Shown here: positions 1-52,734 of the stretch, one piece after another | Numbering within the stretch: the stretch's first letter is position 1 | Layout: every line of letters begins with the position of its first letter | Origin: a virus | Length of the DNA stretch: 52,734 nucleotides | Direction: 5' to 3' (one strand) | Virus genome (UHGV): UHGV-0124967 | Notes under the pieces: model-generated | Told to the model about the DNA's origin: nothing | Database searches by the model: none | The model's input: the letters and a program-made list of their open reading frames with translations, nothing else | Made by a program: the position numbers and the translations under genes

Positions 1-1646
1 GTTTCGCTGCTTAACTTACCGTTACTGACTACACATGTGGACCGTTCGGACTTTACCCGCATACCAATAAGCATTTTTTCCAGCCCGGCATTTTCATTTA
101 TTCGTCGGTCTGAACCACCTATATCACAATACGGAAAACCGTCGTACCCACCTGATGAACCAAACCCCATTACGATCCCCGCATCTGCCTGATGCCGGTA
201 TGTGTCAAAAACACGCGGTGCTGCATTTGGCGTTTTATACCAGTTCTTATGTACCTCACAAAGAACCGTAAAAGGAAGATTATAAAGGTTATTCTTGATT
301 GGGACTATCACCATATCGCTTGCCCGCGTTGCTGGTGTCGACCCCGTAACAATAAAAGATGATGCGCCTGCACCAGCCTCAATCTGTGGAGTGGTTACAT
401 CGAGACAATCCCCTGATGCCACCATCTGACCTGTATCCGGAGAATACTGGACTAAACCACCAACCGTATTTTCTGTTGTATTTGCTTTTAATGTAGCCTC
501 AAAAAATATCCAGCCAGTTGCATCATCCTTAACAGACCTTGCTGTAACACGGCTTGTCTGACCTGTCTTGCTAATTATGCGGGTGGTAAGGTTCAGGCTT
601 GCTGTTCCTATTGATGTACTTCCCTCCCCATCATAATGTTCAAATAAAATACGAACGGCGATATTATCAACTTCACTTTTTACCCGACAGGATATAGTTA
701 CATACTTTTCGTCCCCTGAAGTATCAACCCCTCCGGCACTCGAATACAGTCCGATAATGGTATGCGCTTTATTTGTACCAACAATCGAATCCCGTACGAC
801 AAACCGGCCATAATTAAACCCAAAACTATCTGTGCCTGTTTCTGTAACGTCCAGTGAATTTGACTTATTCCACTTCGAAGGGTCTGTACTGTTTATTAAC
901 AGGTTTGTGCGCGTCCCCTCAATCAGTAATCCTTCGCGTTCAAAACGTGGCTCATTAATACCAGCCACAGTTAAAACACCTGATTTGTTAATGTAAGTAG
1001 CAGTGCTTACGCGTGAGAAAGAAACAACTTTATCTGATGATATTGTTTTTTCTTCCCCATTAATGGTTACTTTTTTAGTACCAGGGCCGTAGCCCGTGAT
1101 CATATCGAGAGAATCGTTAAACGGTATCCATACGTCCGGCAGCGGTTGCAAAACATACGCGTAAGGCTGTGCGGTCTGATTGGCGTATTCGTGGGCTTCG
1201 TCTCTGTATGTCTTAGCTGAATCGGCTGCGCTTGTCGCTGTTGTTGCAGCGTTGGTTGCAGTGGTAGCTGATTGTGATGCTAATTTTGAGGCTGAAATCA
1301 CATCTTTGTTGTCGCTAAAAAATTCAACTGCGTCCGCTATTTCTGATTCTTTGCCCTGATAGTAACGCAGTGTTTCGGCGACATCCTGAGCAAGACCATC
1401 CACAGAGATCGAATCTGAAAGCAGGATGCTAAATTTAGTTCCAGCCGGAATAGCCGGACTTGCCGCAGGAGTTACCGACAAACTTGTTGCGCTTTTTACC
1501 TTTGTGATTGAAAAAATCTGCACCGGATCGCTAATGGCAATAAGAGTGCAACCCACTCTGATCAGAGATAATGCGGCGTTGAATTCAGTCCCTGCCCCGG
1601 TAACTGTGTTTCCGCTAACAGCTATAGTGCCTGTTGTGTAAATCAT
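1..1646 (-). CDS. tail fibre protein, N-terminal ~548 codons; 3' end beyond window start
   Basis: Minus-strand frame open from ATG 1646..1644 (GGAG complement at 1655-1658) to position 1, absent from ORF track only because it runs off the edge. Begins MIYTTGTIAVSGNTVTGAGTEF. Lies downstream of J. Confidence 0.7.
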   Translation of the reverse strand, partial: MIYTTGTIAVSGNTVTGAGTEFNAALSLIRVGCTLIAISDPVQIFSITKVKSATSLSVTPAASPAIPAGTKFSILLSDSISVDGLAQDVAETLRYYQGKESEIADAVEFFSDNKDVISASKLASQSATTATNAATTATSAADSAKTYRDEAHEYANQTAQPYAYVLQPLPDVWIPFNDSLDMITGYGPGTKKVTINGEEKTISSDKVVSFSRVSTATYINKSGVLTVAGINEPRFEREGLLIEGTRTNLLINSTDPSKWNKSNSLDVTETGTDSFGFNYGRFVVRDSIVGTNKAHTIIGLYSSAGGVDTSGDEKYVTISCRVKSEVDNIAVRILFEHYDGEGSTSIGTASLNLTTRIISKTGQTSRVTARSVKDDATGWIFFEATLKANTTENTVGGLVQYSPDTGQMVASGDCLDVTTPQIEAGAGASSFIVTGSTPATRASDMVIVPIKNNLYNLPFTVLCEVHKNWYKTPNAAPRVFDTYRHQADAGIVMGFGSSGGYDGFPYCDIGGSDRRINENAGLEKMLIGMRVKSERSTCVVSNGKLSSE

Positions 1647-1843
1647 CGCAATAACTCCGTTTTGTTAATTAACTAAACAATTCTACCATTTTGTGATCTG
1701 TGTTACACTTTGGGCTTATACATAATGTGTTTTTTGATCTATATCAACATACGAAATGATAGCTTCTGCGGTGATTTGCTCATCGGATGGGTGGATCATC
1801 ACGAACAACAAATGACAGTAAAACAAACAGTAAGGTGAATACA

Positions 1844-2089
1844 ATGAAAAAACTAATTGTTGCTTGCATCTTATCAGCTCTGTCTTTTGGTGCTTTTGCT
1901 TCTGTAAATTCGACAGATAAGAGTGATGCTGGCACTGCTCAATATGGTGATACTGGCCTTGATAACCAACGTTCGAGTTATTTCAATACTGACTCATGGA
2001 AAGAAAAACAACTACAAGGTAAAATTATTGACAGTGAATGTAATTTACCTATCCATTTTTCTGGTGTAAATGATGGGTGTAAAAAATAA
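1844..2089 (+). CDS. small secreted protein, 81 aa (tail-region moron), function unknown
   Basis: ATG at 1844 with AAGGTGA 8 nt upstream; MKKLIVACILSALSFGAFA looks like a cleavable signal peptide; two Cys in mature part; opposite strand to flanking tail genes. Confidence 0.55.
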   Translation: MKKLIVACILSALSFGAFASVNSTDKSDAGTAQYGDTGLDNQRSSYFNTDSWKEKQLQGKIIDSECNLPIHFSGVNDGCKK

Positions 2090-2100
2090 AAACAATGCAT

Positions 2101-2130
2101 AAAAAAAACGGGGCTTATGCCCCGTTTTTT
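2101..2130. terminator. bidirectional rho-independent terminator
   Basis: A8-CGGGGC-TTAT-GCCCCG-T6: perfect hairpin flanked by A-run and T-run; follows the plus-strand moron and overlaps the J stop codon. Confidence 0.75.
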
Positions 2131-5100
2131 ATGCTGTCGTTGATGTTCTAAATGATCCGGTGCCTCTTGCTACTATCATTGTTGGAGAATACAACGCGGT
2201 ACAATATGCGTATCCTTTAGATGATGATGTTTGAGGACAATATATTTTCCCGATAATATCTGATGCTTCTAAACCAGAAAAAGCGCATTGCACTGTTAAT
2301 GTGCATCCACCATAAGGCACGTAATATGAAATTGTTTTGTTTTTATCTCCGCAACTAAACGTTACGTTATAAATGGATCTATATTCACCAGACATTAATG
2401 AAATAGTCGCCATAAGCATAACTGATTTCGTCAATGCATTATCCGTGCTGTCTTTATATGTGATGGTTGCGCTATAACTTTCGTTATGCCCAAGCACTCG
2501 ATCTGGACCAACCCCCATGTTAGCAACGTCACCGACAAATGACTTTGCCTCTACTGTACCTTTAAACTTCCCGCTTGTGGCCTGAATCTCACCAGTGAAT
2601 TTACCAGATGTTGCGTACACCGTACCGCGTACAGTGACGTTGTTGAACTCCGCATTGCCGTTTTTATTTAGCATCCAGCCATCCGAACCAGCTTTATAGT
2701 TGGTTGACTGAATTTGCTGCGCAATCTTCGCGGTAGTGATTGATGCGTCTCTGATCCACGCATCACGGATGTAGCAAGCACCGTTAGTAACATAGAACGG
2801 GGTCTGATAGGAGCCACCTGCCGCAGTCATAAGCACGAAACTGTCAACGAGGAAAATACACCGCGATTGAACGTTAGTCCCGCTACCAGTAAGGCCGAGC
2901 GACATTCCTGTAGCGTATTTCATACCGTTTTTATCAGTGGCAATCTTAATTGAATATGACGCATCAACGTTACCTTTGAAGTCAGTCAGTGCTTTTGATG
3001 TCGTTTCTATCGCCGTTGTGTTTCCGTTAATAGTTACTTTCAACTGGTCGATTCTGGTTGACAATGCCTCGTCTGCCGTTGCCATAGCCTGTGACCATTC
3101 CGTGATGCTTGAGTTTACATCGTCGAAAGATGCCGAGATCTGGCCAAATTTTTCCGCGCTTGATGTTTCATGCGTAGAAAGTGCAGTTGACACTTCGGAT
3201 ACTTTCGAATTAATCGTACTGGTAAGCGATGAGTTAAGGCTGCTGATTGCGTCAGTGCGTGCATTCTTCTCATCTGCGATCGCTTTATCCATCCTAGTTA
3301 CGTTGCTTGTCACCTTGCTATCGAGCGTGGAAATTGACGCATTAACCCCGCTAATAGCTTCTGCGCGTGTGCTTGATTCGTCAGCGATAGCTTGATCAAG
3401 ACGGCTAACACTGGCATTTGTGTTATTTTCAAGCGTTGTTAAATCAGCTTTAACCTCTGTTATTGCGTCGCTTCTTGCCTGCGTTTCATCTGATATTGCC
3501 TTATCGAGGCGCTTAACACTGGCGTCAGTTTTCTTGTCAAGCGTTGAGATACTTGCGTTCACGTCGCTGATAGCCTGAGTACGCGCACTTGTTTCGTCTG
3601 CAATTGCCCGATCAAGACGGTTTACGCTGGCGTCAGTTTTCTTGTCAAGATTGCTTATTGAGGCATTTACACCGTTAATAGCTTCAGCGCGAGCGCTGGC
3701 CTCGTCAGCTACTGCGCGTTGCACATTAGAGATCTGACCTTTAAGGTTTGTGTCCATCACATTCATTTCTGCCGTGATGGTTTCCAGTGATTCCGCTGTC
3801 GCTTTTTTCTCTTCAGCGATAACGTTGTCAATGCGGTCAATTTCCGCTTTCGTCTCTGTCCTGCCTTTCTTGTACTGAGCGGTAAGAGTTACGCGAGTGT
3901 TAGTCTGTGCAAGCGAGTTATTAATAAGAGCAAGTGAGGCGTTTTGCAGACTTGCTTTTGCTTGCGCCAGTTCGCTGCCAACTTTTTCGCTAGACACCTC
4001 CAGCGAGTCGATTCTCGACTCATGCTGTCCAATATCATCGGAGTTTTCCTTAACTATTTTATAAAGATCTTCCGTTTCTTTTTTGAGCGTATCAGTATCA
4101 GCTTTTATTGATCCTGTTTCTATGGTTAGGTTGTCAGTAGCAGTTTTAAGGTCATTCGTAGCGCTTTCGATAAGATCAGTGCGGTCGCCTAGATCTTTAA
4201 TGTCACCAACCATTTCTTTAAATTGTTCGGAATTCATTACGTCTTTGGTGACGTAATCGGTAATTTCATCAAAGTTTTCTGTTGGCTTACCTGACGCTTC
4301 CACAAAGTCAGACACACCAAAAGCGTTACGCGCGCGCACATAAACGTAATATGTGTGACCTGTATTCATGCCGCCAAACGTCCACTGATGACCACGCCCG
4401 GTATATTGTGCTTTAGTGGTTATTGATGCCGGATCAGTGATCTGCGTTTCACCTGAGTAATAAAACTCGTAACTGGTATCAGTGGTGAGCATTGTTCTGC
4501 TGATCGGGTAAACTGTAGCCTGGAATACACCGGGAACCCAATTAACGCCAACTGGGGCCGCTGGTGCGCCAATAACCAGATCGACAATGCTTTCCGCACC
4601 CTTCATGCCCGTGTCATTTCTGCCACGAATGCCTAATGAGTAGTTGCCAGCATCAATGCCATAAAAATCATAACTGTAATTCGTGGTTTCGTAGCTTTTA
4701 ACTACAGCGCCTTCGGCGTTATACACGCGAATCTCAAAGGTCAGGCGACGCGTTGTCGTCTGTGTTTCCCATGTTGCGCGACATTGAACCGTTTCAGATC
4801 CAACGTTTAACACCTTCAGATTTTCAATGTTCGGCACGCGGAAGTGATTAAGCGTGTCGTTATTGATCTCGAAGATTGCGCCATTATCGACTTCGGCCTG
4901 CTTATGTGGATCATGCTGTGCGGCCTCGATGGTGTATACGCTGTTATTTTCTGTTTCTGCTACACTGGTGATTCGACATAAAACGGGTTTTGCTGCGTTG
5001 GTTGATACAGCAAAAACAGTGCCGTTACGAATCCACGCCGGGGCGGCTGCAAGGGTGATAATGTTCCCGTTAACTCCGATGATCTGGTGTTTTTTAAATT

Positions 5101-6682
5101 TACCATCGCTATCAAGTAAGCTGATGGTGTCGCCAGCCGCGATATATTCAGAATCAACCTTGTCGACCGTGATCGCTCTGCCATTGTTCGCCACGATGCG
5201 ACCGCCTAAACGAGCGCCTGCGCGATTATTATCGAGGATCTCGATTATATCCCCCGGCGTAAAGTGAATGGCGTCACGGGCCATTTTAAATGTGAATTTT
5301 GACGGCTCGCGTTTCGCTGTTTCGATCAGCCATTTACCAGCGCGGTGCGCTTGCCCGCGTGAAGTGCAACCGAACGCCTCCAACGTGGTTTCGTTATAAC
5401 CATCACGGGCGATTAGTTTATCATCTGCGACATATTCTTTTGATTGCTCCCAGCCGTTTTCAGGGTCAGTCCAGGATACGATCACGGCGTTGTAGCATTC
5501 TGCGCGTGCGATACTTGAACGAGTAAACGCGCCATCAACGACGTTTGCATTTGTGATGGTGGCGATTGGATCTTGTGGCGCATCAATCATCACGGTAAGA
5601 CGTTGTCCGTCCCATAACGCGATACCACGGAACATACCTGCGATGTTATCCAGTAGGTCGCGGGCGCTCATTTGCTCCGTAATGTAAGCGTTAAGCGTCA
5701 TGCGAGGTTCAAGGCCACCATAGCCATCATCAACCAACTGATCGCAGTATTGAGAAAGCACGTACAAAGCGCCATCATCAACATCAATGTAACCAGCATG
5801 TCGAGCAAGTCCAAAGCGCTCGTTTTTAACCAGATACCGGAAAAGCCATGCAGGGTTATTGGTATACGCCTTTTTAAATCCACCAAGCCATAAACCTGAA
5901 TATGTGCGCGTTTCAGGGTTGTAGTTGTCAGGCACATCAACAATCAGGCCGCGAAGGTGATAGGTGCGGGTAGGCGTATCAGTATACTGATCATGGTCAA
6001 TTACGGCGCCAGCTACAGCGGTATGAGGATAAGACAGATTATCATCTATTATTTCGCTGTAACTACTCCACCGCGTATCATTCCGCAATAGATCGCTGTT
6101 GCTGTCTGGTGTTGTGCGACGAACGCGAATATCAAACGGTTTTTCATCCGGCGCTTTAATGATGTGAGCTTCCAGGTATTCACCGCTTTGTTTACCAGGG
6201 CCAATGTGTATGTCTTTAATCGGCGACCACGTAGAAGATGATGACGGTTTAACATCAACCATCAACATGACGGATGTATTACATTGATTGCCCTTTTCAT
6301 CTGACTGAACGAGAGCATCAACACCAAGATTCAACCTGACGCGGGTAACGTTTGGATCTGAAACAGTCCTGATTATTGGTGTGTCGTGAGTTACCTTTGC
6401 GTTGACAATAACGGTTGACTCAATGGCGTTAAAACCATTAATCGGCGATTGGTCAGCCGTGCCGTTGCGCCAGGCTATACTAATCCCCGGAATTGATGTA
6501 TTCCCGTTTGCGTCAGTAACAGGAGTGTCATTAAGCATCACGTCATTCAATGGCGCTTTCTGGTTTACCGGACCGTATATCGGCCCTTCGCTGAGAATAT
6601 CTAAAACACGATAAAACTGTTTGTGATACAGGTTATCGTTCAATAATGTTGGTGTTTTGGCTTTGCCGCCGCCGCTACTCAT
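2129..6682 (-). CDS. J: tail tip / host specificity protein J, 1517 aa, with extended C-terminal region
   Basis: Very large ORF after tail assembly genes I/K/L; AGGAG RBS; N-terminal two-thirds reads like lambda J family; C-terminal third has coiled-coil repeats and a distal domain. Confidence 0.9.
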   Translation of the reverse strand: MSSGGGKAKTPTLLNDNLYHKQFYRVLDILSEGPIYGPVNQKAPLNDVMLNDTPVTDANGNTSIPGISIAWRNGTADQSPINGFNAIESTVIVNAKVTHDTPIIRTVSDPNVTRVRLNLGVDALVQSDEKGNQCNTSVMLMVDVKPSSSSTWSPIKDIHIGPGKQSGEYLEAHIIKAPDEKPFDIRVRRTTPDSNSDLLRNDTRWSSYSEIIDDNLSYPHTAVAGAVIDHDQYTDTPTRTYHLRGLIVDVPDNYNPETRTYSGLWLGGFKKAYTNNPAWLFRYLVKNERFGLARHAGYIDVDDGALYVLSQYCDQLVDDGYGGLEPRMTLNAYITEQMSARDLLDNIAGMFRGIALWDGQRLTVMIDAPQDPIATITNANVVDGAFTRSSIARAECYNAVIVSWTDPENGWEQSKEYVADDKLIARDGYNETTLEAFGCTSRGQAHRAGKWLIETAKREPSKFTFKMARDAIHFTPGDIIEILDNNRAGARLGGRIVANNGRAITVDKVDSEYIAAGDTISLLDSDGKFKKHQIIGVNGNIITLAAAPAWIRNGTVFAVSTNAAKPVLCRITSVAETENNSVYTIEAAQHDPHKQAEVDNGAIFEINNDTLNHFRVPNIENLKVLNVGSETVQCRATWETQTTTRRLTFEIRVYNAEGAVVKSYETTNYSYDFYGIDAGNYSLGIRGRNDTGMKGAESIVDLVIGAPAAPVGVNWVPGVFQATVYPISRTMLTTDTSYEFYYSGETQITDPASITTKAQYTGRGHQWTFGGMNTGHTYYVYVRARNAFGVSDFVEASGKPTENFDEITDYVTKDVMNSEQFKEMVGDIKDLGDRTDLIESATNDLKTATDNLTIETGSIKADTDTLKKETEDLYKIVKENSDDIGQHESRIDSLEVSSEKVGSELAQAKASLQNASLALINNSLAQTNTRVTLTAQYKKGRTETKAEIDRIDNVIAEEKKATAESLETITAEMNVMDTNLKGQISNVQRAVADEASARAEAINGVNASISNLDKKTDASVNRLDRAIADETSARTQAISDVNASISTLDKKTDASVKRLDKAISDETQARSDAITEVKADLTTLENNTNASVSRLDQAIADESSTRAEAISGVNASISTLDSKVTSNVTRMDKAIADEKNARTDAISSLNSSLTSTINSKVSEVSTALSTHETSSAEKFGQISASFDDVNSSITEWSQAMATADEALSTRIDQLKVTINGNTTAIETTSKALTDFKGNVDASYSIKIATDKNGMKYATGMSLGLTGSGTNVQSRCIFLVDSFVLMTAAGGSYQTPFYVTNGACYIRDAWIRDASITTAKIAQQIQSTNYKAGSDGWMLNKNGNAEFNNVTVRGTVYATSGKFTGEIQATSGKFKGTVEAKSFVGDVANMGVGPDRVLGHNESYSATITYKDSTDNALTKSVMLMATISLMSGEYRSIYNVTFSCGDKNKTISYYVPYGGCTLTVQCAFSGLEASDIIGKIYCPQTSSSKGYAYCTALYSPTMIVARGTGSFRTSTTA
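3200..3730 (-). repeat. about five tandem ~35-codon coiled-coil repeats inside J
   Basis: Protein repeats AIADETSARTQAISDVNASISTLDKKTDASVKRLDK and variants; the DNA repeats are visible by eye. Coordinates approximate. Confidence 0.6.
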
Positions 6683-6695
6683 GGTTTTTCTCCTG

Positions 6696-7226
6696 TTAAC
6701 TTACAACGTCTAAGGCGTCTTTATTGTTGCTTGTGTCTATGCCTAACGATCCGACGTTTGAACCTATTTTCATTTCACCTAATAGTATTGGCACTGGTCT
6801 ACCCTGGCCCACCTTGTTTTCAATGCTGGTGTAGGTGTTGTTCGTTATGGTGTTATCTTGTGCGCTTTCTGCCGATGTTTTTATCTTCATGTTGCGGGAC
6901 ATAAAGATTGAGAACGCAACGCTAACCACCGAAACACCAATCAGGATCCAGCCTACAACACCAATCCCAGCAATACCGCCTTCAACTACTGGCGCAATAA
7001 TGACGGTAGTTCCGTCAGGGTATTTACTATTAACCGCTGCCGGGGCCGTCTTTTCGTTATAATCTTTCCCGGCAATCCGTAACCGCAAAGGTGTATTTAA
7101 AAAAGCCTTCTTGAACTCCTGATTCTGCGCGGTCAATAGGCTAAGTCCTTGTGCTGGCGTATCAACGTTTAAACACACTTTGCCGTAATATCTTCGAAGA
7201 TTGCCCGTAAATCTAAATTTGAGCAT
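6696..7226 (-). CDS. I: tail assembly protein, lambda I-like
   Basis: 176 aa between K and J; GGAG RBS; central hydrophobic stretch GGIAGIGVVGWILIGVSVVSVAF as in I-family proteins. Confidence 0.6.
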   Translation of the reverse strand: MLKFRFTGNLRRYYGKVCLNVDTPAQGLSLLTAQNQEFKKAFLNTPLRLRIAGKDYNEKTAPAAVNSKYPDGTTVIIAPVVEGGIAGIGVVGWILIGVSVVSVAFSIFMSRNMKIKTSAESAQDNTITNNTYTSIENKVGQGRPVPILLGEMKIGSNVGSLGIDTSNNKDALDVVS

Positions 7227-7900
7227 TTGTCAGATCTCCATATTGAATGCGTTTGTCGAACATACGCGGGCCGCATTTGCTCGCGGCGGCTTAGCAGTCC
7301 GGCATTGTCATGATGCAAAACAGTGTTATCGCCCAGGTAAATCATCGCGTGACATGGGTCAGCACCCTTGAACGGCTGGCGAATAATCACGTCACCAGGC
7401 TGAATGCTTTGCGCATCAACCATGAAAAACCCGTTCAATGGCAGGTTTTTTATGTACAGGTTTTCCCCACGCAGCCACCACCCATCGTGGCGTTCAAAGT
7501 CAGGCAGATCCACGCCGCAAAGGTGATAGGCGTCACGAAAAAGCGAGTAGCAATCTGTTTTCCCGTGTTCAAATTTACGGCCTAACAGGTGCGCCACCGG
7601 GCGGAATTTCCTCACCATGCCACCGGAACATAAAAACCACGGCAGGCCGGAAATAACCTGCTGTTGTCGATCCCGTGCCGACAATACCGGAATATCTTCA
7701 ACGTGAGAGTGGAAAACGGCTGTTATAACGCCCAATTCGTCAGCTTTGATATAATCGTCAGGCGAGATTTTAAAGCTGTTGTGCGGCGTTTCAGACACGT
7801 TAGCGCACGGGTAAAAATAATCGTTATCTATCACCAGCCCGCACACTTCCTCGCGCGGGTGGGCTGCTGCATAGCGAATCATTTTATCTTCAAGTGCCAT
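7169..7900 (-). CDS. K: tail assembly protein K (JAB/MPN-like plus NlpC/P60-like)
   Basis: First ATG with RBS (AAGGTGG) is at 7900, 2 nt after the L stop; track ORF extends to 7996 with a non-ATG start. JAMM-like motif FHSHVEDIPVLSARD. Confidence 0.8.
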   Translation of the reverse strand: MALEDKMIRYAAAHPREEVCGLVIDNDYFYPCANVSETPHNSFKISPDDYIKADELGVITAVFHSHVEDIPVLSARDRQQQVISGLPWFLCSGGMVRKFRPVAHLLGRKFEHGKTDCYSLFRDAYHLCGVDLPDFERHDGWWLRGENLYIKNLPLNGFFMVDAQSIQPGDVIIRQPFKGADPCHAMIYLGDNTVLHHDNAGLLSRREQMRPAYVRQTHSIWRSDKCSNLDLRAIFEDITAKCV

Positions 7901-7902
7901 AA

Positions 7903-8607
7903 TCAACCCACCTTGCTCGATCCTGGGAAACATGAAATTGGTAACGGATTCGGGCGCGGGAAACGTAAACGGCAACCGCTCAGGCGGTGGCTGCATTTAT
8001 CCAGCTTTGGATCGCTGGTCGATTCGTCTTTATCAGTAGCTACAGGGCCGCCACTGTATCCGCAACCGTCGCCGCGATATTGCCATTGGCAAACGTCAGC
8101 AAGGATTGTGCGCCCTGGGATAACCGCCTTGTCAGCATCAATTGGCGTTGACAGCTCATATTGCACCTGGTCGGCTGTTTCTTCGCTCATCGCCTCAACG
8201 ACGTAAAAAGACACCGCCTCGATAGACGGATCTGCATCCGGGTTGCCGTTGGGGAAGTTGATGGCGTCCAGGTATTTTACTTCCACCTGGCGGCGTGTAA
8301 CTTTCATTCCTCGCAGGTCGTTGAAATCGTTATTCATCCCAGTGATTAGGCCGCCAATGTTGGCTACAACCATTTGCGGGCGTGAATAGACACCCTCGTT
8401 TTTCATTTCGAAGCCAGTGGCCTCGATAGGGTAGCTGTTGTAAGCCACCCCCTTCCAGATAACCGGGCCGTAATGGCCATTCACGCCGGAATGGAAGCGG
8501 ATAACCTCGCCACCCAGGGGCGTGAGGTCTAATTCAAACAAGTCAATTACCGCGCCGACTCCGGCATCGACGGAATCAATAATCATTTCTCTCGGAATAT
8601 TGCGCAT
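7903..8607 (-). CDS. L: minor tail protein L
   Basis: 234 aa, AAGGTGAG RBS, position upstream of K; Cys-rich C-terminus typical of L family. Confidence 0.8.
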   Translation of the reverse strand: MRNIPREMIIDSVDAGVGAVIDLFELDLTPLGGEVIRFHSGVNGHYGPVIWKGVAYNSYPIEATGFEMKNEGVYSRPQMVVANIGGLITGMNNDFNDLRGMKVTRRQVEVKYLDAINFPNGNPDADPSIEAVSFYVVEAMSEETADQVQYELSTPIDADKAVIPGRTILADVCQWQYRGDGCGYSGGPVATDKDESTSDPKLDKCSHRLSGCRLRFPRPNPLPISCFPGSSKVG

Positions 8608-8661
8608 TTTCTCACCTTGTCATTCTGTGATCTGCGTCACGCTAAATCATACCAAAATGGA

Positions 8662-8690
8662 TTGATCGCGGTTTTTACAATATGTATATT
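8662..8690 (+). promoter_or_regulatory. putative sigma70 promoter for plus-strand moron operon
   Basis: TTGATC (8662-8667), 17-bp spacer, TATATT (8685-8690) with TG at 8683-8684; about 45 bp upstream of first moron gene. Confidence 0.45.
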
Positions 8691-8736
8691 TTACTCAAAC
8701 GGAAGCATAGTTAACAAAATGGCGCGGAGGTGCGTT

Positions 8737-8901
8737 ATGACTGAAAAGCTATGGAAGTTGACGGTATTCATGACAGACGGTAGGGAAAAGGTTATCGCCC
8801 TGTATGACGACGAGGGTGAAGCATTGGTTGACGCGCTTTTACTTGCTGAGGATGACCGCCTTTTGGGATACCAGATCGAACCTGTCAAATATGAGGGTTA
8901 G
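8737..8901 (+). CDS. hypothetical small acidic protein, 54 aa (moron)
   Basis: ATG 8737 with GGAGG 6 nt upstream; inside longer track ORF 8617..8901. Confidence 0.5.
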   Translation: MTEKLWKLTVFMTDGREKVIALYDDEGEALVDALLLAEDDRLLGYQIEPVKYEG

Positions 8902-8905
8902 CAAA

Positions 8906-9259
8906 ATGCAAAAGTATCGTCTTGATGTCTGGATGGCTGGTAGTGATGATTGGGAAGGTTACGGTTTGCATGACAGTTACGAAATGGCGGTCGAGGAAGG
9001 AGAAAAACTCGTTCGATTCTTCGGTCGCGCCAGAGAATTCAAAATTACTCCAGTACAAATACCGGATAAGGTGGAAGATATGAACCCGAAAGATATTAAT
9101 GGTAGCTTCACTGCTTATTATGCAGATTCTATGGACCAGTCTTGCCCTGGTGAAATACACGCAAAAGGTTTCCCGGCTGACGATCCAGAAGCAAAACGCG
9201 AATACGAAAAAGCGGCGAAAGATTTCTGTATCGATAACCTTTCAGCATTCGATAAATAA
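8906..9259 (+). CDS. hypothetical protein, 117 aa (moron)
   Basis: ATG 8906, 5 nt after previous stop, GAGGGT RBS; loosely resembles the preceding protein. Confidence 0.55.
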   Translation: MQKYRLDVWMAGSDDWEGYGLHDSYEMAVEEGEKLVRFFGRAREFKITPVQIPDKVEDMNPKDINGSFTAYYADSMDQSCPGEIHAKGFPADDPEAKREYEKAAKDFCIDNLSAFDK

Positions 9260-9268
9260 GGCGGCAAC

Positions 9269-9517
9269 ATGGGGCGGCGCAATTACGGTGATTATGTGTA
9301 CACGTTGAAACAGGCCGCCCGCCTCGTCGGTTATCATGAGCACGAATTTATTGATTTGATGATTGAGCGCGGGATACTGTACCAGGTCTGTTTAACGCTG
9401 TACCCAAAAGCGAAATACCTACAGGAAAAGTTATTCATCATCATGACAGATGAAAACCAGGTTAACCATTCATTCGTCACTGATAAGGGCGTTAATTATC
9501 TGCGTGATAACTTATAG
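9269..9517 (+). CDS. hypothetical protein, 82 aa (moron)
   Basis: ATG 9269 following previous gene; same strand and spacing. Confidence 0.5.
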   Translation: MGRRNYGDYVYTLKQAARLVGYHEHEFIDLMIERGILYQVCLTLYPKAKYLQEKLFIIMTDENQVNHSFVTDKGVNYLRDNL

Positions 9518-9527
9518 GTGACAGATT

Positions 9528-9644
9528 ATGAAAATAGAAGTTTTGGCGCTAATAATAATGGGATTGATAGTATTTGGCGTTCATTCTGTAGATCTGGACT
9601 GGAAAACGATAGCAGAAAATATAGCATTAATGGAAATGGAATAA
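9528..9644 (+). CDS. putative small membrane protein, 38 aa
   Basis: ATG 9528 with AGGTGA RBS; MKIEVLALIIMGLIVFGVHS hydrophobic; below ORF-track size cutoff. Confidence 0.35.
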   Translation: MKIEVLALIIMGLIVFGVHSVDLDWKTIAENIALMEME

Positions 9645-9650
9645 TAATAA

Positions 9651-9677
9651 CCCCGCTTCTCGCGGGGTCGTGTTTAT
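9651..9677 (+). terminator. rho-independent terminator ending the plus-strand moron operon
   Basis: CCCCGC-TTCTC-GCGGGG hairpin followed by T-rich TCGTGTTTAT. Confidence 0.6.
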
Positions 9678-9874
9678 ACGCCATCAAGCAAAAACAAAAC
9701 TTCCTTCCCTTCTCTGGATCTGCACCCCACATACCCATCACCAACGTCGTGAAGATACCATATATCGCCATTATCAGCTTTTACAGCAAGGTCGTTGATC
9801 TCATAGTCATCAAACAATGTGAAAGCGTCAGTTTTGTCCACTACACAAGTCCCGTACATATTAACCACCATCAT
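9674..9874 (-). CDS. hypothetical protein, 66 aa, translationally coupled to M
   Basis: ATG at 9874..9872 overlaps the M stop (ATGA). Confidence 0.4.
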   Translation of the reverse strand: MMVVNMYGTCVVDKTDAFTLFDDYEINDLAVKADNGDIWYLHDVGDGYVGCRSREGKEVLFLLDGV

Positions 9875-10224
9875 CTAACAACTTGCTCAAACGTTGCGTT
9901 AAGCGTGTATACATGACCGTCTTTCGTCATACTCCAGCTACGGCAAACAAAAAGCCTTTGCACGCCATCCATCGACGGCGACCAGTAAAAAGCCTCGACA
10001 GCGCCGCGCGCCATCAAGAATGCTTCAGCCTGGATCGCCACGTTTCCACCATCACCGCATCCTGCGCTACTGCCTTTAAAGACCAGGGTGTAGCTGTCAA
10101 GCAATGTGTTGATCCCTTTCGCCTGGCGCTGTTCATAACCATCACCAAGTTTGACAACGGACACATTCGGTTCCCTGGTTACGCTGTAGCTTCGTTGCGG
10201 CGTCCATTTGAACACTTCCGGCAT
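9871..10224 (-). CDS. M: minor tail protein M
   Basis: 117 aa between tape measure and L; G-rich RBS. Confidence 0.75.
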   Translation of the reverse strand: MPEVFKWTPQRSYSVTREPNVSVVKLGDGYEQRQAKGINTLLDSYTLVFKGSSAGCGDGGNVAIQAEAFLMARGAVEAFYWSPSMDGVQRLFVCRSWSMTKDGHVYTLNATFEQVVR

Positions 10225-10285
10225 AAAACCCCCCCATAAGTTACATTTTGTATATATCTTTACGCGCTTCTACGCGAAAAATAAG

Positions 10286-10302
10286 ATCATTGTCACAATG
10301 AT
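10286..10302. promoter_or_regulatory. perfect palindrome ATCATTG-TCA-CAATGAT (possible operator)
   Basis: 7-3-7 inverted repeat between divergent M and plus-strand moron genes. Confidence 0.3.
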
Positions 10303-10324
10303 TATAGCTAGTTTACAAAATGGC

Positions 10325-10353
10325 TTCACATAGTACGCAACAAGATGTATATA
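10325..10353 (+). promoter_or_regulatory. putative promoter for plus-strand moron pair
   Basis: TTCACA (10325-10330), 17 bp, TG-n-TATATA (10346-10353); about 40 bp upstream of ATG 10394. Confidence 0.4.
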
Positions 10354-10393
10354 GAAAGCAAGAAGAAAGTAGTACCAACGAAGGAGGCCCAAA

Positions 10394-10549
10394 ATGAAAC
10401 GCTATGTAGTAGTAATGCTAAATAACGCATTCGAACAAGTGGAAATAGCAATCGTTAAGGGTTTCGACGACGCATTCAAATACGGTCAATTCATGATGAA
10501 TGCGAAAGAAGATGAATACCGGGACTTCTTCCTGAAGGCACTTAACTAA
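10394..10549 (+). CDS. hypothetical small protein, 51 aa (moron)
   Basis: ATG 10394 with AAGGAGG 6 nt upstream; below ORF-track cutoff. Confidence 0.45.
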   Translation: MKRYVVVMLNNAFEQVEIAIVKGFDDAFKYGQFMMNAKEDEYRDFFLKALN

Positions 10550-10566
10550 GGATGATGGGGTGAGTT

Positions 10567-10821
10567 ATGAAACTGGTAGCGATTGACAGAAATCTGAAAG
10601 CACAGAAAAACGCACATGACCGGATCATCAAGAAAGGTAAGGAATTACTTAAAGCCTTTCTGAGAAAAGAAGTTTACCCCAAAAAGTTACGCGACGGTTA
10701 CGGATACAAAATGGATATCAATCTTGATTGGAGGCTGTTTAGCGAAGATTTGAAGGTTTGGTTAATTGTTGAGCACCATGCCTATAACAAGTTATGTGGC
10801 GTGAAAGGCACTCATAAGTGA
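10567..10821 (+). CDS. hypothetical basic protein, 84 aa (moron)
   Basis: Track ORF; same strand directly downstream of 10394 gene. Confidence 0.5.
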   Translation: MKLVAIDRNLKAQKNAHDRIIKKGKELLKAFLRKEVYPKKLRDGYGYKMDINLDWRLFSEDLKVWLIVEHHAYNKLCGVKGTHK

Positions 10822-10874
10822 GTCGAGATATTCGAAAGGGGATATATCGCGCGGAATGGTCGTTTATAAATACG

Positions 10875-10913
10875 AAAAATAACCCCGGCATTGCACCGGG
10901 GTTTAGTTTATTT
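10875..10913. terminator. bidirectional rho-independent terminator
   Basis: CCCCGG-CATTGCA-CCGGGG hairpin (10883-10901) with A-run before and T-rich after; overlaps tape-measure stop. Confidence 0.65.
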
Positions 10914-13250
10914 GCGGCGAGGTTGCAACATTCCGCCTGGTCTTTGAGATTCCCTTGTTATCATTTTCATGGCTACACGTTCCATTGTTAATTCAAGTCT
11001 GCGGCTGTCTTCGTCGCTGAATCCGTTCGTGGTCTGAATGCTGATACTGACAGGCATACTAATACCGCCACCGCCGCCAATATCACGGCCCGGAATAACT
11101 CTGCCGTTCTCGCCAGGAATCATATATTGATTCCCGTTAGATGTCTGGAATAGCTCCGGCCTGTTGTGTTCCCCTACACGGTACATATTGCCACCAATGA
11201 CGCTACCACCATTAAAGCGACCGCCGCCAAAAATTGACGTAGCCAGCGACATGATCGCAGTGAGTGCCGCAGAACCAGCCGCCGCCCATGCGCCGCCAGT
11301 TGACGCCGCTGTTGCCGCCGCCGCCGGGGCCGCCGCCGCAGCAATCTGGCCTTGCGCCGCTACCGCGCCCGCCGTGGTACTTGCCTGAGTCGCTTTGCTT
11401 TGCGTTTCCATCATGATCTGATCTGCTATCCAGTTTGCAGCTATGTCTGAAAGCCTGTTACCGATATTCCCGAGGATATTGCTGCCTAAGTTAGCAAAAA
11501 CATCACTCAATGATTGAGTACCATTTAACAGGCCAACAAGTGCATTGCTCATACCACCTTTAAGGCCATTAACGCAATCACCGATAAGGCTGTTTGTGTC
11601 GCTTTGCGCCTGCCATTGCTCCCACTTCAGATCGCGGATCTGTTGCTCATAGGCTAACAGTTCCTGTTTCTGTTGCGCTTCCGTCACGCCCAGGTCGATA
11701 AGCATTTGCTTACGGACGGCCCATTCATTTTGAACCTGCTGAATAGGGTCTACTTCGCCCTTTAGCTGATCCATCGGGCTTACTATTTGCTCCCATTTGT
11801 CGCGCAATTCCTCTACCGGAATTTGTGCTAATTCTTCCTTTAGTTCCTTACCTATCCCTTTTTGCGCGGCGCGGTACTCAAGGAGAGTGATTTTACCCTG
11901 GGCGAATGCAGCATCAATGGCCTTGCCGCTCTCTAACGCTTTGCGCATAGCGGCGGCGTCTTTGTTGTACTGGTCAGAAACGCTTATACCTTTATCGCCA
12001 AGACGATCAGCTTCAGATTTCTTCTCTTTTTTCTGTTTTTTCGGTTTGTCTACTGGCTTGCCGGATCCGGTAATCGCTCCGTCATTGGCGGCATTCTGTT
12101 CATTTTTCCTTGCTTCTTCTGTAGCCTGGATTGCTGCGGTCAGATCATCCTGTAGTTGCATGACCTTGCCAACGGTCTTACCGTATTTCTTCTCGTAGTT
12201 GCTGTTATATTCGTCGGTTTGCTCTCCTACGACCTCCTTCATCCATTTGTAGGCATCCATTAGTGCCTTGATTGGCGTCACCATTGCGATGATCTTCTCG
12301 GCTACCTCGCCAGCCTTGATTCTGACATCTTCAAACATGTCGATGAATTCGCCACCAGCCGTCTTCAGGGTGTTAAAGCAGGTTTTAGCGAAATCAGCGC
12401 CTTCACTTAAAGCCTTAACACCTTTCGTTACAAGATCGATACCAGCAACAACCGTATCGGATACACCGAAAAGATCATCCAATTGCTCAACAAGTCCCAT
12501 AACCTCGACTTTAAGCTCATTCAGGGCCATGCCGGATGTGCGCGGCAACTGCGCAAACTTCTCGTTTGTTTCCTGCGTAGCCGCCTGGATTGCGTTAACC
12601 ATCCTTTCTGCCGTGATCTTACCGTCCAGCATTTCGGCGCGGAATTGGCCCATTGATAACCCCATCTGGCGTGCCATTGTCTGTACGATGGTCGGGGTGT
12701 TTTCTAACAGGCTGTTGAATTCTTCAGCACGCAACACGCCACCGTCGATAGACTGACGGAATTGACGCATTGAGTTTGACATCTGCTCCGCTGACGCGCC
12801 GCCCAACGCCCCCATTTTCTGAATCGTACCTACCAGGTTAAGCAATTGCCCTTCAGTGGCGGACGTGTTCTTCAGTGAGATAGCTAAGCCTTGCCACAGA
12901 TCCCCGGTATCCTTCATGCTTTGGCCTGTTTCTTTTGATATTGCTTTCAGGCCATCAAAAACCCGTCCGGCGGACTCCGCATCGCCCGTAAGCATTTTGA
13001 TTTTTACGCGAAGCATTTTTGCTTGCTCCGCCATATCCATAAATTGACGCACGGCCTCCGCAGCAATTAGCAAATGGATAACCCTGGTCAGTGCCTTGAT
13101 GGATGTTTTCAGGGTGTTTACCTGGCGGTCAGCCTGTTTTGCGCCGCGCTCTATACGCCCAAAGGCCTGGTCTGCCTGTCGTTGTGCAACGAGAAGTTGA
13201 CCAGTTTTCGCATCAACTTCGTAATAAATTGTACCTACACTGGTAGCCAT
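10908..13250 (-). CDS. H: tail tape measure protein
   Basis: 780 aa; alpha-helical Ala/Gln-rich body, Gly-rich C-terminus; between chaperone and M. Confidence 0.85.
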   Translation of the reverse strand: MATSVGTIYYEVDAKTGQLLVAQRQADQAFGRIERGAKQADRQVNTLKTSIKALTRVIHLLIAAEAVRQFMDMAEQAKMLRVKIKMLTGDAESAGRVFDGLKAISKETGQSMKDTGDLWQGLAISLKNTSATEGQLLNLVGTIQKMGALGGASAEQMSNSMRQFRQSIDGGVLRAEEFNSLLENTPTIVQTMARQMGLSMGQFRAEMLDGKITAERMVNAIQAATQETNEKFAQLPRTSGMALNELKVEVMGLVEQLDDLFGVSDTVVAGIDLVTKGVKALSEGADFAKTCFNTLKTAGGEFIDMFEDVRIKAGEVAEKIIAMVTPIKALMDAYKWMKEVVGEQTDEYNSNYEKKYGKTVGKVMQLQDDLTAAIQATEEARKNEQNAANDGAITGSGKPVDKPKKQKKEKKSEADRLGDKGISVSDQYNKDAAAMRKALESGKAIDAAFAQGKITLLEYRAAQKGIGKELKEELAQIPVEELRDKWEQIVSPMDQLKGEVDPIQQVQNEWAVRKQMLIDLGVTEAQQKQELLAYEQQIRDLKWEQWQAQSDTNSLIGDCVNGLKGGMSNALVGLLNGTQSLSDVFANLGSNILGNIGNRLSDIAANWIADQIMMETQSKATQASTTAGAVAAQGQIAAAAAPAAAATAASTGGAWAAAGSAALTAIMSLATSIFGGGRFNGGSVIGGNMYRVGEHNRPELFQTSNGNQYMIPGENGRVIPGRDIGGGGGISMPVSISIQTTNGFSDEDSRRLELTMERVAMKMITRESQRPGGMLQPRRK

Positions 13251-13303
13251 GATTTAACCTCATGCAAAAATGTGATCTGTGTATCTATTTTATACAAAAT
13301 GGC

Positions 13304-13332
13304 TTTACTTCAACGACTACATTTTGTATAAA
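13304..13332 (+). promoter_or_regulatory. putative promoter for lipoprotein moron
   Basis: TTTACT (13304-13309), 17 bp, TG-n-TATAAA (13324-13332); partner inverted copy at 13291-13302 faces tape measure. Confidence 0.45.
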
Positions 13333-13377
13333 GAAGCCAAAGGGAATGGTCAGTAAATCAAGTTAGCGAGGTGGGTT

Positions 13378-14037
13378 ATGAAACGGTTAGCAAAAGTGGC
13401 AATGATTGCGGCGGTATTGGGTCTGGTTGGTTGCAATGAGGATAATGAAAAAGCGCCTATAGTGACCACTCAAGAACAACAAGCATTAGCAGAGAAAAAT
13501 GCTAAATGGCTTGCAGAACAACAAGCAAAACAAGCCGCATATGAGGCACAGTTAGCAAAAGAAAAAGCTGGTAAACAGTGGCTTGTGGTCGAAAGAAAAG
13601 ATGATATGCAGGACACAAAAAACGTGTTCCTTTTCGTGAAAGCAGAACATTTCAGCGGAAGTCTTGATGCTTTCCCTACACTGAAAGCACGGGATGAAAA
13701 CAAACCTGTATTAACAATCGCTTGCCAGGGTAATAAAACAAAAATGTTCGTAGCATGGTCAAACCATGTAACTGACGCTGGGGACACTACTTATATTAAC
13801 TACCGGATCGGCGATCACAAAGCTGTAGCTACTGAATGGAGTCGGTCAACTAACTATAAAGCTCTTGGATTATGGAACGGCAAAAAAGCCATTCCAATGA
13901 TTAAAAAACTGGTTAACGAAAAACAATTTATCATTGAAGTAGTGCCGGAAGCTGGCGACATTGAGAAAGCAGTGTTTAACATTGATGGTCTTTATAACCA
14001 CATCGACAAAGTGAAAAACGCTTGCAACTGGAATTAA
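13378..14037 (+). CDS. lipoprotein, 219 aa (tail-region moron), function unknown
   Basis: ATG 13378 with GAGGTGG RBS; signal peptide with lipobox LVGC; coiled-coil-like segment; AT-rich compared with neighbours. Confidence 0.7.
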   Translation: MKRLAKVAMIAAVLGLVGCNEDNEKAPIVTTQEQQALAEKNAKWLAEQQAKQAAYEAQLAKEKAGKQWLVVERKDDMQDTKNVFLFVKAEHFSGSLDAFPTLKARDENKPVLTIACQGNKTKMFVAWSNHVTDAGDTTYINYRIGDHKAVATEWSRSTNYKALGLWNGKKAIPMIKKLVNEKQFIIEVVPEAGDIEKAVFNIDGLYNHIDKVKNACNWN

Positions 14038-14046
14038 GGGTGAAAC

Positions 14047-14367
14047 ATGAAACGCGATGAATGGATGAGAAAATGGGAACATAAACAAGTAGCATATAAT
14101 CGCAAGATGAACCGCGAATTTGACTTCGGTGTCGCAGAGCGTGATTGTGGGTATAAAGGAAATCTAAATGGTGCATATGTTCAACATGTTGGCGATAAAC
14201 AGTATTATTACATTGTCAACTTCAACCATGTATTGCACGCAGATCTGGTTGTTATTGATGGGAAAACAAAAATAGTAGCGAATAAACGCATTAATAAGAA
14301 CGCAGCAATCAATATATTAACAGTGATTCGCACCCAGATGAATGTGCTTTACGAAAAAATAGCATAA
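14047..14367 (+). CDS. hypothetical protein, 106 aa, co-transcribed with lipoprotein
   Basis: ATG 14047, 7 nt after lipoprotein stop, AAGGGTGA RBS. Confidence 0.55.
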   Translation: MKRDEWMRKWEHKQVAYNRKMNREFDFGVAERDCGYKGNLNGAYVQHVGDKQYYYIVNFNHVLHADLVVIDGKTKIVANKRINKNAAINILTVIRTQMNVLYEKIA

Positions 14368-14380
14368 GCGAACTTAACAA

Positions 14381-14409
14381 AAACGCCCGGATCTACCGGG
14401 CTTTTTCTT
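14381..14409. terminator. bidirectional rho-independent terminator
   Basis: GCCCGG-ATCTA-CCGGGC followed by T5CTT; the minus-strand chaperone stop sits in the loop. Confidence 0.65.
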
Positions 14410-15070
14410 GCTCGCGATTTTTCATTCTTTTTAGTATCTCCATAGCACCATTCATTCCATCGTCATAAGCCTTTTTATCCAGCAATACATTTGGGCGTTT
14501 TTGTTTGTTTCTTGCTTCTGGCGGCGTTTTAGCGCGTACAGCGGCCCTATATCCGGTCATTGTCATATTCCATGCTTCTGATTCTGATAACCCCAGGTGA
14601 GCTACGGCAGAATAAACGAATTCCAGCACGTTAAAAGTCGGCTTATATTCCCCTTCCCGGATCTCTCCGGCGTCTTCTTCTGGCCCGTCACCGATTAAAC
14701 CGTGGTACATGCAATGTTGTGCCAGCGTGATAACGTCACTGGTCGGCATCAGTCCGGGTTTTAGTCGTAACTTGGCGGAAGAAGTTAACCTACATTCACC
14801 CAATAACGGGGCTATTTCGTCGTCTGAGCAACATTTCAGGATGCGCATTGACGTTTGTACTATCTCACCATAACACCGCGCCATAATGCGATTGCGGAGG
14901 TCTGGATCTGCAGGCAATCGTGATGGGTATTTGCTGCCGTGGATAAGTGCGAAATATTCGACAAGCTCACTATCGTTGCCGATTTTAGCCATCGCAGCAA
15001 AGCAAGGATTAAACTCATAGCGCTTACCGTTCACCACGGCAGCAAATTGTCCTGTACGAACATGGATCAT
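14393..15070 (-). CDS. putative tail assembly chaperone (lambda G/GT position)
   Basis: 225 aa from first ATG (15070, AAGGTGA RBS); track ORF starts at a GTG at 15079. Called by position between major tail and tape measure only. Confidence 0.45.
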   Translation of the reverse strand: MIHVRTGQFAAVVNGKRYEFNPCFAAMAKIGNDSELVEYFALIHGSKYPSRLPADPDLRNRIMARCYGEIVQTSMRILKCCSDDEIAPLLGECRLTSSAKLRLKPGLMPTSDVITLAQHCMYHGLIGDGPEEDAGEIREGEYKPTFNVLEFVYSAVAHLGLSESEAWNMTMTGYRAAVRAKTPPEARNKQKRPNVLLDKKAYDDGMNGAMEILKRMKNREQEKAR

Positions 15071-15082
15071 AGTATTCACCTT

Positions 15083-15107
15083 AAAAGAAAAGGGGCCAAA
15101 TGGCCCC
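15083..15107 (-). terminator. hairpin terminator/attenuator after major tail gene
   Basis: GGGGCC-AAAT-GGCCCC followed on minus strand by T-run. Confidence 0.6.
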
Positions 15108-15125
15108 GATTGTTAATATTGGCTG

Positions 15126-15602
15126 TTATGCTGGCGGAACGTCGCCTACCGTTACCTTGCCAGCGCTTTCGCACTCAATAGACCAGGTGGAAACATCATC
15201 ATGCGGATCTTCTTCTTTAAAGGAAGCGCAAAGGAATGGGCCTTCAGTTACGTCTACAGGAGAAACGATCTTCAGCCATACATAAGGTTGTGATCCGGTG
15301 GTTTCATCTGGCGTAATTACGTGGCGTTTCAGCGCTTTCTGATTATGGATTTCTTCAGTGCGGGACACACCGTCGCCGGAGAAAGAAACGGATTTGTAAG
15401 TAACCATTGATTCTTTCGTGTAATCGGCTGATTTATCGGCGGTGGCGTCAGCGGTTTCCCATTCAACGGAAAGTGTTTTACCACGCATCATGCCTAACGC
15501 TTTGTACGCTCCATCTTCCGGCTTCGCATTTGGACAAGCGATAGCGAAGAATACAGCAACGTCACGGCCTGTAAACGTGCCTTTTTCGCAAGTCTGAGAC
15601 AT
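15126..15602 (-). CDS. major tail protein
   Basis: 158 aa, AGAGGT RBS, followed by attenuator hairpin; position after neck genes. Confidence 0.65.
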   Translation of the reverse strand: MSQTCEKGTFTGRDVAVFFAIACPNAKPEDGAYKALGMMRGKTLSVEWETADATADKSADYTKESMVTYKSVSFSGDGVSRTEEIHNQKALKRHVITPDETTGSQPYVWLKIVSPVDVTEGPFLCASFKEEDPHDDVSTWSIECESAGKVTVGDVPPA

Positions 15603-15615
15603 GTTAATTTACCTC

Positions 15616-16002
15616 TTATCTTGATATGATGGTTTGAAAGGCTACGGTGAAAATAAAGCGCCCTTCTCTTGTCTGTATTGCAGGAATAGCGCCAACTGGC
15701 TTCATGTGTGTAATTTTATCAGTTTTATATTCTGTTAACATACTTTGACGGATGGTATCGGCAAGGTCTTCCACCTCACTGATATTTGCATCATTACGCG
15801 CTGAAATAACCAGGATGCGGAAATAATCACGGGTTATTGCTTCCTCACCAGCCGCGCCGCCGTTTTGCTGGATCACGATGTATCTGTCATTATTCGAATT
15901 ACTTCGCTCATTCCAGAAACGGGCCTGCAAAATATAGCCTTCATCGTATCCGTGGGATTGAATCCAATCCCTTATTTCGTCGTAAACTTCGCTGCGTTTC
16001 AT
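15616..16002 (-). CDS. putative tail terminator / tail completion protein
   Basis: 128 aa immediately upstream of major tail gene. Confidence 0.5.
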   Translation of the reverse strand: MKRSEVYDEIRDWIQSHGYDEGYILQARFWNERSNSNNDRYIVIQQNGGAAGEEAITRDYFRILVISARNDANISEVEDLADTIRQSMLTEYKTDKITHMKPVGAIPAIQTREGRFIFTVAFQTIISR

Positions 16003-16463
16003 ACTTTGTAACCTTCTACAATTTCTTTATAAATATCATCGGCGTGGTTAGGATCTTCGAATGCCTTACGCAAGAATCCAGGCTCCGCATTTGGATCCCA
16101 ATAATTACCCTTTCCAGTACCACCACCAAAACTAATTACCTGTTTCGGTCCGAAATCTGAAAGGTTATTCGTTTTGCCGAAATCTTCGCGCGGCTGGCCT
16201 TTTAATGTACCCGGCATATTGTGCACCCATTCAGCGTAGCGGGCCGTATATCCCAGGCGTAATTGCATACCGTCCGCCGTGTTCCCTATGTACTGGAACT
16301 GACTGTTAATTAAGAAGCCCGTATCGACTGGCGTCATATTAGCCGCGAAGCCACCAGCCAGCATACCGACGCGCCATAAAACTTCGTGCGTCTTTTTATC
16401 GGTGATTTCCTTTAGTTCCTGCTTTAATCTCTCACGGACGCGTTTAACCCCCTTGATAGGCAT
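15999..16463 (-). CDS. neck protein, HK97 gp10-like
   Basis: 154 aa; ATGA overlap with downstream gene; position in neck module. Confidence 0.55.
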   Translation of the reverse strand: MPIKGVKRVRERLKQELKEITDKKTHEVLWRVGMLAGGFAANMTPVDTGFLINSQFQYIGNTADGMQLRLGYTARYAEWVHNMPGTLKGQPREDFGKTNNLSDFGPKQVISFGGGTGKGNYWDPNAEPGFLRKAFEDPNHADDIYKEIVEGYKV

Positions 16464-16465
16464 GA

Positions 16466-16834
16466 TTAACCCCCTGTCACGATCTTATAATCCGGCGTGT
16501 CGTTAAACATGCTCATATCCCATTCAACGATCCCGGTAATAACGTTGGCCCCAGCCACCAGCGGGTCGGAAATATTAGTGGTGTCGCCAGTGGCAATCAT
16601 CCAGCCGTTTTTCGGGCGCTGCACTGGCTGCATATTATGAAGCAGTTCGGTAAATACGGTTATTGTATTGCTAACCTCATTACCGTTTGTGTCTGTTGCA
16701 GTGCCGTCGGTGCGCTCCCATGCGCAGTTAATCAGGTATGGTGCGCCGTATACGTCGGCGTTTGTCCAGTCGTCATGCGTTACGGGGTAGATGGTGGCTA
16801 ATGCCTTGTAACTGAATCGCGCAATCTTACTCAT
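16466..16834 (-). CDS. putative head closure / head-tail joining protein
   Basis: 122 aa in neck module. Confidence 0.5.
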   Translation of the reverse strand: MSKIARFSYKALATIYPVTHDDWTNADVYGAPYLINCAWERTDGTATDTNGNEVSNTITVFTELLHNMQPVQRPKNGWMIATGDTTNISDPLVAGANVITGIVEWDMSMFNDTPDYKIVTGG

Positions 16835-17012
16835 AGCCGTAACTCCAGCTAATGACCTTTGGATGAGTTTTCGCCACGCGCGGGCAAAGAATTACCCATA
16901 AGCCAGCATCATTGAGGTAGGCCGCCACCTGGCGTCCGCTATCCGTTTTAACCCACACGCGGGTAAATGGTTTCGGCAATACTGGATTTGGTAATGTCAG
17001 GTCGTTCCACAT
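16827..17012 (-). CDS. small hypothetical protein, 61 aa
   Basis: First ATG at 17012 with AGGAGG 8 nt upstream; track ORF starts at GTG 17018. Confidence 0.4.
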   Translation of the reverse strand: MWNDLTLPNPVLPKPFTRVWVKTDSGRQVAAYLNDAGLWVILCPRVAKTHPKVISWSYGYE

Positions 17013-17014
17013 TG

Positions 17015-17401
17015 TCACATCCTCCTGCTCTTACCAATCCACAGCCCGGCGTGCGCGGTGTTTTCTGGATCTGGTGGAATTAGTTCGGCTGTACAATGGT
17101 GTTTGTCCAGTGAGTAAAGCAACGAATAGGCCGCCTTCCATCGCTTATTAAAATCGACATAGCGGTAAGACTGGCTTGCACCGTTCGGACCAGTCTGCGA
17201 GGAAACGTATTTATCAGCCTGGCTGAGTCCTAACAGGCCAATGAGATAAAGCTGAATCAATGTTGCAGTGGAGGACGGATAATTGGCATCAAGGCATTCA
17301 TTAACGCTATTTGCCTGCTCCACCAGCAAAGATAAAACCACGTCTGGTATTTCAATCCCCTGGCTTTCGAGATATTCCCGCGCCTGTTGTGTGGTAACCA
17401 T
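17015..17401 (-). CDS. putative head-tail adaptor (gp6-like)
   Basis: ATG 17401 with GGAGAAAAC RBS (track ORF extends to 17437); first gene after capsid terminator. Confidence 0.5.
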   Translation of the reverse strand: MVTTQQAREYLESQGIEIPDVVLSLLVEQANSVNECLDANYPSSTATLIQLYLIGLLGLSQADKYVSSQTGPNGASQSYRYVDFNKRWKAAYSLLYSLDKHHCTAELIPPDPENTAHAGLWIGKSRRM

Positions 17402-17419
17402 TTTGTTTTCTCCACATAC

Positions 17420-17447
17420 AAAAAAAATCCCCGGCATTGCGCCGGGG
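17420..17447 (-). terminator. hairpin terminator/attenuator after major capsid gene
   Basis: CCCCGGC-ATTGC-GCCGGGG followed on minus strand by T8; near-identical stem to 10883-10901. Confidence 0.65.
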
Positions 17448-17466
17448 AGCTACAGAAACATATCAA

Positions 17467-18531
17467 TCAGATATTGCTGCCGTAGACCACTCCTGAACGA
17501 CCTTTCATGTCACGGGTGATTTGCAGACCCTCAGCGGACATGATGCGGAAGTTGTAGTTATCAGTCGGCATCATGCGCGGTAACGGTACAACACCAGTAG
17601 TCATACCAATCAGCGGGGTAATTACGCTACGGCTGCGCTGATAAGCAATGAACTCGTTGCCGGACAATGCATAGCTCTGGCGAATCTCACCAACCGGAGC
17701 GAACGGCATAATGACGCTCAGCACGCTACCAACTACAGCACCATTGACGATGTGCGGACGGGCCAGGTTAGCCATGATCTCAGGCGATACCCACATGACG
17801 TCGTATTTAGCTACGAAGTTGGCGCGAGCCAGCTTGCCGAACTCACCAACGGTGAAGAAGTCAATGATCTTGTCGAAACCCACAGTAGGCAGGTCGACTT
17901 TTGCGACGGTTTTTAGTTTAAGCTGCTGGGTGCTTTTGTGGTTTTTAATACCCATAGCTTTATGACCATCAACCACGATGCGATCGTTACCATTCAGGTA
18001 GAACTGGACGCGTGCTTTGTTGAATTTTTTCAGTTTCAGGCGCTGACTATCCAGGGCAAGGTCGATGCCTACAGTACTCAAGCCCTGAGCGAGACGCCAG
18101 TTAACACCGTAACCAGCCGCGAACATCGGGATCGGGTCGCCATCGCTATCGTATTCGGTGTGATCAAAGCCGTGTGGCGCTTGACCATCCATAGACATCA
18201 CAACTTCATCATTGATGTCACCGGATACGTTGTACATTTTCAGCGTTTTACCGACTGGCAGTACGGTTTGCACACCCATCAGGTCGTTTACGATCTCAAT
18301 ACCGATTTCTTCGGTGTTCAGTTCGATAATCTGGTTATCGATTTCTTTCCAGAATTCTTTTGCGAAGCCGCCGACGGCGTTACAGGCCAACATTTCAGCG
18401 GTCATATTTGCCTGATTTGCTGCAATCATGGCGTTGTGCTGCGCGTTGAAGATATTGCGTTGCGCCCACAGTTCTTTCCAATGGCCCTGCATACGGGCGT
18501 TGGTGGCAAGGTTTTCTTTTGTAAAGTACAT
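17467..18531 (-). CDS. major capsid protein
   Basis: 354 aa between decoration and neck genes, followed by attenuator. Confidence 0.7.
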   Translation of the reverse strand: MYFTKENLATNARMQGHWKELWAQRNIFNAQHNAMIAANQANMTAEMLACNAVGGFAKEFWKEIDNQIIELNTEEIGIEIVNDLMGVQTVLPVGKTLKMYNVSGDINDEVVMSMDGQAPHGFDHTEYDSDGDPIPMFAAGYGVNWRLAQGLSTVGIDLALDSQRLKLKKFNKARVQFYLNGNDRIVVDGHKAMGIKNHKSTQQLKLKTVAKVDLPTVGFDKIIDFFTVGEFGKLARANFVAKYDVMWVSPEIMANLARPHIVNGAVVGSVLSVIMPFAPVGEIRQSYALSGNEFIAYQRSRSVITPLIGMTTGVVPLPRMMPTDNYNFRIMSAEGLQITRDMKGRSGVVYGSNI

Positions 18532-18548
18532 GTTTTTCCCCTTTTAAA

Positions 18549-18977
18549 TTAAGCAACGCGAACGCGGATAAAATCTTCCGCCCCCAGGGTTACGTCTTCC
18601 TGGCAGTATGCGATGATCGGATCTGGCGCTGCCTGTTCACTTGGCACAGCAAACAGTTTCACCCCGTCGGCTGCGAGAGCAATAGCTGCACCCTTAACAT
18701 AAGCGGCTGCAGGAACAAGGAGAGCAAACTCTCGGCCCTGTTCCACATAATCAGCAACAACAGTTTCATTTGCAGCGATTGCATCAGTAATGGTTTTGCC
18801 TTCGTGGAATGCCGGGTTGACGATGTACAACTGAGCTGCACCGACATCAGCACTGGTTGCTTTTGCAAACTTACCTTTGTCCAGTTTTACCAGTTCACCT
18901 GGTTTTACTGCGACCTTAGCAGTGTAGGTTTCGGTAATGGATTTACCATCAATATTTACACGACGAAAACGAGACAT
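18549..18977 (-). CDS. head decoration protein
   Basis: 142 aa, GGAGGG RBS, Ala/Val-rich, directly upstream of capsid. Confidence 0.6.
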   Translation of the reverse strand: MSRFRRVNIDGKSITETYTAKVAVKPGELVKLDKGKFAKATSADVGAAQLYIVNPAFHEGKTITDAIAANETVVADYVEQGREFALLVPAAAYVKGAAIALAADGVKLFAVPSEQAAPDPIIAYCQEDVTLGAEDFIRVRVA

Positions 18978-18991
18978 TGTATTCCCTCCAG

Positions 18992-20281
18992 TTAGAAATA
19001 AGTGTTAAAGTCAGGGACTTCGCCTTTTTTGTTTTCACTTGCTGTGTTGGCGGCTAGCGGAGTTGCTTTACCCAGGGATTTAAACATTGCCTCTAATGCT
19101 TCACCGCTTAATGCGTTAGCAACAATTTCGCCGTGAACTTTTGCTACTGCGGCGCGTTTTTCTGCTACTTCTTTATTTGCGTTTGCTGCAATTTCTTCTT
19201 TAATTGCTTTCTGGTTGGTCTGTAATTCTTCTTGGTTGGTCTGCAATTCTTTTACGCTTGCCTGTACTGGTTTTAATGCCTCTGCTACTGCATTAGCGAT
19301 ATTGGCGGCTAAGCCTTCGTTAATTTCTTTTACCAGTTCGGCGCGTTCTTCTTTTGTCAAAGGCATGGGATCGTCCTCCGATTTATTGGCCTTAATTTTT
19401 TCATTCAGGGAGAAAAGATTAGAAAGGTGTTCAGCGAACTGAGCAAACCATGATTTACTTTCCTCGTTGGTTGCAAGCTCGCCATTATTGATAATAATTT
19501 TATCAGCCTGTTTTTCGTAGTTGTATCTTTCCGCACGGTTTTCATTAGTGGCGATCGTCACCTCTCTATCAGTGAAGTCCACCACGTATACGTAATCAGC
19601 GTCAGGGAACATTTCCCGCGCGGCAGCGGTTAACTGTTTTTCAAGTGTGCGATAGCTATTTTCTTTCATTGCCACCGCCATTAACGGCTTCGCCTGGTCG
19701 GTATTAACCATTAAGCCTACGCCCTGTTCCGGCGAAGCGGCTGGCGGCTCATGCAGCAAGATAGCGTCATGGTCGATCGACATGATTTTCACTACATGGT
19801 CAGCACCCTGGGCTTTCATTTTTTCGGTGGCTGGCATACGCTGGCGATATACAGCGACGGACGACCAGATAGGATCTTTGCTTTCTCCTTTCTCCAGTGC
19901 TTCCAGTCGGGCTAATAATTCGCGGCCCTGGCTTGAATGGCTGGCGGTTTCCACATCCACCCATTTTTCCACATAAACACGGTTGCCGCGTAACTCAACG
20001 TTTCTGTTCCACGCACCACAAAAACCCGTGTTTAATCCTTCCGGGCTAAATGCTGAAACAAATTTACCGTCAACGGTAGGATGGCCCAGCGGGGCAAGCG
20101 TACCCTCCAGTGACTGGTAATTAGCGATAATTTCAGCTTCCGGGTAATATTCCCGGTTCATTACGATGTTAAAGGGTAACGTGTAGGACGGAACAACAAT
20201 ATGTTCCCGCCCGTTATACGTTTCCCGGCGTATGGTATTAGCGGTTAATTTGGTATTAACCTGAATTAATTCTTTACTCAC
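18992..20281 (-). CDS. putative prohead protease / scaffold protein
   Basis: Likely GTG start at 20281 with GGGAG 8 nt upstream (track ORF begins at TTG 20296); C-terminal half is coiled-coil scaffold-like with ELQTNQEELQTNQK repeat. Confidence 0.55.
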   Translation of the reverse strand: MSKELIQVNTKLTANTIRRETYNGREHIVVPSYTLPFNIVMNREYYPEAEIIANYQSLEGTLAPLGHPTVDGKFVSAFSPEGLNTGFCGAWNRNVELRGNRVYVEKWVDVETASHSSQGRELLARLEALEKGESKDPIWSSVAVYRQRMPATEKMKAQGADHVVKIMSIDHDAILLHEPPAASPEQGVGLMVNTDQAKPLMAVAMKENSYRTLEKQLTAAAREMFPDADYVYVVDFTDREVTIATNENRAERYNYEKQADKIIINNGELATNEESKSWFAQFAEHLSNLFSLNEKIKANKSEDDPMPLTKEERAELVKEINEGLAANIANAVAEALKPVQASVKELQTNQEELQTNQKAIKEEIAANANKEVAEKRAAVAKVHGEIVANALSGEALEAMFKSLGKATPLAANTASENKKGEVPDFNTYF

Positions 20282-20286
20282 GGTTT

Positions 20287-21231
20287 TTACTCCCAATCTT
20301 CGCCATATTTAGCGTGCGCAACTTTATAGTTTTCTTGCGCCCGATCTAATATTCGTTCGTTTAATATGTTACCGTCTTCGTCAACTAATACGGTAATCGT
20401 GCTACATTTGCAGTTAATTGAATTAGGGGATCTACTCCACCATTCGCGCTGCTCATCTATGGTGTATGTTTTACCGTGCCGCTGCGCGTGCGATAGCCTG
20501 GTAGTCGGTGATAATGCCGAAATGTGCATTTGCATAGTGCGCAGATTAAATTCTTCTGTCGCCGCTTCTGCCTCATCCATACGCGCTGTGCGTAACGCTG
20601 TGCATATTTCAGTTCGGGCAATACGTTTGCACCTGTATAGCGGTAACCGCGTCTCCTGATTCAATGTGCGCGCTATTTCCAGTGGATTTAAACCGCGTGC
20701 CATACCTTCGGTTAATCTTCTTGCCATATCCTTTTTGATCTGTGCGGTCAGCCCGCGCATTTCCTCAAATACACGGGTACGTACCAGGGCAAGGCGGGTG
20801 CGGTAAGTTGTGCTTGATAACACGGCAGATACATCAGGGTAGGCGCTTGAGTACGTGACAGACTGGTTAGCGAGGTTGGCATATTCCTGTGCCGTGCCGC
20901 GCTGATAGGCCACCTTCACGTAATTCTGCCAGAACCAGAAGTTTTCCGGGTCTGTTAACTCGAATATCTCATCAATCATGTCGCTTGCGTCCTCCAGCAT
21001 GTCGTGAAATTCATCCATGTAAATCTGAAAGGTGTATTTCTTATTAACAGCCAGGCTATATTGGATTCTGTCCAATATGGCGATATATGGATCGGCTACT
21101 TTTTTCAGGCAGGATTTGAAACGCTTAATAGCACCAGACCTTAACTTCCCTGTCATGGTCGGGTCTTCGGTGTTAGATGGCATTATCGCGGCTGGAGGTA
21201 TTCGCCTGATTATCTTCTTCACTTTCATCAT
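20287..21231 (-). CDS. head morphogenesis protein (Mu F / SPP1 gp7-like)
   Basis: 314 aa downstream of portal; start ambiguous (21231, or 21183 which reduces overlap with portal). Confidence 0.7.
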   Translation of the reverse strand: MMKVKKIIRRIPPAAIMPSNTEDPTMTGKLRSGAIKRFKSCLKKVADPYIAILDRIQYSLAVNKKYTFQIYMDEFHDMLEDASDMIDEIFELTDPENFWFWQNYVKVAYQRGTAQEYANLANQSVTYSSAYPDVSAVLSSTTYRTRLALVRTRVFEEMRGLTAQIKKDMARRLTEGMARGLNPLEIARTLNQETRLPLYRCKRIARTEICTALRTARMDEAEAATEEFNLRTMQMHISALSPTTRLSHAQRHGKTYTIDEQREWWSRSPNSINCKCSTITVLVDEDGNILNERILDRAQENYKVAHAKYGEDWE

Positions 21232-22543
21232 CGTTTTCCTCTTCCAGTTCTACCTCACTAGCCGGGCCATTATATCCGGCAGCTTCGCGGATCTCGTCAC
21301 CGCTGAATATTTCCTCACCAGTAGCGAGACATGCCTGATTGATTTGTGCCATTTTGTATGCCGCGTCGAGTAGCTCTGCTTTTGTCATGGCGTTAAGGTC
21401 GTCCCACAGTACAGATACGTCTACTGGCATACTGATAAGGCGGAGATCTGCCATCTTGAGGAATAGCTCCTCAAGCTCGCCTCCTATTTCCTCACGGCGG
21501 GTCATGCAGCGGTTATTGAAGTAGCGGAGGTCTTCGGTTGATGCGCGTTCGCCCTGCTGATTCCCAACCAGGATACGCGTTGGAATATCGATACCAGCGG
21601 CTGCGGTTTGCAGGTTGACGTCATAGGTAGCGGAAGGATCTGCTACGGCAGTAACCAGCGGGCTAACGGTAGCTCCCTGTAATGCCATCATCACATCATT
21701 ACCTTTATTTATATCCTCTGCCGCTTCATTGAATTTTTCGCGTAGCTCTGTAACGTCGCAACCGTATGTTGCAGCCAGAGAACGGAAATCAATTTCTTTA
21801 TCGAACGAGATAGCCAGTTGACGTGCTGCGTTTTTCAGGAATGATTCACCGCTGCCGCCTTCCACTTTCTCCAGCGAAACGAATGCGTTATAGGACGGTT
21901 CAAGGAAGGCGATGGCATCATCAGAATAGTCGCCAAAGATAAATATGCGATCGGGATGTATCTTTCTTGCTATGGCCTTACTGTTAATGCGCTCCTTGTA
22001 TTCCCACCATGTCGGCAGGCCATAGTTTTCATTATCCGGGTTTTCTTCGAAGTCCTTCGGTGTAAGAGCACCAGCCCATACAGGGGTAAATTTGGCAATG
22101 CCTACACCTTTTGTTACTGGCTGATCCCACGGCTTGTTATCCCTGACGTGAATTAACAGTCCAGCATAACGACCGATGAGGCGGCGGCGATCGCATTCAG
22201 CTATGACGCGCCAGAAACGATTATCAAATTGTTTTTTGATTTCTCTTTCCCACGATGTTTCATTTTCCGCTTTCTCGTCTTCCGTACCTTCAATCAGCGT
22301 TGGCCTGGTGCGCCAGCACGTAGTAATGATCTTCTCAATAGCACCGTGAGCGATACCACCGCGACGATACAGTTTGTATAAATCGGCATAGGTGATTTCT
22401 TCTTTGAATCCGTATTCACTCCACGCAGCATCACGTTTTGCATCAATACCCATTGAGAATGGGTTAGCAGCTGCATAGCGGGCAAAGGCCGCCTGGCGTT
22501 GAGACAAGGCAGCATTAACCGCCAATTCTAAATTGGATGGCAT
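21173..22543 (-). CDS. portal protein
   Basis: ATG 22543 with AGGAG RBS (track ORF starts 22564); acidic C-terminus; between TerL and head morphogenesis gene. Confidence 0.7.
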   Translation of the reverse strand: MPSNLELAVNAALSQRQAAFARYAAANPFSMGIDAKRDAAWSEYGFKEEITYADLYKLYRRGGIAHGAIEKIITTCWRTRPTLIEGTEDEKAENETSWEREIKKQFDNRFWRVIAECDRRRLIGRYAGLLIHVRDNKPWDQPVTKGVGIAKFTPVWAGALTPKDFEENPDNENYGLPTWWEYKERINSKAIARKIHPDRIFIFGDYSDDAIAFLEPSYNAFVSLEKVEGGSGESFLKNAARQLAISFDKEIDFRSLAATYGCDVTELREKFNEAAEDINKGNDVMMALQGATVSPLVTAVADPSATYDVNLQTAAAGIDIPTRILVGNQQGERASTEDLRYFNNRCMTRREEIGGELEELFLKMADLRLISMPVDVSVLWDDLNAMTKAELLDAAYKMAQINQACLATGEEIFSGDEIREAAGYNGPASEVELEEENDDESEEDNQANTSSRDNAI

Positions 22544-22691
22544 AATGTTTACTCCTGAATACATGTTTACGCGTTGCTACGCGAAAAATAGAAAAACTTG
22601 TGGGGGATTGTGAGACAGATTTTATGTAGCCAATTGAGAATTATTCTTGTTCATCTTCGAAAATTTTTCGAAGTTGATAATAATCAATAAC

Positions 22692-24206
22692 TTAAAATAC
22701 GCGCAGGCGTTTAGGTAACATAAGACCCATCGCCTGTGGTTGGCTTAATTCAGTGATCCCCCATACCATCGCATCCATACGGTCAGGGGATTTTTTAGCG
22801 GTAGCTGGCACATATTCCATCATTTGATTTTCCAGCGTGTACAGGCTGCCAGTGTGGGCTACCCTACCCTGTGCATACAATGCAGATATTGGTTCGGCGC
22901 GGGCAAATTTACCCTTGCTTGCGTGCACCTTAACAATGCGGCCCTTAAATCCTGCATTGCGTAGTGTGGCCTCTGCCATATCACCACCCTGGTTGGTTTC
23001 GATAACCATCGCGTCAGCTTCATGGATGTTGTAGGCGTTCATTGCTGCTTGCGCCCAGTCATTAGGTGACATGCGGCCTGAATAGTCACCGTCTACTGAA
23101 TACTGAGCATTCTTGCCACCACCATAAGCGGAACAGGCTACAATCCCTGTTTCGTCTGACTCATCAGATGATGTTGTCGCCGGGTCGATGGCTATCACCG
23201 TGCGAATTTTCTCCTGCGTTATCTGCATCCTGTGCGCGGCGGTTATCATCGCTTCAGTCCACAATGCGCCCTCTTGATCGAACTTGCGCGGACACTGCAT
23301 ATATTGAGCTTCGAATGTTCGGCGATGTGATTTAAGAGTTGATTCATCTTTATCACTATGCTTATGCAACCATAGCCAGCCATCCGGCAGGTTGTGAGGA
23401 ACAGGAATAGCAAATTTGTTTTCCGGGTACAGATCCCAATAGTCAAGACTGTTGTCGATCTTCACTGGCAGGCAAAGGTGATGCCATTTCTCACCACTAC
23501 CGCCACGTAACAGGTAGCCGGATAAATCATCGTAGTGGATACGCTGCATGATGACGATCACTGGCGTTGTTTGCACAGCCAGGCGCGAAGAAAGCGTGTC
23601 GTTGTAATTGGTATTAACCTGCTTTCGCACCACATCAGAATAAGCGTCAGCTGGTTTCAGGGGGTCATCAATAATCATTGCGCCGTTAAACCCAGGTTCC
23701 ATGTACCCGGCGCGGAACCCTGTCACCTGTCCAAGCGATGACGTCGCATACACGCCGCCACCCTGAGTGGTCCACCACAGGTTTTTCGCGTTCGAATCGT
23801 TGCGCATTTGCATAGGCCACAATTCCTGATATTGCGGCATCGTGATTATGTTTCTTGTCTCTGAGGAATTAAGCAAGGCGAGTCCGTGTGAATACGATAC
23901 ATGCAGGAATCTGGTGCGGGGTTCTATTGCGAGGCAGCGGGCCATCATGTGAATTGTGGCAATCATTGTTTTGCCATAGCCCGGTGGGATGTTGATTATC
24001 AACCTGGTGATTTCACCATTAATAACTCGTTGTAGCGTATCGGCAATTATTCTGTGATGACGCCCAACCAAAAAGTCCTTGCCAACCTGTTGCTTATAAA
24101 AGTAGGAACTAAAAAACAAAGGTGCTGATATGTCTTTGGGAGCACAACCTTTAACACACAACCCCCTTAGAACCTCTCTGTCAATCTTTGTCGTCGCAGT
24201 CTCCAT
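22692..24206 (-). CDS. terL: terminase large subunit
   Basis: 504 aa; Walker A PPGYGKT; overlaps TerS end by 26 nt. Confidence 0.9.
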   Translation of the reverse strand: METATTKIDREVLRGLCVKGCAPKDISAPLFFSSYFYKQQVGKDFLVGRHHRIIADTLQRVINGEITRLIINIPPGYGKTMIATIHMMARCLAIEPRTRFLHVSYSHGLALLNSSETRNIITMPQYQELWPMQMRNDSNAKNLWWTTQGGGVYATSSLGQVTGFRAGYMEPGFNGAMIIDDPLKPADAYSDVVRKQVNTNYNDTLSSRLAVQTTPVIVIMQRIHYDDLSGYLLRGGSGEKWHHLCLPVKIDNSLDYWDLYPENKFAIPVPHNLPDGWLWLHKHSDKDESTLKSHRRTFEAQYMQCPRKFDQEGALWTEAMITAAHRMQITQEKIRTVIAIDPATTSSDESDETGIVACSAYGGGKNAQYSVDGDYSGRMSPNDWAQAAMNAYNIHEADAMVIETNQGGDMAEATLRNAGFKGRIVKVHASKGKFARAEPISALYAQGRVAHTGSLYTLENQMMEYVPATAKKSPDRMDAMVWGITELSQPQAMGLMLPKRLRVF

Positions 24207-24696
24207 GAGTATTGTACTCCTTATTCAGGTTATCGATTATCTCAAGGACAGTAGTCTGATTTACTTCTACCTGGACGGGTGCTTCTTCCTTGTTACCGAC
24301 GATCTCTTGTGTGACGCGTTCGCCGTATTTGCGCGGCTGGAGTTTTGCCAGTAGCCACTTGCGTGTCTCAATCATCAGTTGATGGCGGCGCAATTGGTCC
24401 TTATCTGCGTTCTCTGCGGCATCAGCCAGATCGATGATTTCATCAGCCAACACCTCGAAGCCGATTTCCTTCGCGCGCGCGTACATGATCGAGAATTCCG
24501 GTACATCCCTAAACCATTTCAGAATTGTGGAACGGGTAGGCATACCAGGCATTTTAGATATTTGGTTAATGCTCTGACCGTCCGCCACCAGTTCGCAGAT
24601 CTCTAACGCTTTTTCTTCTGTATAACCATGCGGACGGCCCACCCTTTTTGCGGCTGGCTTTTTATCGTCAGCATTTGCCTTTTTAGTGCGGGCCAT
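24181..24696 (-). CDS. terS: terminase small subunit (HTH)
   Basis: 171 aa; basic N-terminus and HTH-like segment; GAGAGGTGA RBS; directly upstream of TerL. Confidence 0.7.
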   Translation of the reverse strand: MARTKKANADDKKPAAKRVGRPHGYTEEKALEICELVADGQSINQISKMPGMPTRSTILKWFRDVPEFSIMYARAKEIGFEVLADEIIDLADAAENADKDQLRRHQLMIETRKWLLAKLQPRKYGERVTQEIVGNKEEAPVQVEVNQTTVLEIIDNLNKEYNTHGDCDDKD

Positions 24697-24843
24697 AATT
24701 CACCTCTCAATATTTATTGATGATATATACGCAAGCTACAAAACTTGCGCAGTATGTTAAAACTTCCAACCAGTCGAACAGCTCTTTCATTGTTTACCTT
24801 TATGCGAAGAAAACGATAACGACTAACAACGTGCATTAGGCGT

Positions 24844-24939
24844 TCATAATTTACTCTTTACGGTTATCAGCGCAGCAATGACAAAACACACCAGAAATAC
24901 AGAAACACCGATTAGTCCGGCGATGATGTTCTCATCCAT
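24844..24939 (-). CDS. putative small membrane peptide, 31 aa
   Basis: MDENIIAGLIGVSVFLVCFVIAALITVKSKL; ATG 24939 follows stop of the preceding peptide. Confidence 0.3.
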   Translation of the reverse strand: MDENIIAGLIGVSVFLVCFVIAALITVKSKL

Positions 24940-24943
24940 AATA

Positions 24944-25012
24944 TTAATGCCCGTATATCAAGATCACAGCGGCAGCAATACCAACAAATACGCCTAACAG
25001 AAAAGTAAACAT
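24944..25012 (-). CDS. putative small membrane peptide, 22 aa
   Basis: MFTFLLGVFVGIAAAVILIYGH; ATG 25012 with GAGGG RBS, 2 nt after the stop of the HExxH gene. Confidence 0.3.
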   Translation of the reverse strand: MFTFLLGVFVGIAAAVILIYGH

Positions 25013-25014
25013 AA

Positions 25015-25557
25015 TCACCCTCGTTTAAAGCTCATTACGCGCGGCACATACGCCTCTTTTGATTTCGGCTTACGTTTGCCTTTCTTCGCGGGTTTTTCTT
25101 CTTCCTTCGGCTGTTCTGCCTGGTCCATCGCCTGATCTACTACTTCTGCCGCCTGCATTGCTGCAACCTGTGCTTCGTTTGATTCTGCTAGGATAGGGAA
25201 AAACGCATCGAAGATACGGCCTACCATGTAAGCGTAAGTCTCATTCGCCGGATGGGTAGGATCCGTGGTAGCCACGACGCCTACATCACTTAAAACGTGG
25301 AATGTAGTGTGGGCGCATTCATGGACCAGCGTTCCCAACTCATTGTCGAATACTGCGATCACGTAGAAGTTACCACCATTCTCGCCAGTGCAAGTAAGCG
25401 TTAATCCACCAGCCAACTCGAAATCAGGTTCAATCGGAATTCCTGCCTTTTCGCAAAATTCATAGAACATCTCGCGGGTCGGGCAAAAGAAAACGGTTGT
25501 ATGCTCAAAGAGTGGGATCTTAAATTGAGGCAATTTAATGCCTTTAGCCTTAGCCAT
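25015..25557 (-). CDS. hypothetical protein with HExxH motif and lysine-rich C-terminal tail
   Basis: 180 aa; AGGAG RBS; LVHECAHTTFH suggests a zinc-metallopeptidase-like site; tail KEEEKPAKKGKRKPKSKE. Confidence 0.55.
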   Translation of the reverse strand: MAKAKGIKLPQFKIPLFEHTTVFFCPTREMFYEFCEKAGIPIEPDFELAGGLTLTCTGENGGNFYVIAVFDNELGTLVHECAHTTFHVLSDVGVVATTDPTHPANETYAYMVGRIFDAFFPILAESNEAQVAAMQAAEVVDQAMDQAEQPKEEEKPAKKGKRKPKSKEAYVPRVMSFKRG

Positions 25558-25836
25558 CAGAATAATCTCCTATTCTGAAAAATATAACCCCCGCAAAACT
25601 CGACACCGCAGGGAGTGAAAACAGTTATAAAACACTGAAAACGGCGCTTCATCAGTACCGTTTCCAGAATTTTATAAAATTGGTGAATGGCGCTTTCTTC
25701 TACCCAGGTAGCGCCTGACCTGTTAATGGGACTGTTGATCCGGTATTACGTGTTTTTGACTATTCCGCCGTCGCTCGCGGGAAGGATTGGCCCGGTTATG
25801 GCTGGCTGACAGAAACGGCGACACGTCCACGCGCTG

Positions 25837-26307
25837 CTATTCTTTGCGTAAACACTGAGTTTTGATGTAGTCCTGTAGGCCAGTGATCTGTGCGTCTTTC
25901 TCTTTTAGTTGTTCTCTGAGGGATAGATAAGATTGTCTAGCAGTGGCATCAAGCTCGCAGGTGGCTCCATCAATGCGGCTGGCGGTCGCGGCGGGGTCGG
26001 ACACTCGCACGGGTATTGCGTTGACGCGCAACCGGATAGTACCGTTATCAATGCCAGTGCGCAGATCGGCAATGTCAGATCTGATAGCTTTAATCTCATC
26101 GTGATACCTCTTATCAAGTTTTGACAGTTCGGCGTTTCGCTCCTTCATCTGCTGAATAGTGTTACTTGCCGTTTTCAGTGCGCCTTTCGTTACCGTGACT
26201 TCTTCCTGTAACCTTGCCGCCTCACCATGGTAATAACATGTTACGGCGGTCAGTCCGGCAATAATGCAAACAACAGCGGCGATGATTAACGTCTTCACCT
26301 TGTCCAT
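25837..26307 (-). CDS. Rz: i-spanin Rz
   Basis: 156 aa; N-terminal TM segment then coiled coil; directly downstream of endolysin. Confidence 0.8.
25905..26099 (-). CDS. Rz1: o-spanin Rz1 (lipoprotein embedded in Rz, +1 frame)
   Basis: First ATG 26099; lipobox LSGC; Pro-rich mature part; entirely inside Rz. Confidence 0.7.
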   Translation of the reverse strand: MRLKLSDLTLPICALALITVLSGCASTQYPCECPTPPRPPAALMEPPASLMPLLDNLIYPSENN

Positions 26308-26786
26308 GTTTCACCCCATTCGCAAACGGCATACTCAACATCACGGCGATTAATTAACCCTTGCCACTGCTTACCGCCAGCATATATCCAGCGTTTAAGC
26401 TGTGCGCACGCCTCTGATTTCTTACCGTCATTGAGTAGTTTTAATAAGGTTGATGTTTTGAAGTTGGTAGCGCCTACGTTATAGGCGAATGAATAAAGTG
26501 CTGCGCGGGTAAAATCTGATATTTCGACTTTGATATATGGGTCAATCGCTTTTGCGGTCTTGTGTAGATCTTTATTTAACAAAGCATCGCATTCTGATTG
26601 CGTGTAAGTCTTACCAAGCATGATGTCTTTTCCGACGTGTCCATAACATATCGTGTAAACACCGATGACATCTCTGTATGGCTTATACTCAACGCCTTCA
26701 AGATCTTTTATCATCACCGCCGCAATAGCGATCGCCCCACCAGCCGCCGCCGCAACAATCTTGTTTTTCAGCGATTGGCTAATCAT
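26295..26786 (-). CDS. SAR endolysin (T4-lysozyme-like)
   Basis: 163 aa; N-terminal Gly/Ala-rich weakly hydrophobic SAR segment then catalytic region [22 protein letters not shown]; close to phage 21 R as recalled. Confidence 0.9.
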
Positions 26787-26987
26787 TTACTTATTCCCCA
26801 TTCGCGCGTCGTGTTCCTCTTGCGCCCGCTTGTTCTCCTGTGATTTGAAGTAATAATTAACGGCAAATGTGCCTACGGTTGATAAGATACCAACGAAAAC
26901 AGCGATGTCATTGATGGTTATCGCGCCGAAAAAAGCAGTTACGGCCCCAGTCACATACGCACACGCCTCACGTATTCTGTCGAACAT
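26787..26987 (-). CDS. class II holin (pinholin-like)
   Basis: 66 aa, two hydrophobic segments, charged C-terminus; directly upstream of SAR endolysin. Confidence 0.7.
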   Translation of the reverse strand: MFDRIREACAYVTGAVTAFFGAITINDIAVFVGILSTVGTFAVNYYFKSQENKRAQEEHDARMGNK

Positions 26988-26999
26988 GGATTTTCCTCC

Positions 27000-27028
27000 A
27001 ACAAAGCAAAACCCGGCGCGGGGCCGGG
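27000..27028 (-). terminator. intrinsic terminator in late leader (tR'-like)
   Basis: CCCGGC-GCGGG-GCCGGG hairpin followed on minus strand by T-rich TTTTGCTTTGTT, about 20 nt upstream of holin RBS. Confidence 0.5.
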
Positions 27029-27056
27029 TAATTACAATTTCGCATTGTTAGGAAAT

Positions 27057-27085
27057 ATTTTAATCTGTTTGTTTGCGCTCTACAA
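27057..27085 (-). promoter_or_regulatory. putative late promoter (pR'-like)
   Basis: Minus strand TTGTAG (27085..27080), 17 bp, TAAAAT (27062..27057); leader of about 50 nt ends in the hairpin above. Confidence 0.45.
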
Positions 27086-27093
27086 ATACGGCG

Positions 27094-27321
27094 TTAACGA
27101 TAAGGTCCAAGCAAACGAACAAGCCATTCTTTGTATTTGACGGCAACGTGTTTTGGTGCAAAATATCCTTGCACTTCCTTACCGCCTCGCCACTCCCTTC
27201 TAAATTCGCACTCGTTTTGATACTCCTTTCCGCTTTTACTATCCAGCCAGCAAGCAGGTGAGTAACCTTTTTCACTTCCGAACCGATGCCATATTGATGA
27301 CAGCAAAACCCTTTCTTCCAT
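27094..27321 (-). CDS. hypothetical protein, 75 aa
   Basis: ATG start; preferred over overlapping GTG-start ORF 27060..27275, which would overlap the predicted promoter. Confidence 0.5.
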   Translation of the reverse strand: MEERVLLSSIWHRFGSEKGYSPACWLDSKSGKEYQNECEFRREWRGGKEVQGYFAPKHVAVKYKEWLVRLLGPYR

Positions 27322-27486
27322 ATTACCCCAACAAATACGGCTTTACTGCTTTCTGTATATCAGGCCATTATCAAGCAATGTTTGCATGTGTTCGCGATCC
27401 ATGCCGCTTGATTCCCAATGTGGCCCAGGTATTCGCAACCAATCGTAAACCCAGGGTATTCGCCTTTACACCGGATTTTGTAAAGT

Positions 27487-27810
27487 TTATTTGATGCGCT
27501 CAATTTCCGACCCTCCACTTTCTGCTTCAGTGATTTTGTATTCTGCCGCCAGTTCAGCGCCAAGCAATTCCACTTCCATATTAGCGATACCGTGGAACAT
27601 CAGATAGGCAAAAACTAGGCTTTTAATTCTATCCGGGTCTTCAAGATGGTCTGCATTAAAAGGCGGTTCCGATATGTGGAAGCATTTAACATGCGCATCG
27701 TCTTCAGTGGCTACACGGAAACATGTGCCAGGTTGCCCGGCGAATTCCCCCCATCTTTCTTCGTTCGGTAAAGTACCACGGAAAACTTTAACGCTGATAA
27801 ATTTAGTCAT
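27487..27810 (-). CDS. hypothetical protein, 107 aa
   Basis: Track ORF with ATG start; part of co-directional small-gene array. Confidence 0.5.
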   Translation of the reverse strand: MTKFISVKVFRGTLPNEERWGEFAGQPGTCFRVATEDDAHVKCFHISEPPFNADHLEDPDRIKSLVFAYLMFHGIANMEVELLGAELAAEYKITEAESGGSEIERIK

Positions 27811-27813
27811 TGT

Positions 27814-28095
27814 TTATTCTCCTTCGTAAAGAGTTGCCACCAGTTCGGCATCTGTTAGCGTGTTATAATCTGTATAAAACCCGCAACGCATAAGTGAAGA
27901 AAGGCCAGCCACTTTGCACCACATAGGGGTCGATTCGCTCAAATATTCATTCTCCCTTTTTTCGCTGTATTCCAGTTCATAAAACCGACTATTGTTAACA
28001 CCCTCAATTACACGGCTGTATGTGCCATCAAGCCTACTAACTCCGCGCCATAGTCTGATCACAACCATAATTTCTACTCCGTTTGATGGGGCCAT
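27814..28095 (-). CDS. hypothetical protein, 93 aa (or 84 aa from ATG 28068, which has a GGAG RBS)
   Basis: Track ORF; stop 4 nt before next gene start. Confidence 0.5.
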   Translation of the reverse strand: MAPSNGVEIMVVIRLWRGVSRLDGTYSRVIEGVNNSRFYELEYSEKRENEYLSESTPMWCKVAGLSSLMRCGFYTDYNTLTDAELVATLYEGE

Positions 28096-28107
28096 TCGGC
28101 CCCGTGT

Positions 28108-28248
28108 TTATTCTTCTTCTCCTCCTCTAAATCCTAAGCACTCCGCGTATTCGTCAATGCTTGATGCTTCTTCACCTGGTGCCAATACTTCAAAGTAGCG
28201 GGCGTATAGTTCGAAAACCCAGGCCGGATATTTAGCGTTAGCGTTCAT
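28108..28248 (-). CDS. hypothetical acidic protein, 46 aa
   Basis: ATG 28248 with AAGGGGGAA RBS; fills the gap between two track ORFs. Confidence 0.4.
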   Translation of the reverse strand: MNANAKYPAWVFELYARYFEVLAPGEEASSIDEYAECLGFRGGEEE

Positions 28249-28257
28249 GGTTCCCCC

Positions 28258-28536
28258 TTATGCCATGCGTGCAAATTCAAGTGATTTGCATTCGTAGTCT
28301 TCCTCTGCCTGTTCGATGACTGCCATCATCATTTCGTTTGCGTTGTTGAATGCGTTGCTTTGTGCGAACTTGTCGGCTCCACCTTCTTCTTCGAACTCCG
28401 CGTTGTTTGCTGCAATGTAGTGATATTCGATGTTGTTCAGGTAAGGGCTTGCAGCGTGTGCTGGGTCTTCTTTCTCCACCATCTCCCAAAATGCGTTTAA
28501 GCGAGATTCGACTTCTTTGTTAATCCAGCGTTTCAT
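28258..28536 (-). CDS. hypothetical acidic protein, 92 aa
   Basis: GGAGGG RBS; preceded by 98-bp intergenic region with inverted repeat and CRP-like site. Confidence 0.5.
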   Translation of the reverse strand: MKRWINKEVESRLNAFWEMVEKEDPAHAASPYLNNIEYHYIAANNAEFEEEGGADKFAQSNAFNNANEMMMAVIEQAEEDYECKSLEFARMA

Positions 28537-28617
28537 TTTTCTACCCTCCGCATCGTTCTCTCTTCAGCTTCTTTATAACAAAATGGCACTGCCGAAACAA
28601 TGCCATTTCGTAAACCT

Positions 28618-28633
28618 TGTGATACAGATCACA
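28618..28633. promoter_or_regulatory. CRP-consensus-like palindrome TGTGA-N6-TCACA
   Basis: TGTGATACAGATCACA; adjacent to inverted repeat AAATGGCA...TGCCATTT (28582-28608). Confidence 0.35.
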
Positions 28634-28634
28634 T

Positions 28635-28859
28635 TTACGTTTCTTCCGTAAAAGTAACCTTCATCGCCCCATCCGAACTACGGACAACATAACGACCAAT
28701 ACCGCCTAGCGGCCCTGCATACCATAAGTGACCGTAAGTGTCAGTCACGACGATAAACGGAAATTTAGGAGACAATCCCATCGGTTTTTCAGCCGTATAC
28801 TGTGCGCCTTCTTCAAAACAGCCTAATTTCGATTCGTTACACGTTAAAATCATTTTCAT
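28635..28859 (-). CDS. small protein, paralogue family member A (74 aa)
   Basis: Shares F..G.IY...D..G.LW.F-type pattern with the next three genes. Confidence 0.55.
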   Translation of the reverse strand: MKMILTCNESKLGCFEEGAQYTAEKPMGLSPKFPFIVVTDTYGHLWYAGPLGGIGRYVVRSSDGAMKVTFTEET

Positions 28860-29095
28860 ACCCCTACATACGAAAACGCAGCAAAAGCACCACCACCAGC
28901 ACGCGCATAAACAAGTGCCGTGCCATACCCCATCTTATAAAATCGCCATAACTGACCCTGGTCGTCAGTAATGGCATGAATATATTCCTGATCCTTTGCG
29001 TCAACCAATGCCGCGTCAACCTCGTAGATCTTGCCATTCTTAAAAAACGCGCTGCATCGTGAGTATGTGCACTGGTATCTATGTTTCCGATTCAT
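28856..29095 (-). CDS. small protein, paralogue family member B (79 aa)
   Basis: GTGAGGTG RBS; ATGA overlap with A. Confidence 0.55.
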   Translation of the reverse strand: MNRKHRYQCTYSRCSAFFKNGKIYEVDAALVDAKDQEYIHAITDDQGQLWRFYKMGYGTALVYARAGGGAFAAFSYVGV

Positions 29096-29105
29096 AGCAC
29101 CTCAC

Positions 29106-29363
29106 TTATTCCGGTTTACTGCCTTCGCGGGCGCAAAACTCCGCGATCTCACGGAAATCATGCACTATGCGATAAATATACAAACCAGCGGCGTTATTGA
29201 TATGGCTAACATAAGCGAAATAAACTTTATCATCATCGCCAGTTATCGCCATTGCACCATCACCGCCCGGTGCGCCGTGGAGTTGAACGCCGCAATAGAT
29301 CTTCCCTTCTTCAAAAATATTGCGGTCGCGCGTCTGTAATACCTCAAAATATAAATGTTTCAT
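29106..29363 (-). CDS. small protein, paralogue family member C (85 aa)
   Basis: ATG 29363 with AAAGGGG RBS (track ORF extends to 29399). Confidence 0.55.
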   Translation of the reverse strand: MKHLYFEVLQTRDRNIFEEGKIYCGVQLHGAPGGDGAMAITGDDDKVYFAYVSHINNAAGLYIYRIVHDFREIAEFCAREGSKPE

Positions 29364-29373
29364 TGTTGCCCCT

Positions 29374-29586
29374 TTAATAACGTTCAAAGCTGGCAGCAAA
29401 ACCTACACCGGATATTTCACCGCCTTCATAGCTCGGCCTGAATACCCATATTTCGTCATGATTATCAATCAAGGCAAGGCAATTACTCATTGTGTGTGCT
29501 TCATTGCCATAAACGATGTGAACGTCATAAATACTCCCAATCGTGAAAACACTGTCATTGCTTGAGTATGAGCATTTAACTTGCAT
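29374..29586 (-). CDS. small protein, paralogue family member D (70 aa)
   Basis: Start overlaps upstream stop by 1 nt. Confidence 0.55.
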   Translation of the reverse strand: MQVKCSYSSNDSVFTIGSIYDVHIVYGNEAHTMSNCLALIDNHDEIWVFRPSYEGGEISGVGFAASFERY

Positions 29587-29831
29587 CAGAAAACCCCTTT
29601 ATAATCGACCGTGTATTTTGCTATCAGATTCCAGTCGCAGTAATTAAGCATGTTGCGAGGCTGCCAGCCTTTCATCCCGACCGCCCGCCGCGCAGCGTGA
29701 CGGCGATAATCATCGTTATAGTCAGCTATGCACCACGGCTGGAGAACAAACATATAATTTGCTTCATTAACCAGGATAGCCACCAGCTTTCCTGTTGCCT
29801 TGTCTTTTGCCCTGAAATAATTCACTTTCAT
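29586..29831 (-). CDS. hypothetical protein, 81 aa
   Basis: Track ORF, coupled to neighbours. Confidence 0.5.
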   Translation of the reverse strand: MKVNYFRAKDKATGKLVAILVNEANYMFVLQPWCIADYNDDYRRHAARRAVGMKGWQPRNMLNYCDWNLIAKYTVDYKGVF

Positions 29832-30043
29832 TTTAACACCTCGTCGATCAACATTTCTTCTTCCAGGTTAGCCGGACGTTTACGAAATATCCCGGCAAAA
29901 ACCAGATCTTCGAGTAGGTCTTTACGCTTAAATAACCACTCTTTCATTATCACCCCGTCGTTGCTGCGATATACGACGCCGCTTTTCAGAAAATAAAAAG
30001 TGCGGCTATTGGTCTGTAGGTAGAGATCTTCGTAAACGTCCAT
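29828..30043 (-). CDS. hypothetical protein, 71 aa
   Basis: Track ORF, 4-nt overlap with downstream gene. Confidence 0.5.
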   Translation of the reverse strand: MDVYEDLYLQTNSRTFYFLKSGVVYRSNDGVIMKEWLFKRKDLLEDLVFAGIFRKRPANLEEEMLIDEVLK

Positions 30044-30047
30044 ACCG

Positions 30048-30275
30048 TTAATCCTCTACAATCTCAAGCCCGCGCCCCTTGTCCCCGACGAAATCGCCCA
30101 AGCTGAACGTATACGACCACGCCGGATTGATGTAATGGTCATCAGCACCAGCGGCAATGAGATCAGCACCATTAATCATGCAAGTAATATCATCGCTATG
30201 AACGACATTAACGACCTTACCAACAACCTGTTTCAATGACTGGTATCCGTGATCGTGCAAGAATTTAACTTTCAT
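30048..30275 (-). CDS. hypothetical protein, 75 aa (distant resemblance to the A-D family)
   Basis: Track ORF with ATG. Confidence 0.5.
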   Translation of the reverse strand: MKVKFLHDHGYQSLKQVVGKVVNVVHSDDITCMINGADLIAAGADDHYINPAWSYTFSLGDFVGDKGRGLEIVED

Positions 30276-30505
30276 TCGTCTGCCTCCCAGTGGTCTATGC
30301 TGATTAAAAAGTCCCGGATAGCGTGTCGTTCGTCGCGCGTTGGCTTGCGCTTACGGTAAATCTTAAAGTCAAACCATTCTTTTTCTTGTTCGAAATCCAG
30401 GTTGTAAGCAAGCACCTCAATATATCCACATTCGTGATACTGGTACGCCACGCCAGCACGAACAAAAAAGCGGGTTTTATCCCGCTTGTGTTCATAGATA
30501 CGCAT
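30272..30505 (-). CDS. hypothetical protein, 77 aa
   Basis: Track ORF; ATGA overlap. Confidence 0.5.
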   Translation of the reverse strand: MRIYEHKRDKTRFFVRAGVAYQYHECGYIEVLAYNLDFEQEKEWFDFKIYRKRKPTRDERHAIRDFLISIDHWEADE

Positions 30506-30515
30506 ATTTGCCCCA

Positions 30516-30746
30516 CTATGCAGTCGTGTAACTATCTACCAGCTTTTCATCCTTCATTCTGGCAAGCTGGGAGATATTCATCGTGTAGCCTTCATCAGAG
30601 AAAAGCCACTCCGCAGCCTTGCGACGAAAAGCTATATCATCATGGTTGCGCGTCCATGTAGCGATCACCACGCGCTTTCCATCAGTGGCAAACATGGTTA
30701 ATTCGTTATCAACAACGTCGATAGCCTGCCAGATTTTTAGTTCCAT
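30516..30746 (-). CDS. hypothetical protein, 76 aa
   Basis: Track ORF. Confidence 0.5.
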   Translation of the reverse strand: MELKIWQAIDVVDNELTMFATDGKRVVIATWTRNHDDIAFRRKAAEWLFSDEGYTMNISQLARMKDEKLVDSYTTA

Positions 30747-31102
30747 GATTTATCACCGTAGATCTTGAATAGTTCACACGCTTTCTGATCTTCAAATATA
30801 TTCATATGCAGGTCACGCAGACGGCGCATTGTTCGGAATCGCGGTCTAAACTCCTGGCTCCGTTTAATGTATTTGCCGCCAATTGAATAAATATGCCCGT
30901 ATGAATACCATCTATTCCCTACCCATATTTCATATTCTTTGCCTTCGTAATTGAATTTTATCGTTAGCTCGTCCACTTCAACTATTGACCATTTATCAAT
31001 GATGTCATTAAGCATTTCGTCCCATTCTTTCAGGAATGGATGCTGATAAAAACCGAAAAGCGTATTTGCAGCGTGGCAAAGGTAATCAATGATTATTTGC
31101 AT
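30737..31102 (-). CDS. hypothetical protein, 121 aa
   Basis: Track ORF; Trp/Tyr-rich. Confidence 0.55.
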   Translation of the reverse strand: MQIIIDYLCHAANTLFGFYQHPFLKEWDEMLNDIIDKWSIVEVDELTIKFNYEGKEYEIWVGNRWYSYGHIYSIGGKYIKRSQEFRPRFRTMRRLRDLHMNIFEDQKACELFKIYGDKSWN

Positions 31103-31322
31103 ATTTCCACCTTCTCAATATGTAGTAAATGTTATCGTAAGCTATATTATCCGCATCTTCCTGTGTTATATGTCTGGCATCAAAAAAGAAATCAGCGTCG
31201 TGCCATACATGAAAAAGAAGTCGCGCGAATTATCTGCGGCGGCGCTTACTGCGTGATAGTTCGTTAAATTCTATTAACGCTTTATCATATGCTCTTATCA
31301 TGCGCTTACGGTTACTTTTCAT
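31085..31322 (-). pseudogene. tandem paralogue of 31327..31527 interrupted by an in-frame TAA
   Basis: ATG 31322 gives MKSNRKRMIRAYDKALIEFNELSRSKRRRR, then TAA (31232..31230), then same frame continues FARLLFHVWHDAD...DNIYYI; this matches the upstream gene product on both sides of the stop. Confidence 0.45.
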
Positions 31323-31326
31323 ATTG

Positions 31327-31527
31327 TCACCACATCATATAGTAAACGTTATCATCTGCTAATTCGTCTGCGTCTCTTTGGCAGTCGATTGTCGCATCAT
31401 CTTCGTGCCATTCTTTAGCAAATAAACGCGCCCATTTACGACGCTCACGTTTATTGTGCCGCAGGTCACTAAAAACCATTAAAGCCTTGTCGTAAGCTCT
31501 TACCAGGCGTTTCATTCTACTTTTCAT
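31327..31527 (-). CDS. hypothetical basic protein, 66 aa (intact copy of duplicated gene)
   Basis: MKSRMKRLVRAYDKALMVF...DNVYYMMW. Confidence 0.5.
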   Translation of the reverse strand: MKSRMKRLVRAYDKALMVFSDLRHNKRERRKWARLFAKEWHEDDATIDCQRDADELADDNVYYMMW

Positions 31528-31733
31528 TTTTCACCCTTCCTTAATTCCTTAATTTCAATATTGCGTAACCGGACGTCGCACGGCGTTTCAGATTTACCAG
31601 TAAGCGCCAGCGTCAGGTTTTCAGGTGTCGTGTAAAGAATTATCTCTTTACCAGTGCTAAATTTAATTTCTATGCGGATCTCGTTTTCATCACCGCACAA
31701 TACGCGGCTAATTGACAGGCCAGCTTTTTTCAT
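31524..31733 (-). CDS. hypothetical protein, 69 aa
   Basis: Track ORF; ATGA overlap. Confidence 0.5.
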   Translation of the reverse strand: MKKAGLSISRVLCGDENEIRIEIKFSTGKEIILYTTPENLTLALTGKSETPCDVRLRNIEIKELRKGEK

Positions 31734-31746
31734 TGCTCAACAAACC

Positions 31747-32058
31747 TTAAAATCTGTATTGCCAGTAAATATCACACTTTATTGCGAATACCTTCACCGG
31801 ATCAGGGCCGAATAGTGGATGTTGAATCAACTTGATTTCGTACCCCATGTAAGGCAATACGATAATCCGGTCTTTCTCATCATCCGATGGATAACCCCAT
31901 TTAATGATTAATCTTGTGTACTCCCGCCCCTCCAGGCGTTTACGCCAGTATTCATTGTAAAGCCGGTATTCTTCCACCTTCTTTCCCGCCCGGATGGCGT
32001 GGAAGTATTCACCTTTTAAATTCAAATGTAAGTGTTTATTTGCCATCGCTATGATCAT
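31747..32058 (-). CDS. putative ASCH-domain protein (start 32058 or 32046)
   Basis: HAIRAGKKVEEYRL fits the ASCH GxKxxExR motif. Confidence 0.5.
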   Translation of the reverse strand: MIIAMANKHLHLNLKGEYFHAIRAGKKVEEYRLYNEYWRKRLEGREYTRLIIKWGYPSDDEKDRIIVLPYMGYEIKLIQHPLFGPDPVKVFAIKCDIYWQYRF

Positions 32059-32305
32059 GTAAACAGTCGTTATAGCCTTCGATGTATCCGGTTAATCCTG
32101 TGTTACTTACTGACCAATCAGCCGAACGGCGCTTGATGGCCTTGTCCATAGTCATCTCGTCACCTGGCCCGCCTGGCTCGATGTATTTTCTTAAATCCCT
32201 TACTATCCACGCCCTTAATTGTTGCGTATCACTGCACACACGCGCCGTTAATGTCAGATTATTAACCAGCTTTGCGAATAGATGTTCTTTTAATTTAGGC
32301 TTCAT
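32036..32305 (-). CDS. hypothetical protein, 89 aa
   Basis: GAGGTGA RBS. Confidence 0.5.
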   Translation of the reverse strand: MKPKLKEHLFAKLVNNLTLTARVCSDTQQLRAWIVRDLRKYIEPGGPGDEMTMDKAIKRRSADWSVSNTGLTGYIEGYNDCLHDHSDGK

Positions 32306-32501
32306 CCTTCACCTCGCGACGATAGATTTCTACTGGCTTAACCGGAATAGCGTTAAAATCACCTTCATCCAGTGCGGCAATAAACGTTAGCGCCAACCGT
32401 GCTTCAACACCGCTTAAATACTTGCACCATGCCTCACCGTTATAATCTTTAAAAAGAATAATCACTTTTTCATGTTTATCTCTTGTTGTTTCATTATTCA
32501 C
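32295..32501 (-). CDS. hypothetical protein, 68 aa, non-ATG (GTG) start
   Basis: No in-frame ATG; begins at GTG overlapping the Q stop. Confidence 0.4.
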   Translation of the reverse strand: MNNETTRDKHEKVIILFKDYNGEAWCKYLSGVEARLALTFIAALDEGDFNAIPVKPVEIYRREVKDEA

Positions 32502-33216
32502 CCCGTGTCACTCGTTTAATTTCGTTATCAGCCCGCGCCTCTTCTTTGAACAATTCAGTAATGGCGTCTTCATAGAAAGCACGGTATTTCTTCCACCACG
32601 TTGATCGGCTTACCGGAAATACAAGCTGATTAACCGCACGCCGGACAAGATCTACAGGGAAACGCGAGTACCCGCGCCCGCCGCAATGCTGGCACGTTTT
32701 GAACACTGGCATTTCCGCTGCTTCACTGGCTGCTTTATCCGGTATCTCGCCGCGCCCTTTGCATCGTTTACAATGATTGCGAACTTTTCCATGCCCCTTG
32801 CATTTTTTGCAAAGGTGTTTTTCTCCGTAGTCGTCAAACGTAAATTTATATCCGCCGCAATCCATACAAGTTTTTTCTGTCGCGGCACTCTGGCAGTAAT
32901 CCCGAAACGCGAAAACGGCAACAAGAATAATAAGATCATTGCGTTTGTCCTCGTCCAACTCCATGACGTATTCGTAATCTTTTGCCATAGCTCTTAAACG
33001 CTCTGTAAGCAAAACTACGGCCCTGTGTTTTTCGGCTTGCGATAATTCCATCTTCCCTAAAAAAGCGCTATAACCAAGCTCTACGCGCGATTGCGCCATA
33101 CCTGCTGCGGTTAGTGCATCAGTAGTATTAAGCGAGTCTGGGGACGTGCCCCGGCTTTCATCTGACAAACGCGGTGATTTTGGGAAGTGGAATTTAAGAA
33201 TAGATTCCAAATTCAT
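32494..33216 (-). CDS. Q: late-gene antitermination protein Q (zinc-finger type)
   Basis: 240 aa; four CxxCxGxG repeats; follows RusA and a small gene as in nin regions. Confidence 0.65.
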   Translation of the reverse strand: MNLESILKFHFPKSPRLSDESRGTSPDSLNTTDALTAAGMAQSRVELGYSAFLGKMELSQAEKHRAVVLLTERLRAMAKDYEYVMELDEDKRNDLIILVAVFAFRDYCQSAATEKTCMDCGGYKFTFDDYGEKHLCKKCKGHGKVRNHCKRCKGRGEIPDKAASEAAEMPVFKTCQHCGGRGYSRFPVDLVRRAVNQLVFPVSRSTWWKKYRAFYEDAITELFKEEARADNEIKRVTRGE

Positions 33217-33398
33217 TATTTACCCCCGTAACGTGCAACCAGTCTTTTGCGATCAGATATTGATTGCACTAGCTTTCTTTCAAACTCTTTCAGTGCAAGT
33301 AATTCTCGCATGTGAAAAGCCTGAATTTGTCGGACTGTGGCTAAATCACGCTCGTCGCGCTGAATATCTATTTGCAGATCTTTAATTTCGTTTTTCAT
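33216..33398 (-). CDS. small protein between rusA and Q, 60 aa from first ATG
   Basis: ATG 33398 directly after RusA stop; track ORF extends to GTG 33410. Confidence 0.45.
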   Translation of the reverse strand: MKNEIKDLQIDIQRDERDLATVRQIQAFHMRELLALKEFERKLVQSISDRKRLVARYGGK

Positions 33399-33400
33399 TG

Positions 33401-33802
33401 TTACCACCACATATTAGTCAAGTATTCGTTAATATCCGGTAACAGGTCGCCGCGTTCGCGTACCTTGATAAACAATCGCCCTCTTTTTACCTTCCGGCAG
33501 CGGACAAATTTCATTGCGTCAACCTGGCTATCATCAGCCCAAAAACCGGAATAAGTTATAGCGTCAAATAATGCCTTCCCTACATTGTCAATATCGCGGC
33601 GTCTGTTATCTGGCGGTGCAATATACACCGTTATTGATAGCCTACACTTAAGATTAATTTTCAGATTAAGCAGTTTTATAATGTCTTTTACCTGCTCCCT
33701 GTATTCCTTACCTTCCTTGCTTATATAGTGGAAACCGCGCGAATGCCGGTAATATTTATTGTTCGATGGCGGGTAAGGCAGGCTAAAAGTATATTCATTC
33801 AT
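33401..33802 (-). CDS. rusA: Holliday junction resolvase RusA
   Basis: 133 aa; LPYPPSNNKYYRH...RRRRDIDN...FWADDSQV close to RusA as recalled. Confidence 0.85.
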   Translation of the reverse strand: MNEYTFSLPYPPSNNKYYRHSRGFHYISKEGKEYREQVKDIIKLLNLKINLKCRLSITVYIAPPDNRRRDIDNVGKALFDAITYSGFWADDSQVDAMKFVRCRKVKRGRLFIKVRERGDLLPDINEYLTNMWW

Positions 33803-34404
33803 GCTGCCTTTCTCCTTAAGGCGTCCAATTTAGCCTGATAGACTTTTATGATCTCCTTGCATTCTTCGATCGCCCATTTATGAGTTTCGTTGTTGTTCTC
33901 CAGCGCTTCCACCCTGGCAAGGCCAATTTTCCTAATCAGCGCTGGGCGATATGCTTCTATGTTGCCATCTAATGTCTGGTTGCAGTGCCTGCATTGTTTG
34001 TGGCAATTATCCTCGTTAAAACGAAGGTGCCCGGCGGCGGCAACCGTTCTATAGTGTCCGGCATCTGCTCCGCATTGTTCGTAATAGTAAGTCCCGCATG
34101 ATATGCACGGCTGACCCGCGTCACGTTCGCGGATATAGGCATTAAATACCGCTTGTGCCTGCTTCAACCAATAACTACGCGGATTTAACTGCTTCCGCTT
34201 CCGGTTGCGTTCTTCCCGCTGGCTATCACGGCGTTTCTTCCGTTCCATAGCCTTCATAGCCTTCTCACGGTCGCGGCATAGCTGATCAAACTTCAGCTCT
34301 TCCAGACACTCATCACTGCACCACGTTTGATTGTGATATTTAGGCTCAAAAAAAACGCCGCAGCACTTGCAACGGCGTCTTATTGGTTTTTTAGGGTTCT
34401 GCAT
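33799..34404 (-). CDS. ninG: recombination protein NinG (Rap-like)
   Basis: First ATG 34404 gives MQNPKKPIRRRCKCCGVFFEP...; Cys-rich N-terminus and basic linker (track ORF extends to 34494). Confidence 0.7.
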   Translation of the reverse strand: MQNPKKPIRRRCKCCGVFFEPKYHNQTWCSDECLEELKFDQLCRDREKAMKAMERKKRRDSQREERNRKRKQLNPRSYWLKQAQAVFNAYIRERDAGQPCISCGTYYYEQCGADAGHYRTVAAAGHLRFNEDNCHKQCRHCNQTLDGNIEAYRPALIRKIGLARVEALENNNETHKWAIEECKEIIKVYQAKLDALRRKAA

Positions 34405-34418
34405 AAAAACCACCCCTA

Positions 34419-34595
34419 TTATTTTTGATTCTCTGTTTCGTTCAGCCTTTCGGTGTGTCCGGCCCTTAGCCAATGATCTAAGCATTCGTTGCACTCGTTA
34501 CAGCCTCCTTTCTTTGTGCTGCATACATTGCACATTGCACGCATGACGCTTTCTCGTTCATAGTCGTCATGCCATTGGTAATTATCAAAAGACAT
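34419..34595 (-). CDS. small Cys-rich protein, 58 aa (zinc-ribbon-like)
   Basis: ATG 34595 with AGGGAGGGA RBS; CNVCSTKKGGCNECNEC. Confidence 0.4.
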   Translation of the reverse strand: MSFDNYQWHDDYERESVMRAMCNVCSTKKGGCNECNECLDHWLRAGHTERLNETENQK

Positions 34596-34754
34596 AATGC
34601 TCCCTCCCTTTAAGGTGATTTCTACGCATTTCAGCGCTGCCGGATTTTTAAAGAGCATTTCGTTTGCTTGAAGTATACAAAATGGATACACGTAAACAAG
34701 ACGAAAAGCGCCATTATGTGACCTGTATCACACAATGACGCCATTTTGTAAACT

Positions 34755-35516
34755 TCAGTCCGGTAAAACGCGGTTGAGCGTAGTACGATTGATGGCCCGG
34801 TCGTTAGCCAGGAATACAGCACGGGCAAAGCCACGCGGCGTTAGTGAGCGGATCATCTTAGTGCGTTTCGACTTTCCTCCTAACTTAGCGTGCTGCTTAC
34901 TGTCTTCCCATTCATCAGGCATTGGCACAGGCAGGAATAGCGGCTGATTAAATCCATTCCCGCACCAGATACAAGTTTTCTTCGTGTATGCGTCGCGGTC
35001 GGCGATGTATTCCGGGAAGGCAGGATGTTTGTCATCTTCAGGCAGGTAGCCACCGTAAGCGCACGGGTTGAAGATAAAATCCGGCTTACGCCATAACGTT
35101 GACAGCGCACCTACCGGATTTTCCACCATCCACGGGACGTGGTACATATCAGCAAGCGTTTCTACCAGTTTTGCGTTGTATGCCGCCTTCTGCTGGAAGT
35201 AAGGTTCTTTTTTCCGCTTATCAGCAAACCAGCGAGCGCCGGACACCGCAAGATCGTCGCACGGAGGAAAGCCCAGGATAATGTCAGGATCTGGATAAAC
35301 AGACAATTCAGGGGAGAACATTACCAGGAAATGGCTGTCAATCCATACGTTGATATACTCAATGTTCGGATGAATGATTTTTGACGCCTTCATAATCGCC
35401 GTGATTAGCGCCATCATAGTTGAAGCAATAGCATTTATAACCAGCGTCGGCCCAATCTTTAACGGCGTATCCGCTGCCGTCGTACAGCGACCACACCACC
35501 CAATTTCTAAGTCCAC
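34755..35516 (-). CDS. DNA cytosine-5 methyltransferase-like protein (short, atypical N-terminus)
   Basis: PDPDIILGFPPCDDLAVSG resembles motif IV and WMVENPVG motif VI; no clean motif I, so may be truncated or frameshifted. Confidence 0.5.
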   Translation of the reverse strand: MDLEIGWCGRCTTAADTPLKIGPTLVINAIASTMMALITAIMKASKIIHPNIEYINVWIDSHFLVMFSPELSVYPDPDIILGFPPCDDLAVSGARWFADKRKKEPYFQQKAAYNAKLVETLADMYHVPWMVENPVGALSTLWRKPDFIFNPCAYGGYLPEDDKHPAFPEYIADRDAYTKKTCIWCGNGFNQPLFLPVPMPDEWEDSKQHAKLGGKSKRTKMIRSLTPRGFARAVFLANDRAINRTTLNRVLPD

Positions 35517-36019
35517 TCTTTCCTACCCTCGAACGTAAAGTAGCGGCGCATGATGATAGTGATCACCGTTACCGCCGCCATTTTTGAGATGAATTGCATA
35601 GCTGATATTTCCGGCATGAATGCCATAAACGATAGCGTTGGGAAAATTAACGCATCGCCAATGGCGGACGCTATATTTGCAGGCCAGCGTTTAGAATCGA
35701 AATCACCAGGTAAAACCCGGTAAACGCCGCCAGAAATAAGCGCACCGGAAACAACCGCGACGAATGACGCGATCGCCACCATTCCGGCGTCGTAATTTAT
35801 CAGCACCGTGATTGCGCCAGCGGCGGCGCATGTTGTAGCCGACCATTTAAGGCCGCCGTCATATAACAGAAAATCACGAATCATCATATTGACACACACT
35901 GCGGCTACCGTGGTGATCGGAATTACCCACGGGCCACAGTGGTTAACAATAAGATTGATGATCACGAAAACGGCGACATAAACGCAGGCTAATAACCTGT
36001 CAATTGTCACCCTTTTCAT
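35507..36019 (-). CDS. multi-pass inner membrane protein, 170 aa
   Basis: ATG 36019 with AAGAGGT RBS (track ORF starts at TTG 36061); several hydrophobic helices. Confidence 0.5.
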   Translation of the reverse strand: MKRVTIDRLLACVYVAVFVIINLIVNHCGPWVIPITTVAAVCVNMMIRDFLLYDGGLKWSATTCAAAGAITVLINYDAGMVAIASFVAVVSGALISGGVYRVLPGDFDSKRWPANIASAIGDALIFPTLSFMAFMPEISAMQFISKMAAVTVITIIMRRYFTFEGRKEWT

Positions 36020-36500
36020 TTGGATCGTACCTCTTATCACGAATAGCTTCAGCTCTATCAAACTTCAAATCAAGTCGAGTTGAAATGCAACCACATTGAG
36101 GGTTAAGCATAGAAGGCGGCAATCCCTTACAACTGGTTATAGCTTCATCTTTTATTAATCCACCATTCAGCGGCATATCAAAAACAGCCTGTTTCTTTCT
36201 TTGTTCTTCCTCACGTTCCGTTAATATTTGCTCAGCTTTTAGCGCGTTATAGCTAATTAAATCAATTAGTGTGTCTGTCGGATCGCTGTTATTGCTCAAA
36301 ATAGCCTCTAAACGCGCCTCCTTGAGACAAATTAGCAGATCCCATACATCAAGCGTGGTTAAATCTGCCCCCTTCTTAGCGTTGTAAATAGTGGCTATTT
36401 TTGGCGCTGATTTTTCCTCTTTTTTGTCGTAGCCGTTTTGCTTACCTCTTTGCTCTATGGTTTCTGATGCAAGTCTTAATAAATCTGCTGCCTTAGTCAT
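36000..36500 (-). CDS. hypothetical protein, 166 aa
   Basis: Track ORF; overlaps Dam end by 8 nt. Confidence 0.5.
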   Translation of the reverse strand: MTKAADLLRLASETIEQRGKQNGYDKKEEKSAPKIATIYNAKKGADLTTLDVWDLLICLKEARLEAILSNNSDPTDTLIDLISYNALKAEQILTEREEEQRKKQAVFDMPLNGGLIKDEAITSCKGLPPSMLNPQCGCISTRLDLKFDRAEAIRDKRYDPNEKGDN

Positions 36501-37032
36501 TATTTGCGCCTCTCGCGTATAGCTCTTTACGTGTTATCTGCGTGAAAATACATTCATGTCTGCACCGTGGATGCCAGATCAAGAACAAGCTCCCTTTATT
36601 GTTTCCGCTTGCTGGTTTCCCTGTCGCGGCATTTATAAAAGCCAGCCGCCCGCGCGTAATTAATCGGCATTCGTTTGCCGTCTCCACGCCGTTCATAAAC
36701 CAGTTAACAGAAATGTCAGCGGGCAATAACATTACACAGCCAATGTGATTTCGTTGATGTTCAAGCGCCGCCTTATCAACGAATGGCCCCGGATTAGAAT
36801 ATGGCGGATTCATCCAGACATACTCACCAGGCATCGCCACCGCTCCCCACGGATAATGGAGCGTGTCCATTTCTTCGGTTATATATCGCGGTATTAATGC
36901 GTTTGCCTTGTTTGCCGCCACATCCGCGACGAATTCGAATTCCAGATCCATTCCTCTAAAAACAGGTTTCGGCGTCTGCCATAGGTCTTTTATTTCTTTC
37001 GGCGTGTTGCTGCCGCCGTAATCATTTTTCAT
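36493..37032 (-). CDS. DNA N6-adenine methyltransferase (phage Dam-like)
   Basis: 179 aa; catalytic motif WMNPPYS. Confidence 0.85.
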   Translation of the reverse strand: MKNDYGGSNTPKEIKDLWQTPKPVFRGMDLEFEFVADVAANKANALIPRYITEEMDTLHYPWGAVAMPGEYVWMNPPYSNPGPFVDKAALEHQRNHIGCVMLLPADISVNWFMNGVETANECRLITRGRLAFINAATGKPASGNNKGSLFLIWHPRCRHECIFTQITRKELYARGANND

Positions 37033-37041
37033 TACGCCCCC

Positions 37042-37293
37042 TTAGAAATAATCCTGATCAGTTCCCCATCGGTTGTTTAAATACCCCACCAGCCAGACAA
37101 AACGCTCGATACTGATTAGCGGGGCGACCTTGCGATAATGCTTGTCTAATATCAGCCGCGTGGCTTTATCGCTGTAGCCGTTCTTTTCCACCTCCGCTTT
37201 GCAGGCCGAAAGCGCCGCGCGGGCGGCAGTTTTTACGGCGTTAAATTGCGGCTCTGACATATTGAATAAAGCCATAGGATCACCATGTATCAT
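37042..37293 (-). CDS. hypothetical protein, 83 aa
   Basis: Track ORF with ATG. Confidence 0.5.
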   Translation of the reverse strand: MIHGDPMALFNMSEPQFNAVKTAARAALSACKAEVEKNGYSDKATRLILDKHYRKVAPLISIERFVWLVGYLNNRWGTDQDYF

Positions 37294-37477
37294 CCCAATC
37301 CGGCGCGGCAGTCAAGCAAAAACCAATGAATGCGCTCACAGCCAATAAAGCGCGGGCTGCAAAAAGAATATTCCCAATGTCGTTAAATTCAGGCAGCGAC
37401 CACGTAATAAACATACCCCCCAGCATAATAACACCGATAACAGTCAGGGCCGCCAGGAAAACAAAAAGCGTAGCCAA
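37280..37477 (-). CDS. putative membrane protein; start uncertain (TTG 37477 or ATG 37426)
   Basis: Hydrophobic throughout. Confidence 0.35.
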   Translation of the reverse strand: MATLFVFLAALTVIGVIMLGGMFITWSLPEFNDIGNILFAARALLAVSAFIGFCLTAAPDWDDTW

Positions 37478-37518
37478 AAGCCACGCCCCCCAACCAGTTA
37501 AAAAAGCTCTTAAGCATT

Positions 37519-37722
37519 TTAAACGTCCTCAATTACCCCGCCTTTCACGCGCTCTTTAATATCCCATACGTGAGGCTTGCACATTTCTTGATAGTAGTGA
37601 TCCGGCCTGCTGCCGAAATACCATTTGCCATCCATATAAAAATAAACGCCAGAAAAATTTCCTGGTGCTGCCTTTGTCGCTGCTTCTGGAATTTTCCATT
37701 CTTTATAGTGTTTAAACTTCAT
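37519..37722 (-). CDS. hypothetical protein, 67 aa
   Basis: Track ORF with ATG. Confidence 0.45.
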   Translation of the reverse strand: MKFKHYKEWKIPEAATKAAPGNFSGVYFYMDGKWYFGSRPDHYYQEMCKPHVWDIKERVKGGVIEDV

Positions 37723-37906
37723 GAGCTTTTAAATAACCTCTTCTGAATGCTTTGATGTAAAGTCCTAGCCTTCTTATATGCTGAACGCCATCAATGAGGC
37801 GCACTAAATAAATCGCCCCGTTTGCGTCAGATACAAAACTACAACCAAAACCAATGCCTACTAACTTCAGGTTTTCAGGTATTCTATAATCAGTTTCCTG
37901 TTCCAT
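37712..37906 (-). CDS. hypothetical protein, 64 aa
   Basis: GAGGTGAGG RBS. Confidence 0.45.
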   Translation of the reverse strand: MEQETDYRIPENLKLVGIGFGCSFVSDANGAIYLVRLIDGVQHIRRLGLYIKAFRRGYLKAHEV

Positions 37907-38322
37907 GCCTCACCTCATATGGTATTCAATAAACCACCTAATAAACAGGCATAAGGCAATAAAACACCAGCAACAGCACATATAAAACAATGTGTCGTCC
38001 ATAATTAAGCCTCAATAACACCATAATCAAACGTGCCTAAATACTGTTCGATACTTACAACCTCAATACCATCAATGCACCGTTTCTACACAGACACCCT
38101 GCTTTCATTTTCCCGGAAGTGCATATTAGAAAGCACTTCATCGGCTGGATAGCCTTTCCCAGCGACGTAGGCATCGAGACCTACTCCACCCTCAACACAA
38201 TAAAGCATTAATTCGCTGGCCATCTTGTTTTCCTCCGCGCCGTAAACCTTTTGATTTCAGTTCACAAAACGGATTCGCGATCACAACACAAAATGTATTT
38301 TTATGTGATCGCCATCACTATG

Positions 38323-38943
38323 TTAATGAAGTACGCGTTTTTCATGTTCTGGCATTGGCTGTGCGTCTTTCCGCGCGTCATTAAGCACGGCTACAGCCGC
38401 CTGCACACCGAAATCATTTGCACGCATATCATTGCCAACCATTTCGCCGTAAAATAATGGCATAAGATGTTTAACATCTTCTTCTTCGTAGCCATCATCA
38501 ATGAATTTCTGTAATAAATTAACCTCAAATAGTTTTTTCATAATGCCGCGCATAGAATACAGCGCAACGCTACCCATATGATTTTCATCTAACGGGAAAA
38601 TAACAGCACTTCCGAACGCCAGTGGGTCAACTTCTTCCGGCACTGGTACGCGACCATATTCTTCTTCCATTCGTTTTACGAAAGTAAGGCAGAAGACATA
38701 ACGAGCTACAGCCGTTTTTTCTTCAGCACTTAAAGACACATAATCGCGGATCAACGCATCCATCATAATATCAACAATCTGTAATGCCAGATTCAAATCA
38801 GCGTCATACTTGCCAGCTTCCATATCTTTCAATACTTCGTGATAATCTTTAATTTCCACTTTATGAAAACTTGCGTCTTCAGTGTAGCGAGTGATTAACA
38901 TGCCTTCGCTGTCGAGTGAATAAGCTGTTTTGATGTCGTTCAT
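38323..38943 (-). CDS. hypothetical protein, 206 aa
   Basis: Track ORF; acidic; followed by 416-bp gap. Confidence 0.55.
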   Translation of the reverse strand: MNDIKTAYSLDSEGMLITRYTEDASFHKVEIKDYHEVLKDMEAGKYDADLNLALQIVDIMMDALIRDYVSLSAEEKTAVARYVFCLTFVKRMEEEYGRVPVPEEVDPLAFGSAVIFPLDENHMGSVALYSMRGIMKKLFEVNLLQKFIDDGYEEEDVKHLMPLFYGEMVGNDMRANDFGVQAAVAVLNDARKDAQPMPEHEKRVLH

Positions 38944-38954
38944 GATATTTATCC

Positions 38955-39287
38955 TTATAACGGGTGATGCCAGCGCATTTCAGTTTCTGAATTAAACGGG
39001 ATACCTTCTCTTGAAAGGAATAAATCACGCTCCCGCTTCAGTTCTTCCGGGCTTATTTCTATTTCATCAATCTGACCGAACGATCCCGGCATCATTCGTT
39101 TTAAATCAGATAGCGGACGCATAAGGCAGCAACCACGTAACAGCATATCGACCGCGAATTGTCGCCGACCGCCAGCGTCATTGAATCGCCTCGAATAAGG
39201 CACAACCACGATCCTGCGTTCGAATTCAATAAATAGCGATAGCTTGTTTGTGTTAGCGTCATACGCTTTATAGAATTTAATTTTCAT
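38955..39287 (-). CDS. hypothetical protein, 110 aa
   Basis: Track ORF; ATGA overlap with upstream gene. Confidence 0.5.
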   Translation of the reverse strand: MKIKFYKAYDANTNKLSLFIEFERRIVVVPYSRRFNDAGGRRQFAVDMLLRGCCLMRPLSDLKRMMPGSFGQIDEIEISPEELKRERDLFLSREGIPFNSETEMRWHHPL

Positions 39288-39469
39288 CCCAGCACCTCTA
39301 CATATTGTTCAAGATGCCATTGGCCCACCTCTTCGTAATCTTCATCGAATATTGTTACCTGACCACCAGGGCCGAAATAAAACTCAGTAGCAATAAATTC
39401 ATAACTGAACCACGCGCGGAGTTTTTCGCCGCCTTTCAGGTGCTTTACCTTCACTAATTTTATAGCCAT
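39284..39469 (-). CDS. hypothetical protein, 61 aa
   Basis: Track ORF. Confidence 0.45.
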   Translation of the reverse strand: MAIKLVKVKHLKGGEKLRAWFSYEFIATEFYFGPGGQVTIFDEDYEEVGQWHLEQYVEVLG

Positions 39470-39732
39470 ACGCCAAACATCCCATTCAGACCAGCGAACA
39501 ACCGCCGCCAGTGGTTTTCAACATAAGCCCGGAACGGCTTAACGCGAACATTGCGGGCCTTCAGTTCAATCTTGTCGAAGAAACGCGGCTCTATAATTGT
39601 TCCGTCCAGATATTTAACCAGGATCGGGCGCTCAAGATCGTTATATGTCTTGTTCAGCACAACCAGACCAGGGTCACTACGATATTCAGGCAAAACAACA
39701 AGATCGCCCTCTTTTACATTCCAAGTAACCAT
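39460..39732 (-). CDS. hypothetical protein, 90 aa
   Basis: ATG 39732 overlaps stop of upstream peptide gene by 1 nt. Confidence 0.5.
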   Translation of the reverse strand: MVTWNVKEGDLVVLPEYRSDPGLVVLNKTYNDLERPILVKYLDGTIIEPRFFDKIELKARNVRVKPFRAYVENHWRRLFAGLNGMFGVWL

Positions 39733-39851
39733 CACATCACCACCTTACCAATAAAAGCCAATACCGCAGCAAGTGCTCCGCAAAATACAATCGTAAACAG
39801 GAAACAAATAACGCAAAACGCGACCGTCACAATATCCTTACCGACTTTCAT
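39732..39851 (-). CDS. putative small membrane peptide, 39 aa
   Basis: MKVGKDIVTVAFCVICFLFTIVFCGALAAVLAFIGKVVM; ATG 39851 with TGAGGT RBS. Confidence 0.35.
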   Translation of the reverse strand: MKVGKDIVTVAFCVICFLFTIVFCGALAAVLAFIGKVVM

Positions 39852-39859
39852 GATTAACC

Positions 39860-39973
39860 TCACATATTAGTAATCAGTTTTATGATCGCTACCGCGATAT
39901 AAAGCGAAGCGGCAAGATAAGCAACCGCTATTGCAACCCCTGCGGCTAACGCTGCTATTTTTATCATGTTCAT
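39860..39973 (-). CDS. putative small membrane peptide, 37 aa
   Basis: MNMIKIAALAAGVAIAVAYLAASLYIAVAIIKLITNM; ATG 39973 with GGAGG 9 nt upstream. Confidence 0.35.
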   Translation of the reverse strand: MNMIKIAALAAGVAIAVAYLAASLYIAVAIIKLITNM

Positions 39974-40194
39974 TTTTCAGCCTCCGCAATGAATTTATCC
40001 AGCCATTTGTTATTTGCCAGGCGTTCTGAGTCTTCGCCAAATGATTTACGATCGCTTAATTCCTGGCGCGTTGGGAAATTCCAGTGGTCATGCCATCCAG
40101 CCGATGTTTCGAATTCATACAAGCCGCCGCTAAAAGTAACAAGCTCATCAGCACCGTCCGGCATTTCCTTATCAACTTCTTTACCTTCGATCAT
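39970..40194 (-). CDS. hypothetical acidic protein, 74 aa
   Basis: ATG 40194 with TGAGGT RBS (track ORF extends to 40422 in same frame). Confidence 0.45.
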   Translation of the reverse strand: MIEGKEVDKEMPDGADELVTFSGGLYEFETSAGWHDHWNFPTRQELSDRKSFGEDSERLANNKWLDKFIAEAEK

Positions 40195-40207
40195 GATTAA
40201 TACCTCA

Positions 40208-40486
40208 TTAATCGTTAATAACCTGGCCCATACGCCCGCGATATTTGCGCATACGTGGATCGACATATTCAGGCCAATGCATATCCGGTTTTCTTTGCAG
40301 TGGGTAAAAACTTGCCTGCCAGTTGTCGAACCATATTTGCTTTGCGTACAGGTCACTAAATCTTTTTGCCATCCGATCCGCTGCCGTGCCGCATAAAAAA
40401 AGCCCGCGATCGATTTGATCACGGGCTTCTTTTAATACTTGCTCTTTTGTTCGTGGTTGCGGTGGCGGTTTTAGATAATCACTCAT
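40208..40486 (-). CDS. hypothetical protein, 92 aa
   Basis: First ATG downstream of ssb stop (track ORF extends into ssb). Confidence 0.45.
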   Translation of the reverse strand: MSDYLKPPPQPRTKEQVLKEARDQIDRGLFLCGTAADRMAKRFSDLYAKQIWFDNWQASFYPLQRKPDMHWPEYVDPRMRKYRGRMGQVIND

Positions 40487-40502
40487 CGCTAACACATTGA
40501 TT

Positions 40503-40922
40503 CTAAAAAGGAATATCGTCGTCAAAGTCCATCGGAGGCGGATTATTCCCGTTATTATTCTGCTGCTGCGGCGGCGCTTTCTGCTGCTGTCCTTGCTGCT
40601 GGCCTTGTTGGTTAACATTCATGAATTCAAATTCGTTAACCGCCACTTCTACCGCAGTCCACTTCGTGCCGTCGTTCCGGTCATATTGCCGAACATCCAG
40701 GCGACCGCTTACCACTATTTTTCCACCCTTGCGGATATGTGGCGCTAATTTTTCCGCACGCTCGCCAAATACCAGACAAGTGATCCACATTACCCGCTTA
40801 TTATCACCGTAGCCATTCGTTACAGCTAACGGGAAGCTACCGATCGCTTTACCGCTTTGCGTGTAGCGGACTTCCATGTCATTTCCGATATTCCCGCCCA
40901 GCGTAATTGAATTTAAGCTCAT
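40503..40922 (-). CDS. ssb: single-stranded DNA-binding protein
   Basis: 139 aa; OB-fold-like N-terminus, Gln/Gly/Pro-rich linker, acidic tail ending DDDIPF. Confidence 0.9.
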   Translation of the reverse strand: MSLNSITLGGNIGNDMEVRYTQSGKAIGSFPLAVTNGYGDNKRVMWITCLVFGERAEKLAPHIRKGGKIVVSGRLDVRQYDRNDGTKWTAVEVAVNEFEFMNVNQQGQQQGQQQKAPPQQQNNNGNNPPPMDFDDDIPF

Positions 40923-41563
40923 TAACCCATCTCCCCGTTAAGCTCTGATTTTCTGATCTGGTATACATCGCTCGCTTTCTGTCGTTGCTCTGAGTTTTCA
41001 GGTAATAACTTCCAGCATTTAGCAAAAATATCTTTAAGCGCTTTTTCGTCCTGCGCTTTCGCTGCCGCATCACAGAAACGTGCTAATACTTCATCAGGAT
41101 TTGGCGGCGCTTTCTGCTGCTGCGGTTGTTGTTTTGGTGGGTTTTTCTGTTGTCGCGGCTGCTGGCCTGTCTGCTTCGCGTAATCATCAGTATCAGGATC
41201 GCGAGCATCATCTATGCAGAATAAACCGTTCAAAGCATATTTCCGCGCGTAACTTGATGTTGCTCCTGTTAGCTGGCTGGCGTCCATACCCTTCTTGCTT
41301 TCTTCCTCCCTGGCATAAGCAGTTACCGCTATTACGTCTTCACCGTCGCTTAGCGTCGCCGTGGCTTTCACATAATAGCGATTGCCGATCAGGACAATTT
41401 CATCACTAACAGTCAGTGTGATATTTTGAAGCAGTGGTTTAACCGCCTCTAAAATATCCTCCGCAGACCTGTAATTATAGCCACCGAAGTTATTACGCTG
41501 ATTTTTCGGCGCATTCAGCGTTTGCTGAATCGTCCATAGTTTTTTATGTAACTCTGTTTTCAC
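40922..41563 (-). CDS. erf: Erf-family single-strand annealing protein
   Basis: GTG start with AAGGAG RBS; closely resembles P22 Erf as recalled (LNAPKNQ...KATATLSDGE...ASQLTGATSSYARKYALNGLF). Confidence 0.9.
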   Translation of the reverse strand: MKTELHKKLWTIQQTLNAPKNQRNNFGGYNYRSAEDILEAVKPLLQNITLTVSDEIVLIGNRYYVKATATLSDGEDVIAVTAYAREEESKKGMDASQLTGATSSYARKYALNGLFCIDDARDPDTDDYAKQTGQQPRQQKNPPKQQPQQQKAPPNPDEVLARFCDAAAKAQDEKALKDIFAKCWKLLPENSEQRQKASDVYQIRKSELNGEMG

Positions 41564-41712
41564 CCTTTAATCTCCTTCGCTGTTAACACTATGTATAAGG
41601 CTTTATTCGCGGCGCTCCACATTTCGGCATCATGAAGCATTTCCGCTACCGCCAGTTTGAATTGAAGCGCCAGAATAACCATAATGTCACCTCCGAACGT
41701 TTACATTTTGTA

Positions 41713-42003
41713 TTAATGGTAGCGGACTTTATCCAGGGGTTTTTCCCCTAAATGGCGTGGTTGCGTTGCGTGGTAGTAGCTGCCGCTTTCATTTTCCGTA
41801 TACCATTTTACTGATCCTTTGCGACGTTCTTTAATGCTATTTGGTTTGCATCTTTCCTCGTTTGCAAATCGAATAGCTTTATCCACATTGTCTGTTTTAT
41901 TGATTGCAGGTGATGATTTTCTTTCGTTTTCTCTTTTTATCCTTCTGCGTTCCCTGGCATTCATTTTGCTATCACATTTGCCATATATAATTGTAACGCT
42001 CAT
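41713..42003 (-). CDS. basic protein with arginine-rich motif; possible N-like antiterminator
   Basis: 96 aa; GGAG RBS; NARERRRIKRENERK near N-terminus; first gene of the leftward operon after CI. Confidence 0.5.
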   Translation of the reverse strand: MSVTIIYGKCDSKMNARERRRIKRENERKSSPAINKTDNVDKAIRFANEERCKPNSIKERRKGSVKWYTENESGSYYHATQPRHLGEKPLDKVRYH

Positions 42004-42465
42004 AATCTGATCTCCGTATATCCTTGATAAAAATTAATAAAAATCATCTTCGTTAATTGCCGCACTTCCAGCGGCTGACCAGATTGTTAATGAGCGGCTT
42101 AACATCTTTCAACTAATCCCGCAATCATCGCCGTTCCCGGCGTGACCTTGCTCACTCCAAGCAAGCTGACTCGTCGCCTTGCGTGCGGTTTCGTGGGGGA
42201 TGTAACGCTTTAAACACCCCATGCGCCTTGTTATCAGTGCCGCTTTCGGTCCCCCATCGGGGAGTTACTCCACGGTTGACAAGGTGTTAAGCCTGATTTT
42301 TAAAGTGCCAGGAAGTTGCTTTTGTTACCTGCGACCTTCCTTTGACTCGCAATATACGCCCCGTAAAACATCGAGTCAATCCATTTTGTATACTTTTTTA
42401 AAATATTTTATATGCTATTGATATTTAAACAATAAATAACGTTTTCTGTTTACGTTTTGGCGTTT

Positions 42466-42496
42466 TCCAGGCAAAGAAAAGCCGCCATCCGGCGGC
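42466..42496 (-). terminator. intrinsic terminator after the repressor gene
   Basis: GCCGCC-ATCC-GGCGGC followed on minus strand by TTTTCTTTG, 7 nt after CI stop. Confidence 0.55.
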
Positions 42497-42502
42497 TAAT
42501 GT

Positions 42503-43150
42503 TTATGGCAGGTTTACGATCTTCGCATCAACCACCACGCCTATAATTTTTGATTCTGGATTCATAGGGATTGGCGGATACAGCGGATTGAGCGAACGTA
42601 AAAGCCTTTGACCTCCATCAATAATCAACTGTTTAAACGTCGGTATCTGCCATTCCTCAAGCTGGGCTATAACCAGTTTGCCGTCAATAGCTGGCGCGTG
42701 CGGGTCAACAAGTATCATCGTCCCCGCCGGGATGCTCAACCCCTGCGGCGCGTTCATTGATTCACCTTTGGCAACCAGCCAGTAACTGTCATCTGAACAA
42801 ATAACGCTAGTCGTAACGTGTCGTAATGCTGAACGCCTTGCGTCATCCATATTGTTTACTGTGTCCTTCCAGTCAATAACCGGGTAACTACCTAAATCAC
42901 GCGGCGGCACAGCCTGAAGTGTATTAGAAACAGAATCATCAATGACCATACCATCATGTGTAACAGTGAACTGCCGACGACCAAGCTCTCGCATAATCCG
43001 CGCAATATCTTCAAGATTTGGCTCGCGGCGACCGTTCAGCCAGTGTGACAGGTCGCCTTTAGTTATCCCCATGCGATCCGCTAGTGAATCCTGGCTCATG
43101 CCCTGCGCCCGCATGAGCTGCTTTGCTAAGTCATACCATTTTGTTTTCAT
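42503..43150 (-). CDS. CI-like repressor (HTH plus S24 LexA-like self-cleaving domain)
   Basis: 215 aa; N-terminal HTH (QDSLADRMGITKGDLSHWLNGRR), C-terminal GESM...K pattern. Confidence 0.85.
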   Translation of the reverse strand: MKTKWYDLAKQLMRAQGMSQDSLADRMGITKGDLSHWLNGRREPNLEDIARIMRELGRRQFTVTHDGMVIDDSVSNTLQAVPPRDLGSYPVIDWKDTVNNMDDARRSALRHVTTSVICSDDSYWLVAKGESMNAPQGLSIPAGTMILVDPHAPAIDGKLVIAQLEEWQIPTFKQLIIDGGQRLLRSLNPLYPPIPMNPESKIIGVVVDAKIVNLP

Positions 43151-43210
43151 GTCGCTACCCTATAACCTCAAAAAAGTTTGATGCAAGTCACAAAACGTGT
43201 ATTTTAAGCC

Positions 43211-43238
43211 TTGATCTTAAAATTCCATTTTGTAAACT
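43211..43238 (+). promoter_or_regulatory. putative rightward early promoter (pR-like)
   Basis: TTGATC (43211-43216), 16 bp, TG-n-TAAACT (43231-43238); followed by palindromes. Confidence 0.45.
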
Positions 43239-43275
43239 TGCAGACAAGGTAAGGCCATACTTGCAAAGACGCAAG
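43237..43275. promoter_or_regulatory. candidate operator palindromes
   Basis: CTTGCAGACAAG (43237-43248) and CTTGCAAAGACGCAAG (43260-43275); similar GCAAG/CTTGC half-sites at 42161-42183. Confidence 0.35.
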
Positions 43276-43456
43276 GAAAAAGATAACGGAAGGCACAAAA
43301 AGGCACTTACCTTAAGCTCTTTAAAAATCCGGTGTCGCTGCGAAGCGAAAAACAAATATCACGCAACGGCGGGATCTGTTGAGCGGTCAGTCACTGCTAT
43401 CTAATGCTAATGGGATGCCCGCCCGCGCGTTCACTCTAACCATAGGAGAAAACACG

Positions 43457-43714
43457 ATGAGTATGCACATGATGAATGAAGTATGGAACGTAAAACTTAA
43501 CAGCCCGATTCAAAAACTTGTCTTAATGGCTCTGGCTGAAAAGGCAGATAACAAAGGACGGGTACATGATGCATCACGCAAAGAAGTAGCCGCAATGTGT
43601 GAACTTCCTGTTCATACGGTACATGATGCTTTCGCCGCGTTAATGGATAAAGGATTTGTTTGTCGTCTTGATGCATTCAGTGATGTCTATGTAGTGATGT
43701 TGCCGGAGGGATGA
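43457..43714 (+). CDS. HTH DNA-binding protein, 85 aa (first gene of rightward operon)
   Basis: ATG 43457 with AGGAG RBS (track ORF begins upstream at 43379); could be a Cro-like regulator or N-terminal module of the initiator. Confidence 0.55.
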   Translation: MSMHMMNEVWNVKLNSPIQKLVLMALAEKADNKGRVHDASRKEVAAMCELPVHTVHDAFAALMDKGFVCRLDAFSDVYVVMLPEG

Positions 43715-43717
43715 TCT

Positions 43718-44770
43718 ATGAAGTGGTTTAAGCATGACAGCGATGCGAACCGCGATGAAAAACTTCAAAACGTTTTGTTAGATTATGGCCTGGAAGGGTA
43801 CGGGCTTTATTGGTATTGCCTAGAGCTAATAACTTATGACGTAGATCAGCACAATCTAACTTTTGACCTACGACATGACGCAAGAATAATTGCGCGAAAC
43901 GTCGGATCTACTGAAAAACGTATAGAAGAAATGATGAAATACTTCATCGAAATTGGTTTGTTTGAATGTTCTCAAGGCCACATAACTTGTTTAAAGTTAT
44001 TGAAAAGGCTGGACCAATCAATGACTTCTAAAAGCGCTTACAGGGCCGCCATAAACACAGCGAAGGAGCAATTAAAATTAGAAAAGTTAATCAATCCAAC
44101 ACAAAAAGGTCATGATAGGGTCATGACCGGGTCAGGAAAGGGTCATGAATTAGAATTAGAAGTAGAAAAAGAAAGAGAAAAAGATATATACACTTCGTGT
44201 ATTGTCGAAAATGAACAAAAAATGGTCAATCAGGATGGCGTAAACGAAGCGGCATTGCGTTGCCTTGCCTTCTACAACGACAAGGCAGGATGCAAATGTC
44301 GTGATGCTAAGCCATTCGTAGAACTACTGACAGAAACAAAAACACGTAAAGCGTATACGGAGAATGAGATCACGTTAGTAATTGAGTGGGCTTTAACCCA
44401 ATGGCGTAGCCGTGGTGGAGTACCTAAGCCTATCAACATTTGCCGGGTAACTAAATTTGATGGGTATCTGACTGATGCTGAACAATGGCGCAAACTGTCA
44501 GCCACTGTAAACGCTGCCGACGTGGTGGAAGCATTTAACAGCACGTTTGACGGCCTGTTACCACCTGCCGAACTGGATCGGGATCTTGAACGCAAGATCT
44601 ATGCGTTCACTGACTACCTGAAAGACAAAAGCATTAACGGCTTTGTCGCCTACTTCGAAACGTTCAAAAACACGGCTTCAGATTTTTACTTCGGCGATGG
44701 CTTCACCGCGACACTTGATTTCCTGCTTAAACCAAAAACGCTACGTGATACGCGCGCTGGCGTTCTTTGA
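43718..44770 (+). CDS. putative replication initiator / replisome organiser with internal origin
   Basis: 350 aa; GGAGGG RBS; iteron array lies inside the coding sequence, as in lambda O-type initiators. Confidence 0.6.
   Translation: MKWFKHDSDANRDEKLQNVLLDYGLEGYGLYWYCLELITYDVDQHNLTFDLRHDARIIARNVGSTEKRIEEMMKYFIEIGLFECSQGHITCLKLLKRLDQSMTSKSAYRAAINTAKEQLKLEKLINPTQKGHDRVMTGSGKGHELELEVEKEREKDIYTSCIVENEQKMVNQDGVNEAALRCLAFYNDKAGCKCRDAKPFVELLTETKTRKAYTENEITLVIEWALTQWRSRGGVPKPINICRVTKFDGYLTDAEQWRKLSATVNAADVVEAFNSTFDGLLPPAELDRDLERKIYAFTDYLKDKSINGFVAYFETFKNTASDFYFGDGFTATLDFLLKPKTLRDTRAGVL
44108..44200. repeat. putative origin of replication: four iterons plus AT-rich region
   Basis: GGTCATGA 44108-44115, GGGTCATGA 44118-44126, GGGTCAGGA 44129-44137, GGGTCATGA 44140-44148 (about 11-bp phasing), then an A/T-rich run. 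Confidence 0.55.
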
Positions 44771-44903
44771 CCAATCACGATCCGCAAAAATCCAAAATTA
44801 CCCACAAAACAACCTCACCAGCGAGCTAAATCGCATGTGGTGCTACACTTGCTTACCTTTTTGCGATTAGCTCGTTATAGAGCGTTACAGAGAGGATTTT
44901 AAA

Positions 44904-45005
44904 ATGGACGGTAAACACGTTTTCGCCCTGGCTTTTGCCATCGCTGCGGCAATCGATGTTAACGTCGCCTTGTTCGGCGGTCTGTACCTGCTAATCAATC
45001 CATAA
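44904..45005 (+). CDS. putative small membrane peptide, 33 aa
   Basis: ATG 44904 with GAGGAT RBS; MDGKHVFALAFAIAAAIDVNVALFGGLYLLINP. Confidence 0.3.
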   Translation: MDGKHVFALAFAIAAAIDVNVALFGGLYLLINP

Positions 45006-45145
45006 CCTACCTACCATTCTGTAAATCGAAAATTAGCCACCTGATGGCGCCTCTGACGCAATAAGACACTGCAACCCGTGCAAATGGGTTACGCGGTGGT
45101 TTTTTGCATTGTAGCGCGTCTGAGGCGTTTTAAGGAGTTGGAACG

Positions 45146-45646
45146 ATGCGCAAGTTAACACACGAAGAACACATCACAGATATAGCCAAAGTTAACACTT
45201 ATGTTGAAGTATTGGGAAAAATTAAGAACCATAGAGATAAAGTCCCGTGCCGCTGCAAGATCTGTAGTCATGAGTGGTCTGCCAGGCCTTGCAACCTTAA
45301 AAGCGGGTACGGCTGTCCAAAATGCGCGAAATACGGTTTCCTTCGTCATGAGTATGGCAAACTTTACATCATGGTTGATGATCTGGAAGTGCCTACACAA
45401 ATGAAAATTGGGGTAAGTGTTCAGGAAAATAAACGAAGAAACGAGATATTAAAAAGCGCACATAAAGCAGGCGTTAGAATTCCTAATTTGCATATCGTGA
45501 AAACGTTAGAAGGGCCAACCGAAAATATACATGAACTAGAAAACACGATGCATAAGGCTTTTAGCAATTATAAAATTAACTTTCCTGTAAAATTTGATGG
45601 TAGCAATGAGTTTTTTATTACAGGCCGGAAGTATTCGACATGGTAG
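45146..45646 (+). CDS. zinc-ribbon plus T5orf172-like (GIY-YIG-like) domain protein
   Basis: 166 aa; AAGGAG RBS; CRCKICSHEW...CPKCAKYG, then KLYIMVDD...MKIGVSVQENKRRNEIL...NEFF. Confidence 0.55.
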   Translation: MRKLTHEEHITDIAKVNTYVEVLGKIKNHRDKVPCRCKICSHEWSARPCNLKSGYGCPKCAKYGFLRHEYGKLYIMVDDLEVPTQMKIGVSVQENKRRNEILKSAHKAGVRIPNLHIVKTLEGPTENIHELENTMHKAFSNYKINFPVKFDGSNEFFITGRKYSTW

Positions 45647-45715
45647 AAGAAGCATTTAAAGAGATTGTTTGCTGCCAATGAATATACAAAATGTAAAACC
45701 TGAGGATATAACATT

Positions 45716-46834
45716 ATGTGTCAAAGAAAGATTAGTGATGAACAGCTAATCACTGAACATAACAACGGTCTAACGTATAAACAGATCGCCGAAAAATACG
45801 GAATGGCAAAACGCAACGTCGAACGCCTGGGCGCACGGTTGGCGAAACGCGGTTTAATATCCACGCGTCGCGCGCCGGGTTTTGGCGTCAATGGTGAGTC
45901 ATTGCTCGTCGATAAGGATGGCAATGTGATTATGCGCTGGATTAAAACAGCCCGTGATCGCGATGAAATGGAAAGGCTAATGCAATCTGCTTGTGACGCC
46001 TTCACGGAAGAAATACCCCGCGCGGAGTCCGTGCCAGTGCCGGAAATTGATTTCCAAAAAAGCCTGGCCCTTTATCCGGTATTTGATCTGCATATCGGGG
46101 CGCTTGCTCATAAAGCTGAATGCGGCGATAGCTACGACACCGGGATCGCTGAGCGCGTGCTAAATGATTTCTTCGACTACGCGGTAGGCGCTGCACCGAT
46201 GTCTGAAAAAGCTGTTTTGCTGTTAGGAGGGGATGTGCTCCACACTGACGGACTGTTACCAGTGACGCCATCAAGTAATCACGTTTTGGATTGTGATTCA
46301 CGCTACGCAAAACTTGTTTACGTGGCGATCCGGTCGGTCAGGCGTGCTGTAGGTAAGATGTTGTTGAATCATAAGGATGTAGAAATTCAGGTGTTATCAG
46401 GTAATCACGACCAGTCAGGAATGATCTGGCTACGTGCGGCGCTGAAGGCTTTTTACGAAGATGAACCGCGCGTTACTGTTGATGTGTCACCTGCCATCGT
46501 CCACCACACACAGTACGGCAAAACATTCCTTGCATATCATCACGGTCATACTATCAAAAAACCTGACAATTTGTTGTCTGCCTGCGTCTCTGACTGGCGA
46601 GAAGACTTTGGCAAGTCTGCGGCGGTTTACGCTCATTGCGGGCACTGGCATCATCAACGGCTAATTGAATCATCGTTAGGCGTTGTTGAGTATCACGGCA
46701 CGTTAGCGGGTAAAGACGCTTACTCAACTAATGGCGGCTGGCGGTCACGTCGTATGGCAGCGGTGATTATTTACAGCCAGGATTATGGTGAGATCGGGCG
46801 CTTTGTTTATTACCCTGAATATTCCATTTTGTAA
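45716..46834 (+). CDS. HTH plus calcineurin-like metallophosphoesterase domain protein
   Basis: 372 aa; N-terminal HTH; phosphoesterase motifs DLHIG, GGDVLHTDG, GNHD, HHGH, GHWHH. Confidence 0.6.
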   Translation: MCQRKISDEQLITEHNNGLTYKQIAEKYGMAKRNVERLGARLAKRGLISTRRAPGFGVNGESLLVDKDGNVIMRWIKTARDRDEMERLMQSACDAFTEEIPRAESVPVPEIDFQKSLALYPVFDLHIGALAHKAECGDSYDTGIAERVLNDFFDYAVGAAPMSEKAVLLLGGDVLHTDGLLPVTPSSNHVLDCDSRYAKLVYVAIRSVRRAVGKMLLNHKDVEIQVLSGNHDQSGMIWLRAALKAFYEDEPRVTVDVSPAIVHHTQYGKTFLAYHHGHTIKKPDNLLSACVSDWREDFGKSAAVYAHCGHWHHQRLIESSLGVVEYHGTLAGKDAYSTNGGWRSRRMAAVIIYSQDYGEIGRFVYYPEYSIL

Positions 46835-46852
46835 ACCGGAGGTAATGACATA

Positions 46853-48274
46853 ATGGTAACTGAGCAGATAAACTCACTACTGCAGGAACGTGAAGCGTCA
46901 GTTATCGGCGGGCTGCTATTAGGCGGCCTCACTCCTAACGCGCAAGATGTTCTCGCTACGCTAGATCCTGAAGTGTTCACTATTCCGCTGTATAAGCGGG
47001 CGTTTGAAATTATCCGGGCGCAAGCCAGAAACAGGAATCTTATCGACGCGTTATTGGTTGGTGATGAGATTGGTAATGAAAACTTTGTACCGCTAATGCA
47101 AACGGCGCGATCGTGCCCTTCTGCTGCCAACCTGAAGGGATATGCACAGCTACTACGTGAAGAGCACCAGCGGCGGCAGATGTTGGAACTCATCGACGAT
47201 ATGCGCTACAAACTGGAAACTGGGACACTTGAGGTCGTCAAAGAGACGATGAAAGATTTTGATTCCCGGTATTCAAAATTAAAGGTAACAAAAGATCAGA
47301 TTATCCCGGTGCTGTTGCGCGATGCTGTCCAGGAATACACGGAAGTGCTAAGTAAACGCATGGAGTGTGGCGTGAACTCTGACAACATCAAAACAGGGAT
47401 TGACCCACTCGACGAAATGTTAGGCGGCATTAACGCTACTGATCTGGTGCTTATCGCCGGACGCCCAGGGTCTGGTAAATCGGCGTTGGCGTTGGCAATT
47501 GCCCGCGCGGCTGCTGAACGCCAATACCCTGGCGGAGAAGGTCAGCGGGTCGGCGTTTTGTTGTTCACGCTTGAAATGTCGCTCGATCAGATGACTGAAC
47601 GCGCTATCGCTGGCGCAGGGAACTTGTCAACGGATTGCTTACGTAATCCGGTAAAACTGGATGACGAAGGATGGGCGCACGTTGCCCAGGGAATGAACGC
47701 ACTTGCTGATCTCGATGTGTGGATTGTTGATGCATCACAGTTAACTGTCGAGGAAATACGCGCCACAACTGAACGAATGAAGCAGGATTATCCCAACCTG
47801 GGTATGGTAATGATTGACTACATCGGGTTAATGAAGCTGGCTAAGGCAGAACGTCACGATCTCGCTGTAGGGCAATTGTCATGGTCGTTGAAGATGATGG
47901 CGAAAGAATTGCGCGTACCAGTGTTGGCACTGGCGCAATTATCCCGCCGCGTTGAGGAACGACCAAACAAGCGCCCGAACAATTCTGATCTGCGTGATTC
48001 CGGTAATCTTGAACAGGACGCAGACCGGATCATCATGGTCTACCGCGACGGGTACTATGATGAACAGTCTGTTGCCCGCGAATATATGGAGATCATTGTT
48101 TCGAAAAACCGTCACGGGAAAACGGGGACTGTTTACCAGCGGTTTGACGACAACGGCAACATCTTACCATGCGACCAGGCCCGCGCGGCGTCAGCTTGCA
48201 TCCAGTCAATGCAACAACGTCCGTCTGCAAGCCGATTCTCACCACGAAACAACCAGAATAACGCATCTTTTTAA
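46853..48274 (+). CDS. replicative DNA helicase (DnaB family)
   Basis: 473 aa; Walker A GRPGSGKS, LFTLEMS, VMIDYIGLM, LAQLSRRVEERPNKRPNNSDLRDSGNLEQDADRIIMVYRD. Confidence 0.9.
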   Translation: MVTEQINSLLQEREASVIGGLLLGGLTPNAQDVLATLDPEVFTIPLYKRAFEIIRAQARNRNLIDALLVGDEIGNENFVPLMQTARSCPSAANLKGYAQLLREEHQRRQMLELIDDMRYKLETGTLEVVKETMKDFDSRYSKLKVTKDQIIPVLLRDAVQEYTEVLSKRMECGVNSDNIKTGIDPLDEMLGGINATDLVLIAGRPGSGKSALALAIARAAAERQYPGGEGQRVGVLLFTLEMSLDQMTERAIAGAGNLSTDCLRNPVKLDDEGWAHVAQGMNALADLDVWIVDASQLTVEEIRATTERMKQDYPNLGMVMIDYIGLMKLAKAERHDLAVGQLSWSLKMMAKELRVPVLALAQLSRRVEERPNKRPNNSDLRDSGNLEQDADRIIMVYRDGYYDEQSVAREYMEIIVSKNRHGKTGTVYQRFDDNGNILPCDQARAASACIQSMQQRPSASRFSPRNNQNNASF

Positions 48275-48352
48275 TTAACTTGAGAAACGGCTTACCGGAA
48301 AGTTTACCGCTTTCTGGTGGCTGTTTTCGCGCTTAAATCGAGGCTAGAAACA

Positions 48353-48880
48353 ATGAAAACCATTTATAAAACACAAATAGCGAAATTTTTACAGGATGCC
48401 ACTGTTGCTGGTGAAGCAACAATTATTAAATCTATTCCAGGTCCTGAAATCGAGATCGTTAATAGTTTGCGTGATATGGTTTCTGACGGCGCTATTATTC
48501 CTGTTGAAATGGGAGTGCCGCGATTATCATATTGCTTGAAGTCAGTGCGCGAAATGGCAATAAAAAAAATCATGCCTTTATTTCTGAATAGTAGCGATTA
48601 TTTTTCTGCTGAGGATGTTAAAAAAGAATTAAAACTCGAAATAAAACAGAGGAAAATTTGTCGGGTTTTAAAGATGTTAGGCAGTGAAAATTTATTAACA
48701 GTTAATAAATTTGATGGGAAATACTTTTTTAGATCAGCTCGCTTCTATGGTTGTTCGAGTCCTATCGTATTTGAATTTAACAACCGCCTGAATGAATACC
48801 GGAAAAATAACGGCCTGCTGCCGGATAAACCAGTATTTGAGATCGAAAAACTTAACGGTGAAACGGGGTTGGAATTATGA
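48353..48880 (+). CDS. hypothetical protein, 175 aa, AT-rich gene
   Basis: First ATG 48353 (track ORF starts 48317); conspicuously AT-rich compared with flanking genes. Confidence 0.5.
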   Translation: MKTIYKTQIAKFLQDATVAGEATIIKSIPGPEIEIVNSLRDMVSDGAIIPVEMGVPRLSYCLKSVREMAIKKIMPLFLNSSDYFSAEDVKKELKLEIKQRKICRVLKMLGSENLLTVNKFDGKYFFRSARFYGCSSPIVFEFNNRLNEYRKNNGLLPDKPVFEIEKLNGETGLEL

Positions 48881-49083
48881 GACTGGTAATCTTTTATTCA
48901 GTTGAAACGTTTATTGACGATACGCGCGTTTATTATCCGTGGGAAGGATACGACGCAAAGGTGTATACACCGCCACTGATGCGGAAATATAAACACGTAA
49001 AATTTAACCGGGTTTTTGTACCAATGCGTGATGCACTGCAGGCGCTGCGCGGTGAATTACGAAACACAATGCGTATTGTGTGA
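48877..49083 (+). CDS. hypothetical protein, 68 aa
   Basis: ATGA overlap with previous gene. Confidence 0.45.
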   Translation: MRLVIFYSVETFIDDTRVYYPWEGYDAKVYTPPLMRKYKHVKFNRVFVPMRDALQALRGELRNTMRIV

Positions 49084-49092
49084 GGTGGCGTT

Positions 49093-49218
49093 ATGGATAA
49101 GGAATTAGATTTAACAGTTGAAGACCTGAGCACGATTGCGGAATACATGCGCGACGATGATCCTGATCGTCCTGTCGTCGTTGATATGAAAAAACTAAAA
49201 AAACGACCATATGGCTAG
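49093..49218 (+). CDS. hypothetical acidic protein, 41 aa
   Basis: ATG 49093 with GAGGTGG RBS; below track cutoff. Confidence 0.35.
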   Translation: MDKELDLTVEDLSTIAEYMRDDDPDRPVVVDMKKLKKRPYG

Positions 49219-49287
49219 TTCAAGGCTCATTTCTTTATGGGCGATCATGTATGCGCGGGCGCAATGGAAAAATAGCAACGGTGTATT

Positions 49288-49719
49288 ATGAGGCAAATTA
49301 GATTTGAGATAGTCAACGACGCCGTGAAAGAAAATGCTATCAGGCAGATAAGGGAAATACAGCCTGATAGCAAAAGCCCGCTGATAATCACCATCCAGGA
49401 GAAAACCCGCTCGCTAAGCCAAAATAGCCTTCTATGGGCGTTGCTAACCGACATTAGTGATCAGGTTAATTGGTACGGTAAGAGGCTGTCGCCGGAAGAC
49501 TGGAAGGCGGTATTCACTGCCGGGCTTAAGAAATATGGCGTTGTCCCTAACCTGGACAAATCAGGCTTTGTTGTGCTGGGAACATCAACCAGCCGGATGA
49601 GTAAAGCGGAATTTAGCGAATTAATCGAACTGATCTACTCGTTCGGTGCTGAACATAATGTTCAATGGTCAGGTGATACGAAATTAAACGAGGAATTTAT
49701 AAAACGCTGGGGGCAATAA
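49288..49719 (+). CDS. ninB: recombination protein NinB
   Basis: 143 aa; close to lambda NinB as recalled (TIQEKTRSLSQNSLLWALL...SPEDWKAVFTAGLKK...PNLDKSGFVVLGTSTSRMSKAEFSELIEL). Confidence 0.85.
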   Translation: MRQIRFEIVNDAVKENAIRQIREIQPDSKSPLIITIQEKTRSLSQNSLLWALLTDISDQVNWYGKRLSPEDWKAVFTAGLKKYGVVPNLDKSGFVVLGTSTSRMSKAEFSELIELIYSFGAEHNVQWSGDTKLNEEFIKRWGQ

Positions 49720-49895
49720 TGGCTAGTTATTACATGGCTAAACCTACAGGCATTTTGTATAAGGTTGATGGCGAATACGTTTATTACTTTCACAACCAGG
49801 CGCGTGAGTGGCGATTGTGTCACGCGCACTTTAAGCACGAAATAGAAAATCATCCTGAATATTTTATTAAGGTTGACAATGTAACAGTGGCGTAA
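49719..49895 (+). CDS. hypothetical protein, 58 aa
   Basis: ATG overlaps NinB stop (TAATG). Confidence 0.4.
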   Translation: MASYYMAKPTGILYKVDGEYVYYFHNQAREWRLCHAHFKHEIENHPEYFIKVDNVTVA

Positions 49896-49910
49896 TTGAG
49901 GATAAACAAA

Positions 49911-50573
49911 ATGAGTGAATCAAGAGTAATTGGCATAATTCGTCATCGCACTAACCCTGATGTTTACCCATCGTTTGAGGTAACAACATGCCGCACGGAA
50001 TACAATTTTGGATCATGCTATTTAGTTGGCGTCCGCGCTGATACTCGCGGCACTTATTCAGTTATGGCGGCAAGCTGGAAATTTGATAAATACGCTAATT
50101 TATCTAACAAGGATGATGACGGCATGAATAAAGAAAGTGAAATTATTGATGGATTAATCGAAGATGAACGCCGTGACTGCGAAACACAACAAGAAAAAAC
50201 GGAATGGGTCGTAGGTGATAAGCCTCCTGTTAATGTGTGGCTTGATTGCGTAGGTTTGACAAGTGGAACTATTCTTGATGTCGTCAGGTTTAAATATGTT
50301 GGTGATAAATGGGCTATATGTGAAAGCAAGGAAGATTTTTGTGGCGAGAGGCCGCTATCATGGACAACATGCTCTTTCAAGCTGCATATAGATCCGAAAG
50401 AAAAGGCACTTGCTGAAATCGCGCTTGCACTTGCTGTCAATGTTATGGGTGAAGACGCGGCAAAAGAGATTGACTTTAACCACGACAATGATTTTTCGTG
50501 CGATTATCGCAATATGGCGCAAGCTATTATTGATGGATGTATCGGACACGTTGAATACACGGGGGATAAATAA
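49911..50573 (+). CDS. hypothetical protein, 220 aa
   Basis: ATG 49911 with GAGGAT RBS (track ORF from 49896); Cys-containing, acidic. Confidence 0.5.
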   Translation: MSESRVIGIIRHRTNPDVYPSFEVTTCRTEYNFGSCYLVGVRADTRGTYSVMAASWKFDKYANLSNKDDDGMNKESEIIDGLIEDERRDCETQQEKTEWVVGDKPPVNVWLDCVGLTSGTILDVVRFKYVGDKWAICESKEDFCGERPLSWTTCSFKLHIDPKEKALAEIALALAVNVMGEDAAKEIDFNHDNDFSCDYRNMAQAIIDGCIGHVEYTGDK

Positions 50574-50803
50574 TGGATAAAACCGGGACAATCCTTCTTA
50601 GTCGCCCTGCCATCTGCCGGATGCTTGGGGGAATTAGCAGGGGAACGTTTTACTTATGGCGTAAAAAATGGGAACGGAACGGAACTCCGTTCCCCGACCC
50701 GGTTGACGTACTTGGGACCGGGCGTGGCGTTATGTACCGCTATCAGGACGTAATGCAGTTCTTTGATCGGATTGGTTTAACGTCAGCCAAAGATAACACA
50801 TAA
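50573..50803 (+). CDS. AlpA-family HTH regulator / putative excisionase
   Basis: 76 aa; LGGISRGTFYLWRKKWERNGTPFPDPVDVLGTGRGVMYRYQDVMQFF pattern; convergent with integrase 3' end. Confidence 0.65.
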   Translation: MDKTGTILLSRPAICRMLGGISRGTFYLWRKKWERNGTPFPDPVDVLGTGRGVMYRYQDVMQFFDRIGLTSAKDNT

Positions 50804-51958
50804 TCAGCAAACTTATTTAGTGCCTCCTTTTGTTCATCAAGATAATCATATTTGTCGTACACCGCCAGTATTCCCCTTAATGAATGGCCTAAGATCTTTT
50901 CTGCAATATGTACCGGAACACCTATAGCTGAAAGGTGTGTCCGGCACGTCCTGCGGAGGTCGTGACAGGACCATGATTTACCGCCCATCCTTTTACGCAC
51001 GAATATTGCAGCTACTTTTATCACTGATACGTTTACTGGCCTGTTGCCGCCGTTAATCACTGGCGGGAATACATAATCATACTCATGGGAGGTTAAAACC
51101 TCCCTGAGCATTTTTATCGACAAGTCAGATAATCCCCGCCTGATTTCACTTCTTGTCTTCGCCACCGCCGCCGGAACGGTCCATACACCGTTGTCCAGAT
51201 CTAGGTGTTCCCTTCTCATTTTCTGCAATTCACCAACCCTGCACCCGGTTAGCAATAATAGCTTTAAGGCTATTTTGTTCTGCGGATAGATCTGCGAACT
51301 GTCTACCGTGCGCCAGAAGTGGCCTATCTCCTCACATGAAAGGTAACGCTCCCCCCACCGCATAATGCTCGCCAACGTCAGCTACACGGATATTGTTTAT
51401 CGCCGTGTTAGTCATTAGCCCACGCCTGATTGCGCTGTTAACGATGATTTTCATTCGCTTCAATATCAAACCAGCCGTAACCGCGTGACCCGCCGCAGTG
51501 ATCTCGCCAAATATATCCATCCACTGTTTTGTCGTTACGTCGTCAGCTATGTAGTCGCCGTACTTGTTGACTACGTGGCGCATCAATGCGCTTTTGACTT
51601 CTTTATATGCCACCAGCTTAATGACGTTCGGCAGGGATAGATAGTCTTCCACTACGTCGGATATAGATCGCTTGCCCTGCTCAAAGGCTATGGCCTGCTT
51701 TACGCACAGTGCCGGATTCTTCCCTTTCGTAAGCAACTCCCTGTATTCAGACACCGCATAGCGGGCGTCTTTCAGACTCATTTTCCCGTATTCACCGATC
51801 TTCATTCGCACTGGCTTACCGTTGAATCTGTAACGGTACTGGAAAGTAATTTTCCCTTTTGGGTTTATCCTGGCTGACAGGCCATCACGATCAGCTATCT
51901 CGCTTGGACCGTCGTATGGCTTGTTGGCGATGGCCCTTAACCTGGTATCCGTAAGCAT
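50743..51958 (-). pseudogene. tyrosine integrase disrupted by a frameshift
   Basis: Two overlapping frames (51332..51958 N-terminal, 50743..51375 C-terminal with HDLRR, LGHS, AVYDKYDY motifs). They meet at a C6 run (51351-51356); deleting one base would give continuous ...GEHYAVGERYLSCEEIGHFW.... Could be a real pseudogene or a sequencing error. Confidence 0.7.
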
Positions 51959-51972
51959 GTTGCCCCCCCATT

Positions 51973-52235
51973 TTTGGTCACGTTTTGGTACACAGTTTTT
52001 GTTGTACGGATATTAACAGTATTGTACGGAATTAGAAACGTGATGCCGGGTTTTGGTTACAACTTTATGATTTTTAAGTGATTTTATTGACGTGATTGAA
52101 CGGAGTTAAACGCCTTTAAACATAGTGCGCTGGTCCTGTCTGGAATGATTAGTGTAACGAATAATCATTTATAAAACATAATGTTATGTTGTTTTTGATT
52201 TTAGTTTTTGATATTTGGTCACTATTTGGTACACA
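51973..52235. repeat. two copies of a ~22-bp direct repeat flanking an AT-rich region; candidate integrase arm sites / att region
   Basis: TTTGGTCACGTTTTGGTACACA (51975-51996) and TTTGGTCACTATTTGGTACACA (52214-52235); each is itself a tandem of TTTGGT(C/A)AC. Confidence 0.35.
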
Positions 52236-52263
52236 AAAAGAAACGAGGCGTTAGCCTCGTTTC
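52235..52263 (-). terminator. rho-independent terminator for minus-strand gene 52307..52591
   Basis: GAAACGAGGC-GTTA-GCCTCGTTTC followed on minus strand by T5. Confidence 0.5.
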
Positions 52264-52306
52264 TCGGCGATGCTTTCAACATCACCATGCTATCACTGCC
52301 GCATCA

Positions 52307-52591
52307 TTAAGCCCATGCGCGGACGCCTGGATCTGGAACGATGAAAGGCTCAAGCTGAGAAATATCAACATCGTCACCAGTTATACGCACGTTGACGTAA
52401 TAACCTTTTTTTCCAATAAGTACAGGTGTCTCGCTTTCTGGATCGTCGAATACAAGGACAAAACCGATATCATCAATAAACACGGTTGACCAATTGGCAT
52501 CCAGCCAGCCGCTATTAATCACAATGTCGTTGTATTGCTGTTTGTCAGTAAATTGCAAGCTAACGTCTTTCATGTTAACCACCTTAAACAA
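52307..52591 (-). CDS. hypothetical protein, 94 aa (outside or at edge of prophage)
   Basis: Track ORF with AAGGTGG RBS; followed by terminator. Confidence 0.45.
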   Translation of the reverse strand: MFKVVNMKDVSLQFTDKQQYNDIVINSGWLDANWSTVFIDDIGFVLVFDDPESETPVLIGKKGYYVNVRITGDDVDISQLEPFIVPDPGVRAWA

Positions 52592-52593
52592 TT

Positions 52594-52734
52594 TCGCTTA
52601 ATTGCGCATCAGTTAATGCCTTATGCCATACTCGAAAATTTCTAACATGACCAAATAAATGACGTTGTCCTGTCGTTGTCTGACCACCGATACGAATAGT
52701 TGCGGAGCTTTGAATATAAGTCCAGGTTGTTTTT
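52594..52734 (-). CDS. C-terminal fragment of a protein with a LamG/jelly-roll-like terminus; gene starts beyond window end
   Basis: Open minus frame from window end to TAA at 52594; ends ...GQRHLFGHVRNFRVWHKALTDAQLSEIV. Confidence 0.4.

Follow-up and report, generated by a model that had tools for sequence, protein, structure and literature searches.

Organization of the late region around the two hairpins

The window, by which we mean the whole 52.7-kb stretch of DNA analysed here, belongs to an mEpimmI (mEp021-like) temperate coliphage, relatives of which are ~85% identical to it. Two GC-rich hairpins lie in its late region on the minus strand, one following the tail length tape measure protein gene (hereinafter designated site 1) and the other following the major capsid protein gene (hereinafter designated site 2); the stop codons of the two genes are located 6 nt and 19 nt upstream of the respective hairpins on that strand (Table 1). 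Both gene assignments, made by PHROG profile matches, are matched by entries in other phages: the capsid protein shares 64% amino-acid identity with ES18 coat protein gp9, and the tape-measure orthologue carries the annotation tape measure protein in mEp021 and MagusPhagus. The small open reading frames (ORFs) of an opposite-strand accessory island converge on site 1 from the other side, the last island stop codon lying 61 nt upstream of it. Past site 2, the next minus-strand gene has a GGAG ribosome-binding site at 17410-17413 and an ATG at 17401, 18 nt beyond the end of the U-tract. A gene for a Q-type late antiterminator is located upstream of the lysis, head and tail genes on the same strand, and its mEp021 counterpart matches Pfam PF03589 (Antitermination protein Q, E = 1e-29).

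Two further, long ORFs that open with an AUG within the hairpins (17015..17437 and 10739..10891) are most reasonably regarded as mechanical artefacts. The former is rejected because the start at 17401 has both the GGAG ribosome-binding site and the full-length PHROG profile match.

Table 1 Features around the two hairpins and the Q-type gene of the window.
Feature	Coordinates	Strand	Remarks
Opposite-strand accessory island, two small ORFs (51 and 84 aa)	10394..10821	+	phrog_29810, phrog_1525
Site 1, bidirectional intrinsic terminator (predicted)	10870..10914	both	hairpin 10883-10901, CCCCGG CATTGCA CCGGGG
Tail length tape measure protein gene	10908..13250	-	phrog_1538, E = 1.6e-155
First gene past site 2, 128 aa	17015..17401	-	phrog_786, E = 6e-47, full length
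Site 2, one-way intrinsic terminator (predicted) in late operon	17418..17448	-	hairpin 17429-17447, minus-strand RNA CCCCGGCGCAAUGCCGGGG
Major capsid protein gene	17467..18531	-	phrog_771, E = 4e-140
Q-type late antiterminator gene	32497..33216	-	tblastn, 92% identity to mEp021_37, 'putative late gene regulator Q'

Sequence and predicted folding of the hairpins

Site 1 reads CCCCGGCATTGCACCGGGG and site 2 CCCCGGCATTGCGCCGGGG; the two 19-mers match at every position but one, where A10895 stands against G17441. The first-pass annotation had described them as near-identical hairpins with a U-tract on the minus strand, lying after the capsid and tape-measure genes, and each of these statements is borne out by our analysis. 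The single difference is real as well, except that it is not the free loop base it was taken for: in the minus-strand RNA this base is paired to G13, giving U.G at site 1 and C-G at site 2. The two sites are the only matches to the 19-mer with up to three mismatches in the window (0.02 expected from dinucleotide shuffles) and the only CCCCGG-N(3-12)-CCGGGG hairpins in it (0.01 expected). Their likeness extends over 32 nt at 88% identity (10870-10901 versus 17416-17447), a repeat that takes in the A/T-tract and ATAC, and save for the A/T-tract the flanks of the two sites are unrelated to each other. A search of the window for additional copies, or for a more extensive repeat family, returned none; with exactly two copies here and as many in each related contig, the hairpins do not qualify as REP/BIME-like or MITE-like elements.

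The predicted minus-strand RNAs fold with -16.3 and -17.5 kcal/mol at the two sites (z ~ -3). At both sites the stem is composed of six G-C pairs and one to three additional pairs closing a loop of 3-5 nt, and a U-tract comes next on the minus strand (TTATTTTTCG for site 1, ATTTTTTTTG for site 2). Both sites display the stem and loop, the 3' U-rich tract and the intergenic position past a stop codon that characterize intrinsic terminators, and both are among the top-ranked minus-strand candidates in a terminator scan of the window. An Rfam scan of the hairpins returned no family at or above the gathering score and two chance-level matches (E = 0.37 and 0.8). Among eight distinct variants of the hairpin, pairs 7-13 and 8-12 form in 14 of 16 cells on the minus-strand RNA, where C-G, U.G, G.U and A-U are counted as formed, compared with only 10 of 16 on the plus strand.

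The two predicted terminators differ in directionality. At site 2, a 7-8 bp GC-rich stem is followed by A+U8, the U8 corresponding to the plus-strand A8 at 17420-17427; the plus strand carries no T-tract there and no convergent gene faces the site. Site 1 is flanked by a 5' A-tract and a 3' T-tract, is positioned between convergent genes and scores on both strands in the terminator scan, in which its plus-strand tail reads TAGTTTATTT. The A-rich run at 10872-10882 provides the minus-strand tail UUAUUUUUCG, and the T-rich run at 10902-10914, overlapping the tape-measure stop codon (10908-10910), provides the plus-strand tail UUUAGUUUAUUUG. Since the U-rich tract of site 1 (UUAUUUUU on the minus strand, UUUAGUUUAUUU on the plus strand) is broken on the minus strand, and likewise in relatives (UUAUCUUU), the efficiency of this terminator may be modest.

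Conservation and existing annotation in the mEpimmI group

At the capsid site, all eight complete relatives and 19 of 19 flank-anchored copies share an unchanged stem, T8 and downstream ribosome-binding site, and the ribosome-binding site and start codon of the following gene are kept in the relatives' alignment. The tape-measure-site hairpin is present in six of the eight complete relatives and in 28 of the 32 contigs anchored by an independent, unrelated marker. A divergent tape-measure allele, that of mEp515, retains the same hairpin, which there equals the capsid-site consensus at 19 of 19 positions. In mEp021 and mEp013, the site 1 hairpin is replaced by an unrelated one (GCCCGCAAG...CTTGCGGGC), and four contigs carry the unrelated GGCCGC...GCGGCC instead; because two lineages have swapped the hairpin, its sequence itself is dispensable. 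Two independent inversions of the loop have taken place, one at site 2 of mEp554 and one at site 1 of L066.

As terminators, the two sites are already known in the form of predictions annotated in GenBank records of relatives. At positions orthologous to the capsid and tape-measure sites, mEp554 (PP180005) is annotated with T12 and T16 (both by ARNold), mEp010 with T11 and T15 at the two orthologous positions, and mEp021 (MH706966) with TERM_7 at the capsid-site orthologue. These mEpimmI records, which are predictions only, agree with the window in the two positions, the CCCCGG/CCGGGG stem and the T-tracts. Both the records and the published description of the group (PMC11893012) are silent on the likeness of the two hairpins, and our literature searches returned no description of late-region terminators at these sites or of their similarity. 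The mEpimmI terminators tested in the group description (t1, t2 and t5) belong to the early region, and the same work reports N-like and Q-like antitermination for the group (PMC11893012).

Taken with their anatomy and position, the features above make it likely that both hairpins are ordinary Rho-independent terminators of a minus-strand, Q-dependent late operon, and that their likeness was inherited from an ancient single origin. The finding is real yet unremarkable, in that the two sites look like ordinary terminators passed down to the whole phage group; its value lies mostly in annotation, namely in fixing which way late transcripts run, and where they likely end, in a group of coliphages common in the gut.

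Predicted termination and read-through in the late operon

Site 2, predicted to be a strong terminator, would stop unmodified RNA polymerase immediately past the capsid gene. As the ribosome-binding site and ATG of the next gene follow within 26 nt and leave no space for a promoter, the downstream head-tail and tail genes would need read-through, most plausibly by Q antitermination; the Q homologue could let RNA polymerase pass both terminators. During late growth, site 2 would either be passed by the Q-modified polymerase or be leaky, and in both cases it would favour the capsid mRNA, which would end in a 3' hairpin. If the Q-modified polymerase disregards all terminators, the role of site 2 in late capsid stoichiometry would be small. 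Site 1 would terminate the transcripts arriving from either side and keep the island transcriptionally separate from the tail operon, two-way termination being expected from the A-tract on one flank and the T-tract on the other.

A comparable arrangement exists in phage T7, where T-phi, a partially efficient terminator, lies right after major capsid gene 10 in a long late unit and the downstream genes are expressed via read-through. T-phi acts on T7 RNA polymerase, whereas the enzyme proposed to act here is the host polymerase modified by a lambda-type Q. Homologous capsid proteins, 55-64% identical to that of the window, are encoded by Salmonella phage ES18 (AY736146), Erwinia phage Midgardsormr38 and Pseudomonas phage PAShipCat1. 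In each of the three, a hairpin and T-run come after the capsid region and before the next head-tail gene, as in the window, and the ES18 record lists a 'putative' terminator at 7562-7580 after the coat-protein region. Unlike in the window, a small extra ORF separates the capsid gene from the terminator in these phages, and their hairpins are unrelated in sequence to those described here (that of ES18 is CCGCGAAAGCGG-T7). On this comparison of sequences, the post-capsid terminator position is older than its sequence. Arrival of the hairpin together with a capsid module from distant relatives is rejected, as the ES18-like and Pseudomonas phages have unrelated hairpins at this position.

A role of the hairpins other than termination would be to protect the mRNAs of the capsid and tape-measure genes, once processed, against 3' exonucleases, or to bind a phage-specific factor that coordinates both genes. 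The stems are invariant at both sites, both follow genes with products needed in defined amounts, and a Q-modified polymerase would disregard the hairpins as terminators, all of which would suit such a role. The conserved T8 directly past the stem, however, is a hallmark of termination that stabilization does not need; variation and even inversion of the loops speak against recognition of a specific sequence; the Rfam scan gave no family at or above its gathering score; and terminator hairpins normally stabilize the RNA anyway. We regard this explanation as extremely unlikely.

Origin of the likeness between the two hairpins

The distribution described above suggests that the pair of hairpins was probably present already in the common ancestor of the mEpimmI group. 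Such close likeness of two hairpins within a single genome is unlikely to have come about independently, making a shared origin plausible, and the inferred ancestral sequences of the two sites arrive at one and the same 19-mer. Most likely, the pair goes back to one ancient event in which a terminator cassette of ~19-27 nt was duplicated or replaced, after which each copy would have drifted through changes that preserve minus-strand pairing. The first-pass annotation had read the reuse of the sequence as copying during mosaic recombination. A shared origin remains plausible, not least because the mEp515 tape-measure hairpin equals the capsid-site consensus, but copying as an event of this genome does not hold, since the pair occurs throughout the group. 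Because site-to-site similarity ends at the hairpin and T-tract, no recombination tract is traceable. Gene conversion or concerted evolution between the sites is rejected, as loop variants are uncorrelated within genomes: the loops read UGCAAUG and CGCAAUG in the window, and CGCAAUG and CGCGAUG in mEp515.

The alternative is that the two terminators arose separately, with no copying, because CCCCGG(C)-GCAAU-(G)CCGGGG is a stable and commonly reached solution. The exact 19-mer indeed occurs in at least 59 distinct IMG/VR flank contexts, 46 of them with an A-run or T-run, and in at least 120 bacterial species from many phyla, 57 with A/T runs. The notion that it is private to this phage lineage is rejected accordingly, the sequence being widespread in unrelated viral contigs and bacterial genomes, many with terminator-like A/T-tracts. 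GCAAU/AUUGC is the commonest loop, at ~5 of 120 CCCCGGC-N5-GCCGGGG hairpins among the matches listed; the post-capsid terminator is positionally ancient while its sequence turns over; and in most relatives the likeness between the sites is confined to the functional element. On the other hand, the other loops found on this stem are very diverse, each seen at most four times when oriented by the T-tail among the matches listed, so that GCAAU is favoured only modestly and not uniquely. Two such hairpins occur in 52.7 kb against ~0.01-0.02 expected, two independent draws agreeing at 18 of 19 positions in one genome would be improbable (by our rough estimate, ≤1e-3), and mEp515 goes further with its full match between the tape-measure site and the capsid-site consensus. 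We therefore hold independent convergence to be unlikely, and favour shared descent of the two terminators. Single origin is plausible, if beyond proof, the likeness being confined to the functional hairpin and T-tract and the 19-mer having evidently arisen many times elsewhere.

These occurrences also bear on the search for the 19-mer in related phages that had been proposed as a check on copying. Relatives keep the hairpin at the capsid site and, for the most part, at the tape-measure site, but sharing of the 19-mer cannot in general be taken as a mark of copying. As a caution on method, finding one identical 19-nt GC hairpin twice in a genome, or in each of two genomes, says little in favour of copying, since dozens of unrelated phages and bacteria have it as well.

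The predicted tape-measure terminator as the border of a variable island

Homology among relatives ends exactly at site 1, where at least four unrelated island sequences abut the hairpin plus 8-10 nt. Islands differ in content and length, with 631-1515 nt between the tape-measure stop codon and the next conserved block, so the tape-measure terminator constitutes the fixed border of a hypervariable accessory island. The proposal that both hairpins mark mosaic module boundaries thus stands for the tape-measure site, which lies at a junction, and fails for the capsid site, which is embedded in sequence conserved on both sides.

This junction raises the question of whether the hairpin is mainly a DNA-level 'boundary sequence', a homology patch or cruciform that promotes island exchange and possibly module exchange between the two sites, with termination being secondary. 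The concept is established (PMC3029335), and the abutting of unrelated islands on one hairpin, its retention beside the divergent mEp515 allele and the two loop inversions, which show DNA-level events at the inverted repeat, would all accord with it. Nevertheless, site 2 is at no mosaic junction, 19 bp make a very short homology patch, and a crossover between the two direct copies would remove 6.5 kb of essential genes. Illegitimate recombination, with selection for intact genes acting afterwards, would be equally expected to leave junctions at gene and terminator borders, and some relatives have exchanged the hairpin together with the island. A predominantly recombinational function is, in our view, very unlikely. 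Somewhat less so, though still quite doubtful, is a scheme in which the tape-measure hairpin and a conserved block at the other end of the island (with the group-specific element at 10249-10283) would serve as homology arms and the island as an exchangeable cassette, the capsid-site twin being a relic of the same element and the loop inversions reflecting cruciform or template-switch activity.

Under the favoured reading of site 1 as a terminator, the arrangement resembles the morons and the bidirectional terminators at gene-island borders of lambdoid phages, a moron being a gene with a promoter and a terminator of its own on its flanks (PMC3029335), in that site 1 closes a small variable accessory block between conserved tail genes. 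Unlike a moron, the island is on the opposite strand and, rather than having a private one-way terminator, shares one hairpin with the converging tape-measure gene. An extra 'GTAT' match between the two sites is limited to one island type.

Two near-identical hairpins in the late region

The window contains two near-identical 19-mers, CCCCGGCATTGCACCGGGG behind the tape measure gene (site 1) and CCCCGGCATTGCGCCGGGG behind the major capsid gene (site 2), lying exactly where the first-pass annotation had placed them (10883-10901 and 17429-17447). A search for the 19-mer allowing up to 3 mismatches retrieves just these two sites, with 0.02 expected from shuffles, and the pattern CCCCGG-N(3-12)-CCGGGG likewise fits these two hairpins and no others in the 52.7-kb window (0.01 expected). 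In a repeat search the similar stretch grows to 32 nt, 88% identical, taking in an A-run and ATAC beside the 19-mer. Both sites are top-ranked in a minus-strand terminator scan, site 1 also having a plus-strand score, and the predicted stabilities of the two hairpins in minus-strand RNA are -16.3 and -17.5 kcal/mol. No Rfam family reaches its gathering score.

Features of the late region
Feature	Position	Strand	Remarks
M-like minor tail gene	ATG 10224	-
Portal gene	ATG ~22543	-
35-nt repeat	10249-10283, 22556-22590		two copies, 86% identity
Small island genes	10394-10549, 10567-10821	+	two; converge on site 1
32-nt repeat	10870-10901, 17416-17447		includes sites 1 and 2
Tape measure protein	10908-13250	-	phrog_1538
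Gene downstream of site 2	17401-17015	-	phrog_786
Major capsid protein	17467-18531	-	phrog_771; 64% identity to ES18 coat protein gp9
Q-type antiterminator	33216-32497	-	92% identity to mEp021_37
Major tail protein gene	15126-15602
GC hairpin after major tail protein gene	15092-15107		GGGGCC AUUU GGCCCC + UUUUCUUUU
Plus-strand islands in tail operon	8804-9517, 10394-10821, 13378-14367	+	three interruptions of the minus-strand operon, small genes
Island-end hairpins	9650-9668, 10883-10901, 14385-14401	both	terminator score on each strand
Mechanical ORFs from hairpin AUGs	17015-17437, 10739-10891	-

The window is ~85% identical in its structural region to MagusPhagus, mEp010, mEp044, mEp554, mEp021, mEp013 and mEp515, and belongs to the mEpimmI (mEp021-like) coliphages, a temperate, Nus-dependent group (described in PMC11893012, which cites 48 of its genomes). 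All structural genes are encoded on the minus strand, and the Q gene, whose homologue mEp021_37 matches Pfam PF03589 (E = 1e-29), is located upstream of the late genes on the same strand. The gene order of mEp021 (Q, lysis, terminase, portal, head, tail, in a single direction) is that of a lambda-like late operon. Site 2 begins 19 nt past the capsid stop codon. Along the minus strand A+U8 comes next and then GUAUGUGGAGAAAACAAAAUG, where the phrog_786 gene has its ribosome-binding site and start codon; this arrangement leaves no space for a promoter, so all downstream expression needs read-through. Site 1 begins 6 nt past the tape measure stop codon and faces convergent plus-strand genes on its opposite side.

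We consider it likely, judging from sequence analysis, that both hairpins serve as intrinsic terminators of the ordinary kind in a late operon antiterminated by Q, and that their likeness most probably reflects one ancient origin. The capsid-site hairpin would act as an in-operon one-way terminator or attenuator, and the tape-measure-site hairpin as a bidirectional insulator between the tape measure gene and the converging accessory island. Orthologous terminators are annotated in public records, making this a feature of a known kind.

The AUG within each hairpin (CAAUGCC) opens a mechanical minus-strand ORF, and the automatic annotation of mEp044 and mEp013 begins the post-capsid gene at such a long start. 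For site 2 the long start is disfavoured; the start at 17401 has a GGAG ribosome-binding site and a full-length PHROG fit.

Conservation and probable strand of action

Both hairpins recur across the mEpimmI group. At the capsid site the CCCCGG hairpin is present in 8/8 complete phage genomes, all with T8, GGAG and ATG, and in 19/19 copies fetched via the downstream flank, a route unbiased for the stem; variation is confined to three loop positions. At the tape-measure site it is present in six of the eight complete genomes and in 28 of 32 IMG/VR contigs anchored on an unrelated marker ~0.6-1.5 kb away. In the two remaining genomes, mEp021 and mEp013, its place is taken by an unrelated hairpin (GCCCGCAAG...CTTGCGGGC) and the tape-measure 3' end has diverged; the other four contigs have a third hairpin type (GGCCGC...GCGGCC). 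GenBank records hold predicted terminators at both orthologous positions in mEp554 (T12 and T16) and mEp010 (T11 and T15), and the mEp021 record holds TERM_7. Scan rank, predicted fold, conservation and annotated orthologues together support, at the level of sequence analysis, the earlier reading of both hairpins as putative minus-strand terminators.

In gene sense, site 1 loops are UGCAAUG, UACAAUG, CACAAUG and CGCAAUG, rarely CAUUGUG or UACAAUU; site 2 loops are CGCAAUG and CGCGAUG, rarely CAUCACG. In minus-strand RNA of the 8 distinct variants, position 7 pairs with 13 and 8 with 12 (C-G, U.G, G.U, A-U) in 14/16 cells, compared with just 10/16 in plus-strand RNA, where U.G and G.U turn into C.A and A.C. 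The two window copies do differ by a single base, as first described, but it is not a free loop base, since pairing at 7-13 makes it stem-extending (U.G versus C-G). The pattern agrees with function on the minus-strand transcript, a modest indication because many site 1 copies were fetched with a transitions-only pattern.

The 7-nt loop is inverted at the capsid site of mEp554 (9393-9411; CAUCACG versus the usual CGCGAUG) and at the tape-measure site of a second relative, L066 (~1672-1690; CAUUGUG versus CACAAUG), two independent flips between inverted-repeat arms. Such inversions argue against specific recognition of the loop sequence, and a role of the hairpins purely as stabiliser or recognition site is very improbable.

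Origin of the likeness

The occurrence of a hairpin pair per genome, far more than chance predicts, favours a shared origin, as does the great diversity of loops otherwise found on the CCCCGG stem. The tape-measure hairpin of mEp515 matches the capsid-site consensus at 19/19 positions, and both sites would therefore derive from one sequence. Since the pair is found throughout the group, any copying would be older than the group's diversification; loop variants at site 1 and site 2 show no correlation within genomes, so ongoing conversion is not indicated.

The 19-mer itself is not confined to this phage group. Scanning IMG/VR for exact matches gave at least 120 loci in at least 59 distinct flank contexts, some of which may be homologous to each other, such as those behind giant LPD39 polyvalent-protein genes; 46 of the 59 listed adjoin an A-run or T-run. 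A bacterial scan with one genome per species found at least 120 contexts in Firmicutes, Actinobacteria, Proteobacteria, Acidobacteria and further phyla, with terminator-like tracts in 57 of the 120 listed; the others may be chance matches in high-GC genomes. GCAAU/AUUGC is the top loop by no wide margin, accounting for ~5 of 120 listed CCCCGGC-N5-GCCGGGG hairpins. Independent convergence of the two hairpins, to be weighed between this wide occurrence and the excess of pairs together with the mEp515 identity, is in our judgement unlikely. In the place corresponding to site 2, ES18, Midgardsormr38 and PAShipCat1, with capsid proteins 55-64% identical, have a terminator-like hairpin of unrelated sequence, so the position predates the sequence.

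The first-pass annotation had taken the likeness to suggest copying during mosaic recombination. On the right, site 1 adjoins a conserved tape-measure 3' end; on the left lie at least four unrelated island sequences, starting 8-10 nt past the stem and 631 to 1515 nt long among relatives. Site 2 has conserved sequence on either side. The sequence comparisons place a mosaic junction at site 1 only, and the likeness between the sites ends at hairpin plus T-tract, the window's additional GTAT match belonging to one island type only. Of the original proposal, shared origin remains plausible, while the link to mosaic recombination is weakened by the group-wide pair, the absence of a junction at site 2 and the short extent of the likeness. 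A DNA-level linker or recombination role, which the site 1 junction would suit and the conserved surroundings of site 2 would not, is improbable, more so than convergence.

Identical 19-mers in other contigs

Several unrelated IMG/VR contigs carry the identical 19-mer (L100 at 9657-9675, L015 at 2888-2906, L071, L090, L095, L043 and L009). In this group it lies 4-11 nt past the stops of very long ORFs (2365 and 2636 aa) that encode the Pfam LPD39 'large polyvalent protein' domain, an A-run preceding the hairpin; in L100 and L015 it would terminate the convergent gene on the far side. A beta-proteobacterial MAG contig (L309, uncultured) has three direct copies within 1.8 kb (6032-7776) with near-identical flanks (cccaaaaagaaaaa...tgttct), a further case of one terminator-like hairpin locally reused. 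Related genera of Gallionellaceae (L252, L267, L297) have single copies with similar flanks.

Other elements of the late region

Plus-strand islands on either side isolate the tape measure gene between two opposite-strand blocks; the island adjoining site 1 is hypervariable among relatives. With GC hairpins behind both the capsid and major tail genes, the two most abundant virion proteins each precede an in-operon terminator-like site.

Another repeat, 35 nt long and present twice, has the minus-strand core UAUUUUUCGCGUAG-N3-CGCGUAAA and lies 25-60 nt upstream of the starts of two minus-strand late genes, the M-like minor tail gene and the portal gene. The tail-gene core is present in 8/8 complete relatives, and the portal-site copy in mEp021, the sole relative compared there. 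An IMG/VR scan found 85 stretches, typically two per contig, and nearly all contigs among the matches listed are ~50-57 kb, mEpimmI-sized. The repeat has only a weak predicted hairpin and may have a control function, either close to a promoter or in a 5' UTR; a conserved TATAAT lies ahead of the tail-gene copy.

Follow-up and report, generated by a model that had tools for sequence, protein, structure and literature searches.

A VasI/TagO-family lipoprotein gene in a hypervariable cargo slot of mEpimmI prophages: a possible envelope barrier to incoming phages

The DNA analysed here (UHGV virus genome UHGV-0124967; 52,734 nucleotides, hereafter the window) is a prophage of the mEpimmI (mEp021) group, and its cassette stretch is 99.8% identical to E. 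coli M1/5. Two plus-strand open reading frames, 13378-14037 and 14047-14367, form a two-gene cassette on the strand opposite to the surrounding tail genes and encode a 219-aa lipoprotein with the lipobox LVGC and a 106-aa protein, just as the initial annotation had described. The left neighbour is the minus-strand tape measure gene (10908-13250), recognised by Pfam TMP_3 (E=1.2e-48) and phrog_1538 (E=1.6e-155), and the right neighbour is the minus-strand DUF6246 gene (14393-15079; Pfam PF19759, E=7e-54), which is located between the tube and tape measure genes. The cassette was initially placed between tape measure and tail chaperone genes; the first flank is borne out by the profile matches, while the second label is taken from gene position only, which suggests that the DUF6246 product may be a tail assembly chaperone. 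The region 13251-14409 has a GC content of 0.393, against 0.507 in the tape measure gene, 0.472 in the DUF6246 gene, and 0.479 in the tube-to-head genes, so that the cassette is indeed AT-richer than its flanks (0.47-0.51). The bidirectional intrinsic terminator proposed earlier was likewise recovered: a hairpin with the stem GCCCGG/CCGGGC and T runs on each strand scores in both orientations at 14385-14401, at the convergent junction with the DUF6246 gene. An Rfam search of positions 13100-14500 found no RNA family.

The lipoprotein gene (13378-14037, plus strand) begins MKRLAKVAMIAAVLGLVGC. Its signal peptide (13378-13434, plus strand) comprises the n-region MKRLAK, a hydrophobic core, and the lipobox L-V-G-C ending in Cys19; the N-terminus MKRLAKVAMIAAVLGLVG-C19 conforms to the pattern of such signals in its n-region, its core, and a lipobox of the form [LVI][ASTVI][GAS]C lying 15-25 residues from the start. 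Residues G15, L16, G18, and C19 are invariant across 13 homologues, and with every sequence hallmark in place, the assignment as a predicted lipoprotein stands. Asn rather than Asp at position +2 predicts Lol-dependent sorting of the protein to the inner leaflet of the outer membrane. In an AlphaFold2 model, residues 31-63 (13468-13566, plus strand) form a single long helix with pLDDT values of 77-88, and this 33-residue helix is predicted to act as a spacer that sets the globular domain apart from the lipid anchor. The latter, a predicted IalB-like beta-sandwich, is the VasI domain (residues 69-215; 13582-14022, plus strand) with conserved Cys116 and Cys216.

The affiliation of the protein is provided by Pfam VasI (PF11319), matched with E=1.7e-16 and 60.8 bits versus a gathering cut-off of 26.5; the alignment covers lipoprotein residues 55-218 and positions 25-184 of the 184-position model. 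A match to phrog_1848 (E=4e-58) was also obtained, while the NCBIfam TagO equivalog TIGR03360 was missed, with 47.3 bits versus a cut-off of 124.2. Membership in the VasI/TagO family had been overlooked in the earlier reading. PGAP gives the gene the name TagO. PDB sequence searches returned no match for the lipoprotein or the 106-aa protein, distant VasI proteins stayed out of reach of a profile search based on alignment A1, a genome-contig scan with the same alignment found nothing, and the lipoprotein has no PADLOC match. Close homologues belong to mEpimmI prophages in 17 of 17 viral contigs and in all genome matches, and they occupy the same phage slot, with one case lying beside it. VasI-domain genes are also carried as cargo by unrelated temperate phages, namely P2-like phages from Escherichia, Klebsiella, and Citrobacter (in both contexts inspected, the gene is at the edge of the prophage), a Labrenzia phage, where the gene lies beside cI in the same orientation, and phages of Pasteurella and Brucella.

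The second gene (14047-14367, plus strand) starts after a 9-nt gap and encodes a basic (pI 9.6), hydrophilic 106-aa protein with no signal peptide and no match in Pfam, PHROG, NCBIfam, or PADLOC. A word-index homologue search yielded three clusters, and HMMER, run in full against 1.84 billion representatives, returned only the protein's own cluster besides P0018. The latter was rejected as a homologue, being a glycine-rich repeat of 4834 aa that was probably translated in the wrong frame and whose score is a summed-repeat artefact. Both cassette genes appear to be under purifying selection (dN/dS 0.13-0.26 at dS ~0.13 for the lipoprotein gene and 0.26 at dS 0.61 for the 106-aa gene), and on these values both are real genes. 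The 106-aa gene was initially regarded as a partner of the lipoprotein gene, a view that did not hold up: in most relatives its place is taken by a BamE-like lipoprotein gene, and since it is also found in the absence of the VasI lipoprotein, adjoining an unrelated 160-aa exported protein, it is no dedicated partner. Probably, it represents a separate cytoplasmic ORFan cargo that merely shares the lipoprotein transcript.

Between the tape measure start and the lipoprotein gene lies a divergent control region of 127 bp (13251-13377), the left 90 bp of which are conserved in nine relatives regardless of the cargo they carry (alignment A2). This region bears an inverted repeat with 13-nt arms, the left at 13289-13301 on the plus strand (TTTATACAAAATG) and the right at 13320-13332 on the minus strand (plus-strand sequence CATTTTGTATAAA). 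The arms are 100% complementary, separated by an 18-nt spacer, and invariant in the nine relatives. Thus, the inverted motif pair noted in the initial annotation exists as a 13-nt repeat, but only its left arm contains the 10-mer TACAAAATGG without a mismatch, the corresponding sequence in the other arm being TACAAAATGt. The core of the repeat, TACAAAATG, is present in 14 copies across the window versus 0.92 expected, a count reached in 0 of 100 shuffles, and so is not confined to the cassette locus. The tail module has four cargo slots on the opposite strand, and their upstream regions bear this core or a variant with one mismatch. Copies flanking the repressor gene prompted a reading of TACAAAATG as a CI operator, which was dropped because 14 dispersed copies do not fit it. 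The consensus sequences of the E. coli regulators TyrR, OmpR, CpxR, PhoP, IHF, and LexA were also considered, and none fitted. A literature search on the motif found nothing relevant. Another palindrome, TTGACTCG...CGAGTCAA, overlaps the early promoter.

A candidate sigma-70 promoter (13304-13332, plus strand) was recognised by eye, with a -35 element TTTACT at 13304-13309, N17, and a -10 element TATAAA at 13327-13332 that falls within the right arm of the inverted repeat and lacks the final consensus T. A consensus sigma-70 scan returned no promoter in 13251-13377; the promoter-like element claimed earlier corresponds to a conserved upstream block with a by-eye TTTACT-N17-TATAAA match and stays a candidate. 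Two other sites share this layout, one at 10314 (TTCACA-N17-TATATA) and one in the paralogous block at 28604 on the minus strand. Further upstream, a CRP-like half palindrome (TGTGATCTGTGTATCT, 13271-13286) differs from TGTGA-N6-TCACA at two positions, and its centre lies some 60 bp upstream of where plus-strand transcription would start. The window is enriched in related sites (6 versus 1.5 expected), and this palindrome may function as a CRP site. A Shine-Dalgarno element, GAGGTGGG, can be read at 13368-13375 on the plus strand. Transcription of the cassette probably starts at the conserved inverted-repeat block, a candidate non-canonical promoter, and would thus not depend on the late operon.

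The slot between the tape measure and DUF6246 genes holds at least six cargo combinations in 36 loci, nearly all of them including exported proteins. The VasI lipoprotein occurs with the 106-aa protein, with a BamE-like lipoprotein, or alone; other loci have the 160-aa exported protein followed by the 106-aa protein and the BamE-like lipoprotein, a 59-aa membrane protein with the BamE-like lipoprotein, or a 138-aa exported protein. Behind a common signal-peptide start, MKRLAKVA, the slot thus presents unrelated mature domains, and its BamE/SmpA-like lipoprotein gives weak Pfam matches to BamE and DUF7738. In phage mEp021, the gene in the same slot is outside those annotated as virion structural proteins. 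Such cargo turnover is the pattern typically expected of genes in conflict with other phages. The best explanation of the locus is a moron for lysogenic conversion, carried in a slot whose content is hypervariable among mEpimmI prophages; the terminator of its own, the base composition, and the presence or absence of the cassette among relatives agree with the initial view of an AT-rich, independently transcribed cargo unit inside the tail module, for which the promoter is a candidate only. Of the 9 complete genomes with one particular J-tip type, 8 also carry the lipoprotein, which is found with other tips as well. Because shared ancestry can account for this association as well as function can, it is not counted as evidence.

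As to the function of the lipoprotein, it may well be an envelope barrier, expressed in the lysogen, to incoming phages, i.e., a superinfection exclusion or defence factor, although we would put this somewhat short of an even chance. The signal peptide for SPase II would lead to a lipoprotein anchored in the inner leaflet of the outer membrane, and a helix of about 5 nm would hold an IalB/VasI-type beta-sandwich, with its conserved cysteine pair, in the periplasm. There, the VasI domain might disturb either an outer-membrane receptor, from its periplasmic side, or the ejection conduit built of tape measure and tail-tip proteins, and adsorbed phages would then be unable to deliver their DNA. 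Support comes from the moron anatomy of the cassette (opposite strand, GC 0.39, own upstream block, bidirectional terminator), from the slot as a diversification hot spot, from invariant lipoprotein features and purifying selection on the gene, and from the recurrence of VasI-domain cargo in unrelated temperate phages. There is also a precedent within the phage family, exclusion by the small lipoproteins Lpp021 and Lpp010 of mEpimmI phages, which has been tested experimentally (PMC11893012), and a precedent for the fold, SDIC4B, a protein with a VasI-like fold which on its own protects 10-200-fold against coliphages (bioRxiv 10.1101/2024.01.28.577318). The prophage studied here has no exclusion lipoprotein in its post-J slot, and the VasI lipoprotein is its sole lipoprotein besides the o-spanin. 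On the other hand, the lipoprotein shows no significant sequence similarity to SDIC4B or to the mature Lpp proteins and no PADLOC match, the tested exclusion genes of mEpimmI phages occupy another slot, and expression in the lysogen is presumed from a candidate promoter that the consensus scan missed.

An unlikely alternative, to which some weight should be given, is that the lipoprotein alters the envelope of the lysogen to the benefit of the host (adhesion or invasion, serum resistance, outer-membrane homeostasis), as lambda Bor and Lom do. The BamE/SmpA-like lipoprotein among the alternative cargo would suit this explanation, as would the origin of the hosts, which are mostly human or animal gut or bloodstream isolates. 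However, IalB itself has no known molecular function and shares only 9% identity with the lipoprotein, no virulence family is matched in Pfam or NCBIfam, and the fast exchange of unrelated exported proteins in the slot is more in line with conflict between phages than with a fixed trait for host adaptation.

A role in type VI secretion appears quite improbable, with the prophage VasI/TagO protein either modulating the host's own T6SS or shielding the periplasm of the lysogen from the T6SS attack of neighbours. Such a role can be envisaged because Pfam VasI is defined by genes of T6SS clusters; the match spans the whole domain above the gathering score, the PGAP name is TagO, and the length of 219 aa equals that of Vibrio fluvialis vasI (660 bp). 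Moreover, a T6SS tagO/vasI is present on the chromosome of E. coli strains, so that a cognate machine may exist in the hosts, and T6SS immunity proteins are commonly periplasmic lipoproteins. Against this, the lipoprotein falls far below the equivalog cut-off (47 bits versus 124), the genes around it (tape measure, DUF6246, tube) include none of a T6SS, and the 41-kb annotated context in M1/5 contains phage and housekeeping genes only and no T6SS genes. The confinement of the close homologues, those on the 17 viral contigs included, to mEpimmI prophages also disfavours this role, and VasI is an accessory gene outside the known immunity families. With the function of TagO itself listed as unknown (PMC13584744), no mechanism stands behind a T6SS role. 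Finally, a contribution to the lytic cycle of the phage itself, in tail assembly, DNA ejection, or lysis, which would make the gene part of the structural module instead of cargo, is barely credible and largely refuted by dispensability in related phages: the gene lies between tape measure and putative chaperone genes and is crossed by the late transcript in antisense, but it is on the opposite strand and closed by a terminator, it is missing or replaced in the viable relatives mEp021, mEp010, mEp013, and MagusPhagus, the mEp021 slot gene lacks the virion annotation that its neighbours have, and no homology to structural proteins, a check set by the initial annotation, was found.

Returning to an envelope barrier against phages, a broader and doubtful proposal can be added. 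Exported VasI-fold proteins, lipoproteins in phages and soluble in defence islands, may constitute one periplasmic anti-phage class that blocks genome delivery after adsorption, with VasI/TagO of the T6SS as a relative handling a phage-tail-like needle in the same compartment; in addition, the cassette and the other tail-module cargo slots would be controlled through the phage-wide 9-bp TACAAAATG and a putative regulator. If phage exclusion is true, this would be the first phenotype for the VasI/TagO family, whose function a 2026 review on T6SS accessory factors gives as "unknown", and would link the family to the defence protein SDIC4B. It would also add an envelope-level defence gene missed by current defence-finders, as the missing PADLOC match indicates. 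Should the function be ordinary or absent, the locus is one more moron. The naming of a prophage cargo gene as "T6SS-associated" by PGAP points to a systematic annotation problem. In itself, the slot amounts to a small library, provided by nature, of exported proteins behind one conserved candidate promoter and signal-peptide start, and is promising for finding new exclusion factors.

Lambdoid morons are promoter-gene-terminator units, e.g., HK97 gp15 and lambda bor and lom. Like them, the cassette is a putative separate transcription unit of deviant base composition amid structural genes, is variably present among relatives, and encodes an envelope protein; unlike them, it lies between the chaperone-position and tape measure genes and is one of four opposite-strand slots. 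Among phage lipoproteins, Cor and the Llp type are receptor blockers, a broader class alongside Lpp021 and Lpp010. With the latter two, the VasI lipoprotein shares an origin in an mEpimmI phage, a gene carried as opposite-strand cargo of the tail module, and an outer-membrane type by sequence, while differing in length (219 aa versus 72-82 aa) and in gene position, theirs being downstream of J. The alignment with Lpp010 is limited to the signal peptide (residues 1-26), and the mature sequences are unrelated to the Lpp proteins (types A and C).

SDIC4B comes from Serratia/Enterobacteria defence islands (bioRxiv 10.1101/2024.01.28.577318), and since its cloned sequence has a Sec signal peptide, it too probably acts in the envelope. 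Both proteins carry export signals and are encoded outside T6SS clusters, the VasI-like fold of SDIC4B being that given in the preprint, and their cysteine spacing is alike (116->216 in the lipoprotein, 51->150 in SDIC4B), with the CxGN and LGxWxNGxxA motifs in register. The sequence similarity is not significant (hhalign probability 0.14%; BLASTP E=0.65; local alignment z=1.4, a score matched by 44 of 500 shuffles). SDIC4B also differs in its Sec instead of lipoprotein signal peptide, in having no helical spacer, and in its tie to BrxR in chromosomal islands rather than a phage tail module; no BrxR-like or SDIC4A-like gene was found in the slot, and the 106-aa protein has no BLASTP match to SDIC4A at E<=10. 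IalB (PDB 3dtd), with its 9% identity, is chromosomal and alphaproteobacterial, and the lipoprotein has no Pfam IalB match at E<=0.1. The T6SS proteins VasI/TagO (PF11319; TIGR03360; V. cholerae VCA0118) resemble the lipoprotein in whole-domain match, similar length, and export, but its gene is prophage cargo outside a T6SS cluster and scores below the equivalog cut-off.

The cassette comprises two plus-strand genes, a 219-aa ORF for a VasI-family lipoprotein (13378–14037(+), N-terminus MKRLAKVAMIAAVLGLVGC) and, 9 nt downstream, a 106-aa ORF (14047–14367(+)). It is flanked on the opposite strand by the tape measure gene (10908–13250(−); Pfam TMP_3, E = 1e-48) and the DUF6246 gene (14393–15079(−)), which comes after the tube gene (15126–15602) and so stands where a tail assembly chaperone gene would, a role assigned from position alone. 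A GC-rich hairpin at 14385–14401 is scored as a terminator on both strands. The GC content of 13251–14409 is 0.393 versus 0.507 in the tape measure gene, 0.472 in the DUF6246 gene, and 0.479 in the head-to-tube genes. Both cassette ORFs are real genes; pairwise dN/dS is 0.13–0.26 for the lipoprotein gene (11 alleles compared) and 0.26 at dS 0.61 for the 106-aa gene. The sequence features listed in the initial annotation, which had described a lipoprotein and a partner gene inserted among the tail genes, were all found in place, and the cassette has the anatomy of a moron (an independent phage cargo transcription unit), with slot contents that vary among relatives.

Over this stretch the sequence shares 99.8% identity with the E. 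coli M1/5 chromosome, in which the counterpart lies inside a prophage adjoining ttcA and zntB. Its closest phage relatives are MagusPhagus and the mEp021 group; a 2025 study gave that group the name mEpimmI family and has the M1/5 prophage among its 38 prophages (PMC11893012). The tail-tip gene J encodes 1517 aa in the window (2129–6682(−)) and 1656 aa in M1/5 (8470–13440 of the fetched locus L003) despite flanks that are >99% identical, the polymorphism being located in the repeat-rich C-terminal half.

The contents of the slot between the tape measure and DUF6246 genes were surveyed in 36 loci by tblastn searches with nine marker proteins. The VasI lipoprotein is accompanied by the 106-aa protein in the window and seven loci and by a 124-aa BamE/SmpA-like lipoprotein in 12, while a 61%-identical variant stands alone in two. 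Other occupants are a 160-aa Sec-exported protein with both the 106-aa protein and the BamE-like lipoprotein (three loci), a 59-aa membrane protein with the BamE-like lipoprotein (mEp013), and a 138-aa Sec-exported protein preceded by a 29-aa ORF (mEp021, mEp010, MagusPhagus, and LSU61). The slot is a cargo hot spot whose content turns over among exported proteins. Since unrelated exported products of the first gene share the start MKRLAKVA/MKRLIKAA (window 13378–13440; relatives L014 3482–3550, L001 3729–3790, and L004 3703–3765), the sequences suggest that cassettes are exchanged through junctions within the signal-peptide coding region. In a distant relative whose lipoprotein is 53% identical (L013, 3166–5144), the tape measure gene directly adjoins DUF6246, and the VasI lipoprotein gene is found beyond DUF6246 with different small genes after it; therefore, the cargo has moved between slots. 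The tail module has three further opposite-strand cargo slots (1844–2089(+), 8804–9517(+), and 10394–10821(+)). In the post-J slot, which in mEp021 and mEp010 accommodates tested exclusion lipoproteins, the window encodes an 81-aa Sec-exported protein that is not a lipoprotein; another slot holds a 151-aa ORF with a KilAC antirepressor-like gene, and another a 51-aa gene with a ParE-like toxin, which look like a toxin–antitoxin pair.

Because the survey found the 106-aa gene in three loci devoid of the VasI lipoprotein, its designation as a dedicated partner does not hold. The 106-aa protein is basic (pI 9.6) and hydrophilic, lacks a signal peptide, and has no matches in Pfam, PHROGs, NCBIfam, PADLOC, or PDB; its structural model is poor (pLDDT 65.6), with insignificant fold matches. 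When its profile was run with HMMER against the full set of 1.84 billion representatives, its own cluster and one repeat artefact were the only hits. The latter, a 4834-aa glycine-rich tandem-repeat “protein” (P0018, E = 6e-39), was rejected as a compositional false positive, its score being the sum of 46 weak repeats, which is a caution on multi-domain E-values.

The 127-bp region upstream of the lipoprotein gene contains the inverted repeat TTTATACAAAATG with perfect 13-nt arms (13289–13301 and 13320–13332). An upstream block, TCTATTTTATACAAAATGGCTT.ACT..A.CGA...C.TTTTGTATA (dots mark positions that vary), stays the same in nine relatives irrespective of the cargo, and inside it a candidate plus-strand promoter, TTTACT-N17-TATAAA, can be discerned by eye; a consensus promoter scan missed it, as the −10 element lacks the final T. 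The repeat, whose arms are invariant, is also a potential RNA hairpin (−12.8 kcal/mol, z = −2.66). A paralogous block at 28560–28640(−), consisting of a perfect CRP-like site, TACGAAATGG, a spacer, and CCATTTTGTTATAAAGAAGC, appears to feed a 92-aa gene (28258–28536(−)) in the small-gene array upstream of the lysis cassette.

The 9-mer TACAAAATG is a phage-wide motif and a further point of interest, with 14 exact copies in the window versus 0.92 expected (10244−, 10314+, 10705+, 13293+, 13320−, 21350−, 34676+, 34742−, 41704−, 42382−, 43226−, 45685+, 46825−, and 49751−), at least 11 of them intergenic; four syntenic copies are present in the first 20 kb of mEp021. Further inverted pairs are found at 34676/34742 and, with one mismatch per arm, at 28577/28604, the latter belonging to a region paralogous to the slot promoter block in its entirety, and two copies stand back-to-back at 10244/10314. 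The copy at 42382 abuts the −35 element of the early promoter, and that at 43226 has the repressor gene 76 nt downstream. Each of the four opposite-strand cargo slots in the tail module bears the motif or a one-mismatch variant, placed in the divergent stretch that separates the cargo gene from the point where the structural genes resume. CRP-like palindromes (TGTGA-N6-TCACA) number six versus 1.5 expected, a count reached in one of 100 shuffles: 1692–1707, 8626–8641, 28618–28633, 34717–34732, 38304–38319, and 43177–43192, two of them perfect; a site with two mismatches lies at 13271–13286. Several of these sites have a TACAAAATG copy within about 30 bp, and at least four precede the repressor gene or cargo genes on the opposite strand. 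One TACAAAATG copy is in frame within a gene of the portal/minor-head region (21173–22564(−); L003 27864–29237), for which the M1/5 annotation reads “anti-CBASS protein Acb1 family protein”.

The lipoprotein itself, the only one in the window apart from the o-spanin, has a signal peptide in which a basic n-region and a hydrophobic core precede the lipobox LVGC; 13 homologues all keep G15, L16, G18, and C19 unchanged, which supports its identification. The residue following the lipobox cysteine guides lipoprotein sorting (the +2 rule), and asparagine at this position predicts sorting to the outer membrane. The Pfam VasI match (PF11319) spans the whole model (60.8 bits versus a gathering score of 26.5), and phrog_1848, whose annotation gives no function, matches as well. 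The AlphaFold2 model (mean pLDDT 75.7) comprises a disordered tether (1–27), a single long helix (31–63), and a beta-sandwich (69–215). Close homologues are scarce, 14 clusters at 90% identity among 5.8 billion, and every one examined resides in a mEpimmI prophage. Remoter VasI-domain genes (27–34% identity) are carried as cargo by other temperate phages: P2-like phages of Escherichia, Klebsiella, and Citrobacter (the two inspected, Escherichia 500465-2 and Klebsiella 3LV2017, have it at the prophage edge); Pasteurella phages; Brucella phage BiPBO1; and a Labrenzia phage, where the gene adjoins cI in the same orientation. The locus is a phage cargo lipoprotein of the VasI family, cargo lipoproteins being already a known kind. 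The “T6SS-associated” annotation of this gene (window 13378–14037; L003 20128–20787) is likely to mislead T6SS surveys.

We tentatively favour an envelope-level anti-phage role for the lipoprotein because of the moron anatomy and the slot turnover among exported proteins; superinfection exclusion, raised in the initial annotation, is plausible. A host-fitness or virulence factor, to which a fold match to IalB and the origin of the hosts from gut or bloodstream would point, seems rather unlikely. A T6SS-related role is more doubtful still: family membership speaks for it, but the reference VasI/TagO family is itself without known function (PMC13584744). The protein scores 47 bits versus the NCBIfam TagO/VasI equivalog cut-off of 124, and no T6SS genes were found near its gene in the annotated M1/5 context. 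A service to the phage's own lytic cycle is highly improbable, as the gene is replaced in viable relatives.

The envelope anti-phage role is also favoured because mEpimmI phages use small lipoproteins for superinfection exclusion: Lpp021 acts against the OmpA-dependent phages mEp021 and mEp515, and Lpp010 against lambda and three of the four LamB-dependent mEp phages (PMC11893012), although their genes sit after J and that of the VasI lipoprotein does not. In the model, a helix roughly 33 residues long would keep the beta-sandwich some 5 nm below the outer membrane, a position from which it could contact a receptor's periplasmic face or the ejection conduit. Such a role would tie a function-less family named after T6SS to envelope-level phage defence. 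It is further favoured because SDIC4B, a protein of defence islands with a VasI-like fold, alone protects E. coli 10–200-fold against phages (bioRxiv 10.1101/2024.01.28.577318). The SDIC4B coding sequence was recovered from the plasmid table of that preprint; SDIC4B, SDIC4A, and the subtype II components carry Sec signal peptides, and one subtype II component is a lipoprotein, so SDIC4 is an envelope system. Sequence similarity between SDIC4B and the window lipoprotein is not significant, yet two cysteines are 99 and 100 residues apart, respectively, and the CxGN and LGxWxNGxxA motifs are in register, which is no more than suggestive.

Follow-up and report, generated by a model that had tools for sequence, protein, structure and literature searches.

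Does the lysis region of the virus genome UHGV-0124967 work in the manner of phage 21, and is its holin a pinholin as its endolysin is a SAR endolysin? The window analysed here is the whole stretch of 52,734 nucleotides. An earlier sequence-only reading had placed in it, at 25837-26987, a pinholin/SAR-endolysin cassette with an embedded Rz1, and had judged lysis to be of the phage 21 kind. For the endolysin and the spanins that judgment stands by close homology. For the holin it stands at a greater distance, since the protein belongs to family PF16080, gives no BLASTP alignment with the phage 21 holin S21, and is a remote profile homologue of it. Taking the evidence as a whole, we put at about 75% the probability that this is a late lysis cassette working like the phage 21 system, with a SAR endolysin, a probable pinholin and spanins. 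On its homologies, the cassette is a normal four-gene lysis unit of a temperate E. coli phage; nothing in it departs from known systems, and near-identical copies are already present in public databases. The phage 21 cassette is represented by the curated record OL657228 (S21-R21-Rz-Rz1) and by the R21 structures 3HDE and 3HDF.

Layout of the cassette

All four ORFs are present at the limits that the sequence-only reading had given to the cassette (25837-26987). That reading left the strand unstated; all four genes lie on the minus strand, in the order holin, endolysin, and Rz with Rz1 embedded. The holin gene (26787..26987, minus strand; 66 aa) has a single start codon, with a ribosome-binding site, GGAGG, read from the sequence at 26995..26999 on the same strand and separated from the ATG by a 7-nt spacer. 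The endolysin ATG follows immediately 3' of the holin TAA, and the endolysin gene (26295..26786, minus strand; 163 aa) overlaps that of the i-spanin Rz (25837..26307, minus strand; 156 aa) by 13 nt. Rz1, a predicted o-spanin lipoprotein with a 64-aa precursor, is encoded at 25905..26099 on the minus strand. The lysis-cassette assignment is more than a chance one because every product matches a lysis family, as detailed below for Pfam and PHROG; in NCBIfam, the endolysin and Rz gave sub-threshold matches only, and there is no model for the holin or for Rz1.

An endolysin of the R21 type

The endolysin matches the GH24 / T4-lysozyme-like family PF00959 at 146.6 bits (cut-off 22.3) over profile positions 1-125 of 125, and the PHROG endolysin family at E = 3.4e-62. 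Its best matches among solved structures are RrrD of the E. coli DLP12 prophage (4ZPU, E = 2.2e-63) and the phage 21 lysozyme itself (3HDE, E = 2.4e-62). Both alignments span residues 5-159; because they start at residue 5 they take in the N-terminal segment, including the part experimentally defined as a SAR segment. The SAR-endolysin reading is thus borne out, and a candidate N-terminal membrane-release segment aligned with that of R21 is present where its absence would have told against the idea. The alignment to phage 21 R that had been proposed as a check gave 63% identity to the curated protein over 131 aa, in the catalytic domain, and a 96%-identical protein in nr is already named 'endolysin R21 like protein'.

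The putative SAR segment occupies endolysin codons 9-26 (26709..26762, minus strand). Its description as Gly/Ala-rich and weakly hydrophobic is apt: residues 9-26 are 56% G/A/S/T with a mean Kyte-Doolittle value of 2.11, the corresponding R21 values being 61% and 2.27. The uncharged run is preceded by the basic residues K7 and K9, and the segment is much less hydrophobic than the genuine TM anchor of Rz. Counted by eye in the HMMER alignment, 13 of 23 positions agree with R21 residues 4-26. The Gly/Ala-rich composition and a GG motif are conserved across 118 representatives of the endolysin family.

A motif search placed the catalytic triad at E30-x8-D39-x5-T45, in alignment with its R21 counterparts. 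There is no Cys in residues 1-29, nor indeed anywhere in the first 46 residues, and the combination of this triad with a Cys-free SAR run recurs in 116 of the 118 representatives. Endolysins of the P1 Lyz type carry one Cys in the SAR segment and another at the middle triad position, and those of the Lyz103 type likewise have a regulatory Cys. Without a SAR-segment Cys and with Asp at the middle triad position, the window endolysin therefore falls to the R21 type; the P1 Lyz type, which depends on disulfide isomerisation, was considered and rejected, both of its cysteines being absent. As proxy for the P1 type we took Lys of Haemophilus phage HP1, which is P1-Lyz-like and 27% identical to the window protein, P1 Lyz not being among the best 60 of 543 PDB matches (E <= 1; listed to about E = 0.01).

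One local feature sets the protein apart from R21. The HMMER alignment to R21 contains a 6-residue gap between the SAR segment and the catalytic Glu, and when one motif rule is applied to both proteins, the distance between the uncharged run and the Glu is 3 residues in the window endolysin and 7 in R21. The short linker was entertained as a novelty and dismissed, for it is a common subtype: the 118 cluster representatives include 40 with the short form and 69 with the R21-length form. Near the catalytic triad, the protein also differs from most of its mEpimmI-group relatives by the substitutions P28D, D34K, W44Y and T51V. Overall, the alignments and motifs support an R21-type SAR endolysin that would be activated by refolding.

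An embedded two-component spanin

Rz is recognized by Pfam PF03245 (84.5 bits, cut-off 25.4) and by the Rz-like spanin family phrog_13 (E = 1.6e-40, positions 1-154 of 154), and is 31% identical end to end to the phage 21 Rz i-spanin (E = 3e-18), C-terminal Cys included. It has an N-terminal TM anchor at residues 7-24, with a sum of -2.47 on the Hessa-type scale described below, followed by a coiled-coil periplasmic domain, and carries Cys117 and Cys152.

Rz1 matches the Rz-like spanin family phrog_3198 (E = 7.9e-15) and shares 37% identity with the curated o-spanin of phage 21 (BLASTP E = 8e-13); its score against Pfam PF06085, 26.5 bits, lies just below the cut-off of 27.9. The likely start is the ATG at 26099, the mechanical ORF start being a TTG at 26117. 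This ATG lies 208 nt from that of Rz, and (26307-26099) mod 3 = 1, which confirms the claim of a +1-frame Rz1 nested entirely within Rz. The frame itself bears marks of coding. Within the +1 frame of Rz there are 7 stops in the first 54 codons and then none in 79 codons, exactly at Rz1, and the 64-codon frame is intact in five related phages despite variation at 25 of its 64 residues.

The lipobox, L21-S-G-C24 (residues 21-24; 26028..26039, minus strand), is read from the sequence as had been claimed and is invariant in the six phages compared. Cleaved at LSG|C, Rz1 would be an outer-membrane lipoprotein with a predicted mature form of 41 aa that includes 10 Pro and has Ala at position +2. Under the +2 rule, absence of Asp at +2 directs a lipoprotein to the outer membrane, and the Ala found here therefore predicts outer-membrane sorting. 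Homology and arrangement together support Rz/Rz1 as a two-component embedded spanin of the lambda and phage 21 architecture.

A holin remotely related to S21

The holin belongs to the HP1-holin family PF16080 (54.1 bits, cut-off 28.8, profile positions 1-53 of 56) and to the PHROG holin family phrog_20 (E = 3.7e-20). Against the Pfam P21-S model, PF04971, it reaches 22.9 bits, below the threshold of 26, in a match confined to residues 28-56. Outside the mEp group, the named holin closest to it, with 50% identity over 50 aa, comes from Salmonella phage PS119 (gp13); within the group, it is 100% identical to the MagusPhagus holin.

The alignment to phage 21 S that had been suggested alongside that to R came up blank in BLASTP, as did the pairwise comparison with HP1 Hol, and we therefore turned to profile comparison. 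A word-indexed homologue search with the holin returned just 6 near-identical proteins, too few for a profile. An exhaustive HMMER search of representatives yielded 152 clusters at E <= 1e-3, of which 72 were aligned. In hhalign, the 72-member profile aligned with S21 over residues 2-69 at 97% probability (E = 1.1e-10, score 56.2); this is the only level at which the proposed comparison with S succeeds. The score is far above the controls: 100 whole-sequence shuffles of S21 gave a mean of 10.2 and a maximum of 17.6, 100 shuffles within topological segments a mean of 15.1 and a maximum of 29.4, reversed S21 scored 9.3, and lambda S scored 16.4. The relationship is therefore one of real homology and not merely of composition. 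The same profile matched HP1 Hol at 92.6%. By these profile comparisons, the holin is a remote homologue of S21 and not a close relative, and its family is PF16080.

Is the holin a pinholin?

The claim that the holin is a short two-helix protein holds: within its 66 aa are two hydrophobic 18-mers, residues 8-25 (TMD1) and 28-45 (TMD2), joined by a short N26-D27 turn and followed by a charged C-terminal tail. In mEp021, the orthologue carries the annotation 'class II holin, 2 TM domains', based on TMHMM and Phobius, and the expected orientation is N-in, C-in. TMD1 is 56% G/A/S/T, a composition within the range of proven endolysin SAR segments, with a stripe of small residues conserved in the family at positions 10, 14, 17/18, 21 and 24.

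TMD2 provides the closer link to S21. The second helix of S21 is known for a helix-packing face of small residues, and the holin TMD2 has a similar pattern in A29/G33/T37/T40/N44. In the hhalign register, G33, T37, T40 and N44 fall on S21 S44, G48, T51 and N55. Across the 72 family members, positions 29, 33, 37 and 40 hold small residues in 88-100% of cases (89-100% for the three aligned with S21 S44, G48 and T51), and position 44 is Asn in 69 of 72 (96%).

Two features sit less comfortably with S21. On a Hessa-type scale, on which a lower sum means a more hydrophobic segment, holin TMD1 sums to 1.68, holin TMD2 to 2.68, S21 TMD1 to 6.99 and the R21 SAR segment to 0.26. TMD1 of the window holin is thus far more hydrophobic than that of S21, and about as hydrophobic as its own TMD2 or slightly more; at 1.68 against 6.99, spontaneous exit of TMD1 from the membrane is therefore less obvious. 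The dual-start motif is the other feature. A search of the holin sequence returned a single Met and no in-frame upstream start, although only 7 of the 72 family representatives have a dual-start motif and its absence is normal for the family.

The label 'pinholin' in the sequence-only reading thus gains from profile homology to S21 and to HP1 Hol, and loses from the single start and the more hydrophobic TMD1. HP1 Hol has itself been reported, on experimental grounds, to be a pinholin paired with a SAR endolysin, being lethal without lysis and without leakage of beta-galactosidase (PMC7312051). On balance, the window holin is probably a pinholin too; the assignment is well supported, and it stays an inference because the size of a hole is not readable from a sequence.

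Phage group and transcription

Over 25 kb the window shares about 86% identity with MagusPhagus, mEp044, mEp021 and others, which places it among the temperate E. coli siphophages of the mEpimmI group. For the cassette alone, nucleotide identity to mEp021, MagusPhagus and other members of the group is 88-92%, and the plaque-forming mEp021, mEp554, mEp044, mEp013 and MagusPhagus keep all four genes intact. Among 5426 complete E. coli genomes, 35 carry the cassette, with identities reaching 98.2%, and there PGAP annotates a holin, a lysozyme and the i-spanin Rz. The mEpimmI phages are isolated, plaque-forming phages, and members of the group reportedly equal lambdoid phages in frequency among human faecal isolates (PMC11893012). 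In the main text of that paper the words holin, endolysin, spanin and lysozyme are absent.

Upstream of the cassette, a terminator scan found a G+C-rich hairpin of 7 pairs, 6 of them G-C, followed by a T-run (27011..27029, minus strand), 11 nt upstream of the holin ribosome-binding site. The RNA of 27050-26985 folds at -23.1 kcal/mol (z = -2.8), and the mEp021 record places its 'TERM_5, score 100' at the equivalent point, so that the site resembles an intrinsic terminator. Another 5.5 kb upstream is a gene for a Q-type antiterminator. With a hairpin before the holin and a Q-type gene beyond it, a late, antiterminated transcript probably covers the genes for lysis and morphogenesis. Downstream of Rz are a 180-aa ORF with an HExxH motif, which was considered as a candidate lysis accessory and had no match in Pfam, NCBIfam or the PDB, and then the small and large terminase subunits.

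As an aside on gene starts, the start of the holin or of the endolysin is over-extended in some public records. An 86-aa database version of the holin (P0001) was considered and set aside: its frame extends across the terminator hairpin, and the longer form probably arose in annotation.

Proposed mechanism of lysis

The cassette would act as a late lysis unit, transcribed from the minus strand and lying shortly before the terminase genes. By homology with R21, the endolysin is expected to be exported by Sec and to remain tethered N-in by its SAR segment, with the catalytic domain periplasmic and inactive. The two-helix holin would meanwhile build up in the membrane without doing harm. Once it reaches a set concentration, TMD1, rich in Gly, Ala and Thr, may leave the bilayer, and TMD2 may then oligomerise through the A29/G33/T37/T40/N44 face into small pinholes that collapse the proton-motive force. 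In R21, depolarisation frees the SAR segment, after which the protein refolds into an enzyme that cleaves murein; the window endolysin would follow the same course of SAR release, refolding and murein cleavage. Inner-membrane Rz and outer-membrane Rz1 would span the periplasm and, as their homology to the lambda and phage 21 proteins suggests, remove the outer membrane once murein is lost. The gene would give rise to one holin isoform only, and because there is a single isoform, timing would not be tuned by a dual-start antiholin.

Several other accounts deserve consideration, of which the one closest to the proposed mechanism retains the SAR endolysin as described and changes only the holin. 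Here, the protein would be a class II holin of the conventional kind, opening large, non-specific holes, and its depolarisation of the membrane would activate the endolysin. SAR endolysins can work with large-hole holins and are not known to depend strictly on a pinholin. A TMD1 about as hydrophobic as TMD2 and far more so than that of S21, the missing dual start, and the blank BLASTP comparisons with S21 and HP1 Hol also lend weight to this account. It nonetheless appears unlikely, given profile homology to S21 that runs end to end and exceeds the shuffled controls, the further homology to HP1 Hol, a TMD2 small-residue face conserved in register with the GxxxSxxxG region of S21, and a TMD1 in the range of proven SAR segments (56% G/A/S/T; Hessa-type sum 1.68 vs 0.26 for the R21 SAR segment). 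A more venturesome idea, which we consider quite doubtful, takes either of two forms. The PF16080 holins of mEpimmI-type phages might form a pinholin subtype whose triggering involves no antiholin isoform, which has a more hydrophobic TMD1 and sets its timing differently from S21; or the short-linker SAR endolysin might be kept inactive by membrane proximity and not by the R21 refolding switch.

Much less credible are two accounts that would remove the SAR mechanism, or lysis itself, from the locus. Were the endolysin N-terminus an ordinary cleaved signal peptide, the enzyme would be secreted in soluble form and otherwise regulated; the layout of positive charge followed by a hydrophobic run, and Ala-x-Ala-like strings such as AIAIAA, are what one would expect of such a peptide. 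The SAR segment of R21 is not known to be cleaved, however, and the 13 of 23 positions shared with its residues 4-26 belong to a part of the protein present in crystallised full-length 3HDE; with the Gly/Ala-rich composition and GG motif also conserved in the 118 representatives, cleavage is very improbable. The idea that the four ORFs are what is left of a decaying prophage, without a role in lysis, is less probable again. Its sole link to the data is that the cassette also resides in E. coli chromosomes, and against it stand four intact frames with good start contexts, an intact catalytic triad and lipobox, and the presence of the same genes in isolated, plaque-forming phages (PMC11893012). 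We accordingly retain the phage 21-like cassette, with its SAR endolysin, probable pinholin and spanins, as the preferred reading in what follows.

Comparison with named systems

The cassette shares with phage 21 its gene order, including an Rz1 embedded in Rz in the +1 frame, as well as the endolysin design, since R21 likewise has a SAR segment, a GG motif and an E-x8-D-x5-T triad; S21 is also in the same size class as the window holin, with two TM segments. The differences lie in the holins, S21 belonging to PF04971 and having a dual-start antiholin where the window holin belongs to PF16080 and has none, with a periplasmic turn 6 residues shorter than that of S21; and in the linker between the SAR segment and the catalytic Glu (3 residues against 7). 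DLP12 RrrD, the best solved-structure match to the endolysin, differs in having the R21-length linker and in coming from a defective lambdoid prophage.

Among P22-like phages, the lysis genes compared were genes 13, 19 and 15 of PS119 (AJ011581) and those of its relatives. The N-terminal Gly/Ala-rich segment of PS119 gp19 resembles the SAR segment of R21. PS119 gp13, however, starts MYRMDK, which is dual-start-like, whereas the window holin has a single start, located one codon before the second Met of the PS119 protein. For HP1, the likeness lies in the holin and in its pairing with a SAR endolysin: Hol is the namesake of PF16080 and is without a dual start (PMC7312051), but is only 24% identical to the window holin in the multiple alignment. 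HP1 Lys is of the P1 Lyz type, with a Cys in its SAR segment and an E-x8-C-x5-T triad, and the HP1 spanin is other than that of the window. The mEpimmI phages and the E. coli prophages have the same cassette.

Significance

The cassette opens no new question, and the value of describing it lies mostly in annotation: Rz1 is missing from every GenBank and RefSeq annotation inspected, in related phages and E. coli genomes alike. For the biology of the group, the homologies gathered here indicate that mEpimmI phages lyse their host by means of a SAR endolysin, a class II and probably pinhole-forming holin, and an embedded Rz/Rz1 pair. The natural pairing of an R21-like endolysin with a holin remote from S21 could serve as a comparison case for studies of pinholins.

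Annotation of the lysis genes

Annotation of Rz1, the embedded o-spanin gene, was absent from all of the public records in which it was sought, namely the related phages L001 (mEp021), L002 (MagusPhagus) and L006-L008, and the RefSeq Escherichia coli prophages H88-H95; yet the 64-codon frame, with its LSGC lipobox, is unbroken in every one of the five phages under comparison (L001, L002, L006-L008). The endolysin is lengthened to 205 aa in some records (mEp044, L007, at 995-1612; database protein P0157), by placing its start at an ATG farther upstream, which overlaps the holin in a different frame, and in one record (protein P0001) the holin is drawn out to 86 aa, across the terminator hairpin. 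Both extended versions are probably start-codon mis-annotations, most likely arising from 1-nt indels close to where the genes join.

The start of Rz (window 26307-26320, (-)) also varies within the group. In three relatives the frame begins four codons earlier, with MGGNVDKVK. At that earlier position the window carries an ATG that runs into an in-frame TGA, and the shared position is ATG in the window and GTG in the three relatives with the longer frame. Because the upstream ATG of the window is followed by a stop and the shared codon is ATG or GTG, comparison of the sequences suggests that the shared position is the true Rz start, in the window and its relatives alike.

Relative to most mEp-group orthologues, the window endolysin (26295-26786, (-)) carries six substitutions grouped near the catalytic residues, across codons 28-51: P28D, D34K, V41I, W44Y, V46I and T51V. 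The catalytic triad itself is unaltered, and P28D is held in common with the nr protein P0157.

Reading frames between lysis and packaging genes

Between the lysis cassette and the gene for the terminase small subunit lies a 180-aa ORF (25015-25557, (-)), which is retained in both mEp021 and MagusPhagus. It combines a metalloprotease-like HExxH motif, HECAH, with a strongly basic C-terminal tail. Its PHROG match is phrog_1365, of unknown function, and searches of Pfam, NCBIfam and the PDB returned no match. A 31-aa ORF (24844-24939, (-)), a short way upstream of the small terminase gene, encodes a nearly all-hydrophobic peptide, MDENIIAGLIGVSVFLVCFVIAALITVKSKL; this may represent a small membrane protein or a chance ORF.

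Transcriptional control of lysis

In lambda and phage 21, Q, pR' and S are adjacent. The window, in contrast, places its Q-type antiterminator gene (32494-33216, (-); PF03589, 104.8 bits) some 5.5 kb ahead of the holin, and roughly 20 small ORFs with no known function lie between the two. A strong terminator-like hairpin (27011-27029, (-); 7 pairs, 6 of them G-C), with a T-run to about 27003, precedes the holin RBS by only 11 nt. The matching position in the mEp021 record is labeled TERM_5, and terminator t5, experimentally shown according to the mEpimmI paper (PMC11893012), is a candidate counterpart. The placement of such a hairpin directly before the holin RBS implies that antitermination is probably required for expression of the lysis and late genes.

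Follow-up and report, generated by a model that had tools for sequence, protein, structure and literature searches.

A predicted compact Q-lambda-type late cassette directly upstream of the holin gene in mEp021-like coliphages

The 107-nt gap that separates the upstream stop codon from the ATG of the holin gene in this phage is, in our judgement, probably a complete and very compact late cassette of the Q-lambda type. The DNA analyzed (the window) is the whole stretch of 52,734 nucleotides presented as UHGV virus genome UHGV-0124967, and it comes from a temperate coliphage of the 'mEpimmI' group that resembles mEp021. In a comparison with 50,697 phage records, the 700 bases around the cassette matched only mEp010, mEp013, mEp021, mEp515, mEp044, mEp554 and MagusPhagus, and 35 of 5,426 complete E. 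coli genomes carried the intergenic block. An earlier note, made from the sequence of the window alone, had proposed a pR'/tR' arrangement at this position, with a promoter followed closely by a terminator. The features discussed below are as follows.

34657-34645, minus strand: boxA-like TGCTCTTTAAAAA of a nutR2-like site
34637-34624, minus strand: boxB-like GCGCTGAAATGCGT of the same nutR2-like site
32494-33216, minus strand: Q antiterminator gene (240 aa, PF03589), presumed regulator of the cassette, 5.4 kb upstream of it
27094-32501, minus strand: small-gene array, about 22 closely packed ORFs that fill the interval from Q to the cassette with few gaps, the first overlapping the Q stop
27085-27080, minus strand: -35-like hexamer TTGTAG, three of six consensus matches, TTG kept; separated from TAAAAT by a 17-nt spacer
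27063-27074, minus strand: conserved spacer element AAACAAACAGAT, candidate Q-binding element by conservation and position
27062-27057, minus strand: -10 hexamer TAAAAT, five of six consensus matches, invariant as GATTAAAAT in all 34 variants
27050-27044, minus strand: TAACAAT, which resembles a further -10 and would cover about +1 to +6; by its lambda-family likeness, a candidate sigma70-dependent pause element (SDPE)
27049, minus strand: A, presumed start site
27029-27011, minus strand: hairpin ACCCGGC-CCCGC-GCCGGGT, 7-bp stem with six G-C pairs, 5-nt loop, about -13.3 kcal/mol
To 27000, minus strand: T-tract TTTGCTTTGTT, giving a terminator of 27000-27029 in total
26999-26995, minus strand: holin ribosome binding site (RBS) GGAGG, adjoining the T-tract and annotated as an RBS in mEp021
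26787-26987, minus strand: holin (66 aa, ATG at 26987, Pfam PF16080), 97% identical to mEp021 gp46, first gene of the predicted late operon
26295-26786, minus strand: endolysin (Pfam PF00959)
25837-26307, minus strand: Rz (Pfam PF03245), with an embedded Rz1-like lipoprotein ORF

The two hexamers and their 17-nt spacing lie on the minus strand as the earlier note had described them. Together they match 8 of 12 consensus positions, which is below the threshold of the consensus scan, and the site went uncalled. With a frequency-weighted matrix the site comes first among the 5,505 positions scored on the minus strand from the Q stop to the holin ATG, marginally (10.35 versus 10.03 bits for the next), and ranks 25th among the 105,406 positions of the window, where 25 sites score equally well or better; in relatives that have the -35, it is mostly among the top six between Q and holin. 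By themselves, the promoter hexamers are no better than chance and constitute weak evidence. It is the combination that exceeds chance: a promoter-like site, a pause-like element at the lambda spacing, a strong terminator, selective conservation, and a position in front of the lysis genes. For the 37-nt core, the window has a single copy and 100 shuffled sequences gave no match; the looser pattern of a -10 followed by AAC[GA][AC]T occurs six times against about nine expected. A promoter using AACAAT as its -10 was considered and rejected because the hairpin would then start at about +10; its -35 would be CAAACA, a worse pair of hexamers with 7 of 12 matches. An IHF-site reading of the conserved core was likewise set aside, by eye, for a misfit to the consensus spacing. 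In lambda, the Q-binding element lies between the -35 and the -10 (PMC9388147). The corresponding region here, AAACAAAYRGAT, is conserved at about -25 to -13; within it, 9 of the 12 columns of AAACAAACAGAT are invariant in the 34 variants collected from relatives, and the 7 nt upstream, just after the -35, are hypervariable.

Downstream of the -10 lies an element that was absent from the earlier note. The sequence TAACAATGCG (27050-27041) begins 6-7 nt after the -10. For comparison we used the annotated or recognizable pR' regions of seven Q-lambda-family phages, with which the window agrees in the order of its elements: -35, 17 nt, -10, 6-7 nt, (T)AAC(G/A)AT G(G/C)G and terminator. In lambda, P22, Brookers and PHB10, the -10 is followed after 6 nt by (T)AACGATGGG, the same spacing as in the window; the phi80 counterpart is TAACGCTGGG, and Erwinia phage 59 and SE1Spa carry TAACAC or TAACAG followed by TAGAAATCC. 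The sequence of the pause element itself agrees in five of the seven. The lambda counterpart is the sigma70-dependent pause element at which Q loads (PMC9388147). Among the 34 variants, CTAACAATGCGAAA (27051-27038) is invariant, with 12 of 12 columns in its scored part AACAATGCGAAA, and the discriminator that precedes it varies as ATT[T/A/C][C/T]C. At the level of sequence, then, the block contains a candidate pause element of the lambda family, and if transcription starts at A27049 this element would occupy +1 to +6, as it does in lambda.

The GC-rich hairpin and T-tract, followed by the holin RBS, were also as the earlier note had it, and the terminator was called by the scan. Counted from the presumed start, transcription would reach the hairpin at about +21, with release of the RNA at about +45 to +50. 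The same terminator is annotated in mEp021 (TERM_5, score 100), mEp010, mEp013, mEp515 and mEp044; in mEp021, where the intergenic region is 95% identical to that of the window, it stands just before holin gp46. Terminators t1, t2 and t5 of mEp021 are given as experimentally demonstrated (PMC11893012), and by the GenBank numbering TERM_1-5, t5 is probably the cassette hairpin. The late Q system of mEp021 is described merely as 'Q-lambda-like', and the mEp021-group records and PMC11893012 contain no promoter, pause element or Q site at the cassette, the terminator being the sole annotated element. No transcription start site, RNA-seq or reporter results for the cassette promoter were found in the papers and records consulted. 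Interrupted T-tracts of the form TTTT(T)GC(G/T)TTT occur in the terminator tails of P22, SE1Spa, PHB10, Erwinia phage 59 and the late leaders of the mEp group. The T-tract of the window (27000-27011) has TTTT, one T fewer than all 33 other mEp-group variants.

That the terminator alone is annotated, and probably alone tested (t5, PMC11893012), would fit another reading, in which the block is a terminator that closes the delayed-early (pR-nutR) operon and shields the lysis genes, the late genes are expressed by read-through of early transcripts (through the N-like Gp17 and/or Q acting elsewhere), and the promoter and pause hexamers are incidental products of AT-rich sequence. The unexceptional rank of the hexamers within the window would be expected on that reading. 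So would the nutR2-like boxA/boxB at 34657-34624, which lies upstream of ninF-ninG-rusA-Q and means that termination-resistant polymerase should arrive at the block. A 16-bp terminator-like hairpin precedes the boxA/boxB (34742-34707, minus strand), likewise upstream of ninF/ninG/rusA/Q, and the region 34742-34624 is probably the nutR2 site and t4 of mEp021. Once the N-like Gp17 has acted at nutR2, early transcription may continue past the cassette terminator; if polymerase modified in this way does pass, early transcription would also feed late expression. We nevertheless regard the terminator-only account as unlikely, since it leaves unexplained both the lambda-family geometry of -10 and pause element and the pattern of conservation described next.

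Conservation was assessed on 34 distinct variants, for which 7 phages and 43 IMG/VR loci were the source. Gathering through Q had yielded 45 IMG/VR loci, and a search with the block-core pattern returned 46 IMG/VR contigs, essentially the same set; in GTDB species genomes, neither the search with Q nor the one with the block pattern gave a match. The block occurs in one copy in each of the 50 loci and co-occurs on contigs with this type of Q. Within it, 64 of 90 columns are invariant, versus 9 of 23 third-codon positions in the holin gene and 4 of 37 columns upstream. All six columns of the -10 are invariant and the stems and T-tract nearly so; most variation in the terminator falls in the hairpin loop, which takes at least eight forms, and the discriminator and positions +13 to +20 are also variable. 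The block is kept beside at least four different upstream genes and two different holins, and its retention next to changing neighbors argues for a discrete module rather than a by-product of those neighbors. The pattern supports what would be predicted for a module of promoter, Q-binding element, pause element and terminator, and it is the invariance of GATTAAAAT and CTAACAATGCGAAA, beside varying neighbors and varying holin wobble positions, that a lone terminator fails to explain. All relatives come from one phage group and are closely related, so that the conservation partly reflects shared descent and gives no deep phylogenetic footprint; compensatory changes were not seen.

The same variants bear on whether the leader acts mainly on translation or RNA stability, through pairing of UUUCCUAACAA..GCGAAA with UUUUGC.UUUGUUGGAGGAAA that would mask the holin RBS. 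The minimum free energy (MFE) fold of the 111-nt region does pair those segments (-28.9 kcal/mol, z = -2.15), and in the fold of the 50-nt leader the 5' end pairs with the 3' end. The z-score is modest, however, and the T/A variants of the discriminator (ATTTCC versus ATTACC) and of the post-RBS segment (GGAGGAAAA versus GGAGGTAAA) fail to covary reliably, several block variants combining non-pairing forms. The remaining paired segments are invariant and therefore offer no evidence of covariation, and a start at about 27049 would leave the UUUCC segment out of the RNA. We rejected leader/anti-SD pairing as the main function and consider it very improbable. A nut-like boxB reading of ACAAT-GCGAA-ATTGT was also discarded: there is no boxA (GCTCTT), and the sequence is unlike the nutR2-like site of the phage itself. 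The weak 5-bp stem that ACAAU-GCGAA-AUUGU could form is not formed in the MFE fold. Rfam gave no match at the gathering threshold anywhere in the window, and only chance-level hits within 26700-27400 (E >= 0.33).

The least constant part of the cassette is its -35. It reads TTGTAG, TTGTGG or TTGTAT in about three quarters of relatives, but in Magus-type variants the left part of the block has been exchanged and the position is taken by ATCGCG/TCGCGC, with no alternative -35 or extended -10 in these variants. They make up 13 of the 50 fetched block-bearing loci (about 26%) and 13 of 35 E. coli prophages, and MagusPhagus, which lacks the -35, is nevertheless an isolated phage. Such phages have either a -10-only promoter or something unconventional. 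Absence of the -35 from a quarter of relatives is what incidental hexamers beside a delayed-early terminator would lead one to expect. It could also mean that the block is a promoter-independent site for Q loading, where polymerase that comes in from the early operon, 2-7 kb away on the upstream side, with sigma70 retained or re-bound would be halted by the -10-like elements and take on Q, or, as a variant, that -35-less initiation depends on Q or another phage factor; in either case Q loading in about a quarter of the mEpimmI group would be uncoupled from a conventional promoter. Three observations suit this idea: loss of the -35 is not accompanied by any change in the -10, the second -10-like element or the terminator; identical Q proteins are paired with both left-half types of the block, and so serve both variants; and Q and the block are always transcribed in the same direction, no strong terminator separating the two. 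Against it counts the inefficiency of sigma-dependent pausing at a distance from promoters. There is no precedent for it among the seven Q-lambda cassettes examined, in all of which the -35 is good and Q is only 25-45 nt away, and in three quarters of variants TTG is found at the correct 17-nt spacing beside hypervariable spacer positions, as expected of a real -35. We consider uncoupled loading very improbable; if true, it would represent Q-lambda-type action untied from a strong adjacent pR'.

For the preferred reading of a conventional Q-lambda-type cassette, a Q protein of the appropriate family is required, and the product of 32494-33216 matches PF03589 at E = 2.6e-30 with 35% identity to lambda Q over its full length. 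The two align end to end, with conservation of the N-terminal 44 residues; in lambda Q, the N-terminal segment forms the torus at the RNA exit channel (PMC9388147). The protein is 92% identical to mEp021 gp37, annotated as 'putative late gene regulator Q', and the next homologs have at most 37% identity. Alignment with seven family members showed conservation of Cys pairs and of the N-terminus. Compared with lambda Q, it contains an extra 31-aa Cys-rich zinc-ribbon segment in the 'arm', which most family members share in a longer version; the short forms without it are the Q proteins of lambda and P22. Residues 117-151 have the form CxxC...CxxC and give a sub-threshold DnaJ CXXCXGXG match (PF00684, 26.0 bits against a gathering cutoff of 32.7, E = 1.1e-05). 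Because of this extra CxxC...CxxC segment, the DNA-contacting arm probably consists of a double zinc ribbon, with the minimal form represented by the solved structure of lambda Q.

The position of the cassette differs from that in known phages. In the seven comparison phages it follows the Q stop by 25-45 nt, whereas the -10 lies 5.4 kb beyond the Q stop in the window and 1.9-6.7 kb beyond it in the 47 relatives where both Q and the block could be placed. In the IMG/VR loci, the block is always 3-7 kb downstream of Q. In the relatives the cassette sits at the distal end of the small-gene array, never beside Q, even as the content and length of the array vary widely. Adjacency to Q is a matter of organization that the mechanism does not require. 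We rejected the idea of a hidden pR' just behind Q: the sequence there is coding, lacks a pause-like element or terminator, and differs among relatives. No positionally conserved pair of promoter and terminator was seen elsewhere in the array, in the window or in relatives, and the want of any other candidate cassette, next to Q or in the array, is a further difficulty for the view that the block merely terminates early transcription.

The earlier note had held that the late operon starts at this point and not at Q, leaving the array outside the late transcript. The constant distal position of the block after the array, 1.9-6.7 kb from Q, makes a start here the most likely, and by inference from this position, the tight packing of the array and the lack of a rival pair, the array would belong with Q to a delayed-early transcript. 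The proposed pR'/tR' arrangement itself draws sequence support from the lambda-family Q, the pause-like element, the precedents for short leaders and the conservation. One gene in the array sits awkwardly with a purely early transcript and more comfortably with read-through from early promoters: a homolog of mEp021 gp41 (87% identity; 29831-30043, minus strand) lies upstream of the predicted late promoter and far from the structural cluster, and gp41 is annotated and reported as a virion structural protein.

Several other observations concern the array. The 75-aa ORF nearest the cassette (27094-27321, minus strand) has a weak KilA-N match (E = 0.0035) and looks like an insertion, flanked on either side by one copy of the 15-nt direct repeat TAANGCCGTATTTGT (27345-27331 and 27096-27082). 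Of an mEp021 gp45-like gene upstream of this ORF, just the C-terminal third is left (27343-27423/27438). The TTTGT of the '-35' falls within the repeat, which may be a recombination linker for gene shuffling. A terminator-like hairpin, AAGCGGGATAAAACCCGCTT then TTTTTGTTCGT (30468-30487, minus strand), lies inside the gp39-like ORF 30272-30505 and could be a chance occurrence or an internal attenuator. Tandem paralogous ORFs are found on the minus strand at 31103-31527, namely one of 66 aa (31327-31527, MKSRMKRLVRAYDKAL...) and a truncated one of 30 aa (31230-31322, MKSNRKRMIRAYDKAL...), and the 127-nt non-coding remnant that follows suggests a decaying duplication.

On the other side of the cassette, the minus strand, which also encodes the holin, continues beyond Rz with genes for the small and large terminase, the portal, the capsid and the tail. 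Strong terminator-like hairpins occur on the coding strand within this late gene cluster (17448-17428, 15107-15092 and 10903-10881), and a single long late transcript would therefore need processive antitermination begun upstream of them. Strong GC hairpins with T-tracts in the structural region are located at 9649-9669, 10881-10903, 14385-14401, 15092-15107 and 17428-17448, and some are bidirectional. One is 3' of a 354-aa ORF (17467-18531) that we take to be the probable capsid gene; others flank moron-like plus-strand ORFs, 13378-14367, in the tail region.

Among characterized systems, P22 offers a close parallel. Its antiterminator gp23 belongs to the Q-lambda family (PF03589), its sigma70 promoter is followed by AAC(G/A)AT at +1 to +6 and a close terminator with a TTTTTGC tail, and holin, endolysin and Rz come after; the P22 record annotates the late promoter, start site, qut site and t-late. 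In P22, however, the hairpin begins at +31 rather than at about +21, the -35 is a near-consensus TTGACT where the window has TTGTAG and some relatives have none, the cassette is 43 nt after the gene 23 stop versus 5.4 kb and about 22 small ORFs here, and some 300 nt separate terminator from holin, in contrast to a T-tract that runs straight into the holin RBS. Lambda has a Q of this family (35% identity, N-terminal torus segment conserved) and shares the order of -35, spacer, -10, discriminator and pause element, but its leader (6S RNA) is 194 nt against about 45-50 nt here, its Q lacks the extra zinc-ribbon segment, its cassette is adjacent to Q, and it has a TTGACT -35-like element beside the SDPE, for which no equivalent is evident in the window (ATTTCC). 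The phi80 Q (gp17) is of the same family and also has the zinc-ribbon insertion; the phi80 record annotates a -35, a Q-binding site in the spacer and a -10, after which come TAACGCTGGG and, some 47 nt from the start, a terminator, although that cassette is adjacent to Q and its Q-site spacer sequence is unrelated. PHB10, with a hairpin from about +27, has a short leader like that of the window.

Together, these parallels suggest how the cassette might work. Host sigma70 RNA polymerase would start near A27049 from the moderate promoter TTGTAG-17-TAAAAT and pause about 15 nt downstream as sigma region 2 re-binds the -10-like TAACAAT. Without Q, it would terminate at the GC hairpin and T-tract to give a leader RNA of about 45-50 nt. 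Once accumulated, Q would bind in the AAACAAACAGAT/-10 region and load onto the paused complex, and the modified polymerase would resist the cassette terminator and the intrinsic terminators within a lysis, packaging and structural operon of about 25 kb. The small-gene array would be transcribed with Q from the early-right operon, outside the late transcript.

The element thus appears to be an unannotated member of the known Q-lambda pR'/SDPE/tR' class with two modest peculiarities, its compactness and its displacement from Q, and it leaves the understanding of the Q protein mechanism unchanged. With promoter, candidate Q site, pause element, terminator and RBS within 107 nt, it could be convenient for tests of the Q-lambda mechanism or as a tight genetic switch. 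For the mEp021/mEpimmI phages, which are prevalent but little-studied gut coliphages in which only early N-like antitermination has been characterized, the analysis would place the start of the late operon, and it predicts that the array of small genes is delayed-early rather than late cargo. It also illustrates that a Q gene can lie at a distance from its target site.

Follow-up and report, generated by a model that had tools for sequence, protein, structure and literature searches.

The gap at positions 28537-28634 of a virus genome of 52,734 nucleotides (UHGV-0124967; the whole stretch is referred to here as the window) is best explained as a conserved cassette of mEpimmI-group temperate coliphages, a reading to which we give about an even chance. 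The cassette would be read on the minus strand and would combine a terminator, a sigma-70 promoter and a CRP site. The sequences of these elements, the pattern of their conservation among relatives, a strand-specific hairpin and a box-to-promoter geometry that is repeated elsewhere in the window are all observed; from them we infer termination, promoter activity, CRP binding and activation at the gap. With terminator, CRP site and promoter packed into about 65 bp, the cassette would be a compact part.

In the proposed model, the intrinsic terminator would end early transcription coming from upstream, and RNA polymerase modified by Gp17 and Nus would read through the gap hairpin. From the fused sigma-70 promoter, a new transcript would begin near 28565 and serve the last small genes ahead of the late (lysis) region, with cAMP-CRP positioned at about -60.5 to -61.5 and recruiting RNA polymerase via the alpha C-terminal domain, and the restart promoter would depend on the host catabolite state. 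The restart transcripts, which would have no boxA downstream, would run through the 92-, 46-, 93-, 107- and 75-aa ORFs and stop at a strong hairpin at 27029-27011.

Phage group and gene context

The window represents a temperate coliphage or prophage of the mEpimmI group (mEp021-like), its closest records being those of Escherichia phages mEp044, mEp010, mEp554, mEp013 and MagusPhagus. A stretch of 181 bases around the gap recurs with 100% identity in 7 complete E. coli genomes, and the gap cassette is found in 32 of 5426 complete E. coli genomes. Among phage records, all cassette matches are mEpimmI, and no match outside the mEpimmI group was found among GTDB species representatives. The mEpimmI phages, a gut-prevalent family first described in 2025, are temperate, Nus-dependent and non-lambdoid, and have a CI-like repressor, a Q-like protein and an operon with an N-like antiterminator, Gp17, which acts on the nut sites nutL, nutR1 and nutR2 (PMC11893012). 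CRP is not named in that paper, and its supplements make no mention of promoters, terminators or CRP.

The positions of the genes for the Q-like protein, the methyltransferase and the N-like ARM protein in the window agree with PMC11893012. The LexA/CI-like repressor gene (42503..43150), the gene for the N-like protein (start 42002), the methyltransferase gene (34755..35516) and the Q-like gene (32494..33216) are all on the minus strand, and Arg 17, 19, 20, 21 and 24 of the N-like protein match the arginines described as conserved in PMC11893012. BoxA-like sequences are located at 43315 (plus strand) and 34648 (minus strand).

From the Q-like gene it is 3.9 kb downstream to the gap, and a further 1.55 kb separates the gap from the holin gene. 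The genes around the gap are all on the minus strand, and the element is therefore to be read as the reverse complement. The initial annotation regarded it as the only sizeable gap inside the small-gene array; this depends on the gene calls: the PGAP annotation of an identical prophage has 7 other gaps of at least 97 bp in the interval between the Q-like and holin genes, and a very similar regulatory gap, which holds the second exact CRP core, is seen on the minus strand at 34599-34754. Upstream of the gap is a 74-aa ORF of unknown function (28635..28859, minus strand), the stop codon of which abuts the box, and downstream is a 92-aa ORF (28258..28536, minus strand; phrog_7287, function unknown), the first gene of the putative downstream unit. 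For the proteins flanking the gap, comparison with PHROGs and Pfam returned unknown-function families and sub-threshold hits only. Among relatives, the flanking genes vary exactly at the cassette, with at least 6 upstream and at least 4 downstream contexts, and the cassette would account for the exchange of accessory gene blocks among relatives with their regulation kept.

Layout of the gap

Read on the minus strand, the gap begins after the stop codon of the 74-aa ORF and contains, in this order, a CRP-consensus box, a hairpin, a -10 element and a Shine-Dalgarno (SD) sequence, followed by the ATG of the 92-aa ORF. The stop codon is a TAA at 28637-28635, and the 22-bp CRP-type site (AAATGTGATCTGTATCACAAGG; 28615-28636, minus strand) starts within it. 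At its core is a CRP-type palindrome at 28618-28633, which is TGTGATACAGATCACA in plus-strand reading and TGTGATCTGTATCACA on the minus strand; the exact TGTGA-N6-TCACA match that had been reported for these 16 positions is indeed there.

The RNA hairpin (28578..28611, minus strand) has a 15-bp stem, ACGAAAUGGCAUUGU / GCAGUGCCAUUUUGU, with a UUCG loop at 28593-28596, and its U-rich tail AUUUUGUUAU (28573..28582, minus strand) partly pairs with the A-tract of the 5' arm. A -35-like TTGTTT (28595..28600, minus strand) is located in the hairpin apex, 17 bp downstream of the box, and an extended -10 element, TGtTATAAA (28572..28580, minus strand), has its TG at 28580-28579 and its hexamer at 28577-28572. 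The spacer between them closes with a copy of the 9-mer motif CCATTTTGT (28586-28578, minus strand), which continues into the extended -10 element. On the sense strand, the 3' arm GCAGUGCCAUUUUGU of the hairpin is followed by UAUAAAG and then by GGAGGG, the SD sequence of the 92-aa ORF (28549-28544), the ATG of which is at 28536-28534.

A predicted terminator hairpin

The hairpin is the best-supported part of the gap. The inverted repeat AAATGGCA-N12-TGCCATTT, noted earlier as a neighbour of the palindrome, is present and turns out to be longer than described, being contained in the 15-bp stem on the sense strand. This strand folds with -19.9 kcal/mol (z = -5.7), and none of 200 shuffled sequences (0/200) folds as well; the antisense hairpin reaches only -11.2 kcal/mol, because four of the stem pairs are G-U. 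In mEp044 (T7), mEp010 (T8) and mEp554 (T10), the corresponding stretch carries the annotation of a Rho-independent terminator predicted with ARNold.

Variants of the cassette were collected in two rounds, 17 with a pattern inside the hairpin and then 30 with the loop and the 3' arm left free; in this set of 30 relatives, the patterns searched for already prescribed positions G2-T8 of the box (GTGATCT) and a part of the hairpin. With the 3' arm thus unconstrained, a stem of -19 to -20 kcal/mol is kept in 29 of the 30 relatives, and the antisense RNA of the variants always folds more weakly (-6 to -15 kcal/mol). The variation that occurs is either in the four loop bases or preserves pairing (A-U to G-U, U-A to U-G, U-G to U-A) and includes no double compensatory change, so that it represents conservation with wobble-compatible drift and not a proof of covariation. 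Most relatives have UUCG, UACG or UCCG as the loop, and others have UCAG, UUAG, UUCA or UUUG; conservation of a UNCG loop, which we considered, is hence only partly true.

The U tract, located after the GC core of the hairpin, is short (4 U, then GUU), and 4-5 bases of AUUUUGUUAU can pair with the A tract. A simple terminator scan of the window did not list the gap hairpin, probably because the maximal stem absorbs the U run, and a search against Rfam gave nothing at the gathering threshold, the one match, to mir-33, being at chance level (17 bits vs 50, E = 0.9). We read the inverted repeat as a predicted sense-strand intrinsic terminator hairpin. A role of the repeat as a second operator was rejected in favour of this sense-strand RNA hairpin, which is annotated as a terminator in relatives, and a sigma-54 reading of TGGCAT-N5-CGGCA in the hairpin was discarded on account of a mismatched -12 element. 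The initial annotation had further suggested that the distal part of the array could be regulated independently of the phage early promoter, and at the level of sequence this has support: the predicted terminator hairpin is placed directly upstream of the -10 element, and early transcripts arriving from upstream would then have no part in the expression of the downstream genes.

The predicted promoter element and its recurrent motif

The predicted gap promoter has the form TTGTTT-17-TATAAA with a TGn before the hexamer. Its -35 element matches 3 of 6 consensus positions and is thus below the threshold of a simple promoter scan of the window, which skipped it and did not list the gap promoter. 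As a rule, an extended -10 element compensates for a weak -35. The -10 hexamer is TATAAA or TATATA in 26 of the 30 relatives, and transcription would be expected to start near 28565.

The -10 element is accompanied by the 9-mer CCATTTTGT, which is present in 14 copies in the window against 0.8 expected (e.g. at 1686, 8714, 10315, 13294, 28578, 34677, 34741, 42381, 43225 and 46824). The copies are followed by a TAnnnT-like hexamer, and for at least 11 of the scanned copies (pattern C[AG]TTTTGT) a same-strand gene begins 28-160 nt further downstream. Two of the promoter-like elements formed with the motif, the PL-like promoter and the pre-nutR2 promoter, are followed by boxA nut sequences; these elements sit where promoters are expected. 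It is this motif family that speaks for the gap promoter. Across 13 variants of the nutR2 module, a conserved CTTGT (the -35) and a conserved GTATCC(A/G)TTTTGTATACT block are separated by variable bases. In sum, CCATTTTGT looks like a phage-specific promoter spacer motif. It was also considered as a palindromic operator, which was rejected, as the copies have no consistent dyad and no fixed spacing between them. Neither the sigma-70 nor the CRP model accounts for the conserved CCA-TTTTG portion of the spacer, which could mark an additional factor.

The motif also gives rise to another reading of the inverted repeat, to which we assign only a small chance, namely that it consists of two back-to-back copies of CCATTTTGT and forms a divergent promoter pair and not a terminator, with an antisense RNA to the upstream ORF made from one arm. 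Both hairpin arms are indeed copies of the over-represented motif, the plus-strand arm is the -10-like CCATTTTGTATAC or CCATTTCGTATACT in many relatives, and a true pair of this kind exists at 13301/13320. However, pairing in the gap reaches past the motif (GGCAUUGU / GCAGUGCC), base pairs at positions that vary are preserved solely in the sense RNA, and the plus-strand -10 lacks its final T in the window and in many relatives, all of which speaks against such a pair.

The location of the gap between the Q-like gene and the lysis genes, and the hairpin contained in it, would also suit a Q-dependent late promoter, that is, an analogue of PR'-tR'. This is very improbable and was dropped: the gap hairpin is upstream of the -10 element and not downstream of it, and a better PR'-tR' candidate is located at 27085-27011, directly before the holin gene. 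There, on the minus strand, TTGTAG-17-TAAAAT (27085-27057) is followed about 20 nt later by ACCCGGCCCCGCGCCGGGT and a U tract, directly ahead of the holin ATG at 26987; the GC-rich terminator of this candidate is at 27029-27011. The stretch at 27011-27085 is a probable pair of late promoter and terminator analogous to PR'-tR'; the Q-like gene is 5.4 kb upstream of it, with about 25 small ORFs between.

The CRP-type box

Exact TGTGA-N6-TCACA sequences, as defined for the CRP motif in PMC10199772, are present at 2 sites in the 52.7-kb window (28618 and 34717), compared with about 0.07 expected from shuffled sequences, and tolerating a single mismatch raises the count to 6, where 1.5 would be expected. 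At the gap, the match to the CRP consensus takes in the flanking AAA and TCT. Against what we take to be the 22-bp CRP consensus, the left half AAATGTGATCT agrees at 11 of 11 positions and the whole site at 17 of 22.

The conserved block starts exactly at the box, and the DNA upstream of it belongs to at least 6 unrelated gene contexts. The left half (A)AATGTGATCT hardly varies among relatives, and in a BLAST set of five phages, which is independent of the search patterns, it is invariant except for the first base, where T is replaced by C or A. Within the right half, which was unconstrained, C13 is kept in 27 of 30 relatives and C15 and A16 are kept in all 30. Its variants include TCACA, TTACA, TCACG, ACACA, TCGCA, CCGCA, ACGCA, CTTCA and CAGCA; in about half of the relatives this half is a weaker one, TCGCA or CCGCA, and CAGCA occurs in a single relative. 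The centre of the box varies freely (TCTGTA, TCTTTA, TCTTCA, TCTACC and others). Because the five modules described below are partly paralogous and mean cassette identity is 88%, shared descent inflates the apparent constraint.

Box position 14 shows an A-to-G dimorphism in relatives (L003, L008, L018, L021, L025 and others), by which TCGCA or CCGCA takes the place of TCACA in the promoter-proximal half of the box. TCGCA is presumably the half-site type of Sxy-dependent CRP-S sites.

When the box arms are treated as a helix, 80% are paired with no double changes (0), and pairing is lost in the class with CGCA in the right half. A reading of the palindrome as an RNA hairpin was accordingly rejected, the left arm being invariant, the changes in the right arm uncompensated and the 6-bp hairpin in isolation worth only -4.6 kcal/mol. 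Judged by this pattern of change, the palindrome is a sequence-specific site with two half-sites and not a stem, and its full-consensus CRP core makes it a candidate CRP site.

Related modules and box-to-promoter geometry

Five modules of the window, referred to by their box positions, can be aligned on the box. The gap from box to -35 is 17 bp in modules 28618, 34717, 38304 and 13271 and 18 bp in module 43177, and the spacer between -35 and -10 is 17 bp in modules 28618 and 13271 and 16 bp in modules 34717, 38304 and 43177. Three of the five have no terminator hairpin between box and promoter.

The sister module at 34672..34742 (minus strand) has its box at 34717-34732, a -35 TTGTTT at 34699-34694 and a -10 TATACT at 34677-34672. 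Here, a 16-bp hairpin (34707-34742) with a T tract has the box at its apex and is sense-biased (-23.6 vs -15.3 kcal/mol antisense), and a boxA, TGCTCTTTAAAAATCC, follows at 34657-34648, where nutR2 is expected after the methyltransferase gene. A promoter belonging to nutR2 itself is thereby suggested, and the module appears to follow the same terminator-plus-promoter logic in another arrangement. The module at 38259..38319 (minus strand) consists of the box AGTGATGGCGATCACA (38319-38304), a -35 TTGTGA (38286-38281) and a -10 TGAACT (38264-38259). The module at 43177..43238 (plus strand), with the box TTTGATGCAAGTCACA, a -35 TTGATC (43211-43216) and a -10 TAAACT (43233-43238), is the PL-like promoter of the immunity region, after which comes the boxA at 43315. 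The fifth module, at 13271..13332 (plus strand), is a paralogous one with a left half-site only (AAATGTGATCTGT), a -35 TTTACT (13304-13309) and a -10 TATAAA (13327-13332), and is located upstream of a plus-strand gene (13378..14037). Between the tape-measure gene (minus strand) and this TagO-like moron (plus strand), the stretch 13250-13378 holds back-to-back promoter-like CCATTTTGT/TATAAA elements, and the plus-strand element at 13271 is a clear paralogue of the gap cassette without the hairpin and the right half-box.

Measured from the G of the C[AG]TTTTG motif, 4 of the 6 boxes with at most one mismatch are 46.5-47.5 bp away, and none of 200,000 random placements (0/200,000) gave three or more boxes at this distance. 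When 362 distinct motif contexts of relatives are taken together, boxes with few mismatches form one sharp peak at an offset of 46.5 (39 contexts), and a secondary peak at 22.5-23.5 is due to second motif copies beside the same boxes. As the modules are partly paralogous (clearly so for 28618 and 13271), these spacing statistics show linkage and retention and not independent origins.

Two additional boxes of the TGTGATCTG type with one mismatch each, at 1692-1707 and 8626-8641, do not occupy -61.5 but coincide with predicted -35/-10 elements or with the 5' UTR of genes on the minus strand, where CRP, if bound, would repress. The sequence TGTGATCTGT is found near-verbatim at 1692, 8626, 13271 and 28633.

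The simplest alternative to the cassette is that the gap is only a terminator or RNA-end hairpin with no promoter, and that the CRP-like box is inherited and without function, or titrates CRP, at a mosaic boundary. We consider this rather unlikely. It is in line with the hairpin being the best-supported element, with the weak -35 and the fact that no scan called a promoter, and with the position of the cassette where the flanking genes switch, as recombination joints typically do; should the promoter be inactive, what is left would be an ordinary intra-operon terminator. It is opposed by three features, namely that the -10 block belongs to the 14-copy motif family upstream of genes, that the box-to-motif spacing is fixed in five modules, three of them without an intervening terminator hairpin, and that the key CRP positions of the box are kept beside entirely unrelated upstream DNA.

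Alternatively, the box may be the operator of a phage regulator or of a host factor other than CRP that acts over five promoters, its likeness to a CRP site being coincidence or mimicry. In keeping with this, the TGTGATCTGT copies (1692, 8626, 13271 and 28633) resemble one another more closely than is required of CRP sites, a number of boxes lie across -10 or -35 elements instead of being at -61.5, and the 43177 box (TTTGAT...GTCACA) is a poor CRP site. Yet besides the CI-like, MarR-like and Q-like proteins, no Crp/Fnr-type or other obvious candidate is annotated, the region upstream of the PR-like promoter is free of boxes, and at the gap the CRP consensus match extends to the flanking AAA and TCT with a spacing equal to that of lac, which leaves a non-CRP operator improbable in our view. 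The more specific idea of an immunity operator was rejected: the box nearest to the PR-like promoter, at 42141, is about 200 bp downstream, in the leader, and with no box upstream of this promoter the box is not the immunity operator.

Returning to CRP as the factor concerned, the box seems from its distribution to be a phage-wide feature and not one peculiar to the gap. This qualifies the earlier proposal that the distal part of the array is placed under host catabolite control: the exact CRP core and the lac P1 spacing are in its favour, but boxes in the same register are present at the PL-like and nutR2-linked early promoters, so that CRP input would not be specific to the distal part of the array. 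It is possible, though we hold it only tentatively, that mEpimmI phages wire a set of transcription units to cAMP-CRP through boxes in class I register, which would comprise the PL-like promoter with nutL, the pre-nutR2 promoter, 38304, the gap and tail-region moron promoters, with box, terminator and promoter forming a compact insulator cassette at two of them. If the boxes work, the carbon-source status would feed several early promoters of mEpimmI prophages, and if wiring at multiple promoters holds true, early gene dosage, and perhaps the lysis-lysogeny decision, would be directly catabolite-sensitive.

Comparison with known systems

The individual parts of the cassette are each of a known kind: a class I CRP promoter, an intrinsic terminator in an N-antiterminated operon and a moron-like unit. 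Class I CRP promoters are exemplified by lac, in which the CRP site is centred at -61.5 (PMC10199772); other positions of this class are near -71.5, -82.5 and -92.5, on the same helix face. The lac P1 promoter in the MG1655 sequence consists of TGTGAGTTAGCTCACT, 17 nt, TTTACA, 18 nt and TATGTT. The gap shares with it the TGTGA-N6-TCACA core and the 17 bp from the 16-bp core to the predicted -35. In contrast to the 18-bp spacer at lac, the gap promoter has a spacer of 17 bp, which would put the centre of its CRP site at about -60.5 if transcription starts 7 nt after the -10 hexamer; for lac, the comparison uses what we take to be its start site. The weak -35 of the gap promoter makes an activator plausible. 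Unlike lac P1, the gap promoter is a putative one, is phage-borne and has its -35 in the loop of a predicted terminator hairpin.

With regard to termination, the nearest known kinds are the tR-type terminators of N-antiterminated lambda-like early operons and t1-t5 of mEp021; at the gap, too, a stable hairpin and a U-rich tail are located within the operon of a phage with an N-like antiterminator and nut sites. The t1-t5 terminators and the nut sites of mEp021 have reportedly been mapped in an Arch Virol paper of 2023. The gap differs from terminators of this type in that its U tract is short and overlaps the stem paired with the A-tract, and in that a promoter is apparently fused to it. In the manner of moron-style units of prophages, its terminator and promoter would isolate a few accessory small genes in the most variable region, and the cassette stays while the flanking genes differ between relatives; in contrast to such units, the terminator comes before the promoter at the gap, and both would be at the upstream border of the unit.

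That host CRP can control more than one promoter in the same coliphage is known from phage T1, in which cAMP-CRP acts directly on the promoters pir, dam and recE (PMC6737242). The two phages are unrelated, and CRP represses in T1, whereas the geometry of the gap predicts activation. We know of no lambda-like regulatory circuit for which direct CRP control has been shown.

Other elements in the window

Several other regulatory elements were noticed in the window. The arms of an inverted repeat, TTGACTCG...CGAGTCAA, enclose a PR-like promoter, TTGACT-17-TATATT, near 42375-42347 (minus strand), and the -35 of this promoter is abutted by a CCATTTTGTATAC motif on the plus strand. The PL-like promoter, TTGATC-16-TAAACT, is followed by the boxA at 43315, and downstream of it are repeated CTTGC...GCAAG dyads, which may be repressor operators. 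At 10286-10302, a perfect 17-bp palindrome, ATCATTGTCACAATGAT, is located between divergent promoter-like motifs at 10244 (plus strand) and 10322 (minus strand) and adjoins a ParE-family toxin-like gene. This palindrome probably serves a toxin-antitoxin module as its operator. Finally, a GC-rich hairpin at 28086-28105, GGGGCC-ATTC-GGCCCC, has its T tract on the plus strand in a region where all annotated genes are on the minus strand, and may stop antisense transcription or act as an RNA-stability element.
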